Shown: positions 1 to 64,000 of the stretch, one piece after another | Layout: every line of letters starts with the position of its first letter | Position numbering within the stretch: the first letter of the stretch is position 1 | Assembly: GCA_030704615.1 (NCBI GenBank) | Contig: CM060734.1 | Span: forward strand, 18,848,001-18,912,000 | Origin: Takakia lepidozioides | Taxonomy: Eukaryota; Plantae; Bryophyta | Length of the DNA stretch: 64,000 nucleotides | Direction: 5' to 3' | Notes under the pieces: model-generated | Told to the model about the DNA's origin: nothing | Databases searched by the model: none | What the model saw: only the letters and a program-made list of their open reading frames with translations | Translations under genes and position numbers: made by a program

Positions 1-51
1 ACAGCTGCACACAGAATGTTCCAAGCTTTTCTCCCCTCAGCAACGACGCAA

Positions 52-200
52 TGGCGTGAGCGCGCGAGCGTACGCTCACGCAGGAGTGACGTGGCGTGAG
101 CCTGCACCCACGCTGACGTGGCGTGAGCGTCATGTCAGCATGCTGACGTGGCGTGAGCGTCATGTCAGCATGCTGATGTGGCGGCAAATGATGACGTGGC
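52..200. repeat. MULE subterminal tandem repeat (~30-bp unit TGACGTGGCGTGAGCGTCATGTCAGCATGC)
   Basis: Several copies of TGACGTGGCGTGAG at 87-200. Related GGCGTGAGC/GCTCACGC motifs recur at 23755-23806 at the other end. Confidence 0.75.
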
Positions 201-569
201 ACTGTCCGTCATCTGCCATGTCAGCATTAACATGCGCCGCCTATAACCGAGGATGGTCCTATGACCGTGGAATTAATGCAGGGAGAAAATATCCTCACAA
301 AGTGTGCGCCATAGAGGTTGCCACGGGAAGACCTTCATCCCTCCTCAAATAACAATGAGAGTTAGGATCATCTTCAAAAGATGATTGTAGTGCATAGCGA
401 CAGCAAGACATGTAGACTTCGAACGGTGCAATGACAAATGTGCTTTAAAAGTTGACACTCAGAGCTCACTCCGTATAGTTGGAGGCCATATCATTGCACC
501 GCCGACGAATTGATGTGAATTACACATTTCAAATCATGGTCGTCCACATACCACATTGCATAGTTGATG

Positions 570-3500
570 CTACCCATGTGTTGTATCTCGCTGCAATAGA
601 GTATCGACCTCGTTGAAACTCATAGTGGCCTGGTGAATGAAGTTGTCACGTTTGGGATCGCAAACCATCCTCTTCAAAAATATGAAATACAAATGTTTGC
701 AGGGTATGAATTTACCTCTCTTGCCCAAACTGGTTGATAGCATATTCACAAAATCAGGACATGTGCAATTGGGAAAATTGGAAACCGTGATGTCGTAGGT
801 CCTGTCATGAACAGCAGATGTGGAAGTGATGATTGTGAATACCCGACCATATCCTGGATCGAGTACTTCCGTGGTGCTTCCAACACGAGCTTGGAGCATT
901 CTTGTGGACTCCACTTTGCCAAAGTGTTCAGCGGTTGGAGGGAAACGCCGAACGAGCTTTCCATCTCGTTTGGTTGGCCACAAGTCAGGATTTGCCGGGG
1001 GGACCTGGGAGGACGCAGAAGTAGTAGCACATGCATGGAGTTGGGGTTGTCTCGCAAGGGAAAAACCTGCCTCCCAGATTTCAATCTCCTGAAATCTGAG
1101 ATGTGTTCCCACCTTCACGGGCCAAACGGTTGGAGGAGATGGCTTCATCACTACGGAAGGACGCACAGTTCCATGCACACATCTGGCACAATCATCTGCG
1201 CAGAACCAGAACTTGTGGTTCTTGGCTTCTGGTTGACCGTATGGACGCATCAAACCCGTGAAAGTCGGAGCAGGAGTTCGGGCACCACCTCTGGATATAG
1301 ATGAAGTGCACTTCTCGAAATTAGTTGCCCTGATCGCTGTACATAACTTCACACGAGACCCTACACTTGTGCTTTCTATGTGCCAAACGTGGTCGGGGCA
1401 TGCGGACTCAAGCACATCAAGGGGGTGTTTCTCTCCTGCACCATTCAGTGGCACTGTTTGATGCTTAGCTTGCCGTCGTGTTGGAGGTTCCTCCACATGG
1501 AGGTTCCGGACATGGAGCTATCATGCAGGGAACACGAGGCTTCGAGAAGTTATCACGGTCTTCCCTGTGCGAATCGGAATCCGAACTAGGTGGAGTGTTC
1601 AATTTCCTCTTACAGGAGCCGAATCTCTCCTCCCCTTCAAGATGTGGAACTCTAAAACAAGTGGCGTTCCCTGGGCATACATGCTCACCGCCCGTGCTAT
1701 CTTGATTGGATCCCCAGATCTGTTTGCAGCACGCAACATCAACTCCCATTTGTCCGGACCCTTGCCACCACCCCACCTCGCAAGAAATCACGGTATCGGG
1801 TTTGTTGTTGCAAGCACGTATCAAATCATCTGTTGTTGCCACATACAATCCCGACCTCGTTTCCCAGACTGCTGCAACCATGCGTTGTGCACGTTTCTTT
1901 CTGCCAAATTGCAAGATGGCATGTCCGCCATTTCCTCAATGGACATGTTCTGCAAAGTGGAGAACCACACTTCAAACAGTGAACAGAAACAACATAAAGA
2001 AAGCGAGACACAATAAAATGGAAAGTAAATGTATGAATAAAGCAAGAAATATAGCCTCGTACCACTGGCATGGCTGCTCCCCCCTGTCTATACCGGAAGG
2101 CCAAACGCCAGCCAATCTTCCAATGCTCTCATACTCTCAAGTGATGCAGCTCCAGAAGAGAACCACCAGACACGAATTGTCTGGAAAAAAGTGTCCGCCT
2201 CCTTCATTGTTCTAGCATCTTTGTACTCTTTGCACAATTTACGGTGCTGAGTCTGCATCTCTGGTTTGATGTCCGACTTTGTATGTTTTTCCAGAGATTG
2301 TGTCCAATGGAATAGACATGTACCTCTCTTCCTCGCATTGGCACTTTTGGGTCGCCCGATCCGAAGACAATACACAGCATTGAAATTTGCTTGAGCACTA
2401 TCCGCCATGAAACCTGCGAAATTTGGAGATGGCAGCCCATGGCAGCCCATGACACATATCAGGGAATTCCACATGAGCTTCTGGGATTCCGTATCCTCGG
2501 ATTGCATGTCACAAACTGCAATTGTCATAACTCGTTGGTACACTGGATCGTAGACATGACAAGCCATTGTCGTCCAATCCTTCACTCGTTTCACATGATC
2601 AAACATAGAAACAGTTCTGCAAGTCCCAATCTTCTGCATCCGCTTCACGAGGCTAACCCCACTGCCTCCCCAACAGGCGACATTTTGAAAAGAAAAACTT
2701 TGATGGCACCTTGACCTGGGAATCATTGTCCTGGATGTAATCGTACTTGCTCACTCGTTTCAACTCCAAAATGTTGTCTATGTAGCCTCTGATACCAGAG
2801 CCCATCTTAATGCATTGATCTGATGCCGAATGTTAGGTGAACTCAAAGTGGAGAAATGATCCATGACCAGGTCCAATGCTGCACCGTCAAGTTTAGTCCC
2901 CACATAATCCCCTTCACTCAAAATATGGCTTTCCAAGAAGGACTTGCTTGCGCCAAGAGCAATTACAGATGTTGTTGCGGATGGGTTTCTCTCGAACTCC
3001 TGTTTAATCAAGCTCGATACTGTCTCAACACTGTCCCTGTAATCCCCCTTCGAGACAAGATGGTTATGAAATCCGAAATGCACAACTCTTGTCATTGTTT
3101 CCAACGGTGGACAACATAGTACATTCTTGCTCCGCAGAGCGCCAAGCAGGATGGCACAAGTTTGCAGAATTTGCAGACGAAAGTGTTTGCCGGTGGTGGG
3201 GCAGTCCCAGGCTGAAATGGATTTCCGCCAGACCCTCCCATTCGCTTTGATTATGAACCCCAGACTGAAGAAATTGTCTGCAATTCAAATTATCACACCT
3301 AAGGTGTCCATTGCAAACTGTTCTCCTGAAAACAAGCTTGTCATCATTCTGAATATTGGATGTTTTTGTTCTGCGGGTGCCCGTCGTGTTTCTTGTCCAT
3401 TCCATGCATCATGATTGTTACACCTCCAACTCGCGGAGGAGGAGGCAGCTCGAATAGGATATCGCCATCAAAAGTCTCTGGCAAGAACTTCACAGGCACT

Positions 3501-4052
3501 TGCTTCAAAGATTCCCAATCAATTCCTCGCCACTCACTTTTGAATCCAGCCATTCCTCCCATTGCCCGTAATTTTGGAATGACACTACAAATCTCTTCTT
3601 CATCAGCTTCTCCAACCACAGTAGGAAGGACTGGATTTGGAATTTCACTTATGTCATCATCAGACGAATCCGAAAGCTCAACGATTAGAGTGGAGGACGT
3701 CTGTTCTTTTCACCACCACCTCCCTCTTGTCTTCAACGACCGAAGCAGCAATCCCGGACGTCACATATGACCCAAGGGACTTTCGCCAAGGCTCTCCAAG
3801 TACTCTGTATCGACCAGGGCGCACTCTCCACTGGCTGACATGAGCCGTCTCATCACGGTTTTGGAAAGAGTATTTCAACAACTTCCCTTTCAAATCGTAC
3901 ACCTCTTTCTCCAAAAAGATGGAGCCATTCTGAAGCTGAAAACGGGTAGCCAAGACATGTTCCAGAACAATTGCAAATCCATTGTCAAGGACTTCCTGGG
4001 AGAACGGCACTGGTTTGTCGTCAGAGAAGAACTCCGCTTCAGAGAAAGCCAT
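570..4052 (-). pseudogene. MULE-type transposase, frameshifted: GCM/WRKY-like zinc domain, DDE core, C-terminal SWIM finger
   Basis: Consecutive minus-strand ORF pieces 3678-4052, 3344-3619, 3064-3405, 2778-3104, 2088-2726, 570-1496. Motifs CNGHLRCDNLNC...HFGFHNH, FMADSAQANFNAV...CLFHWTQSL (MULE D and CxxH), and CTCPDF...PCKHLYFIF (SWIM CxC..CxH). Confidence 0.75.
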
Positions 4053-7000
4053 CTTCCTTCCTCGCGTACGTTGATACCTTGCTATCGCAGACCTTCAGTG
4101 TAAATCGGTTAACTGATGTCTCCAGAACACAGTTGAAGAATAAGCAGAGAATATGGCAGAGGAAGCTCAGACGACGACTGTGCATATTCTGTTATTCCTT
4201 CCAAATATGCAGCCGTCCATTTTAATTACTTTTCTTGTGGGCCCAGTGGTCAGAGTATCCCTAGGAGCAATGTCGGCAGCTGTTAAACCGTTAATCAGAA
4301 CTCATCAATAAACACAATAACAAGCCGACTTCCTGGAAGCATGCCACAGGATCTGAGGGTGGGATTGCAGATTAAGTAAATGTATCTTTATACTACTACC
4401 AATGATCATGCGCACCTGGAAAGTTCAAAATGTGAAACGAACGTGGGGTTGGCTAACAAGGATGACCGTGTATAATATCCCAAAATTTGTCATCAAACTC
4501 TCGATTTACATATATTTGTCTAAGATTGTGCGCCAAGATTTCTGGGATTCGTTGTTATTTTTAAATATTGAAACCGTTCTAATAAAGAACACGCCGTTTA
4601 TTTTGGGCGACACACGTCAAACATCGATAACTGAATACGAACACTGTACACTAATTGTTGGCATGTGCACTAATAAGGGAACGACTATGTGTAACGGTCA
4701 CACGAGAGGGAATCCGATGCTTCTAGAGACAAGCAACAACGCACGCAATCCCGCAAGAAATCGGGAGTCACTTCGTTTTTCTACTTTTCGCGCTTAGAGG
4801 GAGAGTGGTAGTCAAGCTGGAGAGGGTTCCTTCTACAATACGAAAGAGAAGAAAGTCTCTTTATTTTACTTCCCTTAGAGAGAGACGCAGAGCAAGAGAG
4901 CAAATGACGAGGCATCGTTTGTTGGAGAACACAGGGCCAAGGCAACAGATGAACGCGGAGACTGATTCACAAGAGCAGACCGAGACTGAGGCAGCGGCTG
5001 TGACACAGTCGGCGATAACAGTGCGCGTTGGAAACCAGCCTGTGGATGCAGAGATGACTCGCAGGGAAACTGAAGGAGGTGGAAGTACGAGGAACACTGA
5101 ACCGGGAGAAGGTCCAGAAACCCTAGAGCAGACAAAAATTCCAGCAGATGTGAGAGGGAAGAGGAAAGCTGCAGAAGGGGATCCAATTTCAAAACCTAAG
5201 AAGGAGCCAGTAAGTTTTCTCTAACTTACATTTCATTGTTGAAGATCTGCGTAGAGATTGAGTGGAATGTCCCAGAAAGGGATTGTCGCTACCCACCATC
5301 ACCATGAAACATGGAGTGAGGGTTACATACGGGTGAGGGTGACACTCTGCGGTGTTACAGAGGGTTACATGGTGGTGAGGGTTAGTAAGTGATTGGCGGC
5401 AACGACATTCAGTATAGTTTAGGGCGGACAGTAAGTGCAGATTATTCAGATTGACTCCATTGTGATTACCGTCGCAAGCATTCACAGTTTCTTGTCTATG
5501 TCGAGAGTACTTTCCAATCGATACTCTACCTGAATCTACAGTATGGTCTTCAAATCTTTGATTGGCGGTACCGCCTTTCCACTTCTCTATCTGTTCAACC
5601 TCATACAAAGAAAATGCATTGCAATACATTATGACTGAATATGCCGACCCTCACTCTCTCTTCAAACACATAGGTACATAAATCTCATGAGGAGAATCGA
5701 ATGGCGTTAACGACGCTCGCAATTTAGTAGACTTCAATCACATGTTCCTGCTAAAGAAGGGAAGACGAAGGACTGCTTGAAAGGTAATCAGACAGACTGT
5801 ATGATCTGAACAACAGTGAATGACGGTACCGTCAGTCACCCACTCATTGTGCTGTAAACCCTTAACAGAGGAGTAGAAAGCAATCGCTTTTGTTTTGAAT
5901 TCGGCAGGATCAACTTTGCTTGTGTAGATGGTTTTGAATTTGTTTCACACCATTCATTGTGAGTTTCGTCGAGACAGAGTGATGATCGTTACCGCCGTTC
6001 ACTATTTGCACATTACTCAGTCAGATTTGAATGGCATCGTGCAGAAAACTTTGAGGTCCAAGCCTACAGGATCAGAGGGGAAAGGATTTGGAGATGGGGA
6101 TGAGTCTGGAAAAAGCTCAGAGAATAACGATGAAGCAGATGAATATGAAGTGCACTACCTTGACAAGGTGAAAGAACTCATGTCATTCCAGATGGTCAAC
6201 TCTCAGGAGGTTATAAGGGACATGCTCGTATCTGGAGGGCGTCTGGACATCCCTCTGTGCCGGATGATATCTATCTATGTCTGTTGTGCGTCCACCTTTT
6301 TCCCTGACATACAAAATTGGAGAGTGATTTCGTGCATGGATACAGACTTGGTGCACAAGTTTTTTATGTGTCACTGACGGATATAAATGGGAAAAGCACA
6401 TTAGTGTCTCCAGAGATTAGTGATACCTGGGATGAGTGCTCAAAGATGCCAATGAGGAGTTTGAGCTGGGCCTCATGATGGGAAAGAACACCCAGCAATT
6501 CTGCAACCACATGTTCTACGTCTGGGACGGCAACCACCGATTGCTGGCATGGATGGGATACATCCAGAAACACCATGCGAAAGACAAAGACAAGCATGTT
6601 GCTGTGGAGGCAATGGTTTTGGATCTAGGAAACGACATCGCTAGGCTTCTTACAGCTATGCACGACGTGAACAAGTAAGTCATCCTAGAGATTTCATTCC
6701 CTATGTAGTGTCTTGTTAATCCCAAAAAAACAGTGTTAAGGAATGCAATGTTTCCAATGTTTTTGCAGATCGACAGAGAAATCACATGTGACAACAAGCT
6801 TGGTCCACACACTATTCCGAATTCAGAGGATTGGTCTGATGAAGCTGGATGATTTTCGGATAGTACTCCCCCCCAATATAATCAAGAAATGCGAAACAGG
6901 AAAAGCTGCAGGCACTTGGTATTCTTTGACTCGAGAGGCGTTTCTGGAGTACATGTATGCGGTAAGCCCGAGTCTGTACTCAGTTTACTTTTCGAATACA

Positions 7001-7999
7001 TGTTTGTAGTCCCTTCGGTGCTAATCACTATTTGAATCAATGCAGCAAGAACTGGCAGAGGCAGCTGAGAAGGGAAAATCCGAATATTACCGCACTACAC
7101 CAGAGGAACTAAGGACATCAAAGGGTGTGGAAGCAGCAATAAAAAAAGAGTTTGAAATGCGAAGAACCAAATTGATATCCGCCTTTGGAAAGCAGCTTAG
7201 AATAGTAGATCATGGACTTGGTTCTGAGTTCCTTCAGCAGATCAAATCTCACTATGACAAGCATGTGCATCCGGAGATGCAGCAGGAGAAATTGCACCGG
7301 CTGGCCATATCCATGGTCGACCCACAAACAAAAATAAGGTGGTTGGAGATATGGAACTCAGATCAGACAGTAAAGGACTTGAATCAGTTCCCAAATAGCA
7401 CCATACAGCCTGGCACAAAGGTGGAAGGAATCAGTGATTTGGTGTTTGATAACTGGCTCCACAATGCTACATTTTGGAGTCAGGTGTGTATTCAAATAAG
7501 CCGTTTTCTTTTCTTCAATTATGTGATGAGTATCTTACTTGCAATCCTGACAAATATACAATTTGCAGCTCGAAAAGCGCGCCGTCATTGTGCTGGATCA
7601 GACTTTGAAGGACTTGAACATTTCGATTGTTTCCCCTCCGCAAATGTCATTGGAGGCATACATAAGGAAGTGGAGAGGTCTCACCTTGAGATACTGTTTT
7701 TTCCGGGAGTTCTCCAAAGATGGTAACATTTTACGGTCCAACGACTTTGACAGTCAGGTTGGAGGAGAGTGGGCCATGATGCGAGTTGTGTATAGGTGCA
7801 ATATCATACTGGAAACTCTACTGCACTTTTTGGGAAATAATTTGGCTTAATAAGGATTGTAATCATAGATCCAAATTGAATGTCGTTGACGACATTCACT
7901 TCTTTGTCTGAGTCATTCTTAAGCGAGAATTTGAATTCACCTGGATTAGGAGCTTATGGTGTAATTATAGTGTCCCTGATTAGAATTGATAATGTCCCT

Positions 8000-8351
8000 T
8001 GTCAAGTTAAATAAGCACAGTGTGAAAACAACTAGAATAAAACTAGTTATTTGTATTTAACACTTGGATTTAGGTCAAGTGTTAAATCAGGTGTCAAGTT
8101 TAGTTTGACACCTGAACCGCCTTATCTTCAGAGAGCGGCAGTCCGCGCAGCTCATCTCTCTCGAGTTGAGCCTGCGCGACCGAGCTCCTGCATCGTTTAG
8201 GACTGAGTGTGCTTATGATGTATAGGTTGTTGTGGGGTGGAGTCCCCATAGCTTGGGGTGCCCCTGGCTCGACTTCTGTTTTAACGAGTGATAGCGATGG
8301 ATTTCATGTTGTTTCTGTGTGTGACAGTGTGTCTCTTAGCTTGTTCTATCA
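8000..8351 (+). repeat. Copy 1 terminal repeat A1
   Basis: Direct repeat of 19680-20035 (TGTCAAG...TTCTATCA); also matches 61872-62155. Confidence 0.92.
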
Positions 8352-8363
8352 CTCGAGAGAGAT
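8352..8363 (+). promoter_or_regulatory. Self-complementary primer-binding site (no tRNA-type TGG start)
   Basis: CTCGAGAGAGAT directly after A1 is the reverse complement of ATCTCTCTCGAG at 8154-8165 inside A1. Confidence 0.75.
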
Positions 8364-11300
8364 CTCTTACCTGTGAGTGCAAGGTAGGAGTTGAGGTTAG
8401 CACTTGTATGATTACCTGTGTGAGAGTAGTGCTTAGTTTAAGAAGCTTAAAAAATAAAAAAATATAACAAAAATATGCAGGTTTCGATCAGCGTTGGTTT
8501 GGCATGAGGCCGCCGGGCAGACGGAGCTACACTGCATGGAAGCAGCCTTCGTTTTGGTCAGTGAGGAGACATCATGGAGTAGCAGCGATTGCCGTTGGGA
8601 AACTGACCAAGTGCGAGACTTAAAGGGGTACCTGTGATCGAGCAGATGGGTAGAACTTCCGTGCCTGGAGATGGCCGGCTGCTCGCCTTAGTTCGATGTG
8701 CATAGACCAGACGGTCAGGAAAGGCAGCGGAAGAGCAGGTGGAGCTGGTGTAGTGGAGCCAGTTGAAGGAGGAGCTGTAAATCCGCCCCCTCCAGTAAAT
8801 GCAGCGCCAGCAGGTAGAGCACGGCGCAGCGAGCTGGTTGAAGGTGAAGGCCCCGAGAGAGAAGCCTAGCAGCAAAGCGATGGAGAACGGGGAGCCCATT
8901 GCTGGCATATCATCAACACTGCAAACCAGGAGTCTCACAAATCTTCATGCTACTTGTGATTGTGGCTGGGAAAGCTGCTTTCACCTGGTCGATTATCTGC
9001 ATAAGCAACCAGCTTCCTGACAAAAAGGGTTGTTGGGGGCATTGTTGATTTCGGGGAGTGCAAGGTGCAAAGTCGTTTTTAAGTGCTTCAGGTTTGTACA
9101 AAGCCAAGTAGCTGTTGCTACCTTGCACCTTGGTTCCACCATTTTGAGGTGGAAACTGGTGGAAAGTCGAATGGTGGTTCACAACCCAGCTTTCAACTCA
9201 GCACACTGCCCGAGTCCAAGTTTGTCACCATATATCTGACACTGCTCCTCCGTCCGCCAATGGTTCTGATTTTTGAAAGATAAGTTCTTCCTTTAAGACC
9301 AAGTCCTCACAAGTCCTCCTGACTTGGTGCAGGATTGTGGCGATACAGGTCAAGGAGCTCCAGCTCTACTTGTCTCATCATTGAACACTTCCAACTGATC
9401 ACTTGCCTCTACTGTCATTTCGGCGTCAAGGGTACTTACTTCTCTGCACAGTGCTGGTCCTGGAGTCTTAGTGCGAGATACCACATTCATTTAATTGGTG
9501 CAGGAATATGAGCTCTATCAGCTTCTGAACTCCAGGATTATCCCTTAGTCTGGTGTATGGGATGACCCATCTGAAACACCACGATCAGCAAGGTGACCCG
9601 AACTGGCACAGAACTGGGACAACCCAGGTGCAGTTGGTGGCCTTGACCAGACCTCAAGGCCGTACTCATCCAACCGGTTAGAGAGGAGATGGGAGCTGTG
9701 ATGGTATTCATAGTATTCATGCAGCTGCCTTGGTGGGACAGTGAATGCGAGACTGGCAGCTCAACTTGGCATTGGGATCGTAATTCAGTAGCAGGCTGAT
9801 TGGAGTTAAAGAGGTTTTGGTCATGCCAGTGTCCGAGCAGCCATGAATCTTGGTCAGATTTTTTGAAGGTATGTTGCATTGCGTAGGCAGTGTTCCAGGG
9901 ATTCTGAAACCCAAGCGAGCAGCATGTGCAGAGCAGTGCACGGGTGAATTGACCAACGCCCTACCTTTAGAATTCTATTTTGCGATCTGCCAGAGAAAGA
10001 CAGCCAGCTTTGCAGGATGTTTGATTGAGGGAGCAGTGCATAGCGAGGCCAGTGATTTGAATGCCGCTGAATCTGTCACGGAAATGACCTGATTAGGTTT
10101 GGCTGAGCATGTAACCAAGTGTCGGGCAATGGAGGCAACGGCCCTTGCTGGAGGATGCATATCCAAGATGCAGGGATGGTCCTGGATGATGCTGGCATAA
10201 CCTGCATTTCCTCTGGCTGCTCCTACAATCTGGTTTATGTGCCCCTGGCACTATAGTGCTGAGCCGATCAGATATTTCCGATCTGGTGCTTTCCGGGGTT
10301 GCATTGTAAGTGTTCCTGCTTTTGTGGGAATATTGGTGCAAGGATTAAGGCTCAGCATAGCTACGGATCTCGACTGGAGGAGAGCCAGTCACTGGAACCA
10401 GGGAACAAGAAACCAGGGAACAGGAACCAAGACAAGTATTGAAAATAGAGTTTTCCTTGTATTTGTTTTGTCTTATATGAAAAAAAAAAATAAAAAAATA
10501 AAAAAATGTGTTATGTTTAAAGAGCCTGGTTTGTCATATCTTTGTCAAATGAGCTCCGTTTGACTCAGTTCTTGAGGGGATAGCTGCAGAAAGGGGATAT
10601 CTACCTATCTAGGTTTTTGTTTTTGGGACTCTGCTAAAAATCTATGGAATTTTTAGAGTGTGAGTGTGCCATGAAAGATCCACAATTCTGTTTCTAGAAC
10701 CTGTTCTGGTCTATATGAGAGACAAATCTGTGGATGTTCTCCTTGTATGGCTGGGGGAAATGAGGACGTAATTGAAGGGCAGTCTCTTCTCTTAGCCTGT
10801 GCACACAAGGGGACAGGATTTATGTTTCCCAAGGAACTCAGACTGATTTGAGTGGAGAACAGTTGGATGAGTTGATTGCATACTGGGAGTCAGGCATTAG
10901 CAGTAGACAACAAACTGCTGTAGTTGGCGTTGAGGGCCTCAATTGCTTTGGATAGTCAGAACTCTGTTGGAGCCAGCAGTTCTGCAGCTGTAGGTGAAAT
11001 ACCAAAGTGGGTGAAAGCTAGGCTTGGAACACAACCAAAGACAGCCCCAGGGACCAAGGTGTTCAGCCACAAGGCCGTGGTGTATTGGAGCAGAGGAGCA
11101 GGAGCTGCACAAGTTTGTGCAATCAGACATGGTTGCAGCCGGATACGCTCTGCACAAGGCAACCACGAGCGGGGGTTCATTAGCAATGACAAGTTTGTTT
11201 TGCTTGAAGGAGATGCAGTCATTCGCAATGAGACACCCGCAACCGTCTCAAAGCTTATCGAGTTGAGAGACTATCAGACCCTACCTTGTTTTTCTTTAGT

Positions 11301-12037
11301 GTTTCAGTGAGCGGGAGATAGGGGAGTATTGCTTTGTCTCTACCTGGCAGAAGAGGAGGAGGGTTGGTTAGAGCGAGCTACTGTAGCTTGGGACAAGGTT
11401 AGTGGCAGGTTTTCTGGACCATAGCTATACCACTTACACCCTTACCATCATGCAGAGCGAGGCACTTTGAGAGAAGTCTGGCAGTTGATAGCATAGATCA
11501 GGATTAGATCTTGCTTGGGCGGGCTTCTATTCTTCCCCTCCATCTCTGTACTATTTTCATTACCTTGTACTCGTAGTTGCCAAAGCCCTCTCTTGGTGGA
11601 GGCCAGTCAGTCCGGGTTTTGGGCTGGGCTATTCTGCAGGATCAAGCATTGCAGCTGGATTTTGGTGTGGGGGTGTTGATGTTTGATTTCTTGTGTTTGG
11701 ATCCCCCCCAACACCTGCATGCTTGATTGTGCACCATGTTTGGTTTTTGTGGGGGCGCTTTGCTTTCATAGGGATTAGGCCGGATTTGATCACCGGTCAA
11801 TCCTAGAGTATGTTGTCGGTGTGAGGCTGAAGTGATGACCAACAAGACCACCAGTTTTTTTCTTCTATGGTGAGACTGGGTTGATGACCAGCCAACCATA
11901 AGAGTTCTTGCGGTGGATGCAGGTGTAGGTGCCCTGAGCCACTGGGATATGACCCTTAAACTGCAACAGGTGCCTACCCGTGTCACTATTAGAATTAGTA
12001 ATAGAGCCTTATAGTGTCACGTGGGGAGGTGCACATT

Positions 12038-15000
12038 GTGAGTGTCATCACGGAGTTACCCAGGGGTTCTGAGGGGAGTACGGCTACAGGCAGTAGCAGT
12101 GAGAGTGGGTTCACCAGACGAGGTGTTCGTTTCAGACCACCTTCACCTCCACCCTCAATTAGTGCAGAGTCAGACACAGACTCGGAGGCTTCATCAACAG
12201 GTGTGCAGTTTCATTCGCCATTGTTGTGGGACGACATGGAGGAGATGTATGGAGCTACCAAGGGGCCTCATAGGTACTCTGGAGCTGTGGGCACAATCGA
12301 GTTGGATGACGTTATCCAGGAGTTTGACAGCTGGTGTGATTGCAAGCAGATACGCAATCCACAGCTATTCACCCCATTCATGGCGTGGAAGGGACTGTTC
12401 CAGCATTTGGAAGGCCCGCCTATGGACGATTACCAACAAGTTCAGGTGAGGACATGAAGCAGAGATTGAGGAGTGGAGGATGTATTGGTCACCTGACTAC
12501 GTCTCCATTACTCGAGGCACGACGCGACCAGTAGTTGCATCAGTACCAATATCTCCCCTGCCAGCACTAGTAGTGGAACAAGTAGTGCTGATACTTCTGC
12601 AGGTGGTACCAGTTCAAAAAGGTGCTACTACTCCTCCTGCCACGACTGCAACACATTGCCTAGATTCAACCCGGTGGTGGAGTTCTTCCAGGAGTTTGCG
12701 GAGGAACTACCAAGGTGTACGGACAGAGAAGCTGCGAAGTTTGCAAGACTTCCAGCGCAAACCCAGTGAGAGCTTGCGAGAGGCCTACACTCGTATGAGG
12801 CGCTTGATAAGTGTGACCCAAGGGGTTACTGAAGCTCAGGCAATCCAGTTCTGGTATGAAATTTTGGACAAGGAGCTCAGGAGAAGGGTGTGGGATGCAA
12901 CCCTGTTACAAGCAGCCCAACCCACATTAGCAGATGTGTTTCTGCTGGCTGAGCGGATTGAGCTCAACATGGTGGAGGAGCCAGTTTTTACCATTGGGTT
13001 TGGCAAAGACATGCCTGCACGAGGCGCAGCTGCCAGCCCACAGGCACAAGGGACTGCCCAACAGCGTGGTCAGGGGGGCAAGGTTTCCCAACCCAAGTTC
13101 CATGGAGCTTACAGGGGACCTCAGGTGCAGAGGCCCGTGGCATCTTTTGCAGGCCCAACAACCAGGGGTGATATGTTGGACATGTGGAGGACCCATGTCA
13201 AGAGAGATTGCCCAGAGAGTGGCAAAAGGCCGGCACAAACACAGCCTGCACAGTTGCAGTGTGGGCATTGGGGGAAGTATGGGCATGGAGATGCCCAGTG
13301 TTATGACTTGCATCCTGAGTTGCGCCCAGGCCAGTTCCAAGGGAACAATGGTGGCCAGGGGCGAGGTGGACCAGCCCAGAGAGGACGAGGTGGTCGGGCA
13401 CGAGGTGCAGGCCAAGGGCAAGCTCAACATGGCCAAGGACGCGGAGGTTAGGGTGTTGACCAAGGCATGGCCAACCGGCTTCAGCAGCTAGAGCAGAGGC
13501 TCGCTGCCATGGCTACAGCTCAGGCGGTACCGGCTCCCAGGGATGGTCCACCTCCTGTTCCTGAGGGAGAAGATATGGGAGGCATGGGATTCATGTGCGG
13601 AGCAGCACTACCACTAGAGCAGGTGGAGTCTGCTGCAGCCGTGACTCGAGGAGCAGCACGAGTTCCTGAACCACGAGGTGCAGAGGTGGAGTTGGATCCA
13701 CAACGTGGGGAGGCAAGCCGTCAGGCGAGGCTACCTCAGTCATTCACCTTGGCAGAGACAGTGTCAACGCCATCCATGGCACCTAGTTCTCGCCCGACTG
13801 TTACCGAGGCGGAGGTTTCTATGCCATTGGGGAGAGCTACACGTGCAGCATGACACCTGCTGCCAAGGCTAGTGCAGCCGGTGTGTTGTTGGGGGCAGCC
13901 ACCTCTGTGTGTCAGCCCCACTGTTCTTGGCAACCATAATTGCGACGCCGGGGGTAAGACCAGCTGCAGTGTTCAGACTAGCAGCAACACTCTGTGAGAG
14001 TGGGGAGGTCACTTCATCTTCTGCGGAGTTACTGGAAGGTGTAGTGGCAGAGGGATCCTCGGATTTGAGGGTCAAGACTGCCACGGCTGTGCCATGGCAA
14101 GCTGCAGCTGCCAGGTTGACGGAGCTGCCAGCTAGGCTAGCCTTTGAGCGCGCCATGGTGACACCTGGAGTTGTCTTGTTAGACAACCAGGATGACATTT
14201 TCTCTTTGAGTGGACCGGCAGGCAAGAAGTACCGGCCACTGCGGGTCTTGTTGGACTCGGGAGCTCAGCCACTGATGTTGGGCAGAGCTGCTATTGCAGG
14301 TTTGGGCCTCATGGAAGCGGATATGGAGCCTTGTCCTTTCCAGATACAGACATGTCTGGGAGATCAGAGCAGGCTCAGGGCATGACACCGCATCAGTTGG
14401 CCATTAGACTGCAGCCGGATCATCCTATCGATGGCTCAGTAATGCGAGCCAATGTCATTGTGATAGACGCGGTCTCTTACGATGTCCTCGTTGGTAGGGC
14501 AGTGTTATACCCCATGGGCTTCACCCTAGACTTTTGGGAGGAGTCAGCATTCTACAGGCCTGGATGGCAGTCAGGGGATGGTCGTCGTGCACAGCTCCCT
14601 GTGACATTCATTGGGGGTATTGCGGCTGCCCAACGGGGCAAGATGCCAACACTAGCCGCCTTTACAGCTTTGGTTAGTTGGCCTGGAGAGTTGCTGGAAG
14701 GCAATGCCCATGCAGAGGATTTGCCACCTCCAGCAGAGCAGGATGACATGCATGGTATGGCGGAGTTGCCTGCCATGGTTGCTCAAACTCCATTGTGGGG
14801 TACGAGCAAGAATTTGCAGCAGGTTGCTGATCGACGGGTGCAACAAGCCTGGGTAGAGGCTTTTGTACCGTCAGGAGAGGAGGAGAGTGCGGGTATTGCA
14901 CCAGGACCACCTTAGTTGTCACCATTGGATACCACACCTATTGTGTGGCAGTATCCGGATAAAGACATTTGCCTTCTGGACTTGTTTGGCGGGATCAGCA

Positions 15001-16214
15001 CCGGATTGGCTGTTGTGCTATAGGCAGGTGTGCGGGTAAGGCGTTACCTGTATGTGGAGAGGGATGAGACTGCACGACGCGTCTCACTGCGCCATATTGC
15101 TTAGTTGGTACAGCAGTACCCTGCTTTGTTGCCAGTGTCTGCAGTTCGTGGATACCAACAAGCCTTGCCAGCAGACATTTCGTTGCTGGGGGCGCCGGAT
15201 TTGGAGCAGGTTGGCTCCATTGATCTGGTAGTGGCAGGTTGGCCCTGCCAAGGGCATTCATCAGCCGGGCATCGCAATGGATTGCGAGACTCAAGGACGG
15301 GTCTGTTTTGGGAGATGGTGCGGATTTTGCGCCACTTGCAGCTTCATCAAGCTGTATCACCAGCATACATCTTGGAGAATGTGCCACTGATGGGCGATTC
15401 TCGGGCCAGGGTGATGGCCAGTGTGCATCAAGTCCGGTCGTGGCTTGGGTCAGCAGTGTTGTTGGATGCAGCTGCAGTGGGATCACGGGCTCATCGTCCA
15501 CGGCTATGGTGGACTAACTTGATGCCACCCGCACTGCTCAAGCGTGCATTTGATGGGGTGCAGCGGCCAACACACCTCATAGTGGACAGCATTTTGGACA
15601 CAGGGAGGCAGTCTCAACGTGTGAGACACGATGACCGTTCGCCTTTGGCAGTGGTCAACAGGGTGGGTCAACCACGAGCAGTATTACCTACACTGCTCAG
15701 CTTCCCAGGATCCCATGCTTTTCGGGATGGTGGACCTGGCCCCTTGTGGGATGCTCAATTGCAACAGTTAGTGGAGCCTAATGCCGACGAGCGAGAGCGG
15801 GCTATGGGGTTTTCCACTGGGACCACGGCGGTGCCTTCTCTTTCTGAGGCATCACGTCGTCAGGTGTTGGGGCAAGCAATGGATCTCAATTGCTTGACCT
15901 GGATTATCAGCTTGGCTATGGCTGAGCAACGTAGAGTGCGGAGTGCACTTCCCTTGACGGTCTCTCTGCCTACCGAGACGGTACAGGCAGCGAGTGGGGG
16001 TGAGCCGATGAGGACCACGGGGTGTAGACATCCATGGCACACGTGGGAGGTGCTCGAGGTCCAGAGGGAGTTGGCAGCCAAGGCAGCTGTGATGGATGAG
16101 GTTGGGGATTCTTTTCGGGTTGAGGAGGTTCTCAATGATGAGATGATGGGGCAGGATGAGGCCTTGTCATTGACTGAGCAGGAAGGGAGTACTGCTCAAG
16201 AGGTTGCAGCATAG
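12038..16214 (+). pseudogene. Copy 1 Gag-protease-DNMT polyprotein (several frameshifts and premature TAGs)
   Basis: ORF pieces 12014-12457, 12480-13451, 13467-13853, 13909-14385, 14331-14915, 15105-16214. Contains LLDSGAQP (aspartic protease), DLFGGISTG, AGWPCQGHS, ILENV, HRPRLWWTN, ERAMGF and RRQVLGQAM. Colinear with copy 2. Confidence 0.88.
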
Positions 16215-19200
16215 CAACCACGGGACGCGACCTCTACCTCTAAGCCTACTGGACTTAAGGTTGCAGTTACGGAGGACAATTGGGAGCCTGACATTGGACC
16301 CATTGTCACCGGAGGAGAGAGACGACGTATGCGGCGGTTCCTGAGGGCTTACAGGAATTGCTTTGCCTTCACTTTGAAGGACTTGGGAGCACTGAAGGGT
16401 CAAGAGATTCGCATTGAATTGGCTACTGACACGCCAATCTTTCGGAGACCCTATAGATACAGTGACATGGAGAGGTCCTTGATTCAGATGAGAACTCAGG
16501 ATCCTTGGGAGGCAGGTTTGGTGGAGCTCTCTGGTGAAGAGTATGCTTCAGCCACAGTGATGCCAGCCAAGAAGGATGTCTATGGCAATTGGACGAGAGA
16601 CGTATGTGCGGTGATTACCGGCCTGTAAATCGTCAGACCAAGTCCGATAGGTATGCTCATGCCGACACCAGAGGAGATCTTTGATGCCATTGGGCATTCC
16701 AAGGTCTTTAGCACGTTGGATTTACGATCCGGATATCACCAGTTGGCGATCAGGAGGCGGATAAGCAAAAGACGGCATTCTGGGGGATCAATGAGCACGG
16801 GAAGGATTGCCTATACCAGTGGCGGTTCTTACCATTTGGGCTTAAAAACGCTCCTGCTGAGTTTCAAAGGGTCATGGACAGGATTCTAGCAGGGGTGGAG
16901 TTTGCTCGGTGCCACATAGATGACAGCATCATCTTTAGTGCTACGGTGGAGGAGCATGAGAGACACCTTCAGGGGGTATTTGAGCGCTTGAGGACGCACG
17001 GATTGAAGTTACATCCGGGAAAGTGCAAGTTTTTCCACAACCAGATTGAGTATCTGGGTCACATGATATATCCTGGAGGATTGGGGGTACAGCAGACTAA
17101 GGTAGAGTCCATTGCACAGGTTCCACGCCCCACGGATGTGAGCCGAGTTCGAGCTTTCATGGGGTTAGCAAACTATTACAGACGGTTTGTTAAGGGATTT
17201 AGTGCCATTGCAAATGCTCTAACCAAGCTGACCAAGGTGGACCAGGAGTGGCAGTGGGAAGATGAGAGAACAAGCTTTTCAAGAGCTCAAGGCGAGGTTG
17301 ACCTCGGCGCCCATCTTGAGACGACCTATTAGGGGGCTGCATACAGATTGGAGCATGCTGGGGCTTGGAGCGGTGCTCACACAGGTGGATGATGAGGGAA
17401 GAGAGTTCGTAGTGGCTTACGCTAGCCGCTCGAACAATGCTGCTGAGTCTAAGTATAGCTCATATGAGGGAGAATGCTTAGCTGCAGTGTGGGCCGTGGC
17501 ACACTTCAAGTGCTATCTATACGGCAATCTCTTCACCCTTGTCACGGATCACCAACCACTCAAGTGGTTGATGGAGTCAGACAAGCTTACGGGGAAGCTT
17601 GCACGGTGGGCACTCATCCTTCAAGAGTATGACTTTCAGGTGGTGCATCGACCGGGTTTGGTCAATCGCAATGCAGATGGGTTGAGTCGCAATCCATGCA
17701 CGAGCCAGCAGGATGACACTGGAGCTCGGTGGCATGGTGAGACGGACGAGGAGATGGTGCCCGGATGGCATGCATCTGCATTTCTGTGTATCTTGGCAGC
17801 GGAAGGCCAGGTTGGACCTGCAACAAGGATGACTGTAGATCAAGTGTCTGAGGACCTGAGGCCAGCAATGAGCAAGGTGGCGCCAAAGATATACATGAGG
17901 ATTCAGTTGTGTTGGACTACCTCCGCACTGGAGACACTGCAGCCACTGTGACTGCCAAGGAGAGGGATCGGATCCTACAACGAGCCAAGAGGTTCAAGTG
18001 GGAGGGAACACACCTACTCCGAGTGTGGAAGGATGGTCGAGTGAGGATTGTGCCTCACCCAACACAGCGGGCACGGTTAGTGCGGCATGCCCATGAGGAG
18101 TTGGGGCATTTTGGGGTGCGACGCACTCATAGTCTACTGCAGGGCAGTATTGGTGGCGTGGTATGCACACAGAGGTGCAACAATTTGTGGCTAGGTGCAT
18201 GGTGTGTGACAGGGTGCGTGCTTCATTCAACGCCCCTACTCCACAATTGCACCCTCTTCCGATCATGGGATTGGGCTACATGTGGAGTCTTGACTTTGCA
18301 GGGCCGTTGCCACTGACCATGCGCCACAACAAGTACGTATTGGTGATGGTGGAGCACTTCTCCAAGTGGATTGAATTGGTTCCATTGCCTGATAAGGCTA
18401 GTGAGGGAGCTGTGTATGCATTCTTGGATTGTGTGCTTAGCCAATTCGGTGCTCCAGCTGAGGTACTCATGGACCAAGGGAGAGAGTTCTTGGGGGAGTT
18501 TCAGGCTTTGTGTGACAAGGCCTTGATAGACCACCGCACCACTTCTCGGGATCATCCTGAGGCCGATGGCTTGGCAGAGAGAGTTGTTCAGACAGTAAAG
18601 AGGGGTTTGCGCAAGTATGGCTTGCAGAAGGGACACCTAGGAGATTGGGACCTTCAGTTACCCTGGTTAGCCATGGGCTACAGGTTCAGCAAGCAAGCAT
18701 CACTTGCCTCCTTCTCACCATACTTTCTTCTCTTTGGCCGAGAGCCGGATTTGCCTACATCCATTCGCAGAGAAGCTGCTACAGTTCTTAACCTTGACGA
18801 TCCGATGTGTGGGCACGTGCATATGAGCAGCGTGCAGAGTTGTTCAAGAAAGTCATGCCAATGGCTTTTGAGAACCTTGCCATTTCACAACACCGTGATA
18901 CGTTGAGGTATGCTACCATACGTGGTGGGGGCTATCGTCCTGGGGTTCGGAGATTCAACCCTGGTGACTACGTCTATCTACAGCAGACTGCTCCTACGAC
19001 CTTGGATGTGACTGCAGGATGTGTTATTTTGAGGGTTCGAGAGGTCTTGCCCTCAGGCGTCTTGGTCTTGGAGGGTCGGGATGGCATAACTTGGAAGGAC
19101 CATGTGCGTAATTGTCCGCCATGTCACCTTCCGAATGTCGATGGCAGGATAGACCCAAACTTGGCAGTGGTATCTGCAGGTTTGAGGTGCATGTTGTGTG

Positions 19201-19361
19201 GGTCTGCTAGAGGGGCAGCCACCATGCTGGTGTGTGATCGATGCTCTAGAGGTTGGCATATGGGATGCTTGACTCCACCTCTTGAGATGGTTCCGGATGG
19301 GGATTGGTTATGTCCACATTGCATTTGGATAGTGGGAGTGGATACAACCATGGAAGGCTAA
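16215..19361 (+). pseudogene. Copy 1 RT-RNase H-integrase-PHD (frameshifted)
   Basis: LDLRSGYHQ and HIDDS (degenerate YIDD) for RT; HTDWS...EGECLA...TDHQPL...NADGLSR for RNase H; HEELGH...CMVC, LDFAGP/DQGREF/GLAER for integrase HHCC and DDE; CMLC...CDRC...HMGC...CPHC for PHD. Confidence 0.9.
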
Positions 19362-19581
19362 CAAGAAACGCAAGGCCCAGCTATTAAGAGACCTTGAACA
19401 CACGAGGTCCTGGCTCAAGTTCACATATTGCAAGACGGCGACTAACGATGGGGCTACTCTTGTACCCGGCCTCTTGGTCTATAGGGTTTGAGTGCAATAG
19501 GGACAGTGATAGAGGACTTAGTACGGCTGTGGCTATTACATCTTGTAGCTATCTGGAGGTAGAGGGACCTACCCACCAGCT

Positions 19582-19591
19582 AGGGGGGCGA
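19582..19591 (+). promoter_or_regulatory. Polypurine tract of copy 1
   Basis: AGGGGGGCGA immediately before repeat B1; identical at 61774-61783 in copy 3. Confidence 0.7.
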
Positions 19592-20121
19592 TTGTGGCAG
19601 ACTACTTTATTGTGCATATATGTGTGGTGTGGTTTGGACAACGATGTAGTTATGTAGCGATACGTATGCGCACGACAGCTGTCAAGTTAAATAAGCACAG
19701 TGTGAAAACAACTAGAATAAAGCTAGTTATTTGTATTTAACACTTGGATTTAGGTCAAGTGTTAAATCAGGTGTCAAGTTTAGTTTGACACCTGAACCGC
19801 ATTATCTTCACGAGAGCTGTAGTCGCGCAGCTCATCTCTCTCGAGTTGAGCCTGCGCGACCGAGCTCCTGCATCGTTTATGACTGAGTGTGCTTATGATG
19901 GGAGTATAGGTTGTTGTGGGGTGGAGTCCCCATAGCTTGGGGTGCCCCTGGCTCGACTTCTGTTTTAACGAGTGATAGCGATGGATTTCATGTTGTTTCT
20001 GGTGTGAACAGTGTGTCTCTTAGTTTGTTCTATCATTGTGGCAGACTACTTTATTGTGCATATATGTGTGGTGTGGTTTGGACAGCGATGTAGTTATGTA
20101 GCGATACGTATGCGCACGACA
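19592..20121 (+). repeat. Copy 1 3' terminal block B1 (19592-19677) - gc - A2 (19680-20035) - B2 (20036-20121)
   Basis: 86-bp B (TTGTGGCAGAC...GCGCACGACA) occurs twice, flanking A2. The B1/A2 junction is the perfect palindrome GACAGCTGTC. Confidence 0.92.
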
Positions 20122-20125
20122 CCCT

Positions 20126-20770
20126 AAATGGCGTTGACGACATTCACATCCAGAGTTGTTGAGAGGTCCTCAGAGTTATGTAAGTTTTTGTAAAGTCCAT
20201 AGAGTTTACAGTGAGGGTTCCTCACTTCAATTTGCTGAATGTCAATGCAGACATTCAGTTGTTCTGCATTGCTTTTGCCTCTTGCGAGAAATCTTGAGGC
20301 GTGATTAGCTATGTTATCAGAGATCCAAAGTGAATGTCGTTGACGACATTCACTTCTATGTCTGTGTCATTCACCAGTGACAATTTGAATTTACATGGAT
20401 TGGGAGCTAAGGGTATATTAATTGGTTCCTTGTTCGTAATTTTGTGAATGGCGTTGACGCCATTCACATCCAGTGTTATTATGAGGTCCTCAGTGTTATG
20501 TTCGTTATGAATGTCCATTGAGTTTTTGGGGAGGGTTCCTTACTCGAGTTTCTGATTTCCATCCAATGATTTTGCCTCTTTTGAGAAATCAATAGGCTTG
20601 ATTAGCAGTGTATTCACAAATCCAAAGTGAATGTCGTTGACGACACTCACTTCTATGTCTGTGTCATTCCAAAGCGAAAGTTTGCATTCACGTGGATTAG
20701 GGTGTATTCACAGTATCATTGAATGAAATGTTTTGAATGGCATTGACGACATTCACATCCAAAGCTGTCG
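20126..20770. repeat. Degenerate ~300-bp intronic tandem repeat (first unit begins ~7865 and is split by the Gypsy insertion)
   Basis: GATCCAAA(G/T)TGAATGTCGTTGACGACA(T/C)TCACTTC near 7868, 20322 and 20620; GAATGGC(G/A)TTGACG(A/C)CATTCACATCC-like motif near 20126, 20445 and 20735. Confidence 0.7.
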
Positions 20771-23700
20771 TGTGGTCTTGAAAGGTCTTTGGAGCAGTTC
20801 TCAGAGCCATTTCATTCCATGTTTTTTTCATTCTGTGCTACTTGCATCTTTCTCACTTCGCGCTTTGGTGGGTTGGGATTTATCTCCTGTTTAACATATA
20901 CACGAAATATGTGCTTATGGAAGGAAATCACCTGAGCGGTATTCCAGACTATCTTGACATGTGGTCGGACCCTGCAAACGATCCAACCATGTATACTGCA
21001 GGGATATTGAAGGACTGGAGTCCTTCTCACTTCAGAGACTGTGGCTGGTACCTTGACTGCCCACCGGAGCACACGACCTTTCAAGAACATCATATGAAAT
21101 ATTTGAACAATAATGTTGAGATGCTGGCTCCTCTGACTGTCGAAGAGTACCAAAGAAACATAGCAACATTGGCTGCCAAGGAGCCTGATGCTCAGGGAAC
21201 GCCGCAGAAGGGAAAGAAGGCGGGCCGCAAACCAAAAGACAAGGCTCTTGATGCCATAGTCATCTCACCAGCAAAGCCAAAGGACAAAGACAAGTCCAAA
21301 GAGAAGGAAAATGACAAGGGGAAGGAGAAAGAAAAGGAGATGGAGAGTGGGCAGGACTTCACTGCTGGAAGATATACCCGCACAGTTCAGTGCGTGTTCG
21401 ATGCCAAGCCACACCCTTCCCGTTCTGATTCGGCAGGAGAGATTACAATTGTCAATGAGGGTTGGCTGTCGATGATGCAGAGTCGAAAGAGATGATACAC
21501 TGGGGTGCCTTCGCCTACCTGGGACAACATAATCTCATTCCTCAATCTGGTGAGAATTCCAGTTTCTTTCCTTTTTCTCTGAAAGTTTCATTGGCAGTAT
21601 TTCAGTCTGGTTCTTTGAAAACATTCTTTCCATCGTTCTTAAAAAAAACATGTCTGTTGCAGGTGAACACAGGTCCCACCTTCGTGTGCGGTGTGCAGAA
21701 AACATAAGCGGCTGACATTGTCATTCTCGACATCCCGGATGGCCAGGCTGTGCCAGAAGTTCTTCCAAAGGGCAAGACGCCAGGCTGGAACAAATTCGAG
21801 GACAACTATTGGAGTTGGGTGTTCGGGTTCTGTAATAATTTCCTCTCTGATGCAGGGACACTTCTGCTTTTTCAGTCATGTGACAAGATAGTCGTCGGGC
21901 ATTGGCATCATACCTGAAGTCTTCAGGGTTTGAAGTTTTGCGCACATGGAATTGTGTGAACAGCCTCTACCTTGTGAAAGGGGGTTCCCTGGTCAGCTGG
22001 TATGCCGTCTCCCTTCTGCTTGTGCTTTCATGATGATTTTGAATGTTCTCTGCAGCTCCACTCTAGAAGAATCTGTCATGATCGATACCGATCATCACCG
22101 ATTCGTGATAAAAATGATTGTTTTGTGCCTGAGTTCTGAATAGCCGATGTACACACTTCCACTATAGATTGTGTTTACCACACTAACCTGCTATCTTTGG
22201 CAGACGAGGATGTTCGAGGCGATCTGCCTGCGGAGGATTCGCACCTCAAAGACACCATCCTCCATCCGCAGCTTTGAGATTTCTGACCAGGGTTATTTCG
22301 TCAACCCCCCCTATGAGCTGCATGTCGATGACATTTTGTACAACTTCATGCAGTCCAGTCAGACTCTGAAGAGACCAGATGGCACTCCCTGGAGAGGTGC
22401 AAAGGAAAAATCCCCAGCGTTCATGCAAATATTGCTGGAGTCATGCAGCCACCACTCTGCACGGGTGGTCGATCTTTCTGTGTCCACATGTTCGTTCTCT
22501 CCCTTTTGAATTGATTTTCTTTCACCAGTTCCATCTGCTTAAATCCCCCCCACCGAACTGTTCATGTCCTCCTGTCTGGTGTAAGAACAACTTACCATGC
22601 ATGCAAGGCAGGCGGAAGAAGCCTTTTTGGCATGGAGGGTGATTCTGACCTCTACAACACAGTGCTCCTCCCCCTTTTGTCTGGCTCCACTTCAGGCACA
22701 CAGACTGATCGGATTCAAATTTGAAATGATGACGATCCCGAAGATAAGCAGGTCGACAACGACTTTTCATGTGAGTAAGTGCTAAACCTACTTTGGGAGT
22801 CATACTCAATTTCTCAATAACATCAAAGTTACAGTAATAACTTTTTCAGGCTGTCTTTCAGGAAAGGCAGCGGTGGATCTTCAGGAGATACAGTCATTTG
22901 TGGCGAGTCTGTTTTCGACAGCCCCCTTTCCAATTTTCTGCTTCCTGATTATGCCGAAGCAATGGCACTTCACGCGGCCGAGTCCCTATCCCCTGAATTT
23001 TTACTGCCCGGCCGTAGGCTTAGCCAGCGTAGATCCGGAGTTCTTAAATACTTAGACTTAGATGCAGAGGAAGCGGGGATACATTGTACTGACTCTGAGT
23101 CAGACTGAACTATGTTCTTTTAATATTCTGTTTCATCCTCTTTAGAAAACGTTGAATCCCCTTCCTCCACCGTAGTTGTTCCTTTGGAAAGAAAAATAAT
23201 CAAAGAATCAACTACCATTTAAATTGCAATATGTATGAATCCATCTCACAAACCTCCCTCATTCTTGTCATATCCATTGTGCTTTCATCTACAGTGTATT
23301 CATGCATGCTCCATTCATGAATGTTTTCCTTTGTTCAACATCCATTGTACTCTTTAATCCACCCCACAAACCTTCCACACTCATGTTATATACGTTGTGC
23401 ATTCGTCTAAAGTTTTAGTCATGCATCTTCCTGTCATGAATGTTTTTCATTGCTCAACATCCATTATACATTCATCCATTTGACTCTTATCCATCCCTCA
23501 TTCATCCATCTACATTCATTTTTCACACTCATCCATCTGTTTATCATCCAACTGTACATTCATCCATCCTTTATTCATCTGTTGCTTTCAGGTGGGAATG
23601 ACCACTGCCTTTTATTATGTCGTCCAGCTTGTTTCCGCTGTAAAGGGTGCCAATCCGCGGGAATACACTCCACTTCTTCCTGGGCGTGTGGTGACGCGGT

Positions 23701-23817
23701 CTTCAAGTGTGATGACATGGAGTGAGCCCCGTGATGTGGCATTGGCGCAAGGTGATGTGGCGTGAGCGCAGTTGTGCTCACGCGCTCACGTGACCAAGCT
23801 CACGCCGAGGCATCCCC

Positions 23818-26800
23818 CTCCCCTCAGTAAGCAGGTCTTGGTATATGCAGAAGAGCACGGACCTACCCCTGGGGGGTTTCCCCTCATAAACATACGCACA
23901 TCTCACTTTCCAAAGGTTCCACAAAGTTAGAGCCCTAAGGCTGGCCCATACAGGGGAAGCAGAATGCATGTGAGCAGGCAGGAAATTCAGCATGAGCAGA
24001 GAGTGTGGGGGGGGGGGGGGGGGGGGATGGGAAAGACTCCCAATTGGCGTAAAAATTCAGATCAGCTCGCCAAACTCTGGCAGGGAAGGGGCAGTCTACC
24101 AGACAATGCTCTATGGACTCTGGCTGGGTCATGCACAAACAACAGTTAGCATTGTTGTTGAGAGCCCTAGCATTTACTGGAAGAATTCTATGAGCCAGTT
24201 TCCACAAAAATGCAGAGATTTTAGCAGCCCTTTGTTTCTTCCATATATCCTTCCATATCGAATCCCCAATCACCATGCGTCAAATTCAGATGCCTCCATT
24301 TTTCACTCCATCTAGAAAAGAAGGATGTAGTTGGCCTCAAGAGGGAATAACCTAACTTGACCTTGTAAGCAAAGAAAGGGGAGTGGTTGTCGTCAGCCTA
24401 GCTCCACTCCCCTGGGTCAAAGTAAAGAGAAGCCAGGGAGTTCAGGAACCAGGTGAGGTCCGAATGCAAGGCCCATTGCATTTCCTGTCCTGCCGGGGGG
24501 GGTTGGGTTGGGGTTGCCCTTTCCATCCAACACTCTAATGGGATACAGGTGTTGCTTATGGATATCCAGCGAGCCCGTGATTCTCAAGCTTCCTTCACAA
24601 TCTGCCAAGAACGCGATTCCCGAGGCAATGTGGTCCTGCAGGGAGAGCACAAGCAGGGCTGTATTACCATTGCCGTTTGATGAAGCCATCCAGGCTGGCA
24701 GAGACCCCAAGTCTTCTCCAGATCTGAGCAAAGGGGACATGTAGTCCGGAAATGCCTGCAGCAAGGATGGCCAGGCTCTGGCACGTCTGGTACCCACCAA
24801 TTGTGCCGTTGTAGCTGCGGGCAAAAACTCATTGTGCTCCCAAGCAGCCCCCACTTGCGTGAAACCAGCAGATTCCCAGAAGCCCCACTTGGGTAGTGAC
24901 AACATCTCTGAGTTCATGATGGAATTCCAAAACAGGGGCTGTCTGAATGTTTCTGCGAAGCTTACCGGAGGTCTTTGGATCAGCTTGCCTTTTATGGACT
25001 GCCAAGCTGCCCAGATTGATTGCCAAGGACAGGATCCGAGCTGCACATTAGCATTTTTCCCTTGCACAATCCAACGCAAAGAGTGAGCCCAAAGGGGGGA
25101 AAAAGAGGGTATTGCCCCCATTAAATATGGCTGGATTAGCTTACTCCAGGGGCTATGTCGGTGATTGAGCTCTAGGAATCCACTTGGCCAGTAGGGCCTT
25201 TATTTGCGTCGCTGGGTCCAAAAGGCCCAGCCCTCCTTTTTTTTTCGGTTGACGGAGCTGCTCCCAGAAAATCAGAGCCCTTCTAACTTGGGAGTGCGAG
25301 GATGCACCCCATATGAAATTTCGTATGAGTGCTCTAATCTCCTTTACCATGATTTTTCCTGGATCCCATATAGCTGCAGAGAACCAGCAAGATGCGAGAA
25401 GCACCTGGTTTGCCACCAGTGCTCTTCCAGCAACGGATAGCATGGAGGAGCACCAATGTGCCAAAGATCTTTTCAGCCCAGAGATCACTTTTTGCATTCT
25501 ACTTTGTTGGGACAAGTCAAGTCCAATCTGGTGGCCCAACAGAGTGTGTGACTCCCCAGCCCCTAGCCATTGCAGCCCAATATCTTGCCCCCATGGATTA
25601 CAGTGAGTCGCAGCCTGACTATTCAAAAACTGAGAGGAGACCCATGGACTTCCTCCAGTTGATTCTCAAGCCTGAGCCTAGGCAAAAAACTTGCAAGGCT
25701 TGAAGAGCACGGTCGATGTTGTCACGGGTCGAATTGTCCAGCAGCAGGGATGTATCATCGGCATACATTGGGAGCTTAACCATTTCTGGCACATGGGTAG
25801 GTAAATGAAGGCCCACAATGTCATGTGTAGCCTCAAACAAATGTCCAAGTGAATCTGCAGCAATTAAGAATAGGAATGGTGCCAAGGGACATCCTTGCCT
25901 CACCGACCTAGAAATAGGAAAAGATTGGGATATCACTCCATTCACCATCACCCTACTAGAGATAGACTGCAATAGTATTCGAACCCAAGACATAAAGTGG
26001 CCTTCCAGACCCGATTTTTCTAAAGTAGCCAAGAGAAAAGTCCAGTCAATAGAATCAAAAGCTTTTTCAAAGTCAAGCATCGGGAAAACAAGTGGCTGGT
26101 TGTTCAAGGTGGCTCTGTGCAATGCCTCATGGGCCAAAAGAATGTTGTCCAATATCATATGGTCTTTGAGGAATCCAGTTTGCTCCTTTCTGATAATTTT
26201 CGGGAGCAAAGGTTGAATCCTCAAAGCTAAAGCCTTGGCAATGATTTTGTAAGAAAAATTGAGTAAGGTTATGGGGCGGTAGTTAGCCACTTGTCCCTTT
26301 CTCCTTTCTTGTAAATCACTGTGACAAGGCCCTCTGAAATCTGCGAGGGCATCGCTTGTTTGAGGAGGATGTCATTGGCCATGGCAAGAAAGTCATCCCC
26401 TATGGTTTGCCACAAAGCTTTAAACAATTCAGCAGGCAGCCCATCTAGACCTGGACTTTTGAAGGATGCCAAGGCGTCCGCTGCCTTTCCAAGCTCTTCC
26501 ATGGTGAAAGGTTCTGCCATCCTTATCTTGTCAGCAGCAGAGAGAGAGCATGGAATGTTTATGAGGAGAGCATTTCTTGCCTCTTCCACCAAGGGAGTAT
26601 GGTCTCTCTTTTGGAAGAGCTTCTGAAAAAGTCAGCAGCAATGCTGGACATCTTTTTCGGGACAGCAGTTGAAGTACCCGATGCATCACGCAGGGAGGGG
26701 ATCAGAATAGAAGCACGGCGTTGGGCTGCTTTAGCAAAAAAGTATTTTGTCATTTTTTCTCCCTTTAGTGACCAGTTGACGCCAGCCTTTATCCTAATGA

Positions 26801-29800
26801 ACTGCTCCCTTGAGTTTAACAACAGAGAGAGGTTTCTCTTTGCAGTTCTGTAAGAGATGAGGGTTTGGGGGTCATCCCTTCCCTCTTGCAGTTGAGATTG
26901 GCAAACAAGAAGACATTTAGTCAGGGCTTTCTCTCTTTTGGCAGATTCCTCAGCTTTCTTCCGGGACAGTTCCTAGCAAGTGCCTCTCAAAATCCAAAGC
27001 TTAGAGAGAAAAAAGAGGGTAGGGGAGGAGAAGGGGAGGTCAACAGAGGACCAAACCCTTTGGAGCGAGAGAATAACCTCTGGGTCTTTAAGTGTGGGGT
27101 TTAGTTTGAAAAAACCCCTAGCCTTGACTCTGGACCCAGGGGTGTGGAGATCTAGCTGGATATTAGAGTGGTCAAACCCTGGAGGAATTGGATAAATAGC
27201 TTTTCTCACAAACCAATTCAACAGATGAGCAGAGCAGTAAAACCTATCAAGCCGAGCAAGAGAGAGGTTGGGAGGCTCTCTATTTGAATCTTAGCTCACC
27301 TTATGCCGAGTGGGAAGCATCCAATAGACCGACTGCTAGACAGAGAGAGTCCCAGGCGTCTCTTTCGGCGGTAGATAGGCCATGGACATTAGAGCCAGAT
27401 CTGTCAGTGTCTAATTCAACCATATTGAAGTCACCTCCTACAATCCAGTGCTGGATATCCATATGTTGCAGCATCTTTAACCTTACAAGAGACCACAAGT
27501 CAATGCGCTCTTCTTCAGCGTTGGGAGCATACACATTTACCATGCCAACCTTCCCTACGGACTGACCCATATTCATGATGATAAGCTGAACACGACCCTG
27601 ACCCATATCTTAGCAAGAATACTAGGGCCCAACGAAGGAGAACCCAAGATCGTTGTCCCCCCTCTTGAGTCCACTACGCTGGGGTTCCAGAAAGCAGAGT
27701 TAACAAGCCACAAAGATGCACCCAGGGAAGCAATTTTAGCTGGGTCCAGCTTGTGTTCTTGCAAAAAAATTACAGAGGATCGATTGATAAGATTAGAGGC
27801 CCATAGTCTGATTCTCGCCCTTTTTGGAGCTGAGTGATCAGATCCAATGCCTCTTATGTTCCAGCTGGTTAGGGAGCAATTCATGGTACGTGTGGTAGCA
27901 GGCCCGCGGTGATCCCACGATTTGATGGCCAGGCAGGAAGGAACCTGAATTTGGTTCTTTTATCAAGGGGCTGAAGCATGTAGATCCACTTAAAGCCAAC
28001 AGGGGGGGGATAAGCGGGATGTTCCACAAATACACTTGCCTAGACCTCTTCCTTTTGTTAACGCAATGTAATTCCATGAATTGGTTCCTGGTATCTTTGA
28101 ACATTGACAGATCTGCCAAGGTAAGATTCTTGGATAGAATTGAAGAGAGAAGGCCAACAGAGGTATCAGAAAGAAGAGAAAAAGAGACATCGTTCCATCC
28201 TGGCAGACCTTGTTTTCCATGGGTTGGTATTCCATGACCAGCATCCAGCCTCTTTTTAGATTGGTATTGTCTGGAACAAAGAAAAGAAGAGGAGTGTAAG
28301 CATGAGAAAGAGGAGCGTAAGCATGAGAAAACATGCTTACCGCAGGTGGCGAGTTTACAGTCTCCTCCGGCTGCATCGCCTCGGTGATGTTCTTGTGTGC
28401 CCCATTGGAGGAGAGCACCATGTCTGTGTTATTGTATATCACCAACTCCTTGTTGTTGATGGGCTCCATTCTCCTGCCTTCCTGCACTGCCTGCGTTGCC
28501 AAGCCTTAGAGCTTCTGCAAACTTGCCAGTTCTGCTACCATTCGAATACCTTCTTCCATGAATAGGGAGTTGCGTGCCCAGGCATTAGGGTCATTGACCC
28601 TACAAGACAAGCCAAATTTGTCCACCCATACCCCATTGATAGGCTTGTCCGAGGCCTGCCCCAAGTCGGTAGCATGGAAGATTGGGAGCACATGTATAAC
28701 CGCCAAATTGACAAGGGCATCGTTGTTCTCTACCATGATACCTATGTCATGAATGTGAGATAGAGATAGAGATATATGGGGGAAGAACTCCCTGAGGATC
28801 TGGCTGGTTAGGAAGAGAGTGATATCCTTCACACTTCCGACCCCCAAATCCTTGGCCAGGGGCTTAGAAACCCATGCAGAGCGGAAACCCTCCCCGTCCT
28901 CTGGCAAGCAAAAATTTGTGTAATCGTCAGAAAGGGTGTAAACCAAAGGAGTTTCACAATAGCTGCCCTATCTCGCGCATATGCTGATCCGGGGGCCCAT
29001 CCATTGAGAGGCTTTATGGTGAAAGTGTGCAGTTCCAGGAAAGCAATTGCTAGACTTGTGCTATCCAAAAATTGCAGCTCCTCCTCAGAGAAAGGAAAAA
29101 ATGCCCAAGCGTCCTTCACTCTGATAGGATGTAGATCATACGGGCGGTTTGGGTGTATCCATGACCCGGACTTCTCTCCTTTTCTCTTCCTTTTTTTAGA
29201 AGTCTGACCCTGATGAGGGACCTCAACGTCTACTTCCATGGTGACTGGAGCGTGAGTGGCCTGAGCAGCAGTCTTGTATGAGGAGCAAGCTACTTCTGTC
29301 TGTGGAAAGGGGTGCTTGGCGTCGTCGGAGGCGTTTTGTCTGTTGATTTTGGGACAGTTGGATTGCACATGACCTTCACCGTTGCAACCAAAGCAAATCG
29401 TGGAGATGAGCTCCTCGCGGATAGCTACCACGATGTATGAATCATCTAGCGTTGGCAACTTGATGGACGAGCCTATTGGCTTAGTTTCTGGCATCAGAAC
29501 AACCAACTTTGGCACGCCATTGTCTCTGGTGAAGTCAATGCAAGCAGCTTCTGTATCCACGCTTTTGATGGTATCTTGAATAGGCTCGAACACGTTCAAA
29601 GAGCCGATGAAAGTGCCGAAGTTGGCCCCTATTTCAGGGAGAGAAGAGAGATATATGGCAGGCAGGAAAGGGATTGCAATAACCCTCGGTTTCCAGAGCA
29701 CTCCTTGTTTGTGACCCCAGTCATGGGTCCAAGGGAAAATGAAAACCTTTGCTGCTGACATTTGTGTGTTGAACTTGAGAGCCGATTATGCTTCGGCTGA

Positions 29801-30300
29801 GTTGCAGAATAGAACCAAGTAGAAACCTCTGCCCATGGAAAGGCAGAAGTGCTGGTCGAGTCCTCCCTCCGCTCCAATGTGTTTCACGATCCACGTGCGG
29901 ATCCACTTCCTAGCTCTAAGCTTCCCAGGGAAGTAGAGGAGAATTCCTCTCTGAGTGAGTTTTTCCGCTTGCACCTTAAGCTTTTCCTTGTCAAGTGCTA
30001 ACACTGGCTGCTCATTGGTATCTTGTGGAATGGAGTCCTCCCATACCCCCTCATCTTCCGTGGAAGAGTGGTCAATGATCGGTGGAGTTGGGCCTTTGCC
30101 CAAGATTGAATCGCCCGTGCCATTGGAGGTAGAGTAGTTCTTAGTGATCCTGCCGCTTTCCTGGACTTGGCAAGCGCTTTCGCCTCCTTTGGACCCAGCG
30201 GAGGCAGCGGAGCCCGAAGGAATCATGTCAAAGCCGCGTTTGCAGTCAAGAAATTAAAGCTGAGCAGAGGCGAGCTCACTTCAGGTCAAGAGTTTAGGGG
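23818..30300 (-). mobile_element. L1-clade LINE retrotransposon, degenerate; 3' end continues at 1-40 and beyond the window start
   Basis: ORF1 pieces 29786-30226 and 28829-29761 (CFGCNGEGHVQSNC knuckle). ORF2 from 27884: SWNIRG, FLQEH, NVYAPN, GGDFN (APE endonuclease); KSPGLDG, NYRPITLLN, LDFEKAFDSI, RQGCPLAP, YADD (RT); CCLC...ESIEHCLVDC (zf-RVT). 5' boundary approximate. Confidence 0.88.
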
Positions 30301-33300
30301 GTGATGATCACTTCTCTTCATCACCCAACCGCAATACAGGCAGGCGCGTTATGGAGGGCATTCCGGAGTACACCGCGCAGGCATTGCAACCTTGAACACA
30401 GCCAACAAAGAGACAAGTTTCTTGTAGACTTTTAGCTGGAGATAGCAAGGGACTTAATGAAATTACAGAGCAGTCAGAGGAGGCAGGTTTAGCATGGAGA
30501 ATGGGCTGTCAATGTTGCTTGCACGGGGAATCGCGCCGCAGCTTAGTGAAGACGGCCCATAATTGGAGGATTGGGAAGAGCTCCCGGATGTTAGATGGAA
30601 GAGAAAGGTTGCCCGGAGTAGAGAGAGAAGTGGAGGAGCTGGGGGAATGAGAAGAGTTCCGTTAGTTCGTTAGTTAGATTAGGGAATGGGGCAAGGCCCT
30701 AGAGACGTCGACGATGGTACTGAGAGCTTGCCTGTAGCTTCAGTACACATCAAAGTATATGGGGAGATGCGAGGAGGCCGAACGGGGGAGAGCTTGAGAA
30801 AAACTAAGTCCCCCGGCTCTCTCACCGCAACCTGCGGAGCCATCCTCCTTATCTTTAGTTATCCTGACCTCTTAGGTTCCTTTTTAATTAATTTGAGTAA
30901 AAGGGCCTCCGTCCCCCCCTTTTTTTTTTAAATAAATAAAATAAAAAGTATCAACAAATGAGACCTTTTCTTTTGGGGAAAAAAGGGACTGAGCCCGAAT
31001 AATTAAGAGGAGTGGAAAAAATAACCACTCAAAGCCGTGCCATGAGACTAGAATCTTATTTTGTTCTTAATGACTCTGATAAATTTATTTTGTTTATATT
31101 TTATCTTTCTAATTTCTAATCTCCGCTGTGGTATGGTTTCATGGTGGCTGGCCTGGGGATTGAATCTCTTATGGACGGCGGTTAATTTTCCCCCTCCTCT
31201 ATAAAGGGCCTGAATTGTGAGCTGTCGCGCCTTTTAAGGGGAAAAAAAAGAGAGCAAAGAAATCTCTATCACTGACTGCGCTTCATCTACAGAACTAACA
31301 ATTTGGCAGTGCGTGGCATGGGAGATGCATGGAGCTGTTGATGTGGACGTACTTCGAAGTCAACGTGATGTCGTAAAGTGTGGTACATGCTTCCTTCCAA
31401 ACATTCAACTCTTCCTCCCATTTTGCCTTGTCATCAGCGCTCTGGTCGATGTGCTCCCTGCAGTTTCCGAGCTCACATTCGGCAAAGGTATCACACCTCC
31501 GCTGCCTGCATCCGTTGTCAATATCTGCATTGTCCTCCACTGCAAAGCCATTGCTGCATCCTCCTCTAATATGTCACCTTCCGCGCTCATGTGCGTCACC
31601 ATCCCGTCATCCACGTAATAAGTAGGCCCGCCTTCACACAAACTGCCACACAAAGTGTCTGTGCACGATCGATTGTAAGCGGCAGCGTCCCTTGTGCTTC
31701 GCAAGTGTGCTCGATAGACAAGTTGAACAAATCGGTAGAAACGGAGTTGCTGTGTTATCATTCCATATCTCTTACATTTTCGCTAATCCCGAGCTGATCC
31801 GCAACAGATGTAGAGTACATGTTTGGCTTTCCAGAATTGGGGTACTTACGACCCCTTCCATATGTAGCGTTTCTCCACGTACAGCTTGTTTTTAATACAT
31901 ATTGGGTTGTGTGCGACTAGGCCCACCAGAAATGACAGGGGAATGCGCGTACCAAAATGCGGCCTCAATCCCCAAACCTGCTTGGTGGTGTATATTCTAT
32001 ATAAACCCTCAGAGTCGCCCACGTGCCCACCATGTCCCAACCATATGGGATAGTGGACCCCAGAGGAAGGGCTGGACAAGCTGCTCACCTTCCAAAACCC
32101 CCTGTACTTACATTCCTGTGGACCCCCCTTCCATTCCATATATATAGATAGCCCATGGTCTTCTTAGGGATGCAAGCATAGCAATCATCGCTGCCATCAT
32201 TTTCTTGCCTTTATCTTCCCATTCGTAGCAGACTGTGAGAACCCAGAAGAGATATCAGATTGTCATTGTCATACTAACCTGGAGTAGCACATCCCAAAAG
32301 CCTGGATGCACCACCGGACTGAACACCGCTGAACCGGAGCACTCACATGTAGGTGTCCAACAAGGGTGATGACTACTATGCACAGAGCAACCACCGAGGT
32401 TGGTGCTCTGTATGCAGAGGGTACATGACTTCGTCAGTCTCACCTGTAGACCTAATGGATAGAAACATTCTAATCATTCTAAGAACATTTTACAGCACAT
32501 GCTAATCAAGGAGTTGTGGAAGGAAACAATGAATTATCAAAAACTGATGAAGTTCAAAATGATAATTCCATAAACATCTCTATTCAAAAGCATACTGCCA
32601 CTTCCAAAAGATTTTTTTTGCTGTGAATAGCACTACTCCAATAACTGTCCCGGCTTGTACTACAGGAGGTCAGACCACAGAACCCATTGCACTGTGATGA
32701 TAATTCCATGACTGTTCTAGCTGGCATTTCGGTCAAGAACCAGGTCTTACAAGCAACTGACTCAACAAAAATCCTCAACTGGTCTTCTCATTATGATTGG
32801 GCATCCATTGCGTATTTGGGAAGGATACAAAACTGACTCTTCGATTACATAATTGAAACAAAATTGCCGTTGTTGTTGTCTGCATGGCCTGGATACCTCT
32901 ACTGTGAGGGAAAGTTGAAATGGTCCTCTGTATTCTCCTTAAATGGAGGGTTTCCGTACAAGATGAAGTTGCAATTGTTGTTCTGCATGGACCATTCAAC
33001 GCTTCCCGAAGTTGCTTGATTTGATTTGAATGTCACCTTCCAGTATGGAGGTCTGGAAGTCACTGTCCTCCTCATCAACCGTACATTCCCCCCATGCCAC
33101 CCATGCCCGCAGGCATCTCGTGCTCTTCCTTGGAGAAGTCTGCCACCACTGCCTCGGTTGTTGTCATCAGTGATGACACACTGCATCCATGCACACCAAA
33201 TCACTAAAGATAATCGAAGCGAACACTTAATCAAGGCTTGTCCCACTTGATTCACATTACAGCTACCTTCAGCCGAAACTACCAACATCTCTGTTTACAG

Positions 33301-33669
33301 AAACTTAAAAGGTTTTTGGTCCTCCATAGTAATTTCCAAATGAACTGCCTGCAAGTCTGTTAGTACAAAACTGCTCTGAAGAAGGCCCCCAAGTAACAAG
33401 CACTTTTCATACCCTTTCACCACGCTTTTGGCAGCTTTCCAAATCATTCAAACCCACAACATCAGGTGGCTGGCTTATCCAGTGATTTGCTTCATAGCTG
33501 GTTTGGCCAACAACATTTGACATGTGATTTCCACACACGACCACTTAAAAAGGATGCCATGCCCGCATTCCTGGGTTATCTGTTGGACGCTTTCTTTCCA
33601 TTGGATGCTGTTGGACTGCTGTTCTATTGCACAACCATACACATAAGACAAAGTAAGGACAATCATAGA

Positions 33670-36300
33670 CCTTTGGCAGCATCGTAGCCAATGTCAAGGT
33701 TAGATTGCTCTAAAAGCTTGCCCACCACCAATGCTCCTTCCACACCAGCATTTTGCGCTATTGTGTATGCTGGCATCTGCACCCCCACTGCATTATTGTG
33801 AGCCAACACAAACAAGTAGGTGTATTCACTATTCACAGCGCCGGTCAGTAAATAGTTCTTCAGAAATCTAATTAGAGTCTGACAAGCATCTTGGAGCCTT
33901 CAGATATGTAATATCAATGCTCAGCTTCAGCAGCTCTGCATAGTGGTCTACTGCAAGTACAGAGCTATTTCACTCTACAGACAACATAAAGCTTTGCCAA
34001 CAGTGCTTGGAACCACCAAAAGATCCTGATGATAGAATTGTGTCTGCCAATTGCACCTTGAGCACATTCTGGATAATTTGAACTCCAACTTTCTGATCAA
34101 AATTTGCAGTTTGGATCTTGTCAAGCTCTCGTGAAGCATACAAGAGAGCCACACCCCCACCTGTCATGCCGTATAGGACAAAATTTGTGAGCTCTTGGCT
34201 GAGCTTAATGCACAACTCCCTATTGTCTAGCGACATGAGAAGATTCCTGACAGCCTCTAGGGGAAGTGAAAGCACTATCAGATAGTCCAAATCTGTGTAA
34301 ACCATGCCATGCACACTCTTGCCAGAGAGACCTTGCATGAGGGCTAACGGGTACCCCTGCTGCACCTGTGGCTACTGCCCCACAAAGTTCATAACCATGA
34401 ATTTCTGATGCTTTTAACGGCTGCCTTGGTGGCATTTAAAGCATCTGTCACCACAATCTTTCTTCTCATTGACGTCCACTTCACTGGCACCTCCAATCTG
34501 CCAAGATAAACAACACCCCATTTTCTCTGCTGTCAAAGGGGACATTAAATCAGAATTTCTGAATATCTGGGTTTGCAACAGCTATGAGGCTTCTCAGGCA
34601 CTTGCTGGGAAGGATCATATCAATTAGGCAGTATTTTCTCCCATGCATGAGGAAAATGAACTTCATTAGCCATTCTAAGAAGGAAACATGATACTAGCAG
34701 CAAGAGGAAGAATGATTTACCTTGAGCACAGCTACAGCTCCTGAAAGCTTGCCAGACAATCCCTGTCGTAATCTGATGTGGCTGCATTGAGGGCTTCATG
34801 TATCTGCACACGATGGCACCATGTGCGTTACCATACCACTAACTTTGAAGCTCAAATATCCCTGAATCAATCCATCCTCATTAATCCCAAGCTGGTCAGA
34901 TACAGGAACACAGACCAGGCTGACAACCACATGAATTGCAACCAAAATTGTGGTTGTAGGTCATGCACACCTTAATTTTACCATTTCAATTGGGGTAGAT
35001 GATTTTATTTCTTTAATTTTTAATGCTCTGCAGCTTTTACAAAACTTTCCAACAAATAAATGTATGAGCACAATCCTGCCTTGAGGCTAGAGCAGGTACT
35101 CTATTGTACAGTCTCTGTATGATGGGTCATGAGTTCAATCGAGAAATTCTAGAAATTGGGTAGATTTGGAATCAGCTTGTCAACAGACTGTCACTGACAG
35201 GGGGGACCTCGGTTATGGACAACATTACAAATGTGTACCCGTGCCTGCTAACAAACAAACATCTAATGTGTGTCCAAGTGCAGATAGCATGGACTACATG
35301 AAGTGAGTGATTGCACAACGATAAAGAAGCAGTTTGCTGTACTCCAATGGCCAGAAATCCACAAGGAACTTTCACTGGTCATGAGTCTCCAACCAACATG
35401 AGTCTTGTATCCCCTATAGACCTTAAAAATATATGGGCATGCATTTGCAGCACTTGCCCTAATGGAAAGAGTGTACGTGCATACCTGCTCAGTGCGCTCC
35501 TCTATAAACTTCCTGTCACCCGCACCGTCCAAAACTAAGGTATCGTCTTTTAATACTGTCACATACACACTAACATGGATGACCGATTAAAAGTTAAGTC
35601 TAGTCTGCTAGCAAGGCATAAAAGATGAAAATGGTCCCATGGAGAATGCCACCACTTCCATGCAGCCGAACTCCTTTTTTAATATTTTTGGCATTATCTT
35701 TGGAAGGCACAACAAAATGAATGTTCCATGAAAGCCAAATCAAGTCATCAATATAAAATGACAGACAGCCACCAGAACAAGCAGGAATCGAATGCAAATG
35801 CTTGAACAGGTGCTCCAAGCAACCAACATTTCCACGAAAGTATGTGTTTCACCAATCAGAGAGACAAAGCCAGCCACGGACACTCCATATACCCTACAAA
35901 GGTCAGTGCACTGATAACTCGTGCAATCAAAGCCTTCACATATGAAGGCAGAAAGAAATTGCTGCAAGCCTGCATGAATATCAGAAGAATCAGATAGTGA
36001 CTCATGAAGGACGGTCACGGCAGACCCAAAAAGTGGGAGAGACCAACTGCACCTTCTCAAGCTTGAGGCCCAGGTCCTCCGTAATAAGCTGCGCCCAGAT
36101 TGGCAATAACACCTGATTACCGTCCAATGGAAGACCCTCGAAGCATGCTGACTGTGTGACTCACACATAAATAACCAACTACAACTACATGAACCTTAAC
36201 GTGATTAGCAGCATACCTCACCACCAGTCAAAACTGCAAGGTCCTGCACATTTCCTTTTCTGCTCTCGGCAAACCCAGGTGCCTTGATAGCACACAGCTG
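33670..36300 (-). pseudogene. HSP60: Mitochondrial chaperonin 60 (HSP60/CPN60) partial gene with introns, disrupted
   Basis: Exons read LCAIKAPGFAESRKGNVQDLAVLTGGE, LITEDLGLKLEKVQL, VTVLKDDTLVLDGAGDRKFIEERTEQ, IHEALNAATSDYDRD (deletion/frameshift) AVAVLK, IGGASEVDVNEKK...DALNATKAAV, GGGVALLYASRELDK, and MPAYTIAQNAGVEGALVVGKLLEQ...GYDAAK. N- and C-terminal exons not seen. Confidence 0.85.
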
Positions 36301-37229
36301 GACCATATCAACACACATATGAACTCCCATTGGTTGGTGAAAGCTCTTGATAAAACTATCGAAATAACATTGGAGCGCAACCACACTACATTCATATCCA
36401 GTTGCTTTCCTTTCCTTTCCTTCCTTTCTTCGTTGGCGTGCTAGCGCCGCATCGCCTCCACTCCACCATGGCCAAGTCCAAACGTCAACGGACGAATGGG
36501 GGAAGACTCGCCTACAACCTCGCCCCAAACCTTGCACCATCTTATCACAATCCTCTTCTCGGCTTCTCATTCCTGCCCCAACCTCTCAACATACTTCACC
36601 CTTGCGCCAGTATACCACGAGGAGTGCTAAATCCTACACAGTCGTGCTTCGGAGACACCCTTTTCTACGAATATCCATCAACAAGTGCTCACCCTCACCA
36701 AAGAATTGGAGTCCCACAAAGTAACGACATGTACGATGGCTTAGGAGCTCAAGGACTATAAGGCAAAGGCTTTCTCTTGGGCTAACATCGTCAAAGGCAA
36801 ATTAGGAGGAGCCAACAAGAGTCCCCATACTTTGGAAGAAACAGTTTGCTTGAGGAGCAGCAAGGGGCTTTCAAAGCTTTGAACATCCGAGCACTTAGAG
36901 CCACTTGATCTATTTAAACTTGGAAGCTTGAGCTTTCGGGATGCGTTGTTTTGTGTGTTCAAACTGAGGTGAGGTATGTCATCGGTGGTTCAAAGAGTGC
37001 ATGAGTGGAGTGATGAAGGTGTTCACAGAGAAGTCAGCGAGATTCCACACGTTAAGAGCACCTCTGTCTGATTTACTATGCCGTTTTGGAGGCTCATTGT
37101 GGAGCTGAAATAGGTGGGCCAGGTAGCCTGTGCATGCATGGCCGATTATGCATGCTTAAAGCACTGAAAAAAAAAATTGTTTGTATTTATCGTGCTTCAT
37201 CGGGGTGGAATGCACCTTGTTGGGCGGTT

Positions 37230-37570
37230 ACCCCCCGGGACCCTGGGCCCATTCCTGCAGAACCTGACCTGGAACCCGAACCTGCCAATGGGGATCGGCA
37301 CAGAACCGAAGCGGCGGTCCCCCGGACCCGGGGCCCATACCTACAAAACCTGACCTGGAACCCGAACCTGCCAATGGGGATCGGCACAGAACCGAACCGG
37401 CGGTTCCTGCTGGGTGTGAGAACTAGAGAACCCCGCATGGGGATAAAAACAGGTTCAGGTTCTTGAACCCTTGGTGGGCCCTTGCCATAACATGGCATAA
37501 CCTGGAGAGGTGGTTCTAGAACCCTTGGTGGGCCCTTGGCATAACATGGTAACCCTTGGGAGTGGCCCAT
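37230..37570. repeat. Short tandem duplications with GAACC-rich motifs (probable non-autonomous DNA transposon interior)
   Basis: ~85-bp unit CCCCCGGGACCC...GGGGATCGGCACAGAACCGAA twice; AACCCTTGGTGGGCCCTTG 2-3 times; AACCGGAACCG motifs again at 37965-38055. Confidence 0.5.
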
Positions 37571-39054
37571 GGCAAAACTTCTTTAATGCTCTCAAGCTCC
37601 ATGAGATCCTGGGTTCAATGCTTGAAGGCCATGGCATTCTATGTTCAATGCTTCAACGCCATGAGATCTTGGGTTCAATCTCCAGCTCCATGATATCCTG
37701 GCTAAGTTCATTAATGAAAATATTAGAAGATGCCAATACTTGCCAGATAGCTGAATAGTAATTTCAACCCATAAAATGTTACCCATTTTCTTCTCCCAGT
37801 TTATTTAGAGTATTTTTTTTTTTTCGTGTTAGTGAAAATTAATAAAATCGTTGGATTTTAGTTCAAATATGTGAATACATTGCTATTTAATCTCCCGGAC
37901 TGATAAAATATTTTAAATCTAATTAAATTAATATATATATATATATAATTTAATTTAAAAAAAAAACCGGAACCGTGGTTTTTATCAGCAACTAACCGGT
38001 AACCAGAACCGCCCCCATGTTTAAAAGTTGGATCCGGAACCGGACCGGAACCGGCTCAATAAAAAAAAGCCGGGTAAAAGCAACCCAGGCGGCCTCGTGG
38101 CAAGGGGCTCACACCTGTGAAGCACCAAAAGGTGCCTTGCCAGGCTGGTGAGTAGCATTACGGAGTGTAAGCCACTCGTGCAAATACAAAGGATTTTTTT
38201 TGGAAATTCTTTACGAAATGCAGAATGCACCGGCCATTAGATTTTTTTTAATTTTTTGGCATTTCTTTACTCAAAGTAATGCGGGCATTCCAAGATGTTC
38301 GGGCCTTCCCCTCGGGCTACCGCCCTCAGCGTCAGGCCCTTAAATCAAGGAATGCCCTCCACTCAGGACATTACCTATACATAATCCGCACCATATATAT
38401 ACTATATAATAATAATAATATACATACTATATAGTTTGATCATCAACATGAAGCGAGACGTTTGTTGGCCCTGCCTTCTCAAGGCAGGACTACGCAAAGG
38501 GTTTCAGCGTTTCAGCTTGTTTGACACCGATACTTTCGATTACGCTTCCAATTCAATCGAGACAGTTGCCACCAGAATATTCTGTCCATATTTCTAATGA
38601 ATGACATTCGTTGGTCAAGAAGAAGATGGTTGATTGGTTGATTCACAAAATTTGCGCAGTCAGCATGCAAAGTGGAAGAGGAGTCAGCACAAATCTGATG
38701 CATGTGCCAACAAGTGGCATCGAGTCCTTGTCAAGTTATTTTACCACTAGTGTGAAACTAGCTAGGAAATAGCTAGCTTTTACATATTGACATTTGGGAT
38801 TGGCCCAAGTGTCAATCCAGGGGTCAAGGCAGATTTAGGCCCTGGAGTGGTTATCTTCACGGCAAGCGCGGGAGGCTCATCTTTCTCGAGTTGAGCCTCA
38901 CCGCGCCTAGCTATGGCGCCGTAGTGTGGATTCCCCATGGCGTGGGGTGCACTTGGCTTGACTTGTATTTGAGTGATGAGGTTATATATGCATGAGTTTA
39001 TGCTTCAGCTTTGTGAGCTCGCATGAGCTTGTGCTTGTATCTTCTTCTTTATCA

Positions 39055-39070
39055 CTCGAGAAAGATGAGC
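39055..39070 (+). promoter_or_regulatory. Self-complementary primer-binding site of copy 2
   Basis: (A)CTCGAGAAAGATGAGC at 39054-39070 is the exact reverse complement of GCTCATCTTTCTCGAGT at 38875-38891. Confidence 0.8.
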
Positions 39071-39679
39071 TCGTATCTATGAGTGCTAGATACGAGTTAG
39101 TTGTAGCACTTGTGGTTTTTGCTTGAGAATGAGAGAAACCAAGTTGTTATGCAAGGAGCACCGTGGAGCTCTTGGTTGTTAGAAGCGGAGGCGATGTGGG
39201 TTACGAGGTGGTAAACCTTGGCATTCGATCTTCAGCTTCAGAGATGAAAGCACCATACTGTAGGTAATTCCAGAGCACCTTGATGGTTTCAGATTGTGTA
39301 CATGCATGAGCAAGCACGATTGGGAAGAGGACCAGTCAAGAGCAGGTTATAGTGGCTTTGGTGGCAAAGCTGAGAACTGGACTTGGGAATGCGAGCTTCA
39401 TTGTGTGAAGGATTGCAAGACCAAGCGAAAGGGCTGATTTGGCTTGGGGCAAATCAGTGCACTTTGTGGAGTATGGTGAGATTGGGTTTCAATCTCGAGC
39501 TTCAGCATTGAGAGGGGCTCTTGTCATGGCGAGAGCAGGGCTGGAACAGGAGCTAAGAGGTGCGGCAAGGCCATGGAATGTGCACCTAGGGTTTCAGAGC
39601 TTGGAAGAAGAGCTCTTGCACCACAAGAGAAGTGTCTTGTGGCTGGAAATGTAAGCCTTAGGGTTTCAGGAGCTTGGCA

Positions 39680-40145
39680 AAGGCTATGGAGTGCTTAGTC
39701 TTGTCTTAGAGAGCATCAAGGAGCCAAGGAGCCAAGATAGGGGCTGATATCTCTTGTGTGAAGAGGTTGCATGTGTGGAGCATGTATTCAGCTCATTGAA
39801 GCTTCCATCTTCAAGCTTGGAGGCAAGCAAGGAAGAGGGAAGGGCTGACTTCCCTTATGTGAGGGCAATGCATGTGTGGAGCATGCTATCAGCCTGGTGA
39901 AGGCTTGCACTTTCAGGTGTGGGAGTGCAAGAAAGGAAGGAAGGGGCTGGTTTCCCTGTAGGGCATGTGGAGCATGCTTTCAGCTGCTGAAGCTTGTATT
40001 TTCAGTTTGTGGGTGCAAGAAATGAAGCAAAGGAGCTGATTCTTTTATGGTGAGAGTGGGGCATTGTGGAGCATGCCTTCAGCCCATTGAGGCTCTTGTT
40101 TTCAAGCTTTAGAGAGCTAGAACGGAAGGTCTAGGGCTGGTTTCC
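39680..40145 (+). repeat. ~120-bp degenerate tandem repeat in the copy 2 leader
   Basis: About four units of GGGCTG...TGTGGAGCATG..TCAGC...GAAG/GGCTT...TTCA. Confidence 0.65.
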
Positions 40146-40579
40146 ACTTGGAGTGAAAGAAAAGCACTTGTAGGGCCTATGTGAGTTGGGGTTTCAACTT
40201 CAAGCTTGAAGGAGCGCAACTCTTGAAGCAGCAGGTGTAGGGGCTGGAAGAGGCTCTAAGACAGATGCTATGGCCAAGGAGAGTGCTTGAATGAGTGCTC
40301 ACAAGGGCTGGGAACCAGCAGGGCTTGGTTGTTTGCCATTGAGTTTAGTGGCGTGTTTGGGGAGGCTAAGTGAGAAAGAAGGCTTGGTTTTGTGGCAACC
40401 ACCTCATGGCTTAGGGGCTACTATGGTGGTGTGTGGGAGCCGAAAGAGCAAGGATACCTTGCTGATTTCCTCACAGCCACCATAGCTCGGTGGAAAGAAG
40501 CCTAGAGTCCAAGAGACACAAACCCTAGCTTGGCGTGGCTAAACCCTTGGAGAAATGGCTAAACTGCCAGAGCGGCCAT

Positions 40580-41560
40580 GTGTGGGGCTGTGGCTGTGGC
40601 AAGCTGTGACGGGCTGTGACGGGCAACGGGCTGTGACGGCTGTGGCAAGCTGTTTGTGATGGGCTGTGACAGGCTGTGCCCTGTGCCCTGTGGGGCTGTG
40701 ACGGGCTGTGTCAGGCTGTGACAGGCTGTGCCCAGTGGCCTTTTGGGCTGTGACGGCTGTGCGGGGCTGTGACAGGCTGTGCCCTGAGGCCTGTGGGGCT
40801 GTGACGGGCTGTGACAGGCTGTGTGGCCTTTGGGGCTGTGATGGGCTGTGAGGGGGCTGTGACAGGCCGTGCCTGAGGCTGTGAGGGCTGTGATGGGCTG
40901 TGACAGGCTGTGCGCCCTGTGGGCTGTGACGGAGGCTGTGTGCCTGAGGGGGGCTGTGACGGGCTGTGAGGGGCTGTGCTGTGGCCTGTGACCTGTGAGG
41001 GGCTGTGGAGGAGGCTGTGACCTGTGCTGTGACAGGCCGTGCCCATGGCCTTTGGGGCTGTTGTGAGGGGCTGTGAACTGCCTGTTTGGGGCTGTGACCT
41101 GAGGCCTTTGAGGCCTGTGAAGGTGGGGGCTGTGACGGGCTGTGAGGGCTGTTGTTTGGGGCTGTGACGGGCTGTGAGGGCTGTGACAGGTGGCCTCTGT
41201 GACGGCTGTGACAGGCAGAAATGCCCATGGCCTTTGGGGCTGTGAGGGCTGTGAGGGGCTGTGAGTGAGGCCCTGTGACGGGCCTGTGTGGGGTGTGTGA
41301 GGGCTGTGACTGAGGCCTTTGGGGCTGTGACGGGCTGTGACTGTGACAGGCCGTGCCTGAAAAGGCTGTGACGGGCTGTGAGGGCTGTGACTGTGGCCTT
41401 TGGGGCTGTGACGGGCTGTGGTGTGTGAGGCCTTTGTGAGGGGCTGTGAGGGCTGTGACAAGGCCTTTGAGGCTGTGACGGCTGTGAGGGGCTGTGACAG
41501 GCTGTGCCCAGTGGCCTGTGGTGTGACGGCTGTGACCAGTGAGCTGTGTGGGCCTGTGCT
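40580..41560 (+). repeat. GGCTGTGA-based ~1 kb low-complexity tandem array in the copy 2 leader
   Basis: Dozens of (G)GGCTGTGA(C/G) units with strong G/T strand bias. Confidence 0.9.
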
Positions 41561-41912
41561 GGTCTGTGGTGGCCCGTGTTGACCTGTGGATGGCCTGTGC
41601 TGACTCGTGGAGGCACTGGTGGACTAAGGACTGGCATGTGGTCTGGAAGGCCGAATTTTGAAGCTCGTGGAGGGCGGTTTGAGGAGTATCTTCATGATAT
41701 TCCCATGGTCACGGCGGTTTGAGGAGTATCTTCATGATATTCCCATGGTCATGCAAGTTCAGGTGTAGGCTATGTTAGGAACTTAGTAATATTCCCCATG
41801 CAAGTTCAGGTGTAGGCTATGTTAGGAACTTAGTATTCCAAACCATAAGCCGCAACAGGTTCTCTACCCGGTTACCTTGTGGAGAGGGGGTTAGGGACAT
41901 GTTCATGACCGG

Positions 41913-44900
41913 TTGAGTGTCAACACGGAGGTGCCACTAGTTGCTGGGGACAGTGCCGGTTCGAGCACTAGCGATACTAGTGGGTACACGAGACGAGGTG
42001 TGCGGTTTAGGCCACCTTCACCTCCTGTGTCTTCCACGGAAGGTTCTGATTCGGATTGTGAATCAGGAGGGCTCATACAGGCGGTGCAAGTTGTTTCTTT
42101 GCCATTATTGTGGGACACAATGGAGGAGATGTATGGAACTACCAAGGGGCCACGAAGGTACTCTGGGGCGGTGGGCACCATTGAGTTGGATGATTTTATC
42201 CAAGAGTTTGATAGTTGGTGTGATTTGCAGCAAATGCGCAATCCACAACTATTTACGCCGTTCATGGCATGGAAAGGGCTGTTTCAGCACCTTGAGGGGC
42301 CGCCTATGGATGATTACCATGAGTTCAGGCGGGGGCATGAGGTTGAGATCGAGGAGTGGAGGATGTACTGGTCACCCGACTATGTCTCCATCACTAGGGG
42401 CACTAGAGCCACGAGGGCAGTGGCTACACCTGCCGCTGCACCGGCAGCTTCAGCAAGCAGCAGTGGGACTGGTGGTACAGTAGCTACGACGTCCACCCAA
42501 GCCACTACCGCACCAGCACTAGCACCCGTGCCTGCCTTCAACCCTGTTGTGGAGTTCTTCGAAGAGTTGAGAGGGAACTACCAAGGGGTGAGGACAGAGA
42601 AGTTGCGGAGCTTGCAAGAGTTCCAACGGAAGCCGACCGAGAGCTTGAGGGAGGCTTTCACTCGCATGAGGCGCTTGATAAATGTAACCCAAGGGGTTAC
42701 GGAAGCTCAGGCAGTCCAATTCTGGTATGGGATATTGGACAAGGAGCTGAGGAGAAGGGTGCGGGATGCAACTCTCCTACAAGCGGCCCAACCCACCTTA
42801 GCAAATGTGTTTTTGCTGGCAGAGCGGATAGAGCTCAACATGGTGGAGGAACGAGTGGTCATGGTGGGATTTGCTAAGGAGACACCACGGGGTAGTGGTG
42901 CTCCTAGCCAACCACTACCTCAACGTGCTCAAGGCAACAAGGGGGCTCAGGTGAAGCTCAGGGAAGGGCAGAGAGGACCTCAAATGCAGGGGTCTCTCCC
43001 TTCATTTGCTGGCCAACAACGGGCGGATGTGGTGTGCTGGACATGTGGAGGACCCCATGTCAAGAAGGATTGCCCAGAGGGAGGCAAAGGGTCGGCACAT
43101 GCACAGCCTGCACAGTTGCAGTGTGGGCATTGTGGCAAGCACGGGCATGGAGAGGCCCAGTGTTATAGTTTGCATCCTGAGTTGCGCCCAGGCCAGTTCC
43201 AAGGGAACAATGGTGGCCGGGGGCGAGGTGGAGCAGCCCAGAGAGGACGAGGTGGCCAGCCACGAGGTGCAGGCCAAGGGCAAGCTCAACGTGGCCAAGG
43301 ACGCGGAGGTCAGGGTGTTGACCAAGGCATGGCCAACCGGCTTCAGCAGCTAGAGCAGAGGCTCGCTGCCATGGCTACAGCTCAGGTGGTACCGGCTCTA
43401 AGGCCGGATGGTCCACCTCCTGCTCCTGAGGGAGGAGATATGGGAGGCATGGGATTCATGTGTGGAGCAGCACTACCACTAGTGCAGGTGGAGTCTGCTG
43501 CAGCCGTGACTCGAGGAGCAGCACGAGTTCCTGAGCCACGAGGTGCAGAGGTGGAGTTGGATCCACAGCGTGGGGAGGCAAGCCGTCAGGCTAGGCTTCC
43601 TCAGTCATTCACATTGGCGGAGACAGTGTCGACGCCATCCATGGCACCTAGTTCTCGCCCGACTATTACCGAGGCGGAGGTTACTATGCCATTGGGGAGA
43701 GCTACACGGGCAGCACCACTACCTAGTGTTGCCAAGGCTACGGCAGCTAGTGTGCTGTTAGGAGCGGCCACATCTGTGTGCCAGGCTCCATTGTTCTCGG
43801 CTACCATGATTGCGACGCCGGGATAAGACCAGCTGAGGTGTTCAGGCTGGCAGCTACACTCTGTGAGAGTGGGGAGGTTACTTCATCTTCTGCGGAGATA
43901 GTGGGAGGTGTAGTGCCGGAGGGATCCTCGGATTTGAGGGTCAAGACTGCCACGGCGGCGCCATGGCAAGCTGCAGCTGCCAGGTTGATGGAGCTGCCAG
44001 CTAGGCCAGCCATTGAGCGCGCCATGGTGACACCTGGAGTTGTCATGTTAGACAACCAGGATGGCATTTTCTGTTTGAGTGGACCGGCAGGCAAGAGGTA
44101 CCGGCCACTGCGAGTCTTGTTGGACTCGGGAGCTCAGCCACTGATGCTGGGCAGAGCTGCTATTGCAGGCTTGGGCCTCACGGAGGCGGATATGGAGCCT
44201 TGTCCTTTCCAGATACAGACGTCTCTGGGAGGATCGGAGCAGGCTCGGGGCATGACACGGCATGAGTTGGCTATCAGACTACGGCTGGATCATCCTACAG
44301 ATGGCTCAGTGATGCGAGCCAAGGCCATTGTGACAGACGCAGTCTCATACGATGTCCTGGTTGGTGGGGCAGTGTTGTACCCCATGGGCTTCACCCTGGA
44401 TTTTTGGGAGGAGTCAGCTTCCTATAGGCCTGCATGGCAGTCAGGGGAGGGCCGGCGTGTGCAGCTCCCTGTGACGTTCATAGGAGGAGTTGCGGTTGCC
44501 CAGCGAGGCAAGATGCCGACACTAGCAGCATTCACAGCGGCAGTGAGTTGGCCTAGAGAGTTGCTTGAGGGCAATGCTCATTCAGAGGATGTACCACCTC
44601 CGGGAGAGCAGGATGACATGTATGGTATGGCGGAGTTGCCTACCATGGTTGCTCATACTCCATTGTGGGGCACGAGCAAGGATTTGCAGCGGGATGCTGA
44701 TCGACGGGTGCAACAAGCCTGGGTGGAGGCTTTTGTACCGTCAAGAGAGGAGGAGAGTGTGGGGATTGCACCAGGACCACCTCAATTGTCTCCATTGGAC
44801 ACCACACCTATTGTGTGGCAGTCTCCGGATGAAGGCATTTGTCTTCTGGACTTGTTTGGCGGGATCAGCACCGGATTGGCTGCTTTGTTACAGGCAGGTG

Positions 44901-46084
44901 TACGAGTTCGGCGTTACCTGTATGTGGAGAGGGATGAGACTGCACGACGCGTTTCACTTCGCCATGTTGCTCAGTTGGTGCAGCGGTACCCTGAGTTGTT
45001 GTCGGTGTCTGCAATTCGTGGATATCAGCAGGCCTTGCCAGCAGACATTTCGTTGCTGGGGGCGCAGGATTTGGAGCGGGTTGGCTCCATTGATCTGGTA
45101 GTGGCAGGTTGGCCCTGCCAAGGGCATTCATCAGCCGGGCATGGCAATGGATTGCGAGACTCGAGGTCGGGTCTGTTTTGGGAGATGGTGCGGGTTTTGC
45201 GCCACTTGCAGCTTCATCAAGCTGTATCTCCAGCATACATCTTGGAGAATGTGCCACTGATGGGCGATTCTCGGGCCAGGGTGATGGCCAGTGTGCATCA
45301 AGTCCGGTCGTGGCTTGGGTCAGCAGTGTTGCTAGATGCAGCTACAGTGGGGTCACGGGCTCATCGTCCACGGCTATGGTGGACTAACATGATGCCACCC
45401 GCACTGCTCAAGCGTGCATTTGATGGGGTGCAGCGGCCAGCACATCTCACAGTGGATAACATTCTGGACACAGGGAGGCAGTCTCAACGTGTGAGACACG
45501 ATGACCGTTCGCCTTTGGCAGTGGTCAACAAGGTGGGTCAACCACGAGCAGCATTACCTACACTGCTCAGCTTCCCAGGATCGCATGCTTTCCGGGATAG
45601 TGGACCTGGCCTCCTGTGGGATGCTCAGTTGCAGCAGTTAGTGGAGCCTAATGCTGACGAGCGTGAGCGGGCAATGGGTTTTACCACTGGTACCACGGCG
45701 GTGTCGTCTCTTTCTGAGGCATCACGTCGTCAAGTGTTGGGGCAAGCAATGGATCTCAATTGCTTGACCTGGATTATCAGCTTGGCTCTAGCTGAGCAAC
45801 GCAGAGTGCGGAATACACTTCCCTCAATGGTCTCTCTGCCTACCGAGACGGTACAGGCAGTGAGTGGGGGCGAGCATATGAGGACCACGGGGTGCATGCA
45901 TCCATGGCACACGTGGGAGGTGCTCGAGGTTCAGAGGGAGTTGGCAGCCAAGGCGGCTGTGATGGATGAGGTTGGGGATTCTTCTCGAGTTGAGGAGGTC
46001 CTCAAGGATGAGATGATGGGGCAGGATGATGCCTTGTCATTGACTGAGCAGGTAGGGAGTACTGCTCAAGAGGTTGCAGCATAG
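41913..46084 (+). CDS. Copy 2 Gag-protease-Dnmt3-like C5 DNA methyltransferase polyprotein (single 1-nt lesion at ~43822)
   Basis: ORFs 41913-43826 and 43778-46084. Copy 1 reads straight through the break (TPG-VRP), so this was one ancestral ORF. Knuckles CWTCGGPHVKKDC and CGHCGKHGHGEAQC, RGG-rich tract, LLDSGAQP. DNMT motifs I, IV (PC), VI (ENV), VIII, IX and X intact at ~44837-45790. Confidence 0.88.
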
Positions 46085-47992
46085 CAACCACGGGACGCGT
46101 CCTCTACCTCTAAGCCCACTGGACTTAAGGTTGTAGTTACGGAGGACAATTGGGAGCCTGACATTGGACCCATTGTCACCGGAGGAGAGAGACGACGTAT
46201 ACGGCGGTTCCTGAGGGCTTACAGGATTTGCTTTGCCTTCAGTTTGAAGGACTTGGGAGCACTGAAGGGTCAAGAGATCCGTATTGAGTTGGCCACTGAC
46301 ACGCCAATCTTTCGGAGACCCTATAGATACAGTGACATGGAGAGGTCTTTGATTCAGATGAGGACTCAAGATCTCTGGGAGGCAGGTTTGGTGGAGCTCT
46401 CTGGTGGAGAGTATGCTTCATCCACAGTGATGCCAGCCAAGAAGGATGTCTATGGCAATTGGACGGAGAGACGTATGTGCGGTGATTACCGGCCTGTAAA
46501 TCGTCAGACCAAGTCCGATAAGTATGCCATGCCAACACTAGAGGAGATCTTTGATGCCATCGGGCATGCTAAGGCCTTTAGCACTTTGGATTTACGATCC
46601 GGATATCACCAGTTGCCAATCAAGGAGGCGGACAAGCAGAAGACGGCATTCTGGGGGATCAATGAGCACGGCAAGGATTGCCTATATCAGTGGCGGTTCT
46701 TACCATTTGGGCTTAAGAATGCTCCTGCAGAGTTTCAGAGAGTCATGGATAGGATTCTAGCAGGGGTGGACTTTGCTTGGTGCTACATAGATGACATCAT
46801 CATCTTTAGTGTTACGATGGAGGAGCATGAGAGACACCTTCAGGTGGTATTGGAGCGCTTGAGAGCGCACGGATTGAAGTTGCATCCGGGGAAGTGCAAG
46901 TTTTTCCACAACCAGATTGAGTATCTGGGTCACATGATATATCCTGGAGGATTGGGGGTACAGCAGACTAAGGTAGAGGCCATTGCACAAATTCCACGCC
47001 CCACGGATGTGAGCCGAGTTCGAGCTTTCATGGGGTTGGCAAACTATTATAGACGGTTTGTCAAGGGATTTAGTACCATTGCAAAGGCTCTAACCAAGCT
47101 GACCAAGGTGGACCAGGAGTGGCAGTGGGAAGATGAGCAGGAACGAGCTTTTCAAGAGCTCAAGGCGAGGTTGACCTCGGCGCCTATCTTGAGACGACCT
47201 ATCAGGGGGCGTCCCTTTCAGCTGCATACGGATTGGAGCATGCTGGGGCTTGGAGCGGTGCTCACACAGGTGGATGATGAGGGAAGAGAGTTCGTAGTGG
47301 CTTACGCTAGCCGCTCGAACAACGCTGCAGAGGCTAAGTACAGCTCATATGAGGGAGAGTGCTTAGCTGCAGTGTGGGCCGTGGCACACTTCAGGTGCTA
47401 TCTATACGGCAATCTTTTCACCCTTGTCACGGATCACCAGCCACTCAAGTGGTTGATGGAGTCAGACAAGCTTACGGGGAAGCTTGCACGGTGGGCACTT
47501 ATACTCCAGGAGTATGACTTTCAGGTTGTGCATCGACCGGGTTTGGTCAATCGGGATGCGGATGGATTGAGTCGCAATCCATGCATGAGCCAGCAGGATG
47601 ACACTGGAGCTCGGTGGCATGGTGAGACGGACGAGGAGATGGTGCCGGGATGGCACGCATCTGCATTTTTGTGTATCTTGGCATCGGGAGGTCAGATTGG
47701 ACCTACAACAGGGATGACTGTAGACGGAGTGTCTGAGGACCCTGAGGCTAGTGATGAGCTAGGTGGTGCCAGAGATATACATGAGGATTCGGCTGTGTTG
47801 GACTACCTCCGCACGGGAGACACGGCAGCCATTGTGACTGCCAGGGAGAGGGATCGGATCCTGCAACGAGCCAAGAGGTTCAAGTGGGAGGGGATACACC
47901 TACTTCGAGTGTGGGAGGATGGTCGGGTGAGGATTGTGCCTCACCCCACACAGCGTGCACGGTTAGTGCGGCATGCCCATGAGGAGTTGGGC
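46085..47992 (+). CDS. Copy 2 RT-RNase H plus integrase N-terminus, in frame after the TAG; truncated at HEELG
   Basis: Open frame from 46085, including ORF 46244-48019: [43 protein letters not shown]. It runs into LTR A2 at 47993. Confidence 0.88.
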
Positions 47993-48616
47993 TGTCAAGT
48001 TATTTTACCACTAGTGTGAAACTAGCTAGGAAATAGCTAGCTTTTACATATTGACATTTGGGATTGGCCCAAGTGTCAATCCAGGGGTCAAGGCAGATTT
48101 AGGCCCTGGAGTGGTTATCTTCACGGCAAGCGCGGGAGGCTCATCTTTCTCGAGTTGAGCCTCACCGCGCCTAGCTATGGCGCCGTAGTGTGGATTCCCC
48201 ATGGCGTGGGGTGCACTTGGCTTGACTTGTATTTGAGTGATGAGGTTATATATGCCTGAGTTTATGCTTCAGCTTTGTGAGCTCGCATGAGCTTGTGCTT
48301 GTATTCTTCCTCTTTATCATTGTGTGGACTAGTGACTGCCATAGTGGGCAGCGTAGTGGCAGCCTAGTGACTGACTAGTTGTAGCCTAGTGGTTGGACTA
48401 GTGGTTGGACTAGTGGTAGACTAGTGGTATACTAGTGTGTGGTGTGCACATGTGTTGTGTGGTTTTGGACAGCGATGTAGTTGTGTAGCGATATGTATGC
48501 GCACGACATCCTCTTCCCCAACTCCCTACAAGGTTCTCCTTGCTTTCGTGGGAATTGGGTTTGCGATCTCTCCAGACGTGCTACGGTTGAGGATTGGGAG
48601 CTGTGAGAGGAGAAAG

Positions 48617-51150
48617 ATGAGCGCTGAGAAGAATCAGCAAGGTCGCCAACTGTTGGTGGTTATGGACAAAATTGAGGGCTCCACCTACGCCCTCAATGTC
48701 ACCAACATTATCAGACCATCACACTTGTCCACTACCGACCTTTGGTTGACAGTAAATTTCCTTCTCGCTCTTATGTTGTTGTGGCACCCCTTCTTGGTGA
48801 GCAAGGACATCACAGCCCAGCATTGCGTTAGATAGATTTGAAAGCTCGTTGAACTTGCTCTTCACGAAGCTATGTTTTAAGTTCTATAATCTGGGGTTAA
48901 ACGAGTGTGGACTGCAATTTGACATTTCGGGCAAGAATGATGTGTTTATAACTTCTCTGTGGGAGCTGCCCATACCGTGTGACCGATGGCAGTAGACCAC
49001 GTCTACAAAAGCTTTGGAACAGATAAAGAGGTGAGAGGTTGAAAGTGTGGAAGGAGTAGAGTATATGAGACTAACTAGTAGCCCTAGACGCCCTCTCCAA
49101 GAGTCGGAACTTGGTAATGAAATTTGTATACGATAGTTACCTCGCGGACCCAGACAGGGAGAGTCATAAACTCTTGGTGAGCTATGGGAAATTCTTCAGT
49201 GGACATGTTTTATGGAACGCCTAGCTGGATCGAGGTGGTCGACCAAAAGTATCAGCAGCAGAGCAGCAGAGTGACGCACTTCTTTAGCGCATGCATCAGC
49301 TTGTACAGAAGTAAAAGATCAGGTCTCCTCCGATGAATGAATGTTGAGAGAGAATGAGAGAGCTGCACTCTGTGTCTGAAAATTGCCGAATATAAGTGTG
49401 AATAGATACTGCTTGTGCACATCCGACAAAAATTTGGGAAAAGAGATAATCAGGTCGTGTAAATTGGTTATCACAAACGAGCTGTAATGGTATGGCCTTG
49501 ACTCAGCGAGTAGAATCACTGGTCCATGCCAATCGGAGCATCAAACTGCCAATAGAGCTGGTAGTGAACTCATTTGTGACTGTGAATGTATCTCACTGAA
49601 AAATCCACTGCCTGTAGTGACGTCTCAAACCATGAGCGACCTGGAGAGACAGCAGCTGGGCCGACATTTGGGATGATTTAGCAACCGACCAAACGATCAA
49701 CAAATTAAGCAGGTCTGCCTTGAGCGTGAAATGTATTTATCTGAATTTTTTGCTACCAGATCAAATGTGAGACAGTGAGTGTGAAAGGAGATGCATGCGA
49801 CACTTTATGGTGGAGGTTGTGAAGAAGCTGTCACCTGATCTTCTTGTCATGGGAAGCCGTGGTCACGGTCTCATTAAACGGCGTGATTACTCTCCCCTCT
49901 CTATTTCCAAAATATTGCAGTTGTGAAGCGTGGTCAAGAAGTTGAGGGAGATGGTAGGAGGAGGGAGAACAGGGAGGTTATCTGAATTGTTTCTTAATCC
50001 TACTTAAAGGAATTCTGCAGTTTACAAAAGTTTGTTCTCTTATTAAGCAAGACTGTTTTATTTCCCAAGTTGAACAGGTAAGTGCAATCAACGCCAGTTC
50101 TTATTTTTTGTAACCTAGACAGCTACCTATTGCCCCTATACATCCACAGTGCAAGCAAAACCACATGTGTTGCATCTGTTTATGATGAAGGATTACAAGA
50201 TGAGTTAACATCCAAGATGAGTTAACAGAAGGAACCATTAAGTATGATGTCAAAGCCAAATCAAAACATGGGCCTCTCTATCTAGATCATTGTCAGTTGT
50301 GCATGCGCACTACAGCCGCCAAGTTTGATATTGTGGTGAGCTAAACAACCAACTCTGGCAGGGTTAGTAGCATGTGCCACATGCAAATATTCTTCACATA
50401 ATCCAAGGATCATAGAGACCAGTTAACAAGGTATATTGCTAGTTCTCCTTTAACGAGATGGAGAGTCAAATGATTCTCAAAATTCATTTGCAATTGCAAT
50501 GGTAATTATCACTTAAGCTGCATTGTGGTGCATAAGTTGATGTTCAACAAGAGGTTGAACACCTTCACTTGACATTGGGGGCTATATCTTGTAAGATATG
50601 GCTTCTCTTAGAGGGTCCGTGGGAGCATGTAGCCCAGTGGTAATGGGCACATACCACGGTGGATGTGGTTGTGGGTTCAAACCACGGTCTGGTGTGTCAT
50701 GAAGGTGTCCACCTTTCTAGCAGAAGGCAGTAGCCTTTCGGGGTGAAGTGACTCCATAAGTTACGCTTCCTTTGGGGGCGTCATACTTTTCCGTGGGAGA
50801 CGAGCCAAAAATAATTCTATAGCTTGGTTGACTGTCCAGCTAGTTTAGATTAATGACAGAAGTTTGATGGTTCAATGTAGTTTCCTGGCAATGATTTTTC
50901 CAGCTTTGGGGAGCTCAATGTCAGTTGGGTTTGTTCATGTTAAACCCCATAAGCTTGTTTTTCTACTTGTCACTACTCAGCGGTCACTGTACCAAATTTA
51001 AGGCTACATGTGTGGGTGTTAGAGTTGCATTGACACATTGATGAGTGCTCCATGTATAATTGCAAGGACCTTCCTGGGGAGTGTCAGTGACGATGCGGTC
51101 CACAATGCTGAGTGCCCAATGCCGATTGTGAGATATCCGGAGGCAAGTAA
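48617..51150 (+). pseudogene. Universal stress protein A-like gene, degenerate, intron-containing
   Basis: Exon remnants GRQLLVVMDKIEGSTYAL (~48640), KGDA...KKLSPDLLVMGSRGHGLIKR (~49760-49881), and RTFLGSVSDDAVHNAECPMPIVR (~51066-51135), the hallmark UspA motifs. Frameshift in the middle exon. Confidence 0.75.
50621..50813 (+). mobile_element. Probable tRNA-derived SINE in the USP intron
   Basis: Pol III A box TAGCCCAGTGG (50630-50640), B box GGTTCAAACC (50674-50683), and a short A-rich tail ~50806-50813. No clear cloverleaf or TSD. Confidence 0.45.
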
Positions 51151-52372
51151 GAAAGCTCTAAAGAAAATGGGAAAACCAGGTCCACTTCAGAAATTGCCTC
51201 TGCCACCATGTATACGACAGTCCCCGAAGGAAAATCACTCTAGTTGGAGATACTGATAATATAACTCTTTGCTTATAGCAAAGCTCATTTAGAAGTTGGA
51301 ATCCTCCACACTTATTGTACATACATATACCTCGACCAAAGATGCATCTGAAACATCTGGATAGGAATGAAATGGAGAGGTATTGTTTGTGCTACAGTTT
51401 AAGGGTAATATGTCATGAAAGTCAGGTACTTGATGAACTTGTTTCGAGTAGTGCAGAGAGAGGGAGGGTTGGGGGGAGGAGATGTGTTCATTTGACTTCC
51501 TTTGCCAGATTTACTAGCCAGTATGAAGAGAGGGGAAGATGACCCTGATATCACTAGTACATCCACACCCTTTTTAAAAATAAATCACAACTTTTCATGT
51601 CAACCATTTGTTGGCCTTGCCTTCCTATTGAGGTTCGCTGCAACCTGGAACTCTTTATGGAAAGCATCACTTCTTTTGGATTTGACTTGTATGATCAGAC
51701 ATTAGGAGGGGTGTAAGTGAGAGGACACACATGCATAGATTTGGGTGTGCGTCTTGAAGGTGAGGTGGGAGCATTCAGATCCCGATTTTGGATACTAATG
51801 TTGTACTGACAGTGTTATCGGTGAAGGGTGTGTCATCAAGGTAGGTTTATTGACAGTATAGTGCCTCCAAGTAGAAATTGGGAGGATCTTTCCTTAGTTG
51901 GCATCGGTTCTATTGGTGACACTATGTTGCGGGTTTGGTATTGGTCTGGCAGGAATGGAAGACAGTTTTGCATGGAAGGCCACCTTAAATTGTCAAGCAC
52001 CATTTCCTGATATAGATGTATGTTAATTAAAGTTGTTAATTTGTTGGTGTGTTAAAAGCCACATTGTTACATCTGTGTCCTGTGACAAATATGTAGGGAG
52101 TTCTAAGAGGTTTTCATCGGGCTACCAATCTAATATCGGATGAGGTCCACCATGAAGGTACTCAACTCAAATCCTCCTAACCCTCTCTTATCCACCTTCT
52201 TTTTCATATGGTGCTTACCTTTGGACCCATTTATAGACCTACCTAACTCGATAGGTGTAATGTTAAAAATGCTTTGTTGGTATTAGCTCATATGCCATAT
52301 GGACAGTAGAGACAGCAATAAGCAATATAACCCTATTGTAGCCCCTCTGTAAATTTTTCATAATTGTTTTGT

Positions 52373-55047
52373 CACTACAACAAATGGGGGGGCTTTACGA
52401 CGCCAGCCGCGCCCCCACACCCTGCGCGGCACCGAGCATGCAACGCCAACCCCGCGGAGCCTGTTTGCGACGCCAGGCCGTCGCAACCAAACCCCGCGGG
52501 TCGCCACCTGGCTCCGGGGCCAGGCGGCGACGCCTGGCCGTCGCACGGGCGGATGAAGGGCAAAAGGCAGCCCTTCCGTCTGATGCCCAAGCGTCGCCCC
52601 ACAGCGAAGGGCAGAAGGTAGCCCTTTCTGGCGACGGCCGGTCGTCGCACGCCGAAAAAAAAAACCCTTACTTGCCCTTTCTTTCATCGCAGCCCTTTCT
52701 TGTGACGATAGGCCGTCGCATGGTGGCATGAAGGGCAAAAGGCCCTTGCGACGGCCAGGCGTCGTAAACTGCCCGGCCGCCCTATTCTTTCAAAACAAAA
52801 AAACAGGTCACAGTTTGCGACGGCTTGCCGTCGCCGTTTGCGACCCTCGGCCTCATAAATCCAAAAAAACGCGTCACAGTTTGCGACGCATGGGGGTCGC
52901 AAGCAGCGACGGCAGGGCTTTCTAGGTTTAGGTTTAGGGCCTTTGGGGGTTCTTAGTTTTTTTTTTTTTTCCATATAGTACTGGGGTAGGGTGTTTTTTT
53001 TCTTTATGGTTTAGCTTGTTGTTGTGGACCTTCTTGTAGATTGTGACATTCATTTTGATAATTCTCTTCATACCACATCTGTATGTGGTTCTCCAACATA
53101 TTCATTGCCTCTGCCTTCTTTCTTGAAAGACTACCAGCCACAGCCATATTTGATCAATCATAGAAATAAGCTACAATATGCATGTACATGTACAATCAAT
53201 CGAAGGGATGGGTACAGTTCGGTGCGAGAATTGTTATGTAGTTTTGATTTTGTGTCTAATCAACTTGAACATCATCATCCGGAGCTTCTTCATCCTCATC
53301 AAGCTGCAAGTCTTCTTGGTCATCGGAGTCATCGTCATAAATGGCCCGGCCCTCAAAAGGCACCTCCGAATCATCCTCCACCTCGTTGTCAATGGCCGTG
53401 TCTTCGTTTCCTTCTCCAACATCCGTATCTTCAGGAGCTTCATCATATAGGGTCCAGGATGCATTGTCCGGGGCGTCATCATCATCTTCTACCCCCTCTA
53501 CCCAACCTCCATCATCAGCATCATTATGACCAGTCTCTCTGTCCACCGCAATTGCCTCACCCCATGGAGATCCGAGACCATGATAGATACGTCTTCCTCT
53601 TGGCTGAGCATGCACAACCACCTTCCAATTTCTCCCTCTTATTTTGTCATCGGAGAAGAAAACTTGCTCCATGTCTGAAGGCCGTGAAAAAGGCTCATCG
53701 GAGGGACGATGAGTAGGGTTGAGCCTATCTACATTGACGCGCATGAAACCACAATCATCTTGCACTAGTGTTGCGGAGGGCCCCACAAGATGTGGCTGGA
53801 ACCACCTTCCCTTGAAGAGAAGAGGCCGGTACCTTGTATTCTGAAGTTGGAGTATGCTCTCAAGCTCTCCAATGTACTCCAGTTTGCTCATAGCAGGTCG
53901 TGTATCTCCCTTGCCCCACACGGAGTCTTGTCAATATGTGGCACACAAGCCAGAATCAAAGGTTGTTTTGCACTTCATATCAAAAGCACGAATGCGAAAA
54001 TGACGACCGTGAACCCAAACCGCCGTGTATGAGGTCGCGAATTGAGAGAGGCCCATTGCAATGTCTTGCACCAAATTTGAAACCACCTCTCTTTGAGCAA
54101 TGCTGTCATAAACTGAAGTCCGGAGCCACTGTTGGAATGAACTTAGAGGCTGCAATTCCATGGGCAAATTTTGTGAAGGAACATTCCGGCGGCCCGCTCC
54201 TCGTCGTGGGCGTCTAGTAACCGGCCTTGGATGGTTCCGCCTCCATGCAAGCGTCTCCTCCTCTCGTTGCTGAACAAAATTATTGTATCTTGCCTCTCAC
54301 TCATGTATGGATAGGGTGTTCTTCAGTATAAAGTCATGTGCTTGCTCAATCACCAAGGTCGGCAATTTTACCCTCTTCGATTTTTTGGGCAAAACGATGT
54401 CCTTGGTTCGTGCATCCTCATCTTCCTTCCACATCCGAGGGGCTTCCTCATCCACCCTCGCCATGTACTCCGTGCAATAGAACATAGCTTCTTGCAACGT
54501 ATACCCCTCCGCGATGTTACCCTCCGGGTGCGCCATTTGTCTTACAAATCCTTTCAAAGTCTTCATATAACGCTCAAGGAAGTACATCCACTGAGAATGA
54601 ACGGGGCCAACAATCGAAGCCTCTTCCACTAAGTGCACTACCAAGTGCACTTGGATGTCAAAGAAGAAGGGAGGAAGGTGCATCTCAAACTTACACATTA
54701 CCTCCGCCACCTCCTTCTTCATGCGTGGAAAATCCGCTTCCTCCAACTATTTGGAGCAAATCTACCGGAACAAGCCTCCCAATCTATAGATTGTCTCACG
54801 AACCTGGGGAGTCAATGTCCCATGTACTGCAATGGGCAAAATGTCTTGCAATAGATTGTGGTGGTCATGAGATTTCAAACCATGGATCCCGTCTTCTTCG
54901 CTGAACTTCATACGGAGGGATGACCCATAACCAGTTGGTGTTCGGACAACACTTATGGTGGCTATCACTTTCTTGTATTCCTCCTTTGTCCATTGCCAAG
55001 GTGTGCGCCTATACTTCCACTGTACAACACCCTTTGGGTCCACACCA
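52373..55047 (-). mobile_element. CACTA (En/Spm) DNA transposon: 3' end with TIR and transposase C-terminal part, truncated by the chromovirus
   Basis: CACTACAACAAAT terminus at 52373; dense GCGACG/CGTCGC subterminal repeats 52390-52915. Minus-strand ORFs with GLKSHDHH, PPFFFDIQVHLVVHL...GPVHSQWMYFLERYM...PEGNIAEGY (DUF4218-like) and LFKGRWF...DEPF...QVFF...NWKVV (DUF4216-like). Confidence 0.9.
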
Positions 55048-58000
55048 TTACAATCCTCTTGTCTTATTCCACTGAATGGCCAAACACCACCATTTGCTTT
55101 ATGTACAGATCCTTCAAGTCACAATAATTCTTGACTCAACAGGAACTAGCATCCAATCCTAGAATTGTACATGGTACTGGAACACAACCAGTCCTCCCAA
55201 CCGCCACACCATGCATCATTTTCTGTATTATCTCTCTCTTCCCTGTTCGTAGACACTATTCACCATGGCCGTCTTGTCTTCCACACTCTGTACGGCCAAC
55301 ATCTACGAGCTCTTCTATCTAGGGAACCAAAAACCAGAAGAAGAGAGTCAAGTCCCCCACTCTCCTCCCTGTACACTTCTCAACATCATCATTCTTGCTT
55401 TTGGTCTTGATCAATGGAATCCTGCCAACACATCGCCACCACCAGCTGTTCCACGTGACATCCCCATCACCTCACCCAGACAGCCGTCGACGATTGCTGA
55501 ACTGTTCAACGTCCTGCCAAGCCTGTCGCAGGTTCGAGTTCACAGGGACATTATATTACCCCCCCTCTTATAAGGGAGTATTGTCCTCAATACTGAACTG
55601 GGGAAAATTCTTACGAAGAGCATCTTCTCTCTCCCATGTAGATTCTTCTATAGGGTAATTCTTCCACTTGATCAAGAATTCATTCCAAGAACAAGATCTC
55701 AAGGTTTTCATCTCTACCTTAAGAATCTCTTCTGGTTCTGCCACAATTTCTCCTTCGGTTGTGACTTTCGGCAAGTCTGGGAGAATATGGCTGGGATCTG
55801 AAACATATTTCCTTAAGAGGCTCACATGAAATACATCATGTATCTTCCACCTAACAGGCAGTTCCAGCTTGTAGGCAACTTTGCCAATCTTTTTGATAAT
55901 CTTGAAAGGTCCACAGTACCTTGGGGAAAGCTTATAACACTTTCCTAGGTTCAATTGGCTCTTCTTAGGGATCACTTTCAAAAATACTTGATCTCCAATC
56001 TCAAATTCTCTAAAAGACCTTTTCTGATCAGCATAGGTCTTTGCCCTTTCTTGAGCTCTCCTCATGCTATCCTTCATTAGGTCCATCTCTTGTTGCATCC
56101 TTGCTATCATCTGATTGACACTTTCGACCTTAGTATTAGAAACATGCCAAGATGCTGGTGTCAAGCAATCTTGTCCGTAAACAGCTTCAAATGGGCTTAC
56201 CCCAATAGCTGTATGCATGTTCTTATTAAAAATGCAAATATTGTTCCCAAGAGCTTTGCCTTTGCCCCACATACATTCGGAGCATGTCTTCTAAGGTTCT
56301 ATTTGTCCTCTCTGTCTGAGCATCAGATTCTGGGTGGTAAGCACTGCTAAAACATAATCTGGTATTCAAAGCTTTGAACAAAGCAGTCCAAAATCCACTC
56401 GTAAACTTCGAATCCCTGTCAGACACAACTTCTCTTGGCAATCCATGCAGTCTGTATATCTCTTTTACAAAGAGATTAGCTGTGTCTATAGCAGTTGCAC
56501 TCATCTTTGTGGGTATGAAATGCGCTTGTTTTGACAAGCGGTCGACTACCACAAAGATGGCATCATGTCCATTTCTTGTCTTAGGCAATGAGACAATGAA
56601 ATCCATACTTATAGATTCCCACTTTGCCCTAGGCACATTCAGAGGTTGCAAAAGTCCAGGAGTCTTGATCTGTTCTGTTTTGGTTACTTGACAAGGGTAA
56701 CACCTTTCAACATATTCTCGTATATTCTTTTTCATCCCAGGCCAGAAAAATTGTTTCCTAATTGCAAGATACGTTTTCTGAAAGCCAGGATGGCCTGCAA
56801 TGGGTATGTTATGATAGTCATACATGATCTTTAGTCTATAGTCTGCAACCTGAGGGATGCATAGACGCCCATCACAGTATAATAACCCATCCTTTAACAG
56901 ATAAGCTAGATATTTGCCAATTTCATCAGGAGCCTTGACCCCACGAGACAGGCTTTCAAATGGGCCAGCAAAATATGCGTCTTTAGCATACTGACCTCTT
57001 ATCTCTTCTATCACAGTGTTTCTTATCACTGAAATAGCAGTTGCCCATTTTCTCCTGGACAATGCATCTGCCACCACGTTCTCTTTCCCCTTCACATAAT
57101 GCAATTCAAAGAAGAACTGCTAGAGGAACTCTACCCAACGACACTGTCTGCGACTGAGGTTGGGTTGTGTGGCCAGATACTTCAAGCTTTCATGGTCTGT
57201 CTCAATCTTAAATTCCCTTCCCAGTAGATAATGCCGCCAAACCTTTAAGGCATGTATGATGGCTAGCAATTCTTTTTCATGCACTGGGTAGTTCAGCTCT
57301 GCTGGGCTTAGTTTTCTAGACTCATAAGCTATTACCTGTCCGTGTTGCATTAACACAGCTCCTATGGCCAGGTCACTCGCATCTGTGCAAAGTACTAGAC
57401 CACCTGTCTTGTAATCCATTAATTTCAAGACAGGAGCATGTGTTAACATATCTTTAAGCTTTTCAAAGCTCTCATTACAATCTTCGGTCCAGGTAATCGC
57501 TCCTAAGCCTTTCAGCAGGCTAGTGAGAGGGGCTGCAATCTTGGAGAATGCCTTTATAAATCTTCTATAAAAGCTTGCAAGTCCTAAGAATGCTCTCACA
57601 TCTGTTCTATCCTTCGGGACAGGCCATTCTGCCACAGTCTTTACCTTCTTGGGATCAACTAACACGCCATCTTTTGACACTATAAATCCCAAGTATTCCA
57701 TTTGGGAAACAAAAAACTCACATTTGCTCTTCTTAGCATAGAGTTTATTCTCTCTCAAAATCTCAAGGACACTTTTCAAGTGTTCTATGTGTTCTTCTTC
57801 AGACTTGGAATAGATTAAGATGTCATCCATGAAGACTAACACAAATTTCCCCAGATACTTTCTGAATAAGGTATTCATTAAGCACATGAAAGTGGCTGGT
57901 GCATTTGTGAGTCCAAAAGACATCACTGTATATTCATAGTGGCCAAATCTAGTTCTGAAGGCCGTCTTAAACGTGTCCGAGTCTTTGACACGGATCTGAT

Positions 58001-60817
58001 GGTATCCACTTCGTAGGTCTATCTTTGAAAATACTTGCGCACCATGCAAGTAATCAAATAAGTCATCTATTCTAGGAAGTGGAAACTTATTCTTTACGGT
58101 TAGTTTATTCAACCATCTGTAGTCCGCACACAACCTTAAAGTTCCGTCTTTCTTTTTCTTAAACAACACTGGTGCTCCCCAGGGAGACTTGCTAGGCTTA
58201 ATATAACCTTTCTCTAGCAAATCAGCCAGCTGTCTCTCCAATTCTTCATTCTCCACCAAAGAATGCCTATAAGGAATCCTAGAGACAGAAATCGCTTCAG
58301 GAACTAACTCAATGGCATGATCTACATCCCTTTCAGGAGGTAGTCCAGGCAGATCACTAGGAAACACGTCTGAAAATTCAGACAGGATTTTATCTGCTCT
58401 GTTGAGATTGTTCAACTTCACTTCAATGTCTTTGTCATCATTCTCATGAATGCTTACGAAGAACAGCTGACCGGCTGTCTTCCGTATGCATCGCTTCATT
58501 TGAAGGGCTGACAACAAAGGAACATTGGGTAGGGCTCTCGTACCTGTAAGCTTGAATCGCTTACCACCAGGCAATTCCCCTTCCACTGCACAATTTCGGC
58601 ATGCCACTTGAGCGTCCACAGCTGCCAGCCACTGCATTCCCAAAATGATGTCGTACCTCGCGCCATCCCAAACCTCAAAATCTACCTCAGTGGTGATCCC
58701 TTGCATTGTGACAGGGATCTCCAAACTTTTGTTGTTGGTAGATCCTGTATCTCCATTGGGCAACAGAATGGTACTGGTGCCAACCTCCTTCAACTGCAGC
58801 TTGCACTTTTTTGCAAAATTTTGAGACATGAAGTTATGGCTGCTTCCTGGGTCAATCAAAACAGTCGTGGTTTCTCTTCCCACTTGACCATTTAATCGTA
58901 TGACTGTGGGATTATGGTCTATCTCTTTACCCATCACAGCCGCTGAGATCCTCAGTTGTTTACCCTTGCTCGTCCCACGTGCATCCACATCCATTTTATC
59001 CTCAACCTCTTGCACAATCACAGCTGCAGCTGCGCGTTGTACGCGTTTGGGACACTCGAACGCCCTATGGTTTCTCTCATGACAGATAAAACATTGACCC
59101 AAGCGCCGGTGTTCTTCCTGTTCCTTCTCTGATAGGCGTTTGGTCGCTGAAGCTCCAAACTTCTGATTATCTCTAGGCTCAGTCTTTGTTGTCTTCTTAT
59201 TGAACCTTTTCCAATTCTTTCTCTTCTGACCTCCACCAAAAGGGAATGACTTCGGCTTGAAATCCCTATCAATAGGTGCACTCGCACCCAGATGTGCTCT
59301 GTGCTGGCTCTCAAAATTGATAGCTAGTCTATATGCATTAGCCTCTGTCTTCGGCTCATATGCTTGAACCAAAAATCTGATAGCCTTATCTAGTCCAGTC
59401 AGGAAGAAATCCACCCTGTCAGACTCCTTCAAGGAATAGAAGTATGAAGCGTGTTCGTCAAACTTCACCTTGTAGTCTGCCACACTCATTCTTCCCTGGC
59501 TAAGTTCCATCAAACCCATTTTCATCCTGTGCGCATAGTCCTCTGGCAGGTACTGTTCTTTGAAGACCCGTTTGAACTTAGCCCATGTGGTAATCGGGTC
59601 CACTCTCCCTTCCAGACCCGGCTTCTCTTTCATTCTAATCCACCATTCTTTAGATTTGCCTCTCATTTGCAATGAGGCTGTGCGGATCTTATCTGCATCC
59701 GTATAGTCCTCACTGAAGAACTCTTCCAGAGTCTCTAGAAAAGACAGCACCTCTGTGCAAGGCACATTTGGGCGACCATGGAATTTAGGAAGATGCGTCA
59801 TCTTCCTAATTTCCTTGTCAACCGTCCTTCTCTTAGAATCCCTTGCCATCATGGAGCGGCTATCCTGTGAGGATGCACCAGAGGCAGATCCACCTCTAGC
59901 CTCTTTTCTTTTTGTCCTAGTTCTTGTACGCATATCATTATGAGGAACACTTACTGGTTGGTCTACTGCTTGCTGGTCGGGTGGCACCACCAGTGGAGTT
60001 GGATTTGTTGTAGGTCTCTTGCCAACAGCGGCTATGCCCTCCTTCACCCCACTCGCCACCGCCTCGCGAATGACCTGTGCTAGATCTCCCGCTTTCATAG
60101 TGATAAGTTCTTCTGGTACAACAATTTCTTGTGTTTTCTCAACTGCAGCCTGTGTATGGCTTGTCTCGCCTTCCATCGACTCTGGAGATGTACTACATCT
60201 ACCTTTAAAGATTATATCCCACTGAAGCAACAAGCTTCCAGAGCCGAATGTCAATTGGCTCATAAACCACAAATCCCAAAAGGTTGAAATCCGCTCTGAT
60301 ACCAAGATCTTACAATCCTCTTGTCTTATTCCACTGAATAGCCAAACACCACCATTTGCTTTATGTACAGATCCTTCAAGTCACAATAATTCTTGACTCA
60401 ACAGGAACTAGCACCCAATCCTAGAATTGTACATGGTACTGGAACACAACCAGTCCTCCCAACCGCCACACCATGCATCATTTTCTGTATTATCTCTCTC
60501 TTCCCTGTTCGTAGACACTATTCACCATGGTCGTCTTGTCTTCCACACTCTGTACGGCCAACATCTACGAGCTCTTCTATCTAGGGAACCAAAAACCAGA
60601 AGAAGAGAGTCAAGTCCCCCACTCTCCTCCCTATACACTTCTCAACATCATCATTCTTGCTTTTGGTCTTGATCAACGGAATCCTGCCAACACATCGCCA
60701 CCACCAGCTGTTCCACGTGACATCCCCATCACCTCACCCAGACAGCCGTCGACGATTGCTGAACTGTTCAACGTCCTGCCAAGCCTGTCACAGGTTCGAG
60801 TTCACAGGGACGTTATA
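55048..60817 (-). mobile_element. Ty3/Gypsy chromovirus with 508-bp LTRs (55048-55555 and 60310-60817), tRNA-iMet PBS and PPT
   Basis: Near-identical LTRs; minus-strand TGGTATCAGAGC at 60293-60304; PPT AAGAGGGGGGG next to the 3' LTR (~55559-55569). No TSD. Confidence 0.92.
55568..60176 (-). pseudogene. Chromovirus gag-pol-chromodomain; one premature stop (57120) and a frameshift (~56230)
   Basis: [51 protein letters not shown]...CYPC, MDFIV/SDRD/QTER, YCGPF, and EFLIKWKNYPIEESTWE (chromodomain). Confidence 0.9.
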
Positions 60818-62155
60818 AGAAGGGACACCTAGGAGATTGGGACCTTCAGTTACCTTGGTTAGCCATGGGCTACAGGTTCAGCAAGCAAGCATCACTTGCC
60901 TCCTTCTCACCATACTTTCTTCTCTTTGGCCGAGAGCCGGATTTGCCTACATCCATTCGCAGAGAAGCTGCTACAGTTCTTAACCTTGACGATCCGGACG
61001 TGTGGGCACGTGCATGTGAGCAACGTGCAGAGTTGTTCAAGAGAGTCATGCCCATGGCTTTCGAGAACCTTGCCATTGCACAACACCGTGATACGTTGAG
61101 GTATGCTACCATACGTGGTGGGGGCTATCGTCCTGGGGTTCGGAGATTCAACCCTGGTGACTATGTCTATCTGCAGCAGACTGCTCCTACGACCCTGGAT
61201 GTGACTGCAAGACGTGTTATTTTGAGGGTTCGAGAGGTCTTGCCCTCAGGCGTCTTGGTCTTGGAGGGTCGGGATGGCATAACTTGGAAGGACCATGTGC
61301 GTAATTGTGCGCCATGTCACCTTCCGAATGTCGATGGCAGGATTGACCCAAACCTGGCAGTGGTATTTGCAGGTTTGAGGTGCATGTTGTGTGGGTCTGC
61401 TAAAGGGGCAGCCACCATGCTGGTGTGTGATCGATGCTCTAGAGGTTGGCATATGGGATGCTTGACTCCACCTCTTGAGATGGTTCCGGATGGGGATTGG
61501 TTATGTCCACATTGCATTGGATAATGGGAGTGGATACAACCATGGAAGGCTAACAAGAAATGCAAGGCCAAGCTACTATGAGACCTTGAACACACGAGAT
61601 CTTGGCTCAAGTTCACAGATTGCAAGATGGCGACTAACGATGGGGCTACTCTTGTACCCGGCCTCTTGGTTGATAGAGTTTGAGCACAATAGGGACAGTG
61701 ATAGAGGACTTAGTACGGCTGTGGCTATTACATCTTGTAGCTATCTGGAGTTAGAGGGACCTATCCACCAGCTAGGGGGGCGATTGTGGCAGACTACTTT
61801 ATTGTGCATATATGTGTGGTGTGGTTTGGACAGCGATATAGTTGTGTAGCGATACGTATGCGCACGACAACTGTCAAGTTAAATAAGCACAGTGTGAAAC
61901 TAGCTAGAATAAAGCTAGTTATTTGTATTTAACACTTGGATTTAGGTCAAGTGTTAAATCAGGTGTCAAGTTTAGTTTGACACCTGACCCGTCTTATCTT
62001 CACGAGAGCGGCAGTCGAGCAGCTCATATCTCTCGAGTTGAGCCTGCGCGACCGAGCTCCTTCATGCGTTTAGAAGCTGAGTGTGCTTATGATGGTATGA
62101 TAGATTGTTGTGGGGTGGAGTCCCCATAGCTTGGGGTGCCCCTGGCTCGACTTCT
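60818..62155 (+). mobile_element. Ty3/Gypsy copy 3 fragment (copy 1 subfamily): integrase C-terminus + PHD, PPT, B (61784-61869), ac spacer, truncated A (61872-62155)
   Basis: ORF 60865-61524 is nearly identical to the copy 1 integrase/PHD; same PPT-B-spacer-A order. Confidence 0.9.
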
Positions 62156-62704
62156 ATAACAAGGTGGTCACAGAACCATCGGAGAGATGGAATCCAGCCA
62201 CATATAGAGGAAAATTTGTCGGAAGATGATGACATTCCAGAACCTTATTATGGCCCTAGGTGTGAGCGTCCGAGAATACATTTGAATCCGTTCAAGGATA
62301 TTGAGAAAGGGTTTTTTGTGCTGGTTCGCCCTCATGACCCAATGATGTGCCCGGTCTGGATGGGGATGACAATATCTGATGTCATCCGTGATAGGGAGGA
62401 TCGTAATTTTAAGAAGGTCAGGGTGGAGTGGTGGAGACCCAGAAAAGGAGGTAACCCTACAGACTTGGAGAGGTACAGGGACTGCTGGTCAAAACTCTGG
62501 GAGTATAACCCACGAGATCCTGCTCAATGGATCCACGTGAACTCCGTCGTGTGGACAATGCCTCCAAGGAAGAATACGTCAAGGAGTAGCACCAAGAAAA
62601 TTACCGTTGCGGAGGCAGTCAAGGCACGCGCGAATTTAGAGGAGGCCAATCTTCAATCTAAAAGTGAGTCTTGCGAAAGAGTCACTCTCGGTGGACTTAC
62701 CTGA
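62156..62704 (+). CDS. 5'-truncated ORF of unknown function, probably transposon-derived
   Basis: ~180 open codons with protein-like composition (KGFFVLVRP...PVWMG...VRVEWWRP...W.YNP.DP.QWI...SVVWT), abutting the truncated LTR. Confidence 0.4.
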   Translation: MTRWSQNHRRDGIQPHIEENLSEDDDIPEPYYGPRCERPRIHLNPFKDIEKGFFVLVRPHDPMMCPVWMGMTISDVIRDREDRNFKKVRVEWWRPRKGGNPTDLERYRDCWSKLWEYNPRDPAQWIHVNSVVWTMPPRKNTSRSSTKKITVAEAVKARANLEEANLQSKSESCERVTLGGLT

Positions 62705-64000
62705 GGTTAATTCTGTTACTTCCATTTAAGTAAAAAAAAAACTTTTGTGTTCATGGCCTTATTGTTTCGTTTTCAATGCTCCTCTGTCAACATATTTGCT
62801 GTCGCACTCAACCTCGAACGTCCAGTGGACGTTCGCGATCTGTGACGGGTGTCGTGGACTCTAGCTTGTTGTATCTGCCCTTCACGAAAAAAATAGAGCG
62901 TGTGGGGGAGTCTGGGCTGGAAAACATTCAGTTCATAATTACGGCCAATCTCAGTCATTCTCTCAATAACCAAGTGTGTCACTGCAGTCTTCTTCTTAGA
63001 GGACCTTTAGCCAATCACTTTGGCCATACTTCTAAATTTGCTACTCTTTATGTTTAATCTCGAAGGTTTTCATACAGTCATTTTAATCTTTGGCCCTGAT
63101 TTTCTTTCCTCTCTCATGGAGTCTTCCCATTTTCTCCCATATACACTAGGAGCTCGTTATATAGCAGCAATTCATTGAATCATTTCATTTCTCATATTTG
63201 TTTTTAGGGGCTCCAACTTTTTAATATCCTGTCTAATGTTCTCTTCCAATTTTTGCCATGGGCTCACCGTTTCTTCGCATATCTCATAGGGTGAACTTTG
63301 AGATAATGCTCTGTTATTTACGATTTTGGATTGACATGCAACACTTCTCCCATAAATTTTCTTTTACTTTGCTTTCTATGTATCTTAATACCCGGTTCCA
63401 TGGACGAGTCCTTCATTAAATACTTGACATCCATTACAATGAGTCCTACATAACATTAGTTCCTCCATTTATATTTTATTCTCTACCCTACTTTTACACA
63501 ACTATAGCGATTGCGAGTCTTCCATATTGGTTTGTCCGTTTGTGCCTTAAACCCAAACCCTAACCCCTTACCCTAAAACCTAAACCTTTAAACCCTTACC
63601 CTTCTCTTTACAAGTGGGAAGGAAGTATCCATACCATATTATCTACTAATACATAGAAACGATGGCCCATGAACAAATTTCCTTATGAGGAGAAGACTAT
63701 ATTCTTAAGGATGCGAGATCCCAATCTTGTCCCATGATCGATTCATGGAAGCAAGTTAACCGAGAAAAAAAATATCGGAGTGCGTGAAGAGGAGAACTCG
63801 CAAAACAGTTGGTAAAACATATGAGTGCCCTAAGAGGAAAGATGAGGGTTCAAAGAAAAATAAGAACCCCAAGACTAATTGGGAGGAGCGGAGGATTGTG
63901 CAGTACAGGCGAGCGACGCTTACTCATTTCACAAGCCCATGTCCTCTACCCACTCCATACCTTTATTGCTAGCCTCCCATGGCGCCTTCATGTCATTGTT

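Follow-up and report, generated by a model that had tools for sequence, protein, structure and literature searches.

How does reverse transcription begin in a retroelement whose 5' repeat is followed by no tRNA-type primer binding site? The question was raised by a 64,000-nucleotide stretch of Takakia lepidozioides DNA (contig CM060734.1; hereafter the window, with positions counted from its first letter). An earlier note on this DNA had proposed that the element starting at position 8000 primes minus-strand synthesis with the 5' end of its own RNA. As a whole, the observations are best explained by taking positions 8352–8363 as the primer binding site of a Ty3/gypsy element with split repeats, and it is quite probable, judging from the sequence, that this site is primed by the first 11–12 bases of the element's own RNA and not by a tRNA.

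Organization of the element copies

Self-comparison of the window revealed in the first copy (copy A, 8000–20121) the order target site duplication (TSD), repeat A1, priming site, internal region, polypurine tract (PPT), repeat B1, GC, A2, B2, and TSD, all on the forward strand. Repeat A1 (8000–8351, TGTCA...TATCA) is 96% identical to A2 (19680–20035). The 86-bp repeat B1 (19592–19677) lies directly behind the PPT (19582–19591), ends in GACA, and is 98.9% identical to B2 (20036–20121), which follows A2 without a spacer and forms the right terminus. The end of B1 and the start of A2 make up a palindromic junction, GACA-GC-TGTC (19674–19683), a candidate internal integrase site. The 4-bp duplication CCCT flanks the copy at 7996–7999 and 20122–20125, and its gag-pol region (12005–19361) is decayed, with several frameshifts and stops.

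Copy B, on the same strand, begins with A1 at 38729–39054 and is bounded by the duplication TCCT (38725–38728 and 48509–48512). Its gag-pol (41895–47991) includes the methyltransferase, reverse transcriptase (RT), and RNase H and stops within the integrase zinc-finger region; at the 3' end (47991–48508) the integrase, PPT, and B1 are deleted up to the junction GC, and A2 (47993–48319, 99% identical to A1) and B2 (48320–48508) follow. A third, partial copy (copy C, 60818–62155, forward strand, 95.6% identical to copy A) contains the integrase end with the PHD finger, the PPT, B1 (61784–61869), AC, and a truncated A. In the long leader of copy B, degenerate tandem repeats with a 10-bp unit extend over about 1 kb (40592–41611), with minus-strand open frames of 326–389 codons that had no Pfam match; B2 of copy B has an 11-bp array at 48329–48437. 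The 3.6-kb leader of copy A has no array like that in the copy B leader.

Two other retroelements were found in the window. A chromodomain gypsy element on the minus strand (55048–60817) has 508-bp LTRs (98.6% identical), largely open frames, and a TGG-type site at about 60293–60304, which we take to be the plant initiator-Met site; it directly adjoins the copy C fragment, with no clear target duplication. An RT fragment at 25619–26371, also on the minus strand, matched RVT_1 only and is probably of non-LTR origin.

Protein domains and affiliation

The domains assigned to copy A by Pfam were gag (a weak match), C5 methyltransferase, RT, RNase H, H2C2 and rve integrase, and a C-terminal PHD finger. 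The methyltransferase is located inside Pol (15105–16214 in copy A, 43751–46084 in copy B), where PF00145 sits between the protease and RT; the catalytic PC and ENV motifs and the RxRxW motif are intact in each of the two copies (PCQGH, ENV, and RPRLWW in copy A). The CpG observed/expected ratio was 0.47–0.48 for the element and 0.51 for the window. From the second D to the E of the integrase (18133–18906 and homologues) there are 35 residues in 63 of 63 pattern-matched sequences (173 examined); most retroviral and gypsy integrases have one residue more.

The relatives used for comparison came from one metagenome scan, in which 80 of 310 confirmed loci were kept; 41 of the 80 match the repeats of two families (families 2 and 3), and locus L050 represents a fourth. 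The domain order gag-PR-RT-RH-IN with a DDE integrase, as expected for Ty3/gypsy, was found by Pfam in the window copies and L078, and the best solved-structure match of the RT was Ty3 RT (E 3e-74). TG...CA termini, a short target duplication, and a PPT before B1 were likewise present. Two complete equal LTRs, a further Ty3/gypsy feature, were missing, and an A...B-A-B layout was found instead in the window and in L061, L073, L076, L078, and L083. The Chromo domain was absent, with the PHD finger present, in copies A and C, L078, P0053, P0055, and P0059, and the same Pfam search detected a Chromo match in the other gypsy element of the window. SH3_Tf2-1 gave no match in the element, and no tyrosine recombinase match was obtained in the 44 ORFs scanned (23 + 21, the latter from copies A, B, and L078; some short ORFs lay outside the scan).

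The nearest named RT relatives were from Calypogeia (80% identity) and Marchantia (Mp_2g26090, 79%, with a methylase domain), followed by those from Closterium and Klebsormidium (about 43%–54%); K. nitens RTs were 46%–52% identical to the window element, and chlorophyte polyproteins have the same domains. In an unrooted RT tree, which had no K. nitens tip labelled KnitGypsy-Dnmt3 and no labelled Tf1, sushi, or Tcn1 tips, a branch of 0.96 (100/100) separated K. nitens and this lineage from three chromovirus-like RTs. A scan of viral contigs gave 30 loci with weak matches, of 29%–50% identity over part of the methylase domain. Both features tested for the Gypsy-DNMT3 kind, a C5 methyltransferase in Pol and DIRS-like split repeats combined with Gypsy domains, were found. 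By its domains and repeats, the element is a Ty3/gypsy element with split repeats, a C5 methyltransferase, and a PHD finger, and is probably kin to KnitGypsy-Dnmt3.

The self-complementary site behind repeat A1

No tRNA-type TGG follows A1, as the earlier note had observed; the site begins directly behind the terminal TCA, which ends at 8351. Every string quoted in that note was recovered in place: ATCTCTCTCGAG at 8154 and 19834 and CTCGAGAGAGAT at 8352 in copy A, GCTCATCTTTCTCGAG at 38875 and 48139 and CTCGAGAAAGATGAGC at 39055 in copy B. In copy A, the primer binding site (8352–8363) is the exact complement of 8154–8165, the predicted RNA 5' end and 12-nt self-primer. In copy B, the site (39055–39070) is a 16-bp complement of 38875–38890, within which the 12-nt core (39055–39066) pairs with 38879–38890 and the pairing extends to 38875. 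The duplex is as claimed, except that it had been described one pair too short: an extra pair between the terminal A and the next T brings it to 13 bp in copy A and 17 bp in copy B. The orientation also agrees with the earlier description, since the 3' G of the partner is paired with 8352 and directed into the end of the repeat.

When the bases of the repeat were shuffled 20,000 times, no shuffle contained the 12-mer. With one mismatch allowed, the best Watson-Crick counts were 13 and 17 in the two copies, and among 420 random 63-mers from the same loci a score of 13 was never reached and a score of 12 was reached twice. The chromodomain gypsy element of the window, which served as an internal control with its TGG-type site, had a self-complement of only 7 nt. 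By these counts, the self-complement of both window copies is beyond chance.

The compensatory change noted between the copies is present and consists of a single C-G/T-A exchange. Deamination usually produces C>T and G>A, which makes this exchange alone weak evidence for pairing; the strong evidence comes from the relatives.

Behind the site, a hairpin was predicted at 8364–8392 whose loop TGAGTGC is kept and whose stems are changed in copy B (39068–39098). It is possible that this modelled structure is a packaging or Gag-binding signal; inspection by eye of families 2 and 3 revealed no TGAGTGC-like loop after the site.

Predicted priming sites in related families

The earlier note had suggested looking for covariation in more subfamilies, and this check bore the pairing out: the sites of the four families differ, and each pairs with its own repeat. 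Pairing with the family's own partner was 11/11 or 12/12, versus 3–8 with the repeats of other families, and the window element and family 3 share only 47%–54% RT identity in near-full alignments. Families 2 and 3 comprised 23 distinct copies after three duplicates were dropped. Full pairing, with G-U counted, was found in 11 of them and pairing at 9 or more positions in 20; the other three (L031, L034, and L047), which are degenerate, paired at just 7–8 positions. Copies within a family are related, so that the independent units number about four. One copy, L092, has another compensatory change of its own. In all four families, the paired 3' end lies 0–2 nt from the TCA of the repeat.

A signature consisting of TCA plus an 11-mer with an upstream complement and a TATA-like motif was searched in 1,496,866 bases. 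It gave 11 matches, all at repeat-A ends and on the sense strand; its TATA patterns were derived from these same families, and copy B, with a spacing of 27, was missed.

RNA start and mechanism of priming

The conserved TTATCTTCA, reported to lie about 30 nt upstream of the primer sequence, was indeed present in the copies, at 8122, 19802, 38851, 48115, and 61994. On the forward strand of copy A it occupies 8122–8130, and it is likely a TATA variant or a TC-type core promoter element; in A1 of copy B it occupies 38851–38859, ahead of the partner at 38879–38890 with its pairing to 38875. The relatives have TATAAAA or TATAAAG where the window copies have TATCTT. From this motif to the first A of the partner there are 32 bases in 13 of 13 copies of family 3 (TATAAAA, with GATAAAA in one), 29–31 in 7 of 10 copies of family 2, and 29 in L050; counted from TATCTT, the distance is 31 in copy A and 27 in copy B. 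In plants, the TATAWA peak is described at –32, with a range of –39 to –26, and TC-rich elements share the TATA position (PMC2842252). A TATA box about 29–32 bases before the partner's first A makes it likely that the RNA starts at this A, i.e., at 8154 in copy A and 38879 in copy B, and not at 8150, the other end of the interval that had been proposed. An RNA start at the complementary segment is what Tf1-type priming requires, according to PMC4600332.

The primer had also been placed in a 12-nt hairpin loop. A hairpin around the partner was predicted (8141–8180, forward strand), but the nominal loop, 8155–8166, is one base off the partner, and a 3-bp mini-stem is predicted to close inside it. 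As its 5' arm precedes the predicted start, the modelled hairpin could arise only in A2, which is transcribed in full. In copy A, the predicted probability of the priming duplex was 0.64–0.75 when the RNA started at 8150–8154 and ≤0.06 with 10 or more additional upstream bases. A general rule by which the hairpin masks the partner in every RNA except one that begins there was rejected, as it held in three of seven tested sequences: the switch was predicted in copy A, copy B, and L050 and not in L059, L061, L071, and L078. In families 2 and 3, the predicted duplex did not depend on the absence of the upstream arm. The upstream part of repeat A (8000–8115 in copy A, 38729–38845 in copy B) is predicted to fold into a row of near-perfect short hairpins whose sequences differ between the copies; similar inverted repeats were seen by eye in L058 and L050.

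These data bear on where else the RNA might begin. If it started further upstream, the primer would be a piece of the hairpin loop released by two cleavages, or the loop itself would pair with the site, in place of the 5' end. Such a start would fit the hairpin arm before 8154, which both window copies and L050 keep although the stems have changed, as well as the complement of family 2 and copy B, which reaches 4–9 nt past the predicted start. We consider it improbable: with the arm included, the predicted duplex drops to ≤0.09 in copy A, copy B, and L050, the TATA spacing indicates the partner's first A, and the arm is transcribed in A2 anyway, where it could mask the second copy of the partner.

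Slightly less probable still is a real duplex with a structural role, such as circularisation, a dimer contact through CTCGAG, or packaging, with priming achieved otherwise. The 6-nt palindrome CTCGAG in the partner and site of the window element, its counterpart TCTAGA in family 3, and the conserved hairpins on either side of the site would suit such a role. Families 2 and 4, however, keep the complement without a palindrome; moreover, the paired 3' end, 0–2 nt from TCA in every family, coincides with the required start of the minus strand, and the homology of A1 and A2 stops at the same point. A host tRNA fragment or other small RNA as the primer, with the self-complement a by-product, is very improbable: half-tRNA priming is known in plant copia lineages (PMC6317226), but TGG is absent, one conserved host RNA could not match four different sites in four families, and Rfam on 7900–8600 gave nothing above the gathering score, with two weak matches, neither of them a tRNA. 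No tRNA genes were found within the 64-kb window.

Taken together, the complement, its family-specific change, its position behind the repeat, and the TATA spacing make Tf1-style self-priming of the element likely, and the match of each of the four families to its own repeat, with the promoter spacing of the relatives, upholds the original reading. The RNA would begin at A8154, and its first 12 bases would fold back on 8352–8363. Cleavage after G8165, by analogy with Tf1 performed by the element's RNase H, would provide the 3' OH. The minus strand would then copy A1 from 8351, jump to A2, and proceed through B1 and the PPT, and plus-strand synthesis would begin at B1.

Split repeats and formation of the ends

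If minus-strand synthesis begins at the A end and plus-strand synthesis behind the PPT, the working repeat would be B+GC+A, and the cDNA would extend from the B start to the A end; the integrated copies run from the A start to the B end. In 14 of 14 junctions, B ends with CA, followed by two nucleotides and an A start of T plus G, A, or C. The spacer was GC in five junctions, AC in five, GT in three, and TC in one; AC and GT would be the expected products of deamination of the palindrome. Both element termini are reproduced in the junction GACA-GC-TGTC, separated by 2 nt. In 8 of 11 cases, the A2|B2 joint lacks a spacer and equals the A end plus the first base after the PPT; one of the others differs by a base, and in L088 and L110 B2 is shortened exactly from the A end. 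The target duplication was an exact 4 bp in 8 of 10 elements with both ends, had a mismatch in one, and was missing in one. That B might be an LTR belonging to a small nested element was rejected, since in several families the A1 start and the B2 end are linked by the 4-bp duplication.

Since the A|B joint consists of the two priming-defined cDNA ends, it suggests that the ends were joined and an internal cut followed. In the proposed mechanism, the A end and the B start of the cDNA would be joined together, and the DDE integrase would cut the palindrome nearest the joint, GACA^GC-TGTC, on both strands. Cut in a staggered manner behind CA on each strand, the palindrome would leave ends resembling those of processed LTRs, and joining with the palindrome cut would yield the TG...CA ends, the 4-bp duplication, and the A...B-A-B layout. 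The deletion in copy B, a single case, stops at the junction GC (47991–47993) and looks like the ligation of a cut end into pol. We rate joining of the cDNA ends followed by an integrase cut at the internal palindrome before insertion, which is deduced from joint sequences, as having about even chances. The same balanced rating applies to its generalization, that in this green-lineage clade the integrase site has moved from the cDNA ends into the middle of U3, with joined-end DNA as an obligatory precursor. If so, the DIRS-like layout would amount to an ordinary LTR element in circularly permuted form, the palindrome would be cut in a restriction-enzyme-like manner, and joined-end (2-LTR-type) DNA would be no dead end but an integration precursor.

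If a circle carried two equal junctions, the mirror form A-B-A...B would be expected as well, yet none of 28 A1 starts (25 distinct) was preceded by B, so that a cut bias toward the joint-nearest site must be assumed. The uniform A|B joints within most families also fit inheritance through the RNA. As an explanation of the layout only, every round may instead reproduce the A2|B2 joint and B2 from the RNA through additional template jumps, a route proposed for PAT/Ngaro-type elements, and the linear ends would form with no joined intermediate. Copying of this kind is a possibility that we hold less probable than even: it agrees with the absence of the mirror form from the 28 starts, with joints mostly identical inside families, and with the same layout in PAT/Ngaro elements (PMC4157794). 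It does not lead one to expect a spacerless joint of the family's own A end and own post-PPT start in 8 of 11 cases, or two joints with B bases lost exactly from the A end; furthermore, both termini must still arise from the internal palindrome, and an internal cut is needed here too.

Several loci deviate from this scheme. In L057 (5640–5819), 11 nt of the site and five further bases separate the A end from B, which could reflect a retained primer copy, an internal deletion, or a mini-element; this joint was left out of the joint counts. Seven loci (L036, L039, L047, L062, L072, L103, and L105) have PPT-B ends without A2-B2, and L047 has an exact 4-bp duplication around A...B. They could be one-repeat circles, products of B1×B2 recombination, or collapsed assemblies, and were left out of the evidence. 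The order PPT-B-A-site in L050 is a tandem or collapsed repeat, and this locus was used only for its pair of partner and site.

Novelty and implications

Self-priming and the split layout have each been published already. A literature search that covered few subscription papers and no Repbase reports returned no report of their combination or of the proposed end-joining mechanism, and, with the same coverage, no paper on priming or end formation in the Gypsy-DNMT3 lineage. The element kind itself is already known and little studied, KnitGypsy-Dnmt3 having been described in 2018. Our results would extend self-priming beyond Tf1/sushi/Tcn1, where it is described, and TAR copia, where it is predicted, to a lineage without a chromodomain, and the primers differing by family make its origin, ancestral or repeated, testable. 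The priming sites fix both the start and the end of the cDNA, and the mismatch of these with the integrated ends offers a concrete test of an old question, whether joined-end circles are precursors for a DDE integrase. The methyltransferase lineage reaches liverworts, among which Marchantia is a laboratory model. LTR finders that require two equal LTRs are expected to miss such elements or to set their boundaries wrongly.

Comparison with known systems

De Mendoza et al. (2018; PMC5890265) described KnitGypsy-Dnmt3 from Klebsormidium nitens as having repeats with the structure of DIRS elements together with Gypsy domains. The window element resembles it in its Gypsy domains, the DNMT in Pol, and DIRS-like repeats, and differs in that its nearest named relatives are liverworts. 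The terms "primer binding," "split," and "PHD" are absent from the main text of that paper, and "PBS" and "primer binding" from its text supplements; no mechanism for the layout is given in these parts of PMC5890265. A streptophyte Gypsy-DNMT3 is named in the 2026 DAM-LTR preprint (10.64898/2026.05.21.726589), in whose available text "primer," "PBS," and "circle" do not occur. Gypsy-7a_cRei of Chlamydomonas, compared by its description, is also a gypsy element with a PHD finger and LTR subparts, its left LTR lacking the final 8 bp of the right one; unlike in the window element, a methyltransferase is not listed in the figure legend (PMC9940879).

The likeness to the Tf1/sushi group drawn in the earlier note held for the priming mechanism and not for the rest of the element, which has a PHD finger and methyltransferase without a chromodomain, and split repeats versus two full LTRs. 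The Tf1 primer is 11 nt long; primers of 11–12 nt and the Ty3/gypsy domain order are shared. As in Tf1/sushi and the plant Tcn1, the site lies directly behind the 5' repeat and complements the predicted RNA 5' end (PMC4600332, PMC6317226). The test feature of these elements, a complement of their own RNA 5' end in place of a tRNA site, was found here as the complement together with the promoter spacing. Among plant chromoviruses, self-priming was predicted for Tcn1, and it was also predicted for TAR copia; the consulted text of that survey contains no mention of Marchantia, Klebsormidium, or PHD (PMC6317226).

With PAT, TOC1, and Ngaro elements and SymbioDIRS-Dnmt3, the window element shares the A1...B1-A2-B2 order and a B-A junction that reproduces both termini (PMC4157794, PMC5890265). 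It differs from them in having an rve integrase of the DDE type, a PPT, and TG...CA ends flanked by 4-bp duplications, and a recombinase domain was not found in it. The integrases of foamy virus and HIV-1 can cleave palindromic 2-LTR junctions (PMC1180852, PMC1905944), and the cut proposed for the window element would similarly be made by a DDE integrase at an internal palindrome of two att ends. In those viruses, the circle joint itself forms the palindrome, and normal LTRs are retained after integration, whereas the window element inherits its palindrome within the repeat, and the joint between its two ends would lie elsewhere.

Follow-up and report, generated by a model that had tools for sequence, protein, structure and literature searches.

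What does a cytosine methyltransferase do inside a retrotransposon, and does the element that carries it reveal how it integrates? This question is raised by the window, a stretch of 64,000 nucleotides of Takakia lepidozioides (assembly GCA_030704615.1, contig CM060734.1, positions 18,848,001 to 18,912,000 of the forward strand), where an earlier note, made from the sequence alone, had described an intact Dnmt3-like domain within a Ty3/Gypsy polyprotein. Two copies of the element and a fragment of a third are present in the window. Their features are listed in Table 1.

Table 1. Features of the element copies, in positions of the window
Copy	Feature	Position	Strand	Remarks
1	Repeat A1	8000..8351	+	target duplication CCCT at 7996-7999 on its left, self-priming PBS on its right
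1	Gag-PR-DNMT, TAG CAA CCA (16212-16220), RT-RH-INT-PHD	12236..19330	+	decayed by frameshifts and stops
1	DNMT domain	14967..15920	+	two stop codons
1	Polypurine tract (PPT)	19582..19591	+	immediately 5' of B1
1	Repeat B1	19592..19677	+	
1	Palindromic B1|A2 junction CGACA-GC-TGTCA	19673..19684	+	putative integrase attachment site
1	Repeat A2	19680..20035	+	96% identity to A1
1	Repeat B2	20036..20121	+	target duplication CCCT at 20122-20125 on its right
2	Left target-site duplication TCCT	38725..38728	+	matches 48509-48512
2	Repeat A1 (TG...CA)	38729..39054	+	99% identity to 47993-48319; putative promoter and self-primer inside
2	Self-primer	38875..38890	+	16 nt complementary to primer-binding site; fold z = -6.4
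2	Primer-binding site (PBS)	39055..39070	+	directly 3' of A1
2	GGCTGTGAC-type tandem array, 5' leader	40592..41506	+	
2	Gag, zinc-knuckle-like motifs	42120..43826	+	frame broken near 43819
2	Aspartic protease	44033..44440	+	DSG at 44123-44131; Pfam matches in relatives
2	DNMT3-like C5 cytosine methyltransferase domain	44837..45790	+	Cys 45116-45118, Glu 45245-45247, Arg 45365-45367 and 45371-45373
2	In-frame TAG with CAA CCA	46082..46090	+	CAR-YYA readthrough context at DNMT/RT boundary
2	RT, RNase H, start of integrase zinc finger	46085..47992	+	ends abruptly at 47992
2	Repeat A2	47993..48319	+	abuts integrase gene at B|A junction position
2	Repeat B2	48320..48508	+	terminal CGACA
2	Right target-site duplication TCCT	48509..48512	+	
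3	Fragment: integrase C-terminus, PHD finger, PPT, B1, junction, truncated A2	60818..62155	+	

The methyltransferase domain and its host element

Translation of the copy 2 domain yields 318 residues with zero stops and every motif quoted in the earlier note, among them I, IV (with its Cys), VI (ENV), VIII (RxR), IX and X. The domain lies in the open reading frame 43751-46084, downstream of and in frame with the aspartic-protease motif LLDSGAQ, and matches PF00145 with 48.3 bits (E 1.2e-12) at a Pfam cut-off of 22. The claim of a DNMT3-like domain within a Ty3/Gypsy polyprotein therefore stands. The closest solved structures are DNMT3A (E 8e-12) and DNMT3B (1e-8); matches to DRM-type enzymes (1e-5 to 3e-4) and M.HhaI (4e-4) are weaker. 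The order of motifs I to X follows that of DNMT3A, without permutation, and the family profile scores DNMT3A at 93 bits against 39-52 for DRM-type enzymes, 38 for HhaI and 32 for DNMT2, in agreement with the earlier assignment to the Dnmt3 rather than the DRM motif order.

Phage enzymes come close. The best of 24 reaches 76 bits with the family profile, and in a single-query search a phage enzyme scores 55 bits against 48 for DNMT3A. An ESM Atlas search returned only phage-rich PF00145 clusters, the search of viral contigs gave distant enzymes (25-50% identity across short stretches), and the eight phage-record matches listed show 24-27% full-length identity. The methyltransferase tree was a quick search without bootstrap and without a host DNMT3 sequence. 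The domain may derive from a host DNMT3 or from a DNMT3-like phage enzyme. The predicted structure has the DNMT3A fold (TM 0.64), with pLDDT below 50 in the target-recognition region (residues 199-259) and the catalytic loop, so that the sequence context of methylation is not predictable.

C94, E137 and R177 are kept in all 124 distant relatives that cover the domain (out of 150 representatives) and R179 in 122 of them, at a median column identity of 0.25. Between copy 1 and copy 2 the dN/dS of the domain is 0.24 (0.15-0.43), with 0.19 for RT, and among three open relatives it is 0.10-0.12. Two of the checks proposed in the earlier note, the PF00145 profile and dN/dS across copies, came out in its favour, the latter indicating purifying selection. 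Close pairs of the moss-type family show 0.5-0.6 for DNMT and RT alike, which is as expected for decayed copies and gives no support in itself. Could the domain nevertheless be an inactive or neutral passenger? Copies 1 and 2 are both broken, motif IV reads EC instead of PC in 68 of the 124 relatives, and the Klebsormidium enzyme produced no methylation in yeast, a result reported as inconclusive by the authors' own control (PMC5890265). Nonetheless, the invariant catalytic residues, the dN/dS of 0.10-0.24 and the 625 clusters matched by the family profile (E up to 1e-30) make a passenger extremely improbable. Judged from its sequence, the domain is a DNMT3-like member of the C5 cytosine methyltransferases, under purifying selection and spread through the element family, and the enzyme is likely active.

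The word intact holds for the copy 2 domain and not for its element: given the upstream frameshift near 43819 and the loss of most of the integrase, PHD, PPT and B1, only the former is intact. Likewise, copy 1 does contain the same domain, as had been stated, but with stop codons inside. The missing integrase part of copy 2 has no match left of the chromovirus in the window. A nested insertion at 47993-60817 was rejected, since 47993-48508 is copy 2's own A2-B2 and the target duplications match. A programmed frameshift at the Gag/protease boundary was also rejected because relatives have one frame there; Gag-PR-DNMT is a single ORF in P0124, P0125 and L037. Pfam does not call the protease in the window, and calls Asp_protease_2/gag-asp_proteas at the corresponding place in relatives.

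The order RT-RNaseH-integrase places the element in Ty3/Gypsy. It has the Gag-PR-RT-RH-INT order, a DDE integrase, PBS, PPT, TG...CA ends and a target duplication. Two complete terminal direct LTRs were not found, the element ends being A ... B-A-B or A ... B. No chromodomain was found after the integrase, where a PHD finger takes its place, and no tyrosine recombinase was found; rve and an integrase zinc finger are present.

A conserved stop codon ahead of the reverse transcriptase

Copies 1 and 2 share an identical TAG CAA CCA between DNMT and RT. Over these nine positions in copy 2, two runs of a single sample, comprising 760 and 770 contigs, list no variant of at least 2%, and in the same contigs the neighbouring positions 46078, 46079 and 46092 do vary. 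Among 80 metagenome loci, 55 cover the end of DNMT and the start of RT, and 38 of these stay in one frame. All 38 contain a stop, 18 of them exactly one, and in those 18 it always takes the form TAR-CAR. Overall, a stop followed by CAR is found at the homologous place in 46 of the 55 loci, and CAR context and frame are kept across lineages that are about 50% identical. CAR-YYA is described as the readthrough signal of TMV (PMC2754532). The conserved in-frame TAG is thus likely read through at a low rate to yield RT, RNase H and the PHD-bearing integrase. Since DNMT lies upstream of this presumably leaky stop, it would be made at the level of Gag.

Alternatively, the pol frame might be translated through re-initiation or splicing. 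The moss-type family has an in-frame ATG two codons past the stop, the sequence CAA CCC ATG follows it in 13 of the 18 clean-stop loci (which departs from CAR-YYA and permits re-initiation), and in L042 residue 14 is a Met. In the window and in L037, however, the first Met appears only at residues 85 and 117, so that none precedes the RT domain, and frame and CAR context are conserved between such distant lineages. We consider this alternative improbable and retain readthrough. The stimulatory structure 3' of the stop is weak (fold z = -2.0), and stop-free DNMT-RT forms exist among the relatives (P0155, P0236 and P0415, the last with the order DNMT-RT-RH).

Split repeats, proposed joining of the ends and possible role of the enzyme

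The repeats are laid out as A1-B1-A2-B2, the PBS adjoining the end of A and the PPT the start of B. Exact 4-bp target duplications surround A...B in six of eight elements with definable ends and have one mismatch in the other two; L072, L078 and L079, whose termini could not be located, were excluded. Priming by tRNA was rejected in favour of self-priming, as the PBS is complementary to the element's own A1 sequence; in L072 and L078, both decayed, there is a short self-primer match or none. On re-examination the earlier observations of a readthrough signal, self-priming, a PHD finger and split repeats were all confirmed.

Two junctions are informative. The B|A junction is a palindrome, GACA-GC-TGTC, conserved in the window as well as in L037, L042 and L067, the last a distant relative. 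The A2|B2 junction joins precisely the PBS-edge end of A and the PPT-edge start of B. One locus (L036/L038) retains 9 nt of PBS sequence in this join, and in L034 and L028 truncated RT or integrase sequence runs into the start of B and the PPT is absent. These A|B junctions look like joined cDNA ends.

We propose the following route. Transcription would start inside A, and self-priming in the manner of Tf1 would give the product B-A-interior-B-A, so that the true LTR would be B+A. The right end (A) would then be joined to the left end (B), either by host end-joining or by an end-to-end jump of RT. Integrase would cleave the CA-GC-TG junction beside the PBS and insert the product as A-interior-B-A-B, or as A-interior-B from a one-LTR circle, though B1xB2 recombination or a collapsed assembly can also leave copies with A...B only. 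In a symmetric two-LTR circle the two junctions are equal, and A-B-A-interior-B copies are expected as well; the 22 loci that have an A repeat at the 5' end, a redundant set (the 80 loci collapse to 61 groups), include none. Linear DNA is described as the accepted integration precursor (PMC11054761).

The single permutation would be accounted for if the split repeats were copied as in PAT/Ngaro (B2 passed on in the transcript, the internal junction serving as splint) or on a linear precursor, with no end-joined cDNA being cut; the A1-B1-A2-B2 layout is indeed shared with tyrosine-recombinase elements (PMC4157794). Such copying is unlikely in view of the canonical PBS and PPT at the edges of B+A, the 4-bp duplications and DDE integrase, and the joins in which B follows a PBS remnant or a truncated interior, which read as products of cDNA end-joining. 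Taken alone, the proposal that joined cDNA integrates by way of an internal site and so gives the split repeats is probable.

The methyltransferase would be synthesised in equimolar amounts to Gag, and the protease would probably release it. It would methylate the cDNA or circle, and new copies would arrive pre-marked like host heterochromatin. The observed/expected CpG ratio is 0.49-0.54 in the DNMT elements, against 0.41 in the chromovirus and 0.34 in the LINE of the window; depletion is no stronger than in these two, and base composition therefore shows no trace of self-methylation. Neither the C-to-T spectrum (CG 8.6%, CHG 8.2%, CHH 4.9%) nor the CpG/CHG depletion singles out the element's enzyme.

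Rather than modifying cDNA in the particle, the enzyme might act chiefly in trans, with host chromatin or the site of insertion as its nuclear substrate and the PHD finger guiding integrase to chromatin with unmethylated H3K4. The stop places DNMT on the abundant Gag side, far above the need of one cDNA, and the PHD finger resembles those of CHD4, KDM5 PHD1, PHF21A and DPF3, which are readers of unmodified H3K4. Nonetheless, DNMT and PHD lie on separate products, and other lineages (94 of 150 representatives) fuse DNMT between RNase H and integrase and thereby tie it to the cDNA complex. Together with the ordinary, plant-like methylome reported for K. nitens (PMC5890265), this leaves action in trans as a minor possibility.

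More speculative is a self-encoded integration switch, in which the Gag-level enzyme methylates the CpG of the attachment site CGACA in end-joined cDNA and so licenses or blocks cutting at the LTR palindrome. Here 5mC might stand in for the T that the opposite half-site, TGACA, has at this position, or it might shield the chromosomal B1|A2 junction. The B ends, compared from the window to L037, L042 and L067, read CGACA in 17 of 25 cases, TGACA in six and CAACA in two, and by their sequence the last two are one-step deamination products of the first. Furthermore, every integrated B-A-B copy retains an uncut B|A junction, and the deletion in copy 2 ends at this junction. However, base recognition by integrase explains the conservation equally well, and deamination indicates methylated integrated copies, which host enzymes can bring about. 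We therefore regard the switch as doubtful indeed. On balance we favour, with modest confidence, a Ty3/Gypsy element of a streptophyte lineage with a likely active DNMT3-like enzyme ahead of a probably leaky TAG. The enzyme likely methylates the element's own cDNA, which is predicted to undergo end-to-end joining and then cleavage by integrase at the internal B|A palindrome.

Relatives and comparison with known systems

Relatives with host names come from liverworts and Sphagnum, and the Marchantia members are annotated as ordinary genes (for instance Mp4g09160 and Mp8g17980). Physcomitrium and Selaginella are absent by name among the 120 RT matches listed. P0173 represents Gag-PR-DNMT; P0362 represents RT-RH-INT-PHD and is placed beside K. 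nitens proteins. The two may be parts of one element, their contigs being equal in length. Of the latter, P0368 and P0400 are RT-RH-INT relatives (43-45% identity) with no DNMT between RNase H and integrase. In the second RT tree, a quick search without bootstrap, the RT-RH relatives named as K. nitens group in an adjacent clade with an unresolved base.

Self-encoded cytosine methyltransferases are then no longer an oddity of algae but form a large family present in land plants, the model liverwort Marchantia included, where methylation mutants and sequencing of extrachromosomal DNA make the long-standing question of their purpose testable. The junction anatomy offers a concrete and testable source for split repeats in an integrase-encoding element. 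If true, integration of joined cDNA would be a route long considered a dead end for such elements. Bryophyte DNMT3 gene surveys and LTR annotation tools are both liable to miscount these elements.

The earlier note had seen an undescribed retroelement system. This is too strong: KnitGypsy-Dnmt3 of Klebsormidium nitens (de Mendoza et al. 2018) already pairs Dnmt3 and Gypsy domains with DIRS-like split repeats (PMC5890265, Fig. 4 legend), and methylation of cDNA was proposed for it as well. From that description, it shares with the Takakia element a non-permuted, intronless Dnmt3-like domain under purifying selection, Gypsy domains and the A1-B1-A2-B2 layout. The DNMT position may also be the same, but the authors describe one ORF with RT and RNase H, whereas the Takakia element has a conserved in-frame stop between them; a further difference is that the host range here takes in liverworts and Sphagnum. 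In the passages of PMC5890265 consulted, nothing is said of self-priming, a PHD finger, readthrough, target duplications or the route of integration. Our literature search found no report of DNMT-carrying Gypsy elements in land plants, nor the bryophyte extension, the DNMT/RT stop or the junction-derived integration route in print.

PAT/Ngaro elements have the same split direct repeats and a junction-based integration route (PMC4157794), and SymbioDIRS-Dnmt3 likewise carries a methyltransferase (PMC5890265). Unlike these, the Takakia element has an aspartic protease, a DDE integrase with zinc finger and PHD, PBS, PPT and 4-bp target duplications. Tf1/Sushi and Tcn1 are described as having a PBS that pairs with the 5' part of their own RNA, and Tj1/Tosmo as having an in-frame stop that controls pol (bioRxiv 2022.12.06.519325, PMC6317226). 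In these sources, however, such elements have a chromodomain, ordinary LTRs and no DNMT, and the Tj1/Tosmo stop lies at the Gag/protease boundary rather than after protease and DNMT. Animal DNMT3A/B and plant DNMT3 resemble the element enzyme in motif order, catalytic C/E/R/R and fold, but identity is about 22% and the element enzyme lacks PWWP, ADD and DUF3444 (PMC6453930). Its target-recognition region is unrelated to theirs, and DNMT3-like phage enzymes score nearly as well as DNMT3A/B against it. The route proposed here recalls the two-LTR circle-junction model (Panganiban and Temin 1984), likewise based on a palindromic junction in joined cDNA and rejected for retroviruses, whose precursor is linear (reviewed in PMC11054761). 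It differs in that the cut site lies inside the LTR and the end-to-end junction persists in the integrated copy as A2|B2.

New in the Takakia element and its relatives are Gag-protease-DNMT ending at a conserved TAG-CAR-YYA-type stop before RT-RNaseH-integrase-PHD, and the combination of self-priming, 4-bp target duplications around A1...B2, a palindromic B|A junction and joined-end-like A|B junctions.

The methyltransferase domain and its family

In copy 2 of the Ty3/Gypsy element, translation and the surrounding ORF confirm the domain that the earlier note had placed in frame behind the protease: 318 residues are free of stops and contain every motif it quoted. Its Dnmt3 likeness holds as well. 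The Pfam profile PF00145 scores 48.3 bits, and a sequence search among solved structures ranks DNMT3A first (E 8e-12), followed by DNMT3B, DRM-type enzymes and M.HhaI. The predicted fold (AlphaFold; mean pLDDT 69, pTM 0.77, with residues 94-102 and 199-259 below pLDDT 50) likewise has DNMT3A as its first match (E 1e-14, TM 0.64). "Intact" applies to the domain only: a frameshift near 43819 interrupts the copy 2 element, and the copy 1 counterpart, present as claimed, holds two stops. A single Gag-protease-DNMT frame occurs in Marchantia proteins and at metagenome locus L037.

Between copies 1 and 2, dN/dS is 0.24 (0.15-0.43) for the DNMT, 0.19 for RT and 0.20 for Gag; comparisons among the open relatives L037, L042 and L029 put the DNMT at 0.10-0.12. 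Values are higher, 0.53-0.58, for three pairs of closely related moss-type copies that have decayed. A family profile search retrieved 625 clusters (50% identity level) at E <= 1e-30. The domain is covered in 124 of the best 150, and three residues are invariant there (catalytic Cys, Glu of motif VI, first Arg of motif VIII; 124/124 each), compared with a median identity of 0.25 per column. Judged by its residues, the enzyme is conserved as a catalyst.

Named relatives (59-77% identity) come from Marchantia polymorpha, M. paleacea, Calypogeia fissa, Riccia sorocarpa and Sphagnum, and the trees put the window's element with those of liverworts and mosses, which suggests a bryophyte-grade land plant as its host. 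By RT, the relatives extend to Klebsormidium nitens and to Closterium, where one protein opens with the final DNMT motif. The Marchantia gene models Mp_4g09160, Mp_8g17980, Mp_6g11220 and Mp_2g26090 (P0124, P0125, P0129, P0136), annotated as hypothetical genes, are Gag-PR-DNMT or DNMT-RT products of the family.

The 150 best representatives comprise 94 with the order RNase H-DNMT-integrase, 10 with protease-DNMT-RT, as in the window, and 46 fragments. These layouts separate in the RT tree (support 99/96). In the DNMT tree they fall together, with seven phage enzymes outside the group (SH-aLRT 98), a pattern that fits a single capture and a later move within the polyprotein. As to the donor, the ranking flips: the family profile scores DNMT3A at 93 bits against 76 for the best of 24 phage enzymes, a single-sequence query at 48 against 55. 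Locus L067 (2-4732 and 5883-12341) has the order RT-RH-DNMT-INT-PHD, with EC as DNMT motif IV; the two ends of its contig overlap, which points to a single, very long frame. In protein P0182 (1417 residues), RT occurs together with two methyltransferases, a related C5 enzyme and a Dam adenine enzyme; it is similar to the dual-methylase elements described in bioRxiv 2026.05.21.726589 (accessible text).

The stop between methyltransferase and reverse transcriptase

Both copies carry TAG CAA CCA in frame in the DNMT/RT linker. In one sample (760 and 770 contigs) no variant of at least 2% was seen at these nine bases, whereas three nearby positions vary. The survey covered 80 metagenome loci, which collapse to 61 groups at 98%; 55 of the loci span the linker. 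One frame is kept in 38 and shifted in 17; the 38 contain a single stop (18) or several (20), never none. Single stops are TAR-CAR in 18/18, with full CAR-YYA in 5 and CAA CCC followed by ATG in 13. At L037, TAG CAG TTA is the sole separator of open frames of 1369 and 1047 residues. TMV uses CAR-YYA as its signal for readthrough, which runs at about 6-10% in stable plants (PMC2754532, accessible text). Readthrough is likely given this context, the conserved TAR-CAR stop and the late first Met downstream in the window (residue 85) and at L037 (residue 117). At L042 the first Met is residue 14, and pol expression by re-initiation may occur in some families. Readthrough would supply the enzyme at Gag abundance and keep RT and integrase scarce.

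End repeats and junctions

Exact 4-bp duplications surround A...B in copies 1 and 2 and at L023, L036, L044 and L062, and duplications with one mismatch at L034 and L039 (three loci without definable ends were left out), so repeat B is part of the element. The edge of the polypurine tract (PPT) marks the start of B, and the edge of the primer-binding site (PBS) the end of A, so that reverse transcription should yield B-A-interior-B-A; the A2/B2 seam joins exactly the two predicted cDNA ends. The 12-16 bases directly 3' of A1 are complementary to a stretch within A (leader fold z = -6.4), as is known from self-priming Tf1 (bioRxiv 2022.12.06.519325, accessible text). Copies 1 and 2 have unrelated leaders and coding regions 88% identical.

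Features of the window (copy 1 and copy 2 refer to the DNMT-bearing element)
Feature	Coordinates	Strand	Remarks
Copy 1 repeat A1	8000-8351		
Copy 1 repeat B1	19592-19677		preceded by PPT; GC follows before A2
Copy 1 repeat A2	19680-20035		
Copy 1 repeat B2	20036-20121		
Diverged tandem array around copy 1	7828-7987 and 20127-20761		~300-bp units, both sides
Tandem repeats in copy 2 5' leader	40592-41506		GGCTGTGAC-type units over ~900 bp; none in copy 1
Copy 2 ORF with DNMT domain	43751-46084		domain downstream of protease motif LLDSGAQ
Copy 2 DNMT domain	44837-45790		
Universal stress protein (Usp) gene pieces	48602-49890	+	begin ~100 bp downstream of copy 2 B2 end; one piece with weak PF00582 match, under cut-off
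Chromovirus-type Ty3/Gypsy element	55048-60817	-	Gag, PR, RT, RH, INT, chromodomain; LTRs 508 bp, 98.6% identical; frame split by in-frame stops (57120, about 56226); adjoins copy 3 fragment
LINE-type RT fragments	24417-26371	-	
SWIM frame (Mutator-like)	570-1517	-	weak
DUF4216 frame (CACTA-like)	53256-53930	-	

The exact A2/B2 edges, nine PBS bases retained at the L036/L038 seam, and truncated RT or integrase sequence joined without PPT to the B start at L034 and L028 indicate that the seams carry marks of joined cDNA ends. The B/A junction forms the palindrome GACA-GC-TGTC, which persists even in L067; the element termini correspond to its two halves, which suggests that integrase cuts there. 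Each of the 25 B ends has CGACA or a sequence derived from it by deamination; L067 shares the PPT and CGACA end of the window's element. The copy 2 deletion endpoint falls at the B/A junction position; further copies from this organism run on through integrase and B1.

B-A-B ends occur at 11 loci. PPT-B-only ends (about nine groups) would be compatible with one-LTR circles, but also fit recombination or assembly collapse. A simple symmetric circle is disfavoured, as none of 22 loci with a 5' A shows an A-B-A start; this bias could stem from an end-to-end jump by RT or from integrase binding close to the ends. Integration of joined cDNA would differ from the linear DNA accepted as precursor for retroviral integrases (PMC11054761, accessible text).

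Role of the enzyme and known systems

The DNMT is predicted to be packaged with Gag and to methylate the cDNA or circle; cDNA methylation was already proposed for algal elements (PMC5890265, accessible text). Alternatively it might act in trans, control the attachment site through the CpG in it, or be without function. Base composition in the window is uninformative on this role (CpG o/e 0.49-0.54 in the elements against 0.41 in the chromovirus and 0.34 in a LINE). The PHD finger resembles those of CHD4, KDM5, PHF21A and DPF3, which read unmodified H3K4.

The literature searched, in its accessible portions (including PMC6317226, PMC6453930, PMC10952607, bioRxiv 363937 and bioRxiv 2021.11.30.470311; most subscription papers and Repbase outside scope), held no land-plant report of the family, and neither readthrough nor an integration route for it. 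Later papers name only "streptophytes", citing the KnitGypsy-Dnmt3 work (bioRxiv 2026.05.21.726589, PMC12344493, accessible text).

An "undescribed system" was too broad a claim, since the enzyme within a Gypsy element is already known: in the accessible text of PMC5890265, KnitGypsy-Dnmt3 of Klebsormidium nitens combines a methyltransferase, Gypsy domains and DIRS-like repeats. A yeast test of its DNMT yielded no methylation, an outcome its authors call inconclusive. Their rebuttal in the peer-review file locates the DNMT within the RT ORF. There the two share one ORF, whereas an in-frame stop separates them in the window's element. What appears new beside KnitGypsy-Dnmt3, and worth specialist attention, is the bryophyte spread, the DNMT before a putatively leaky stop, and junctions whose structure points to a route that would integrate end-joined cDNA via an internal site.
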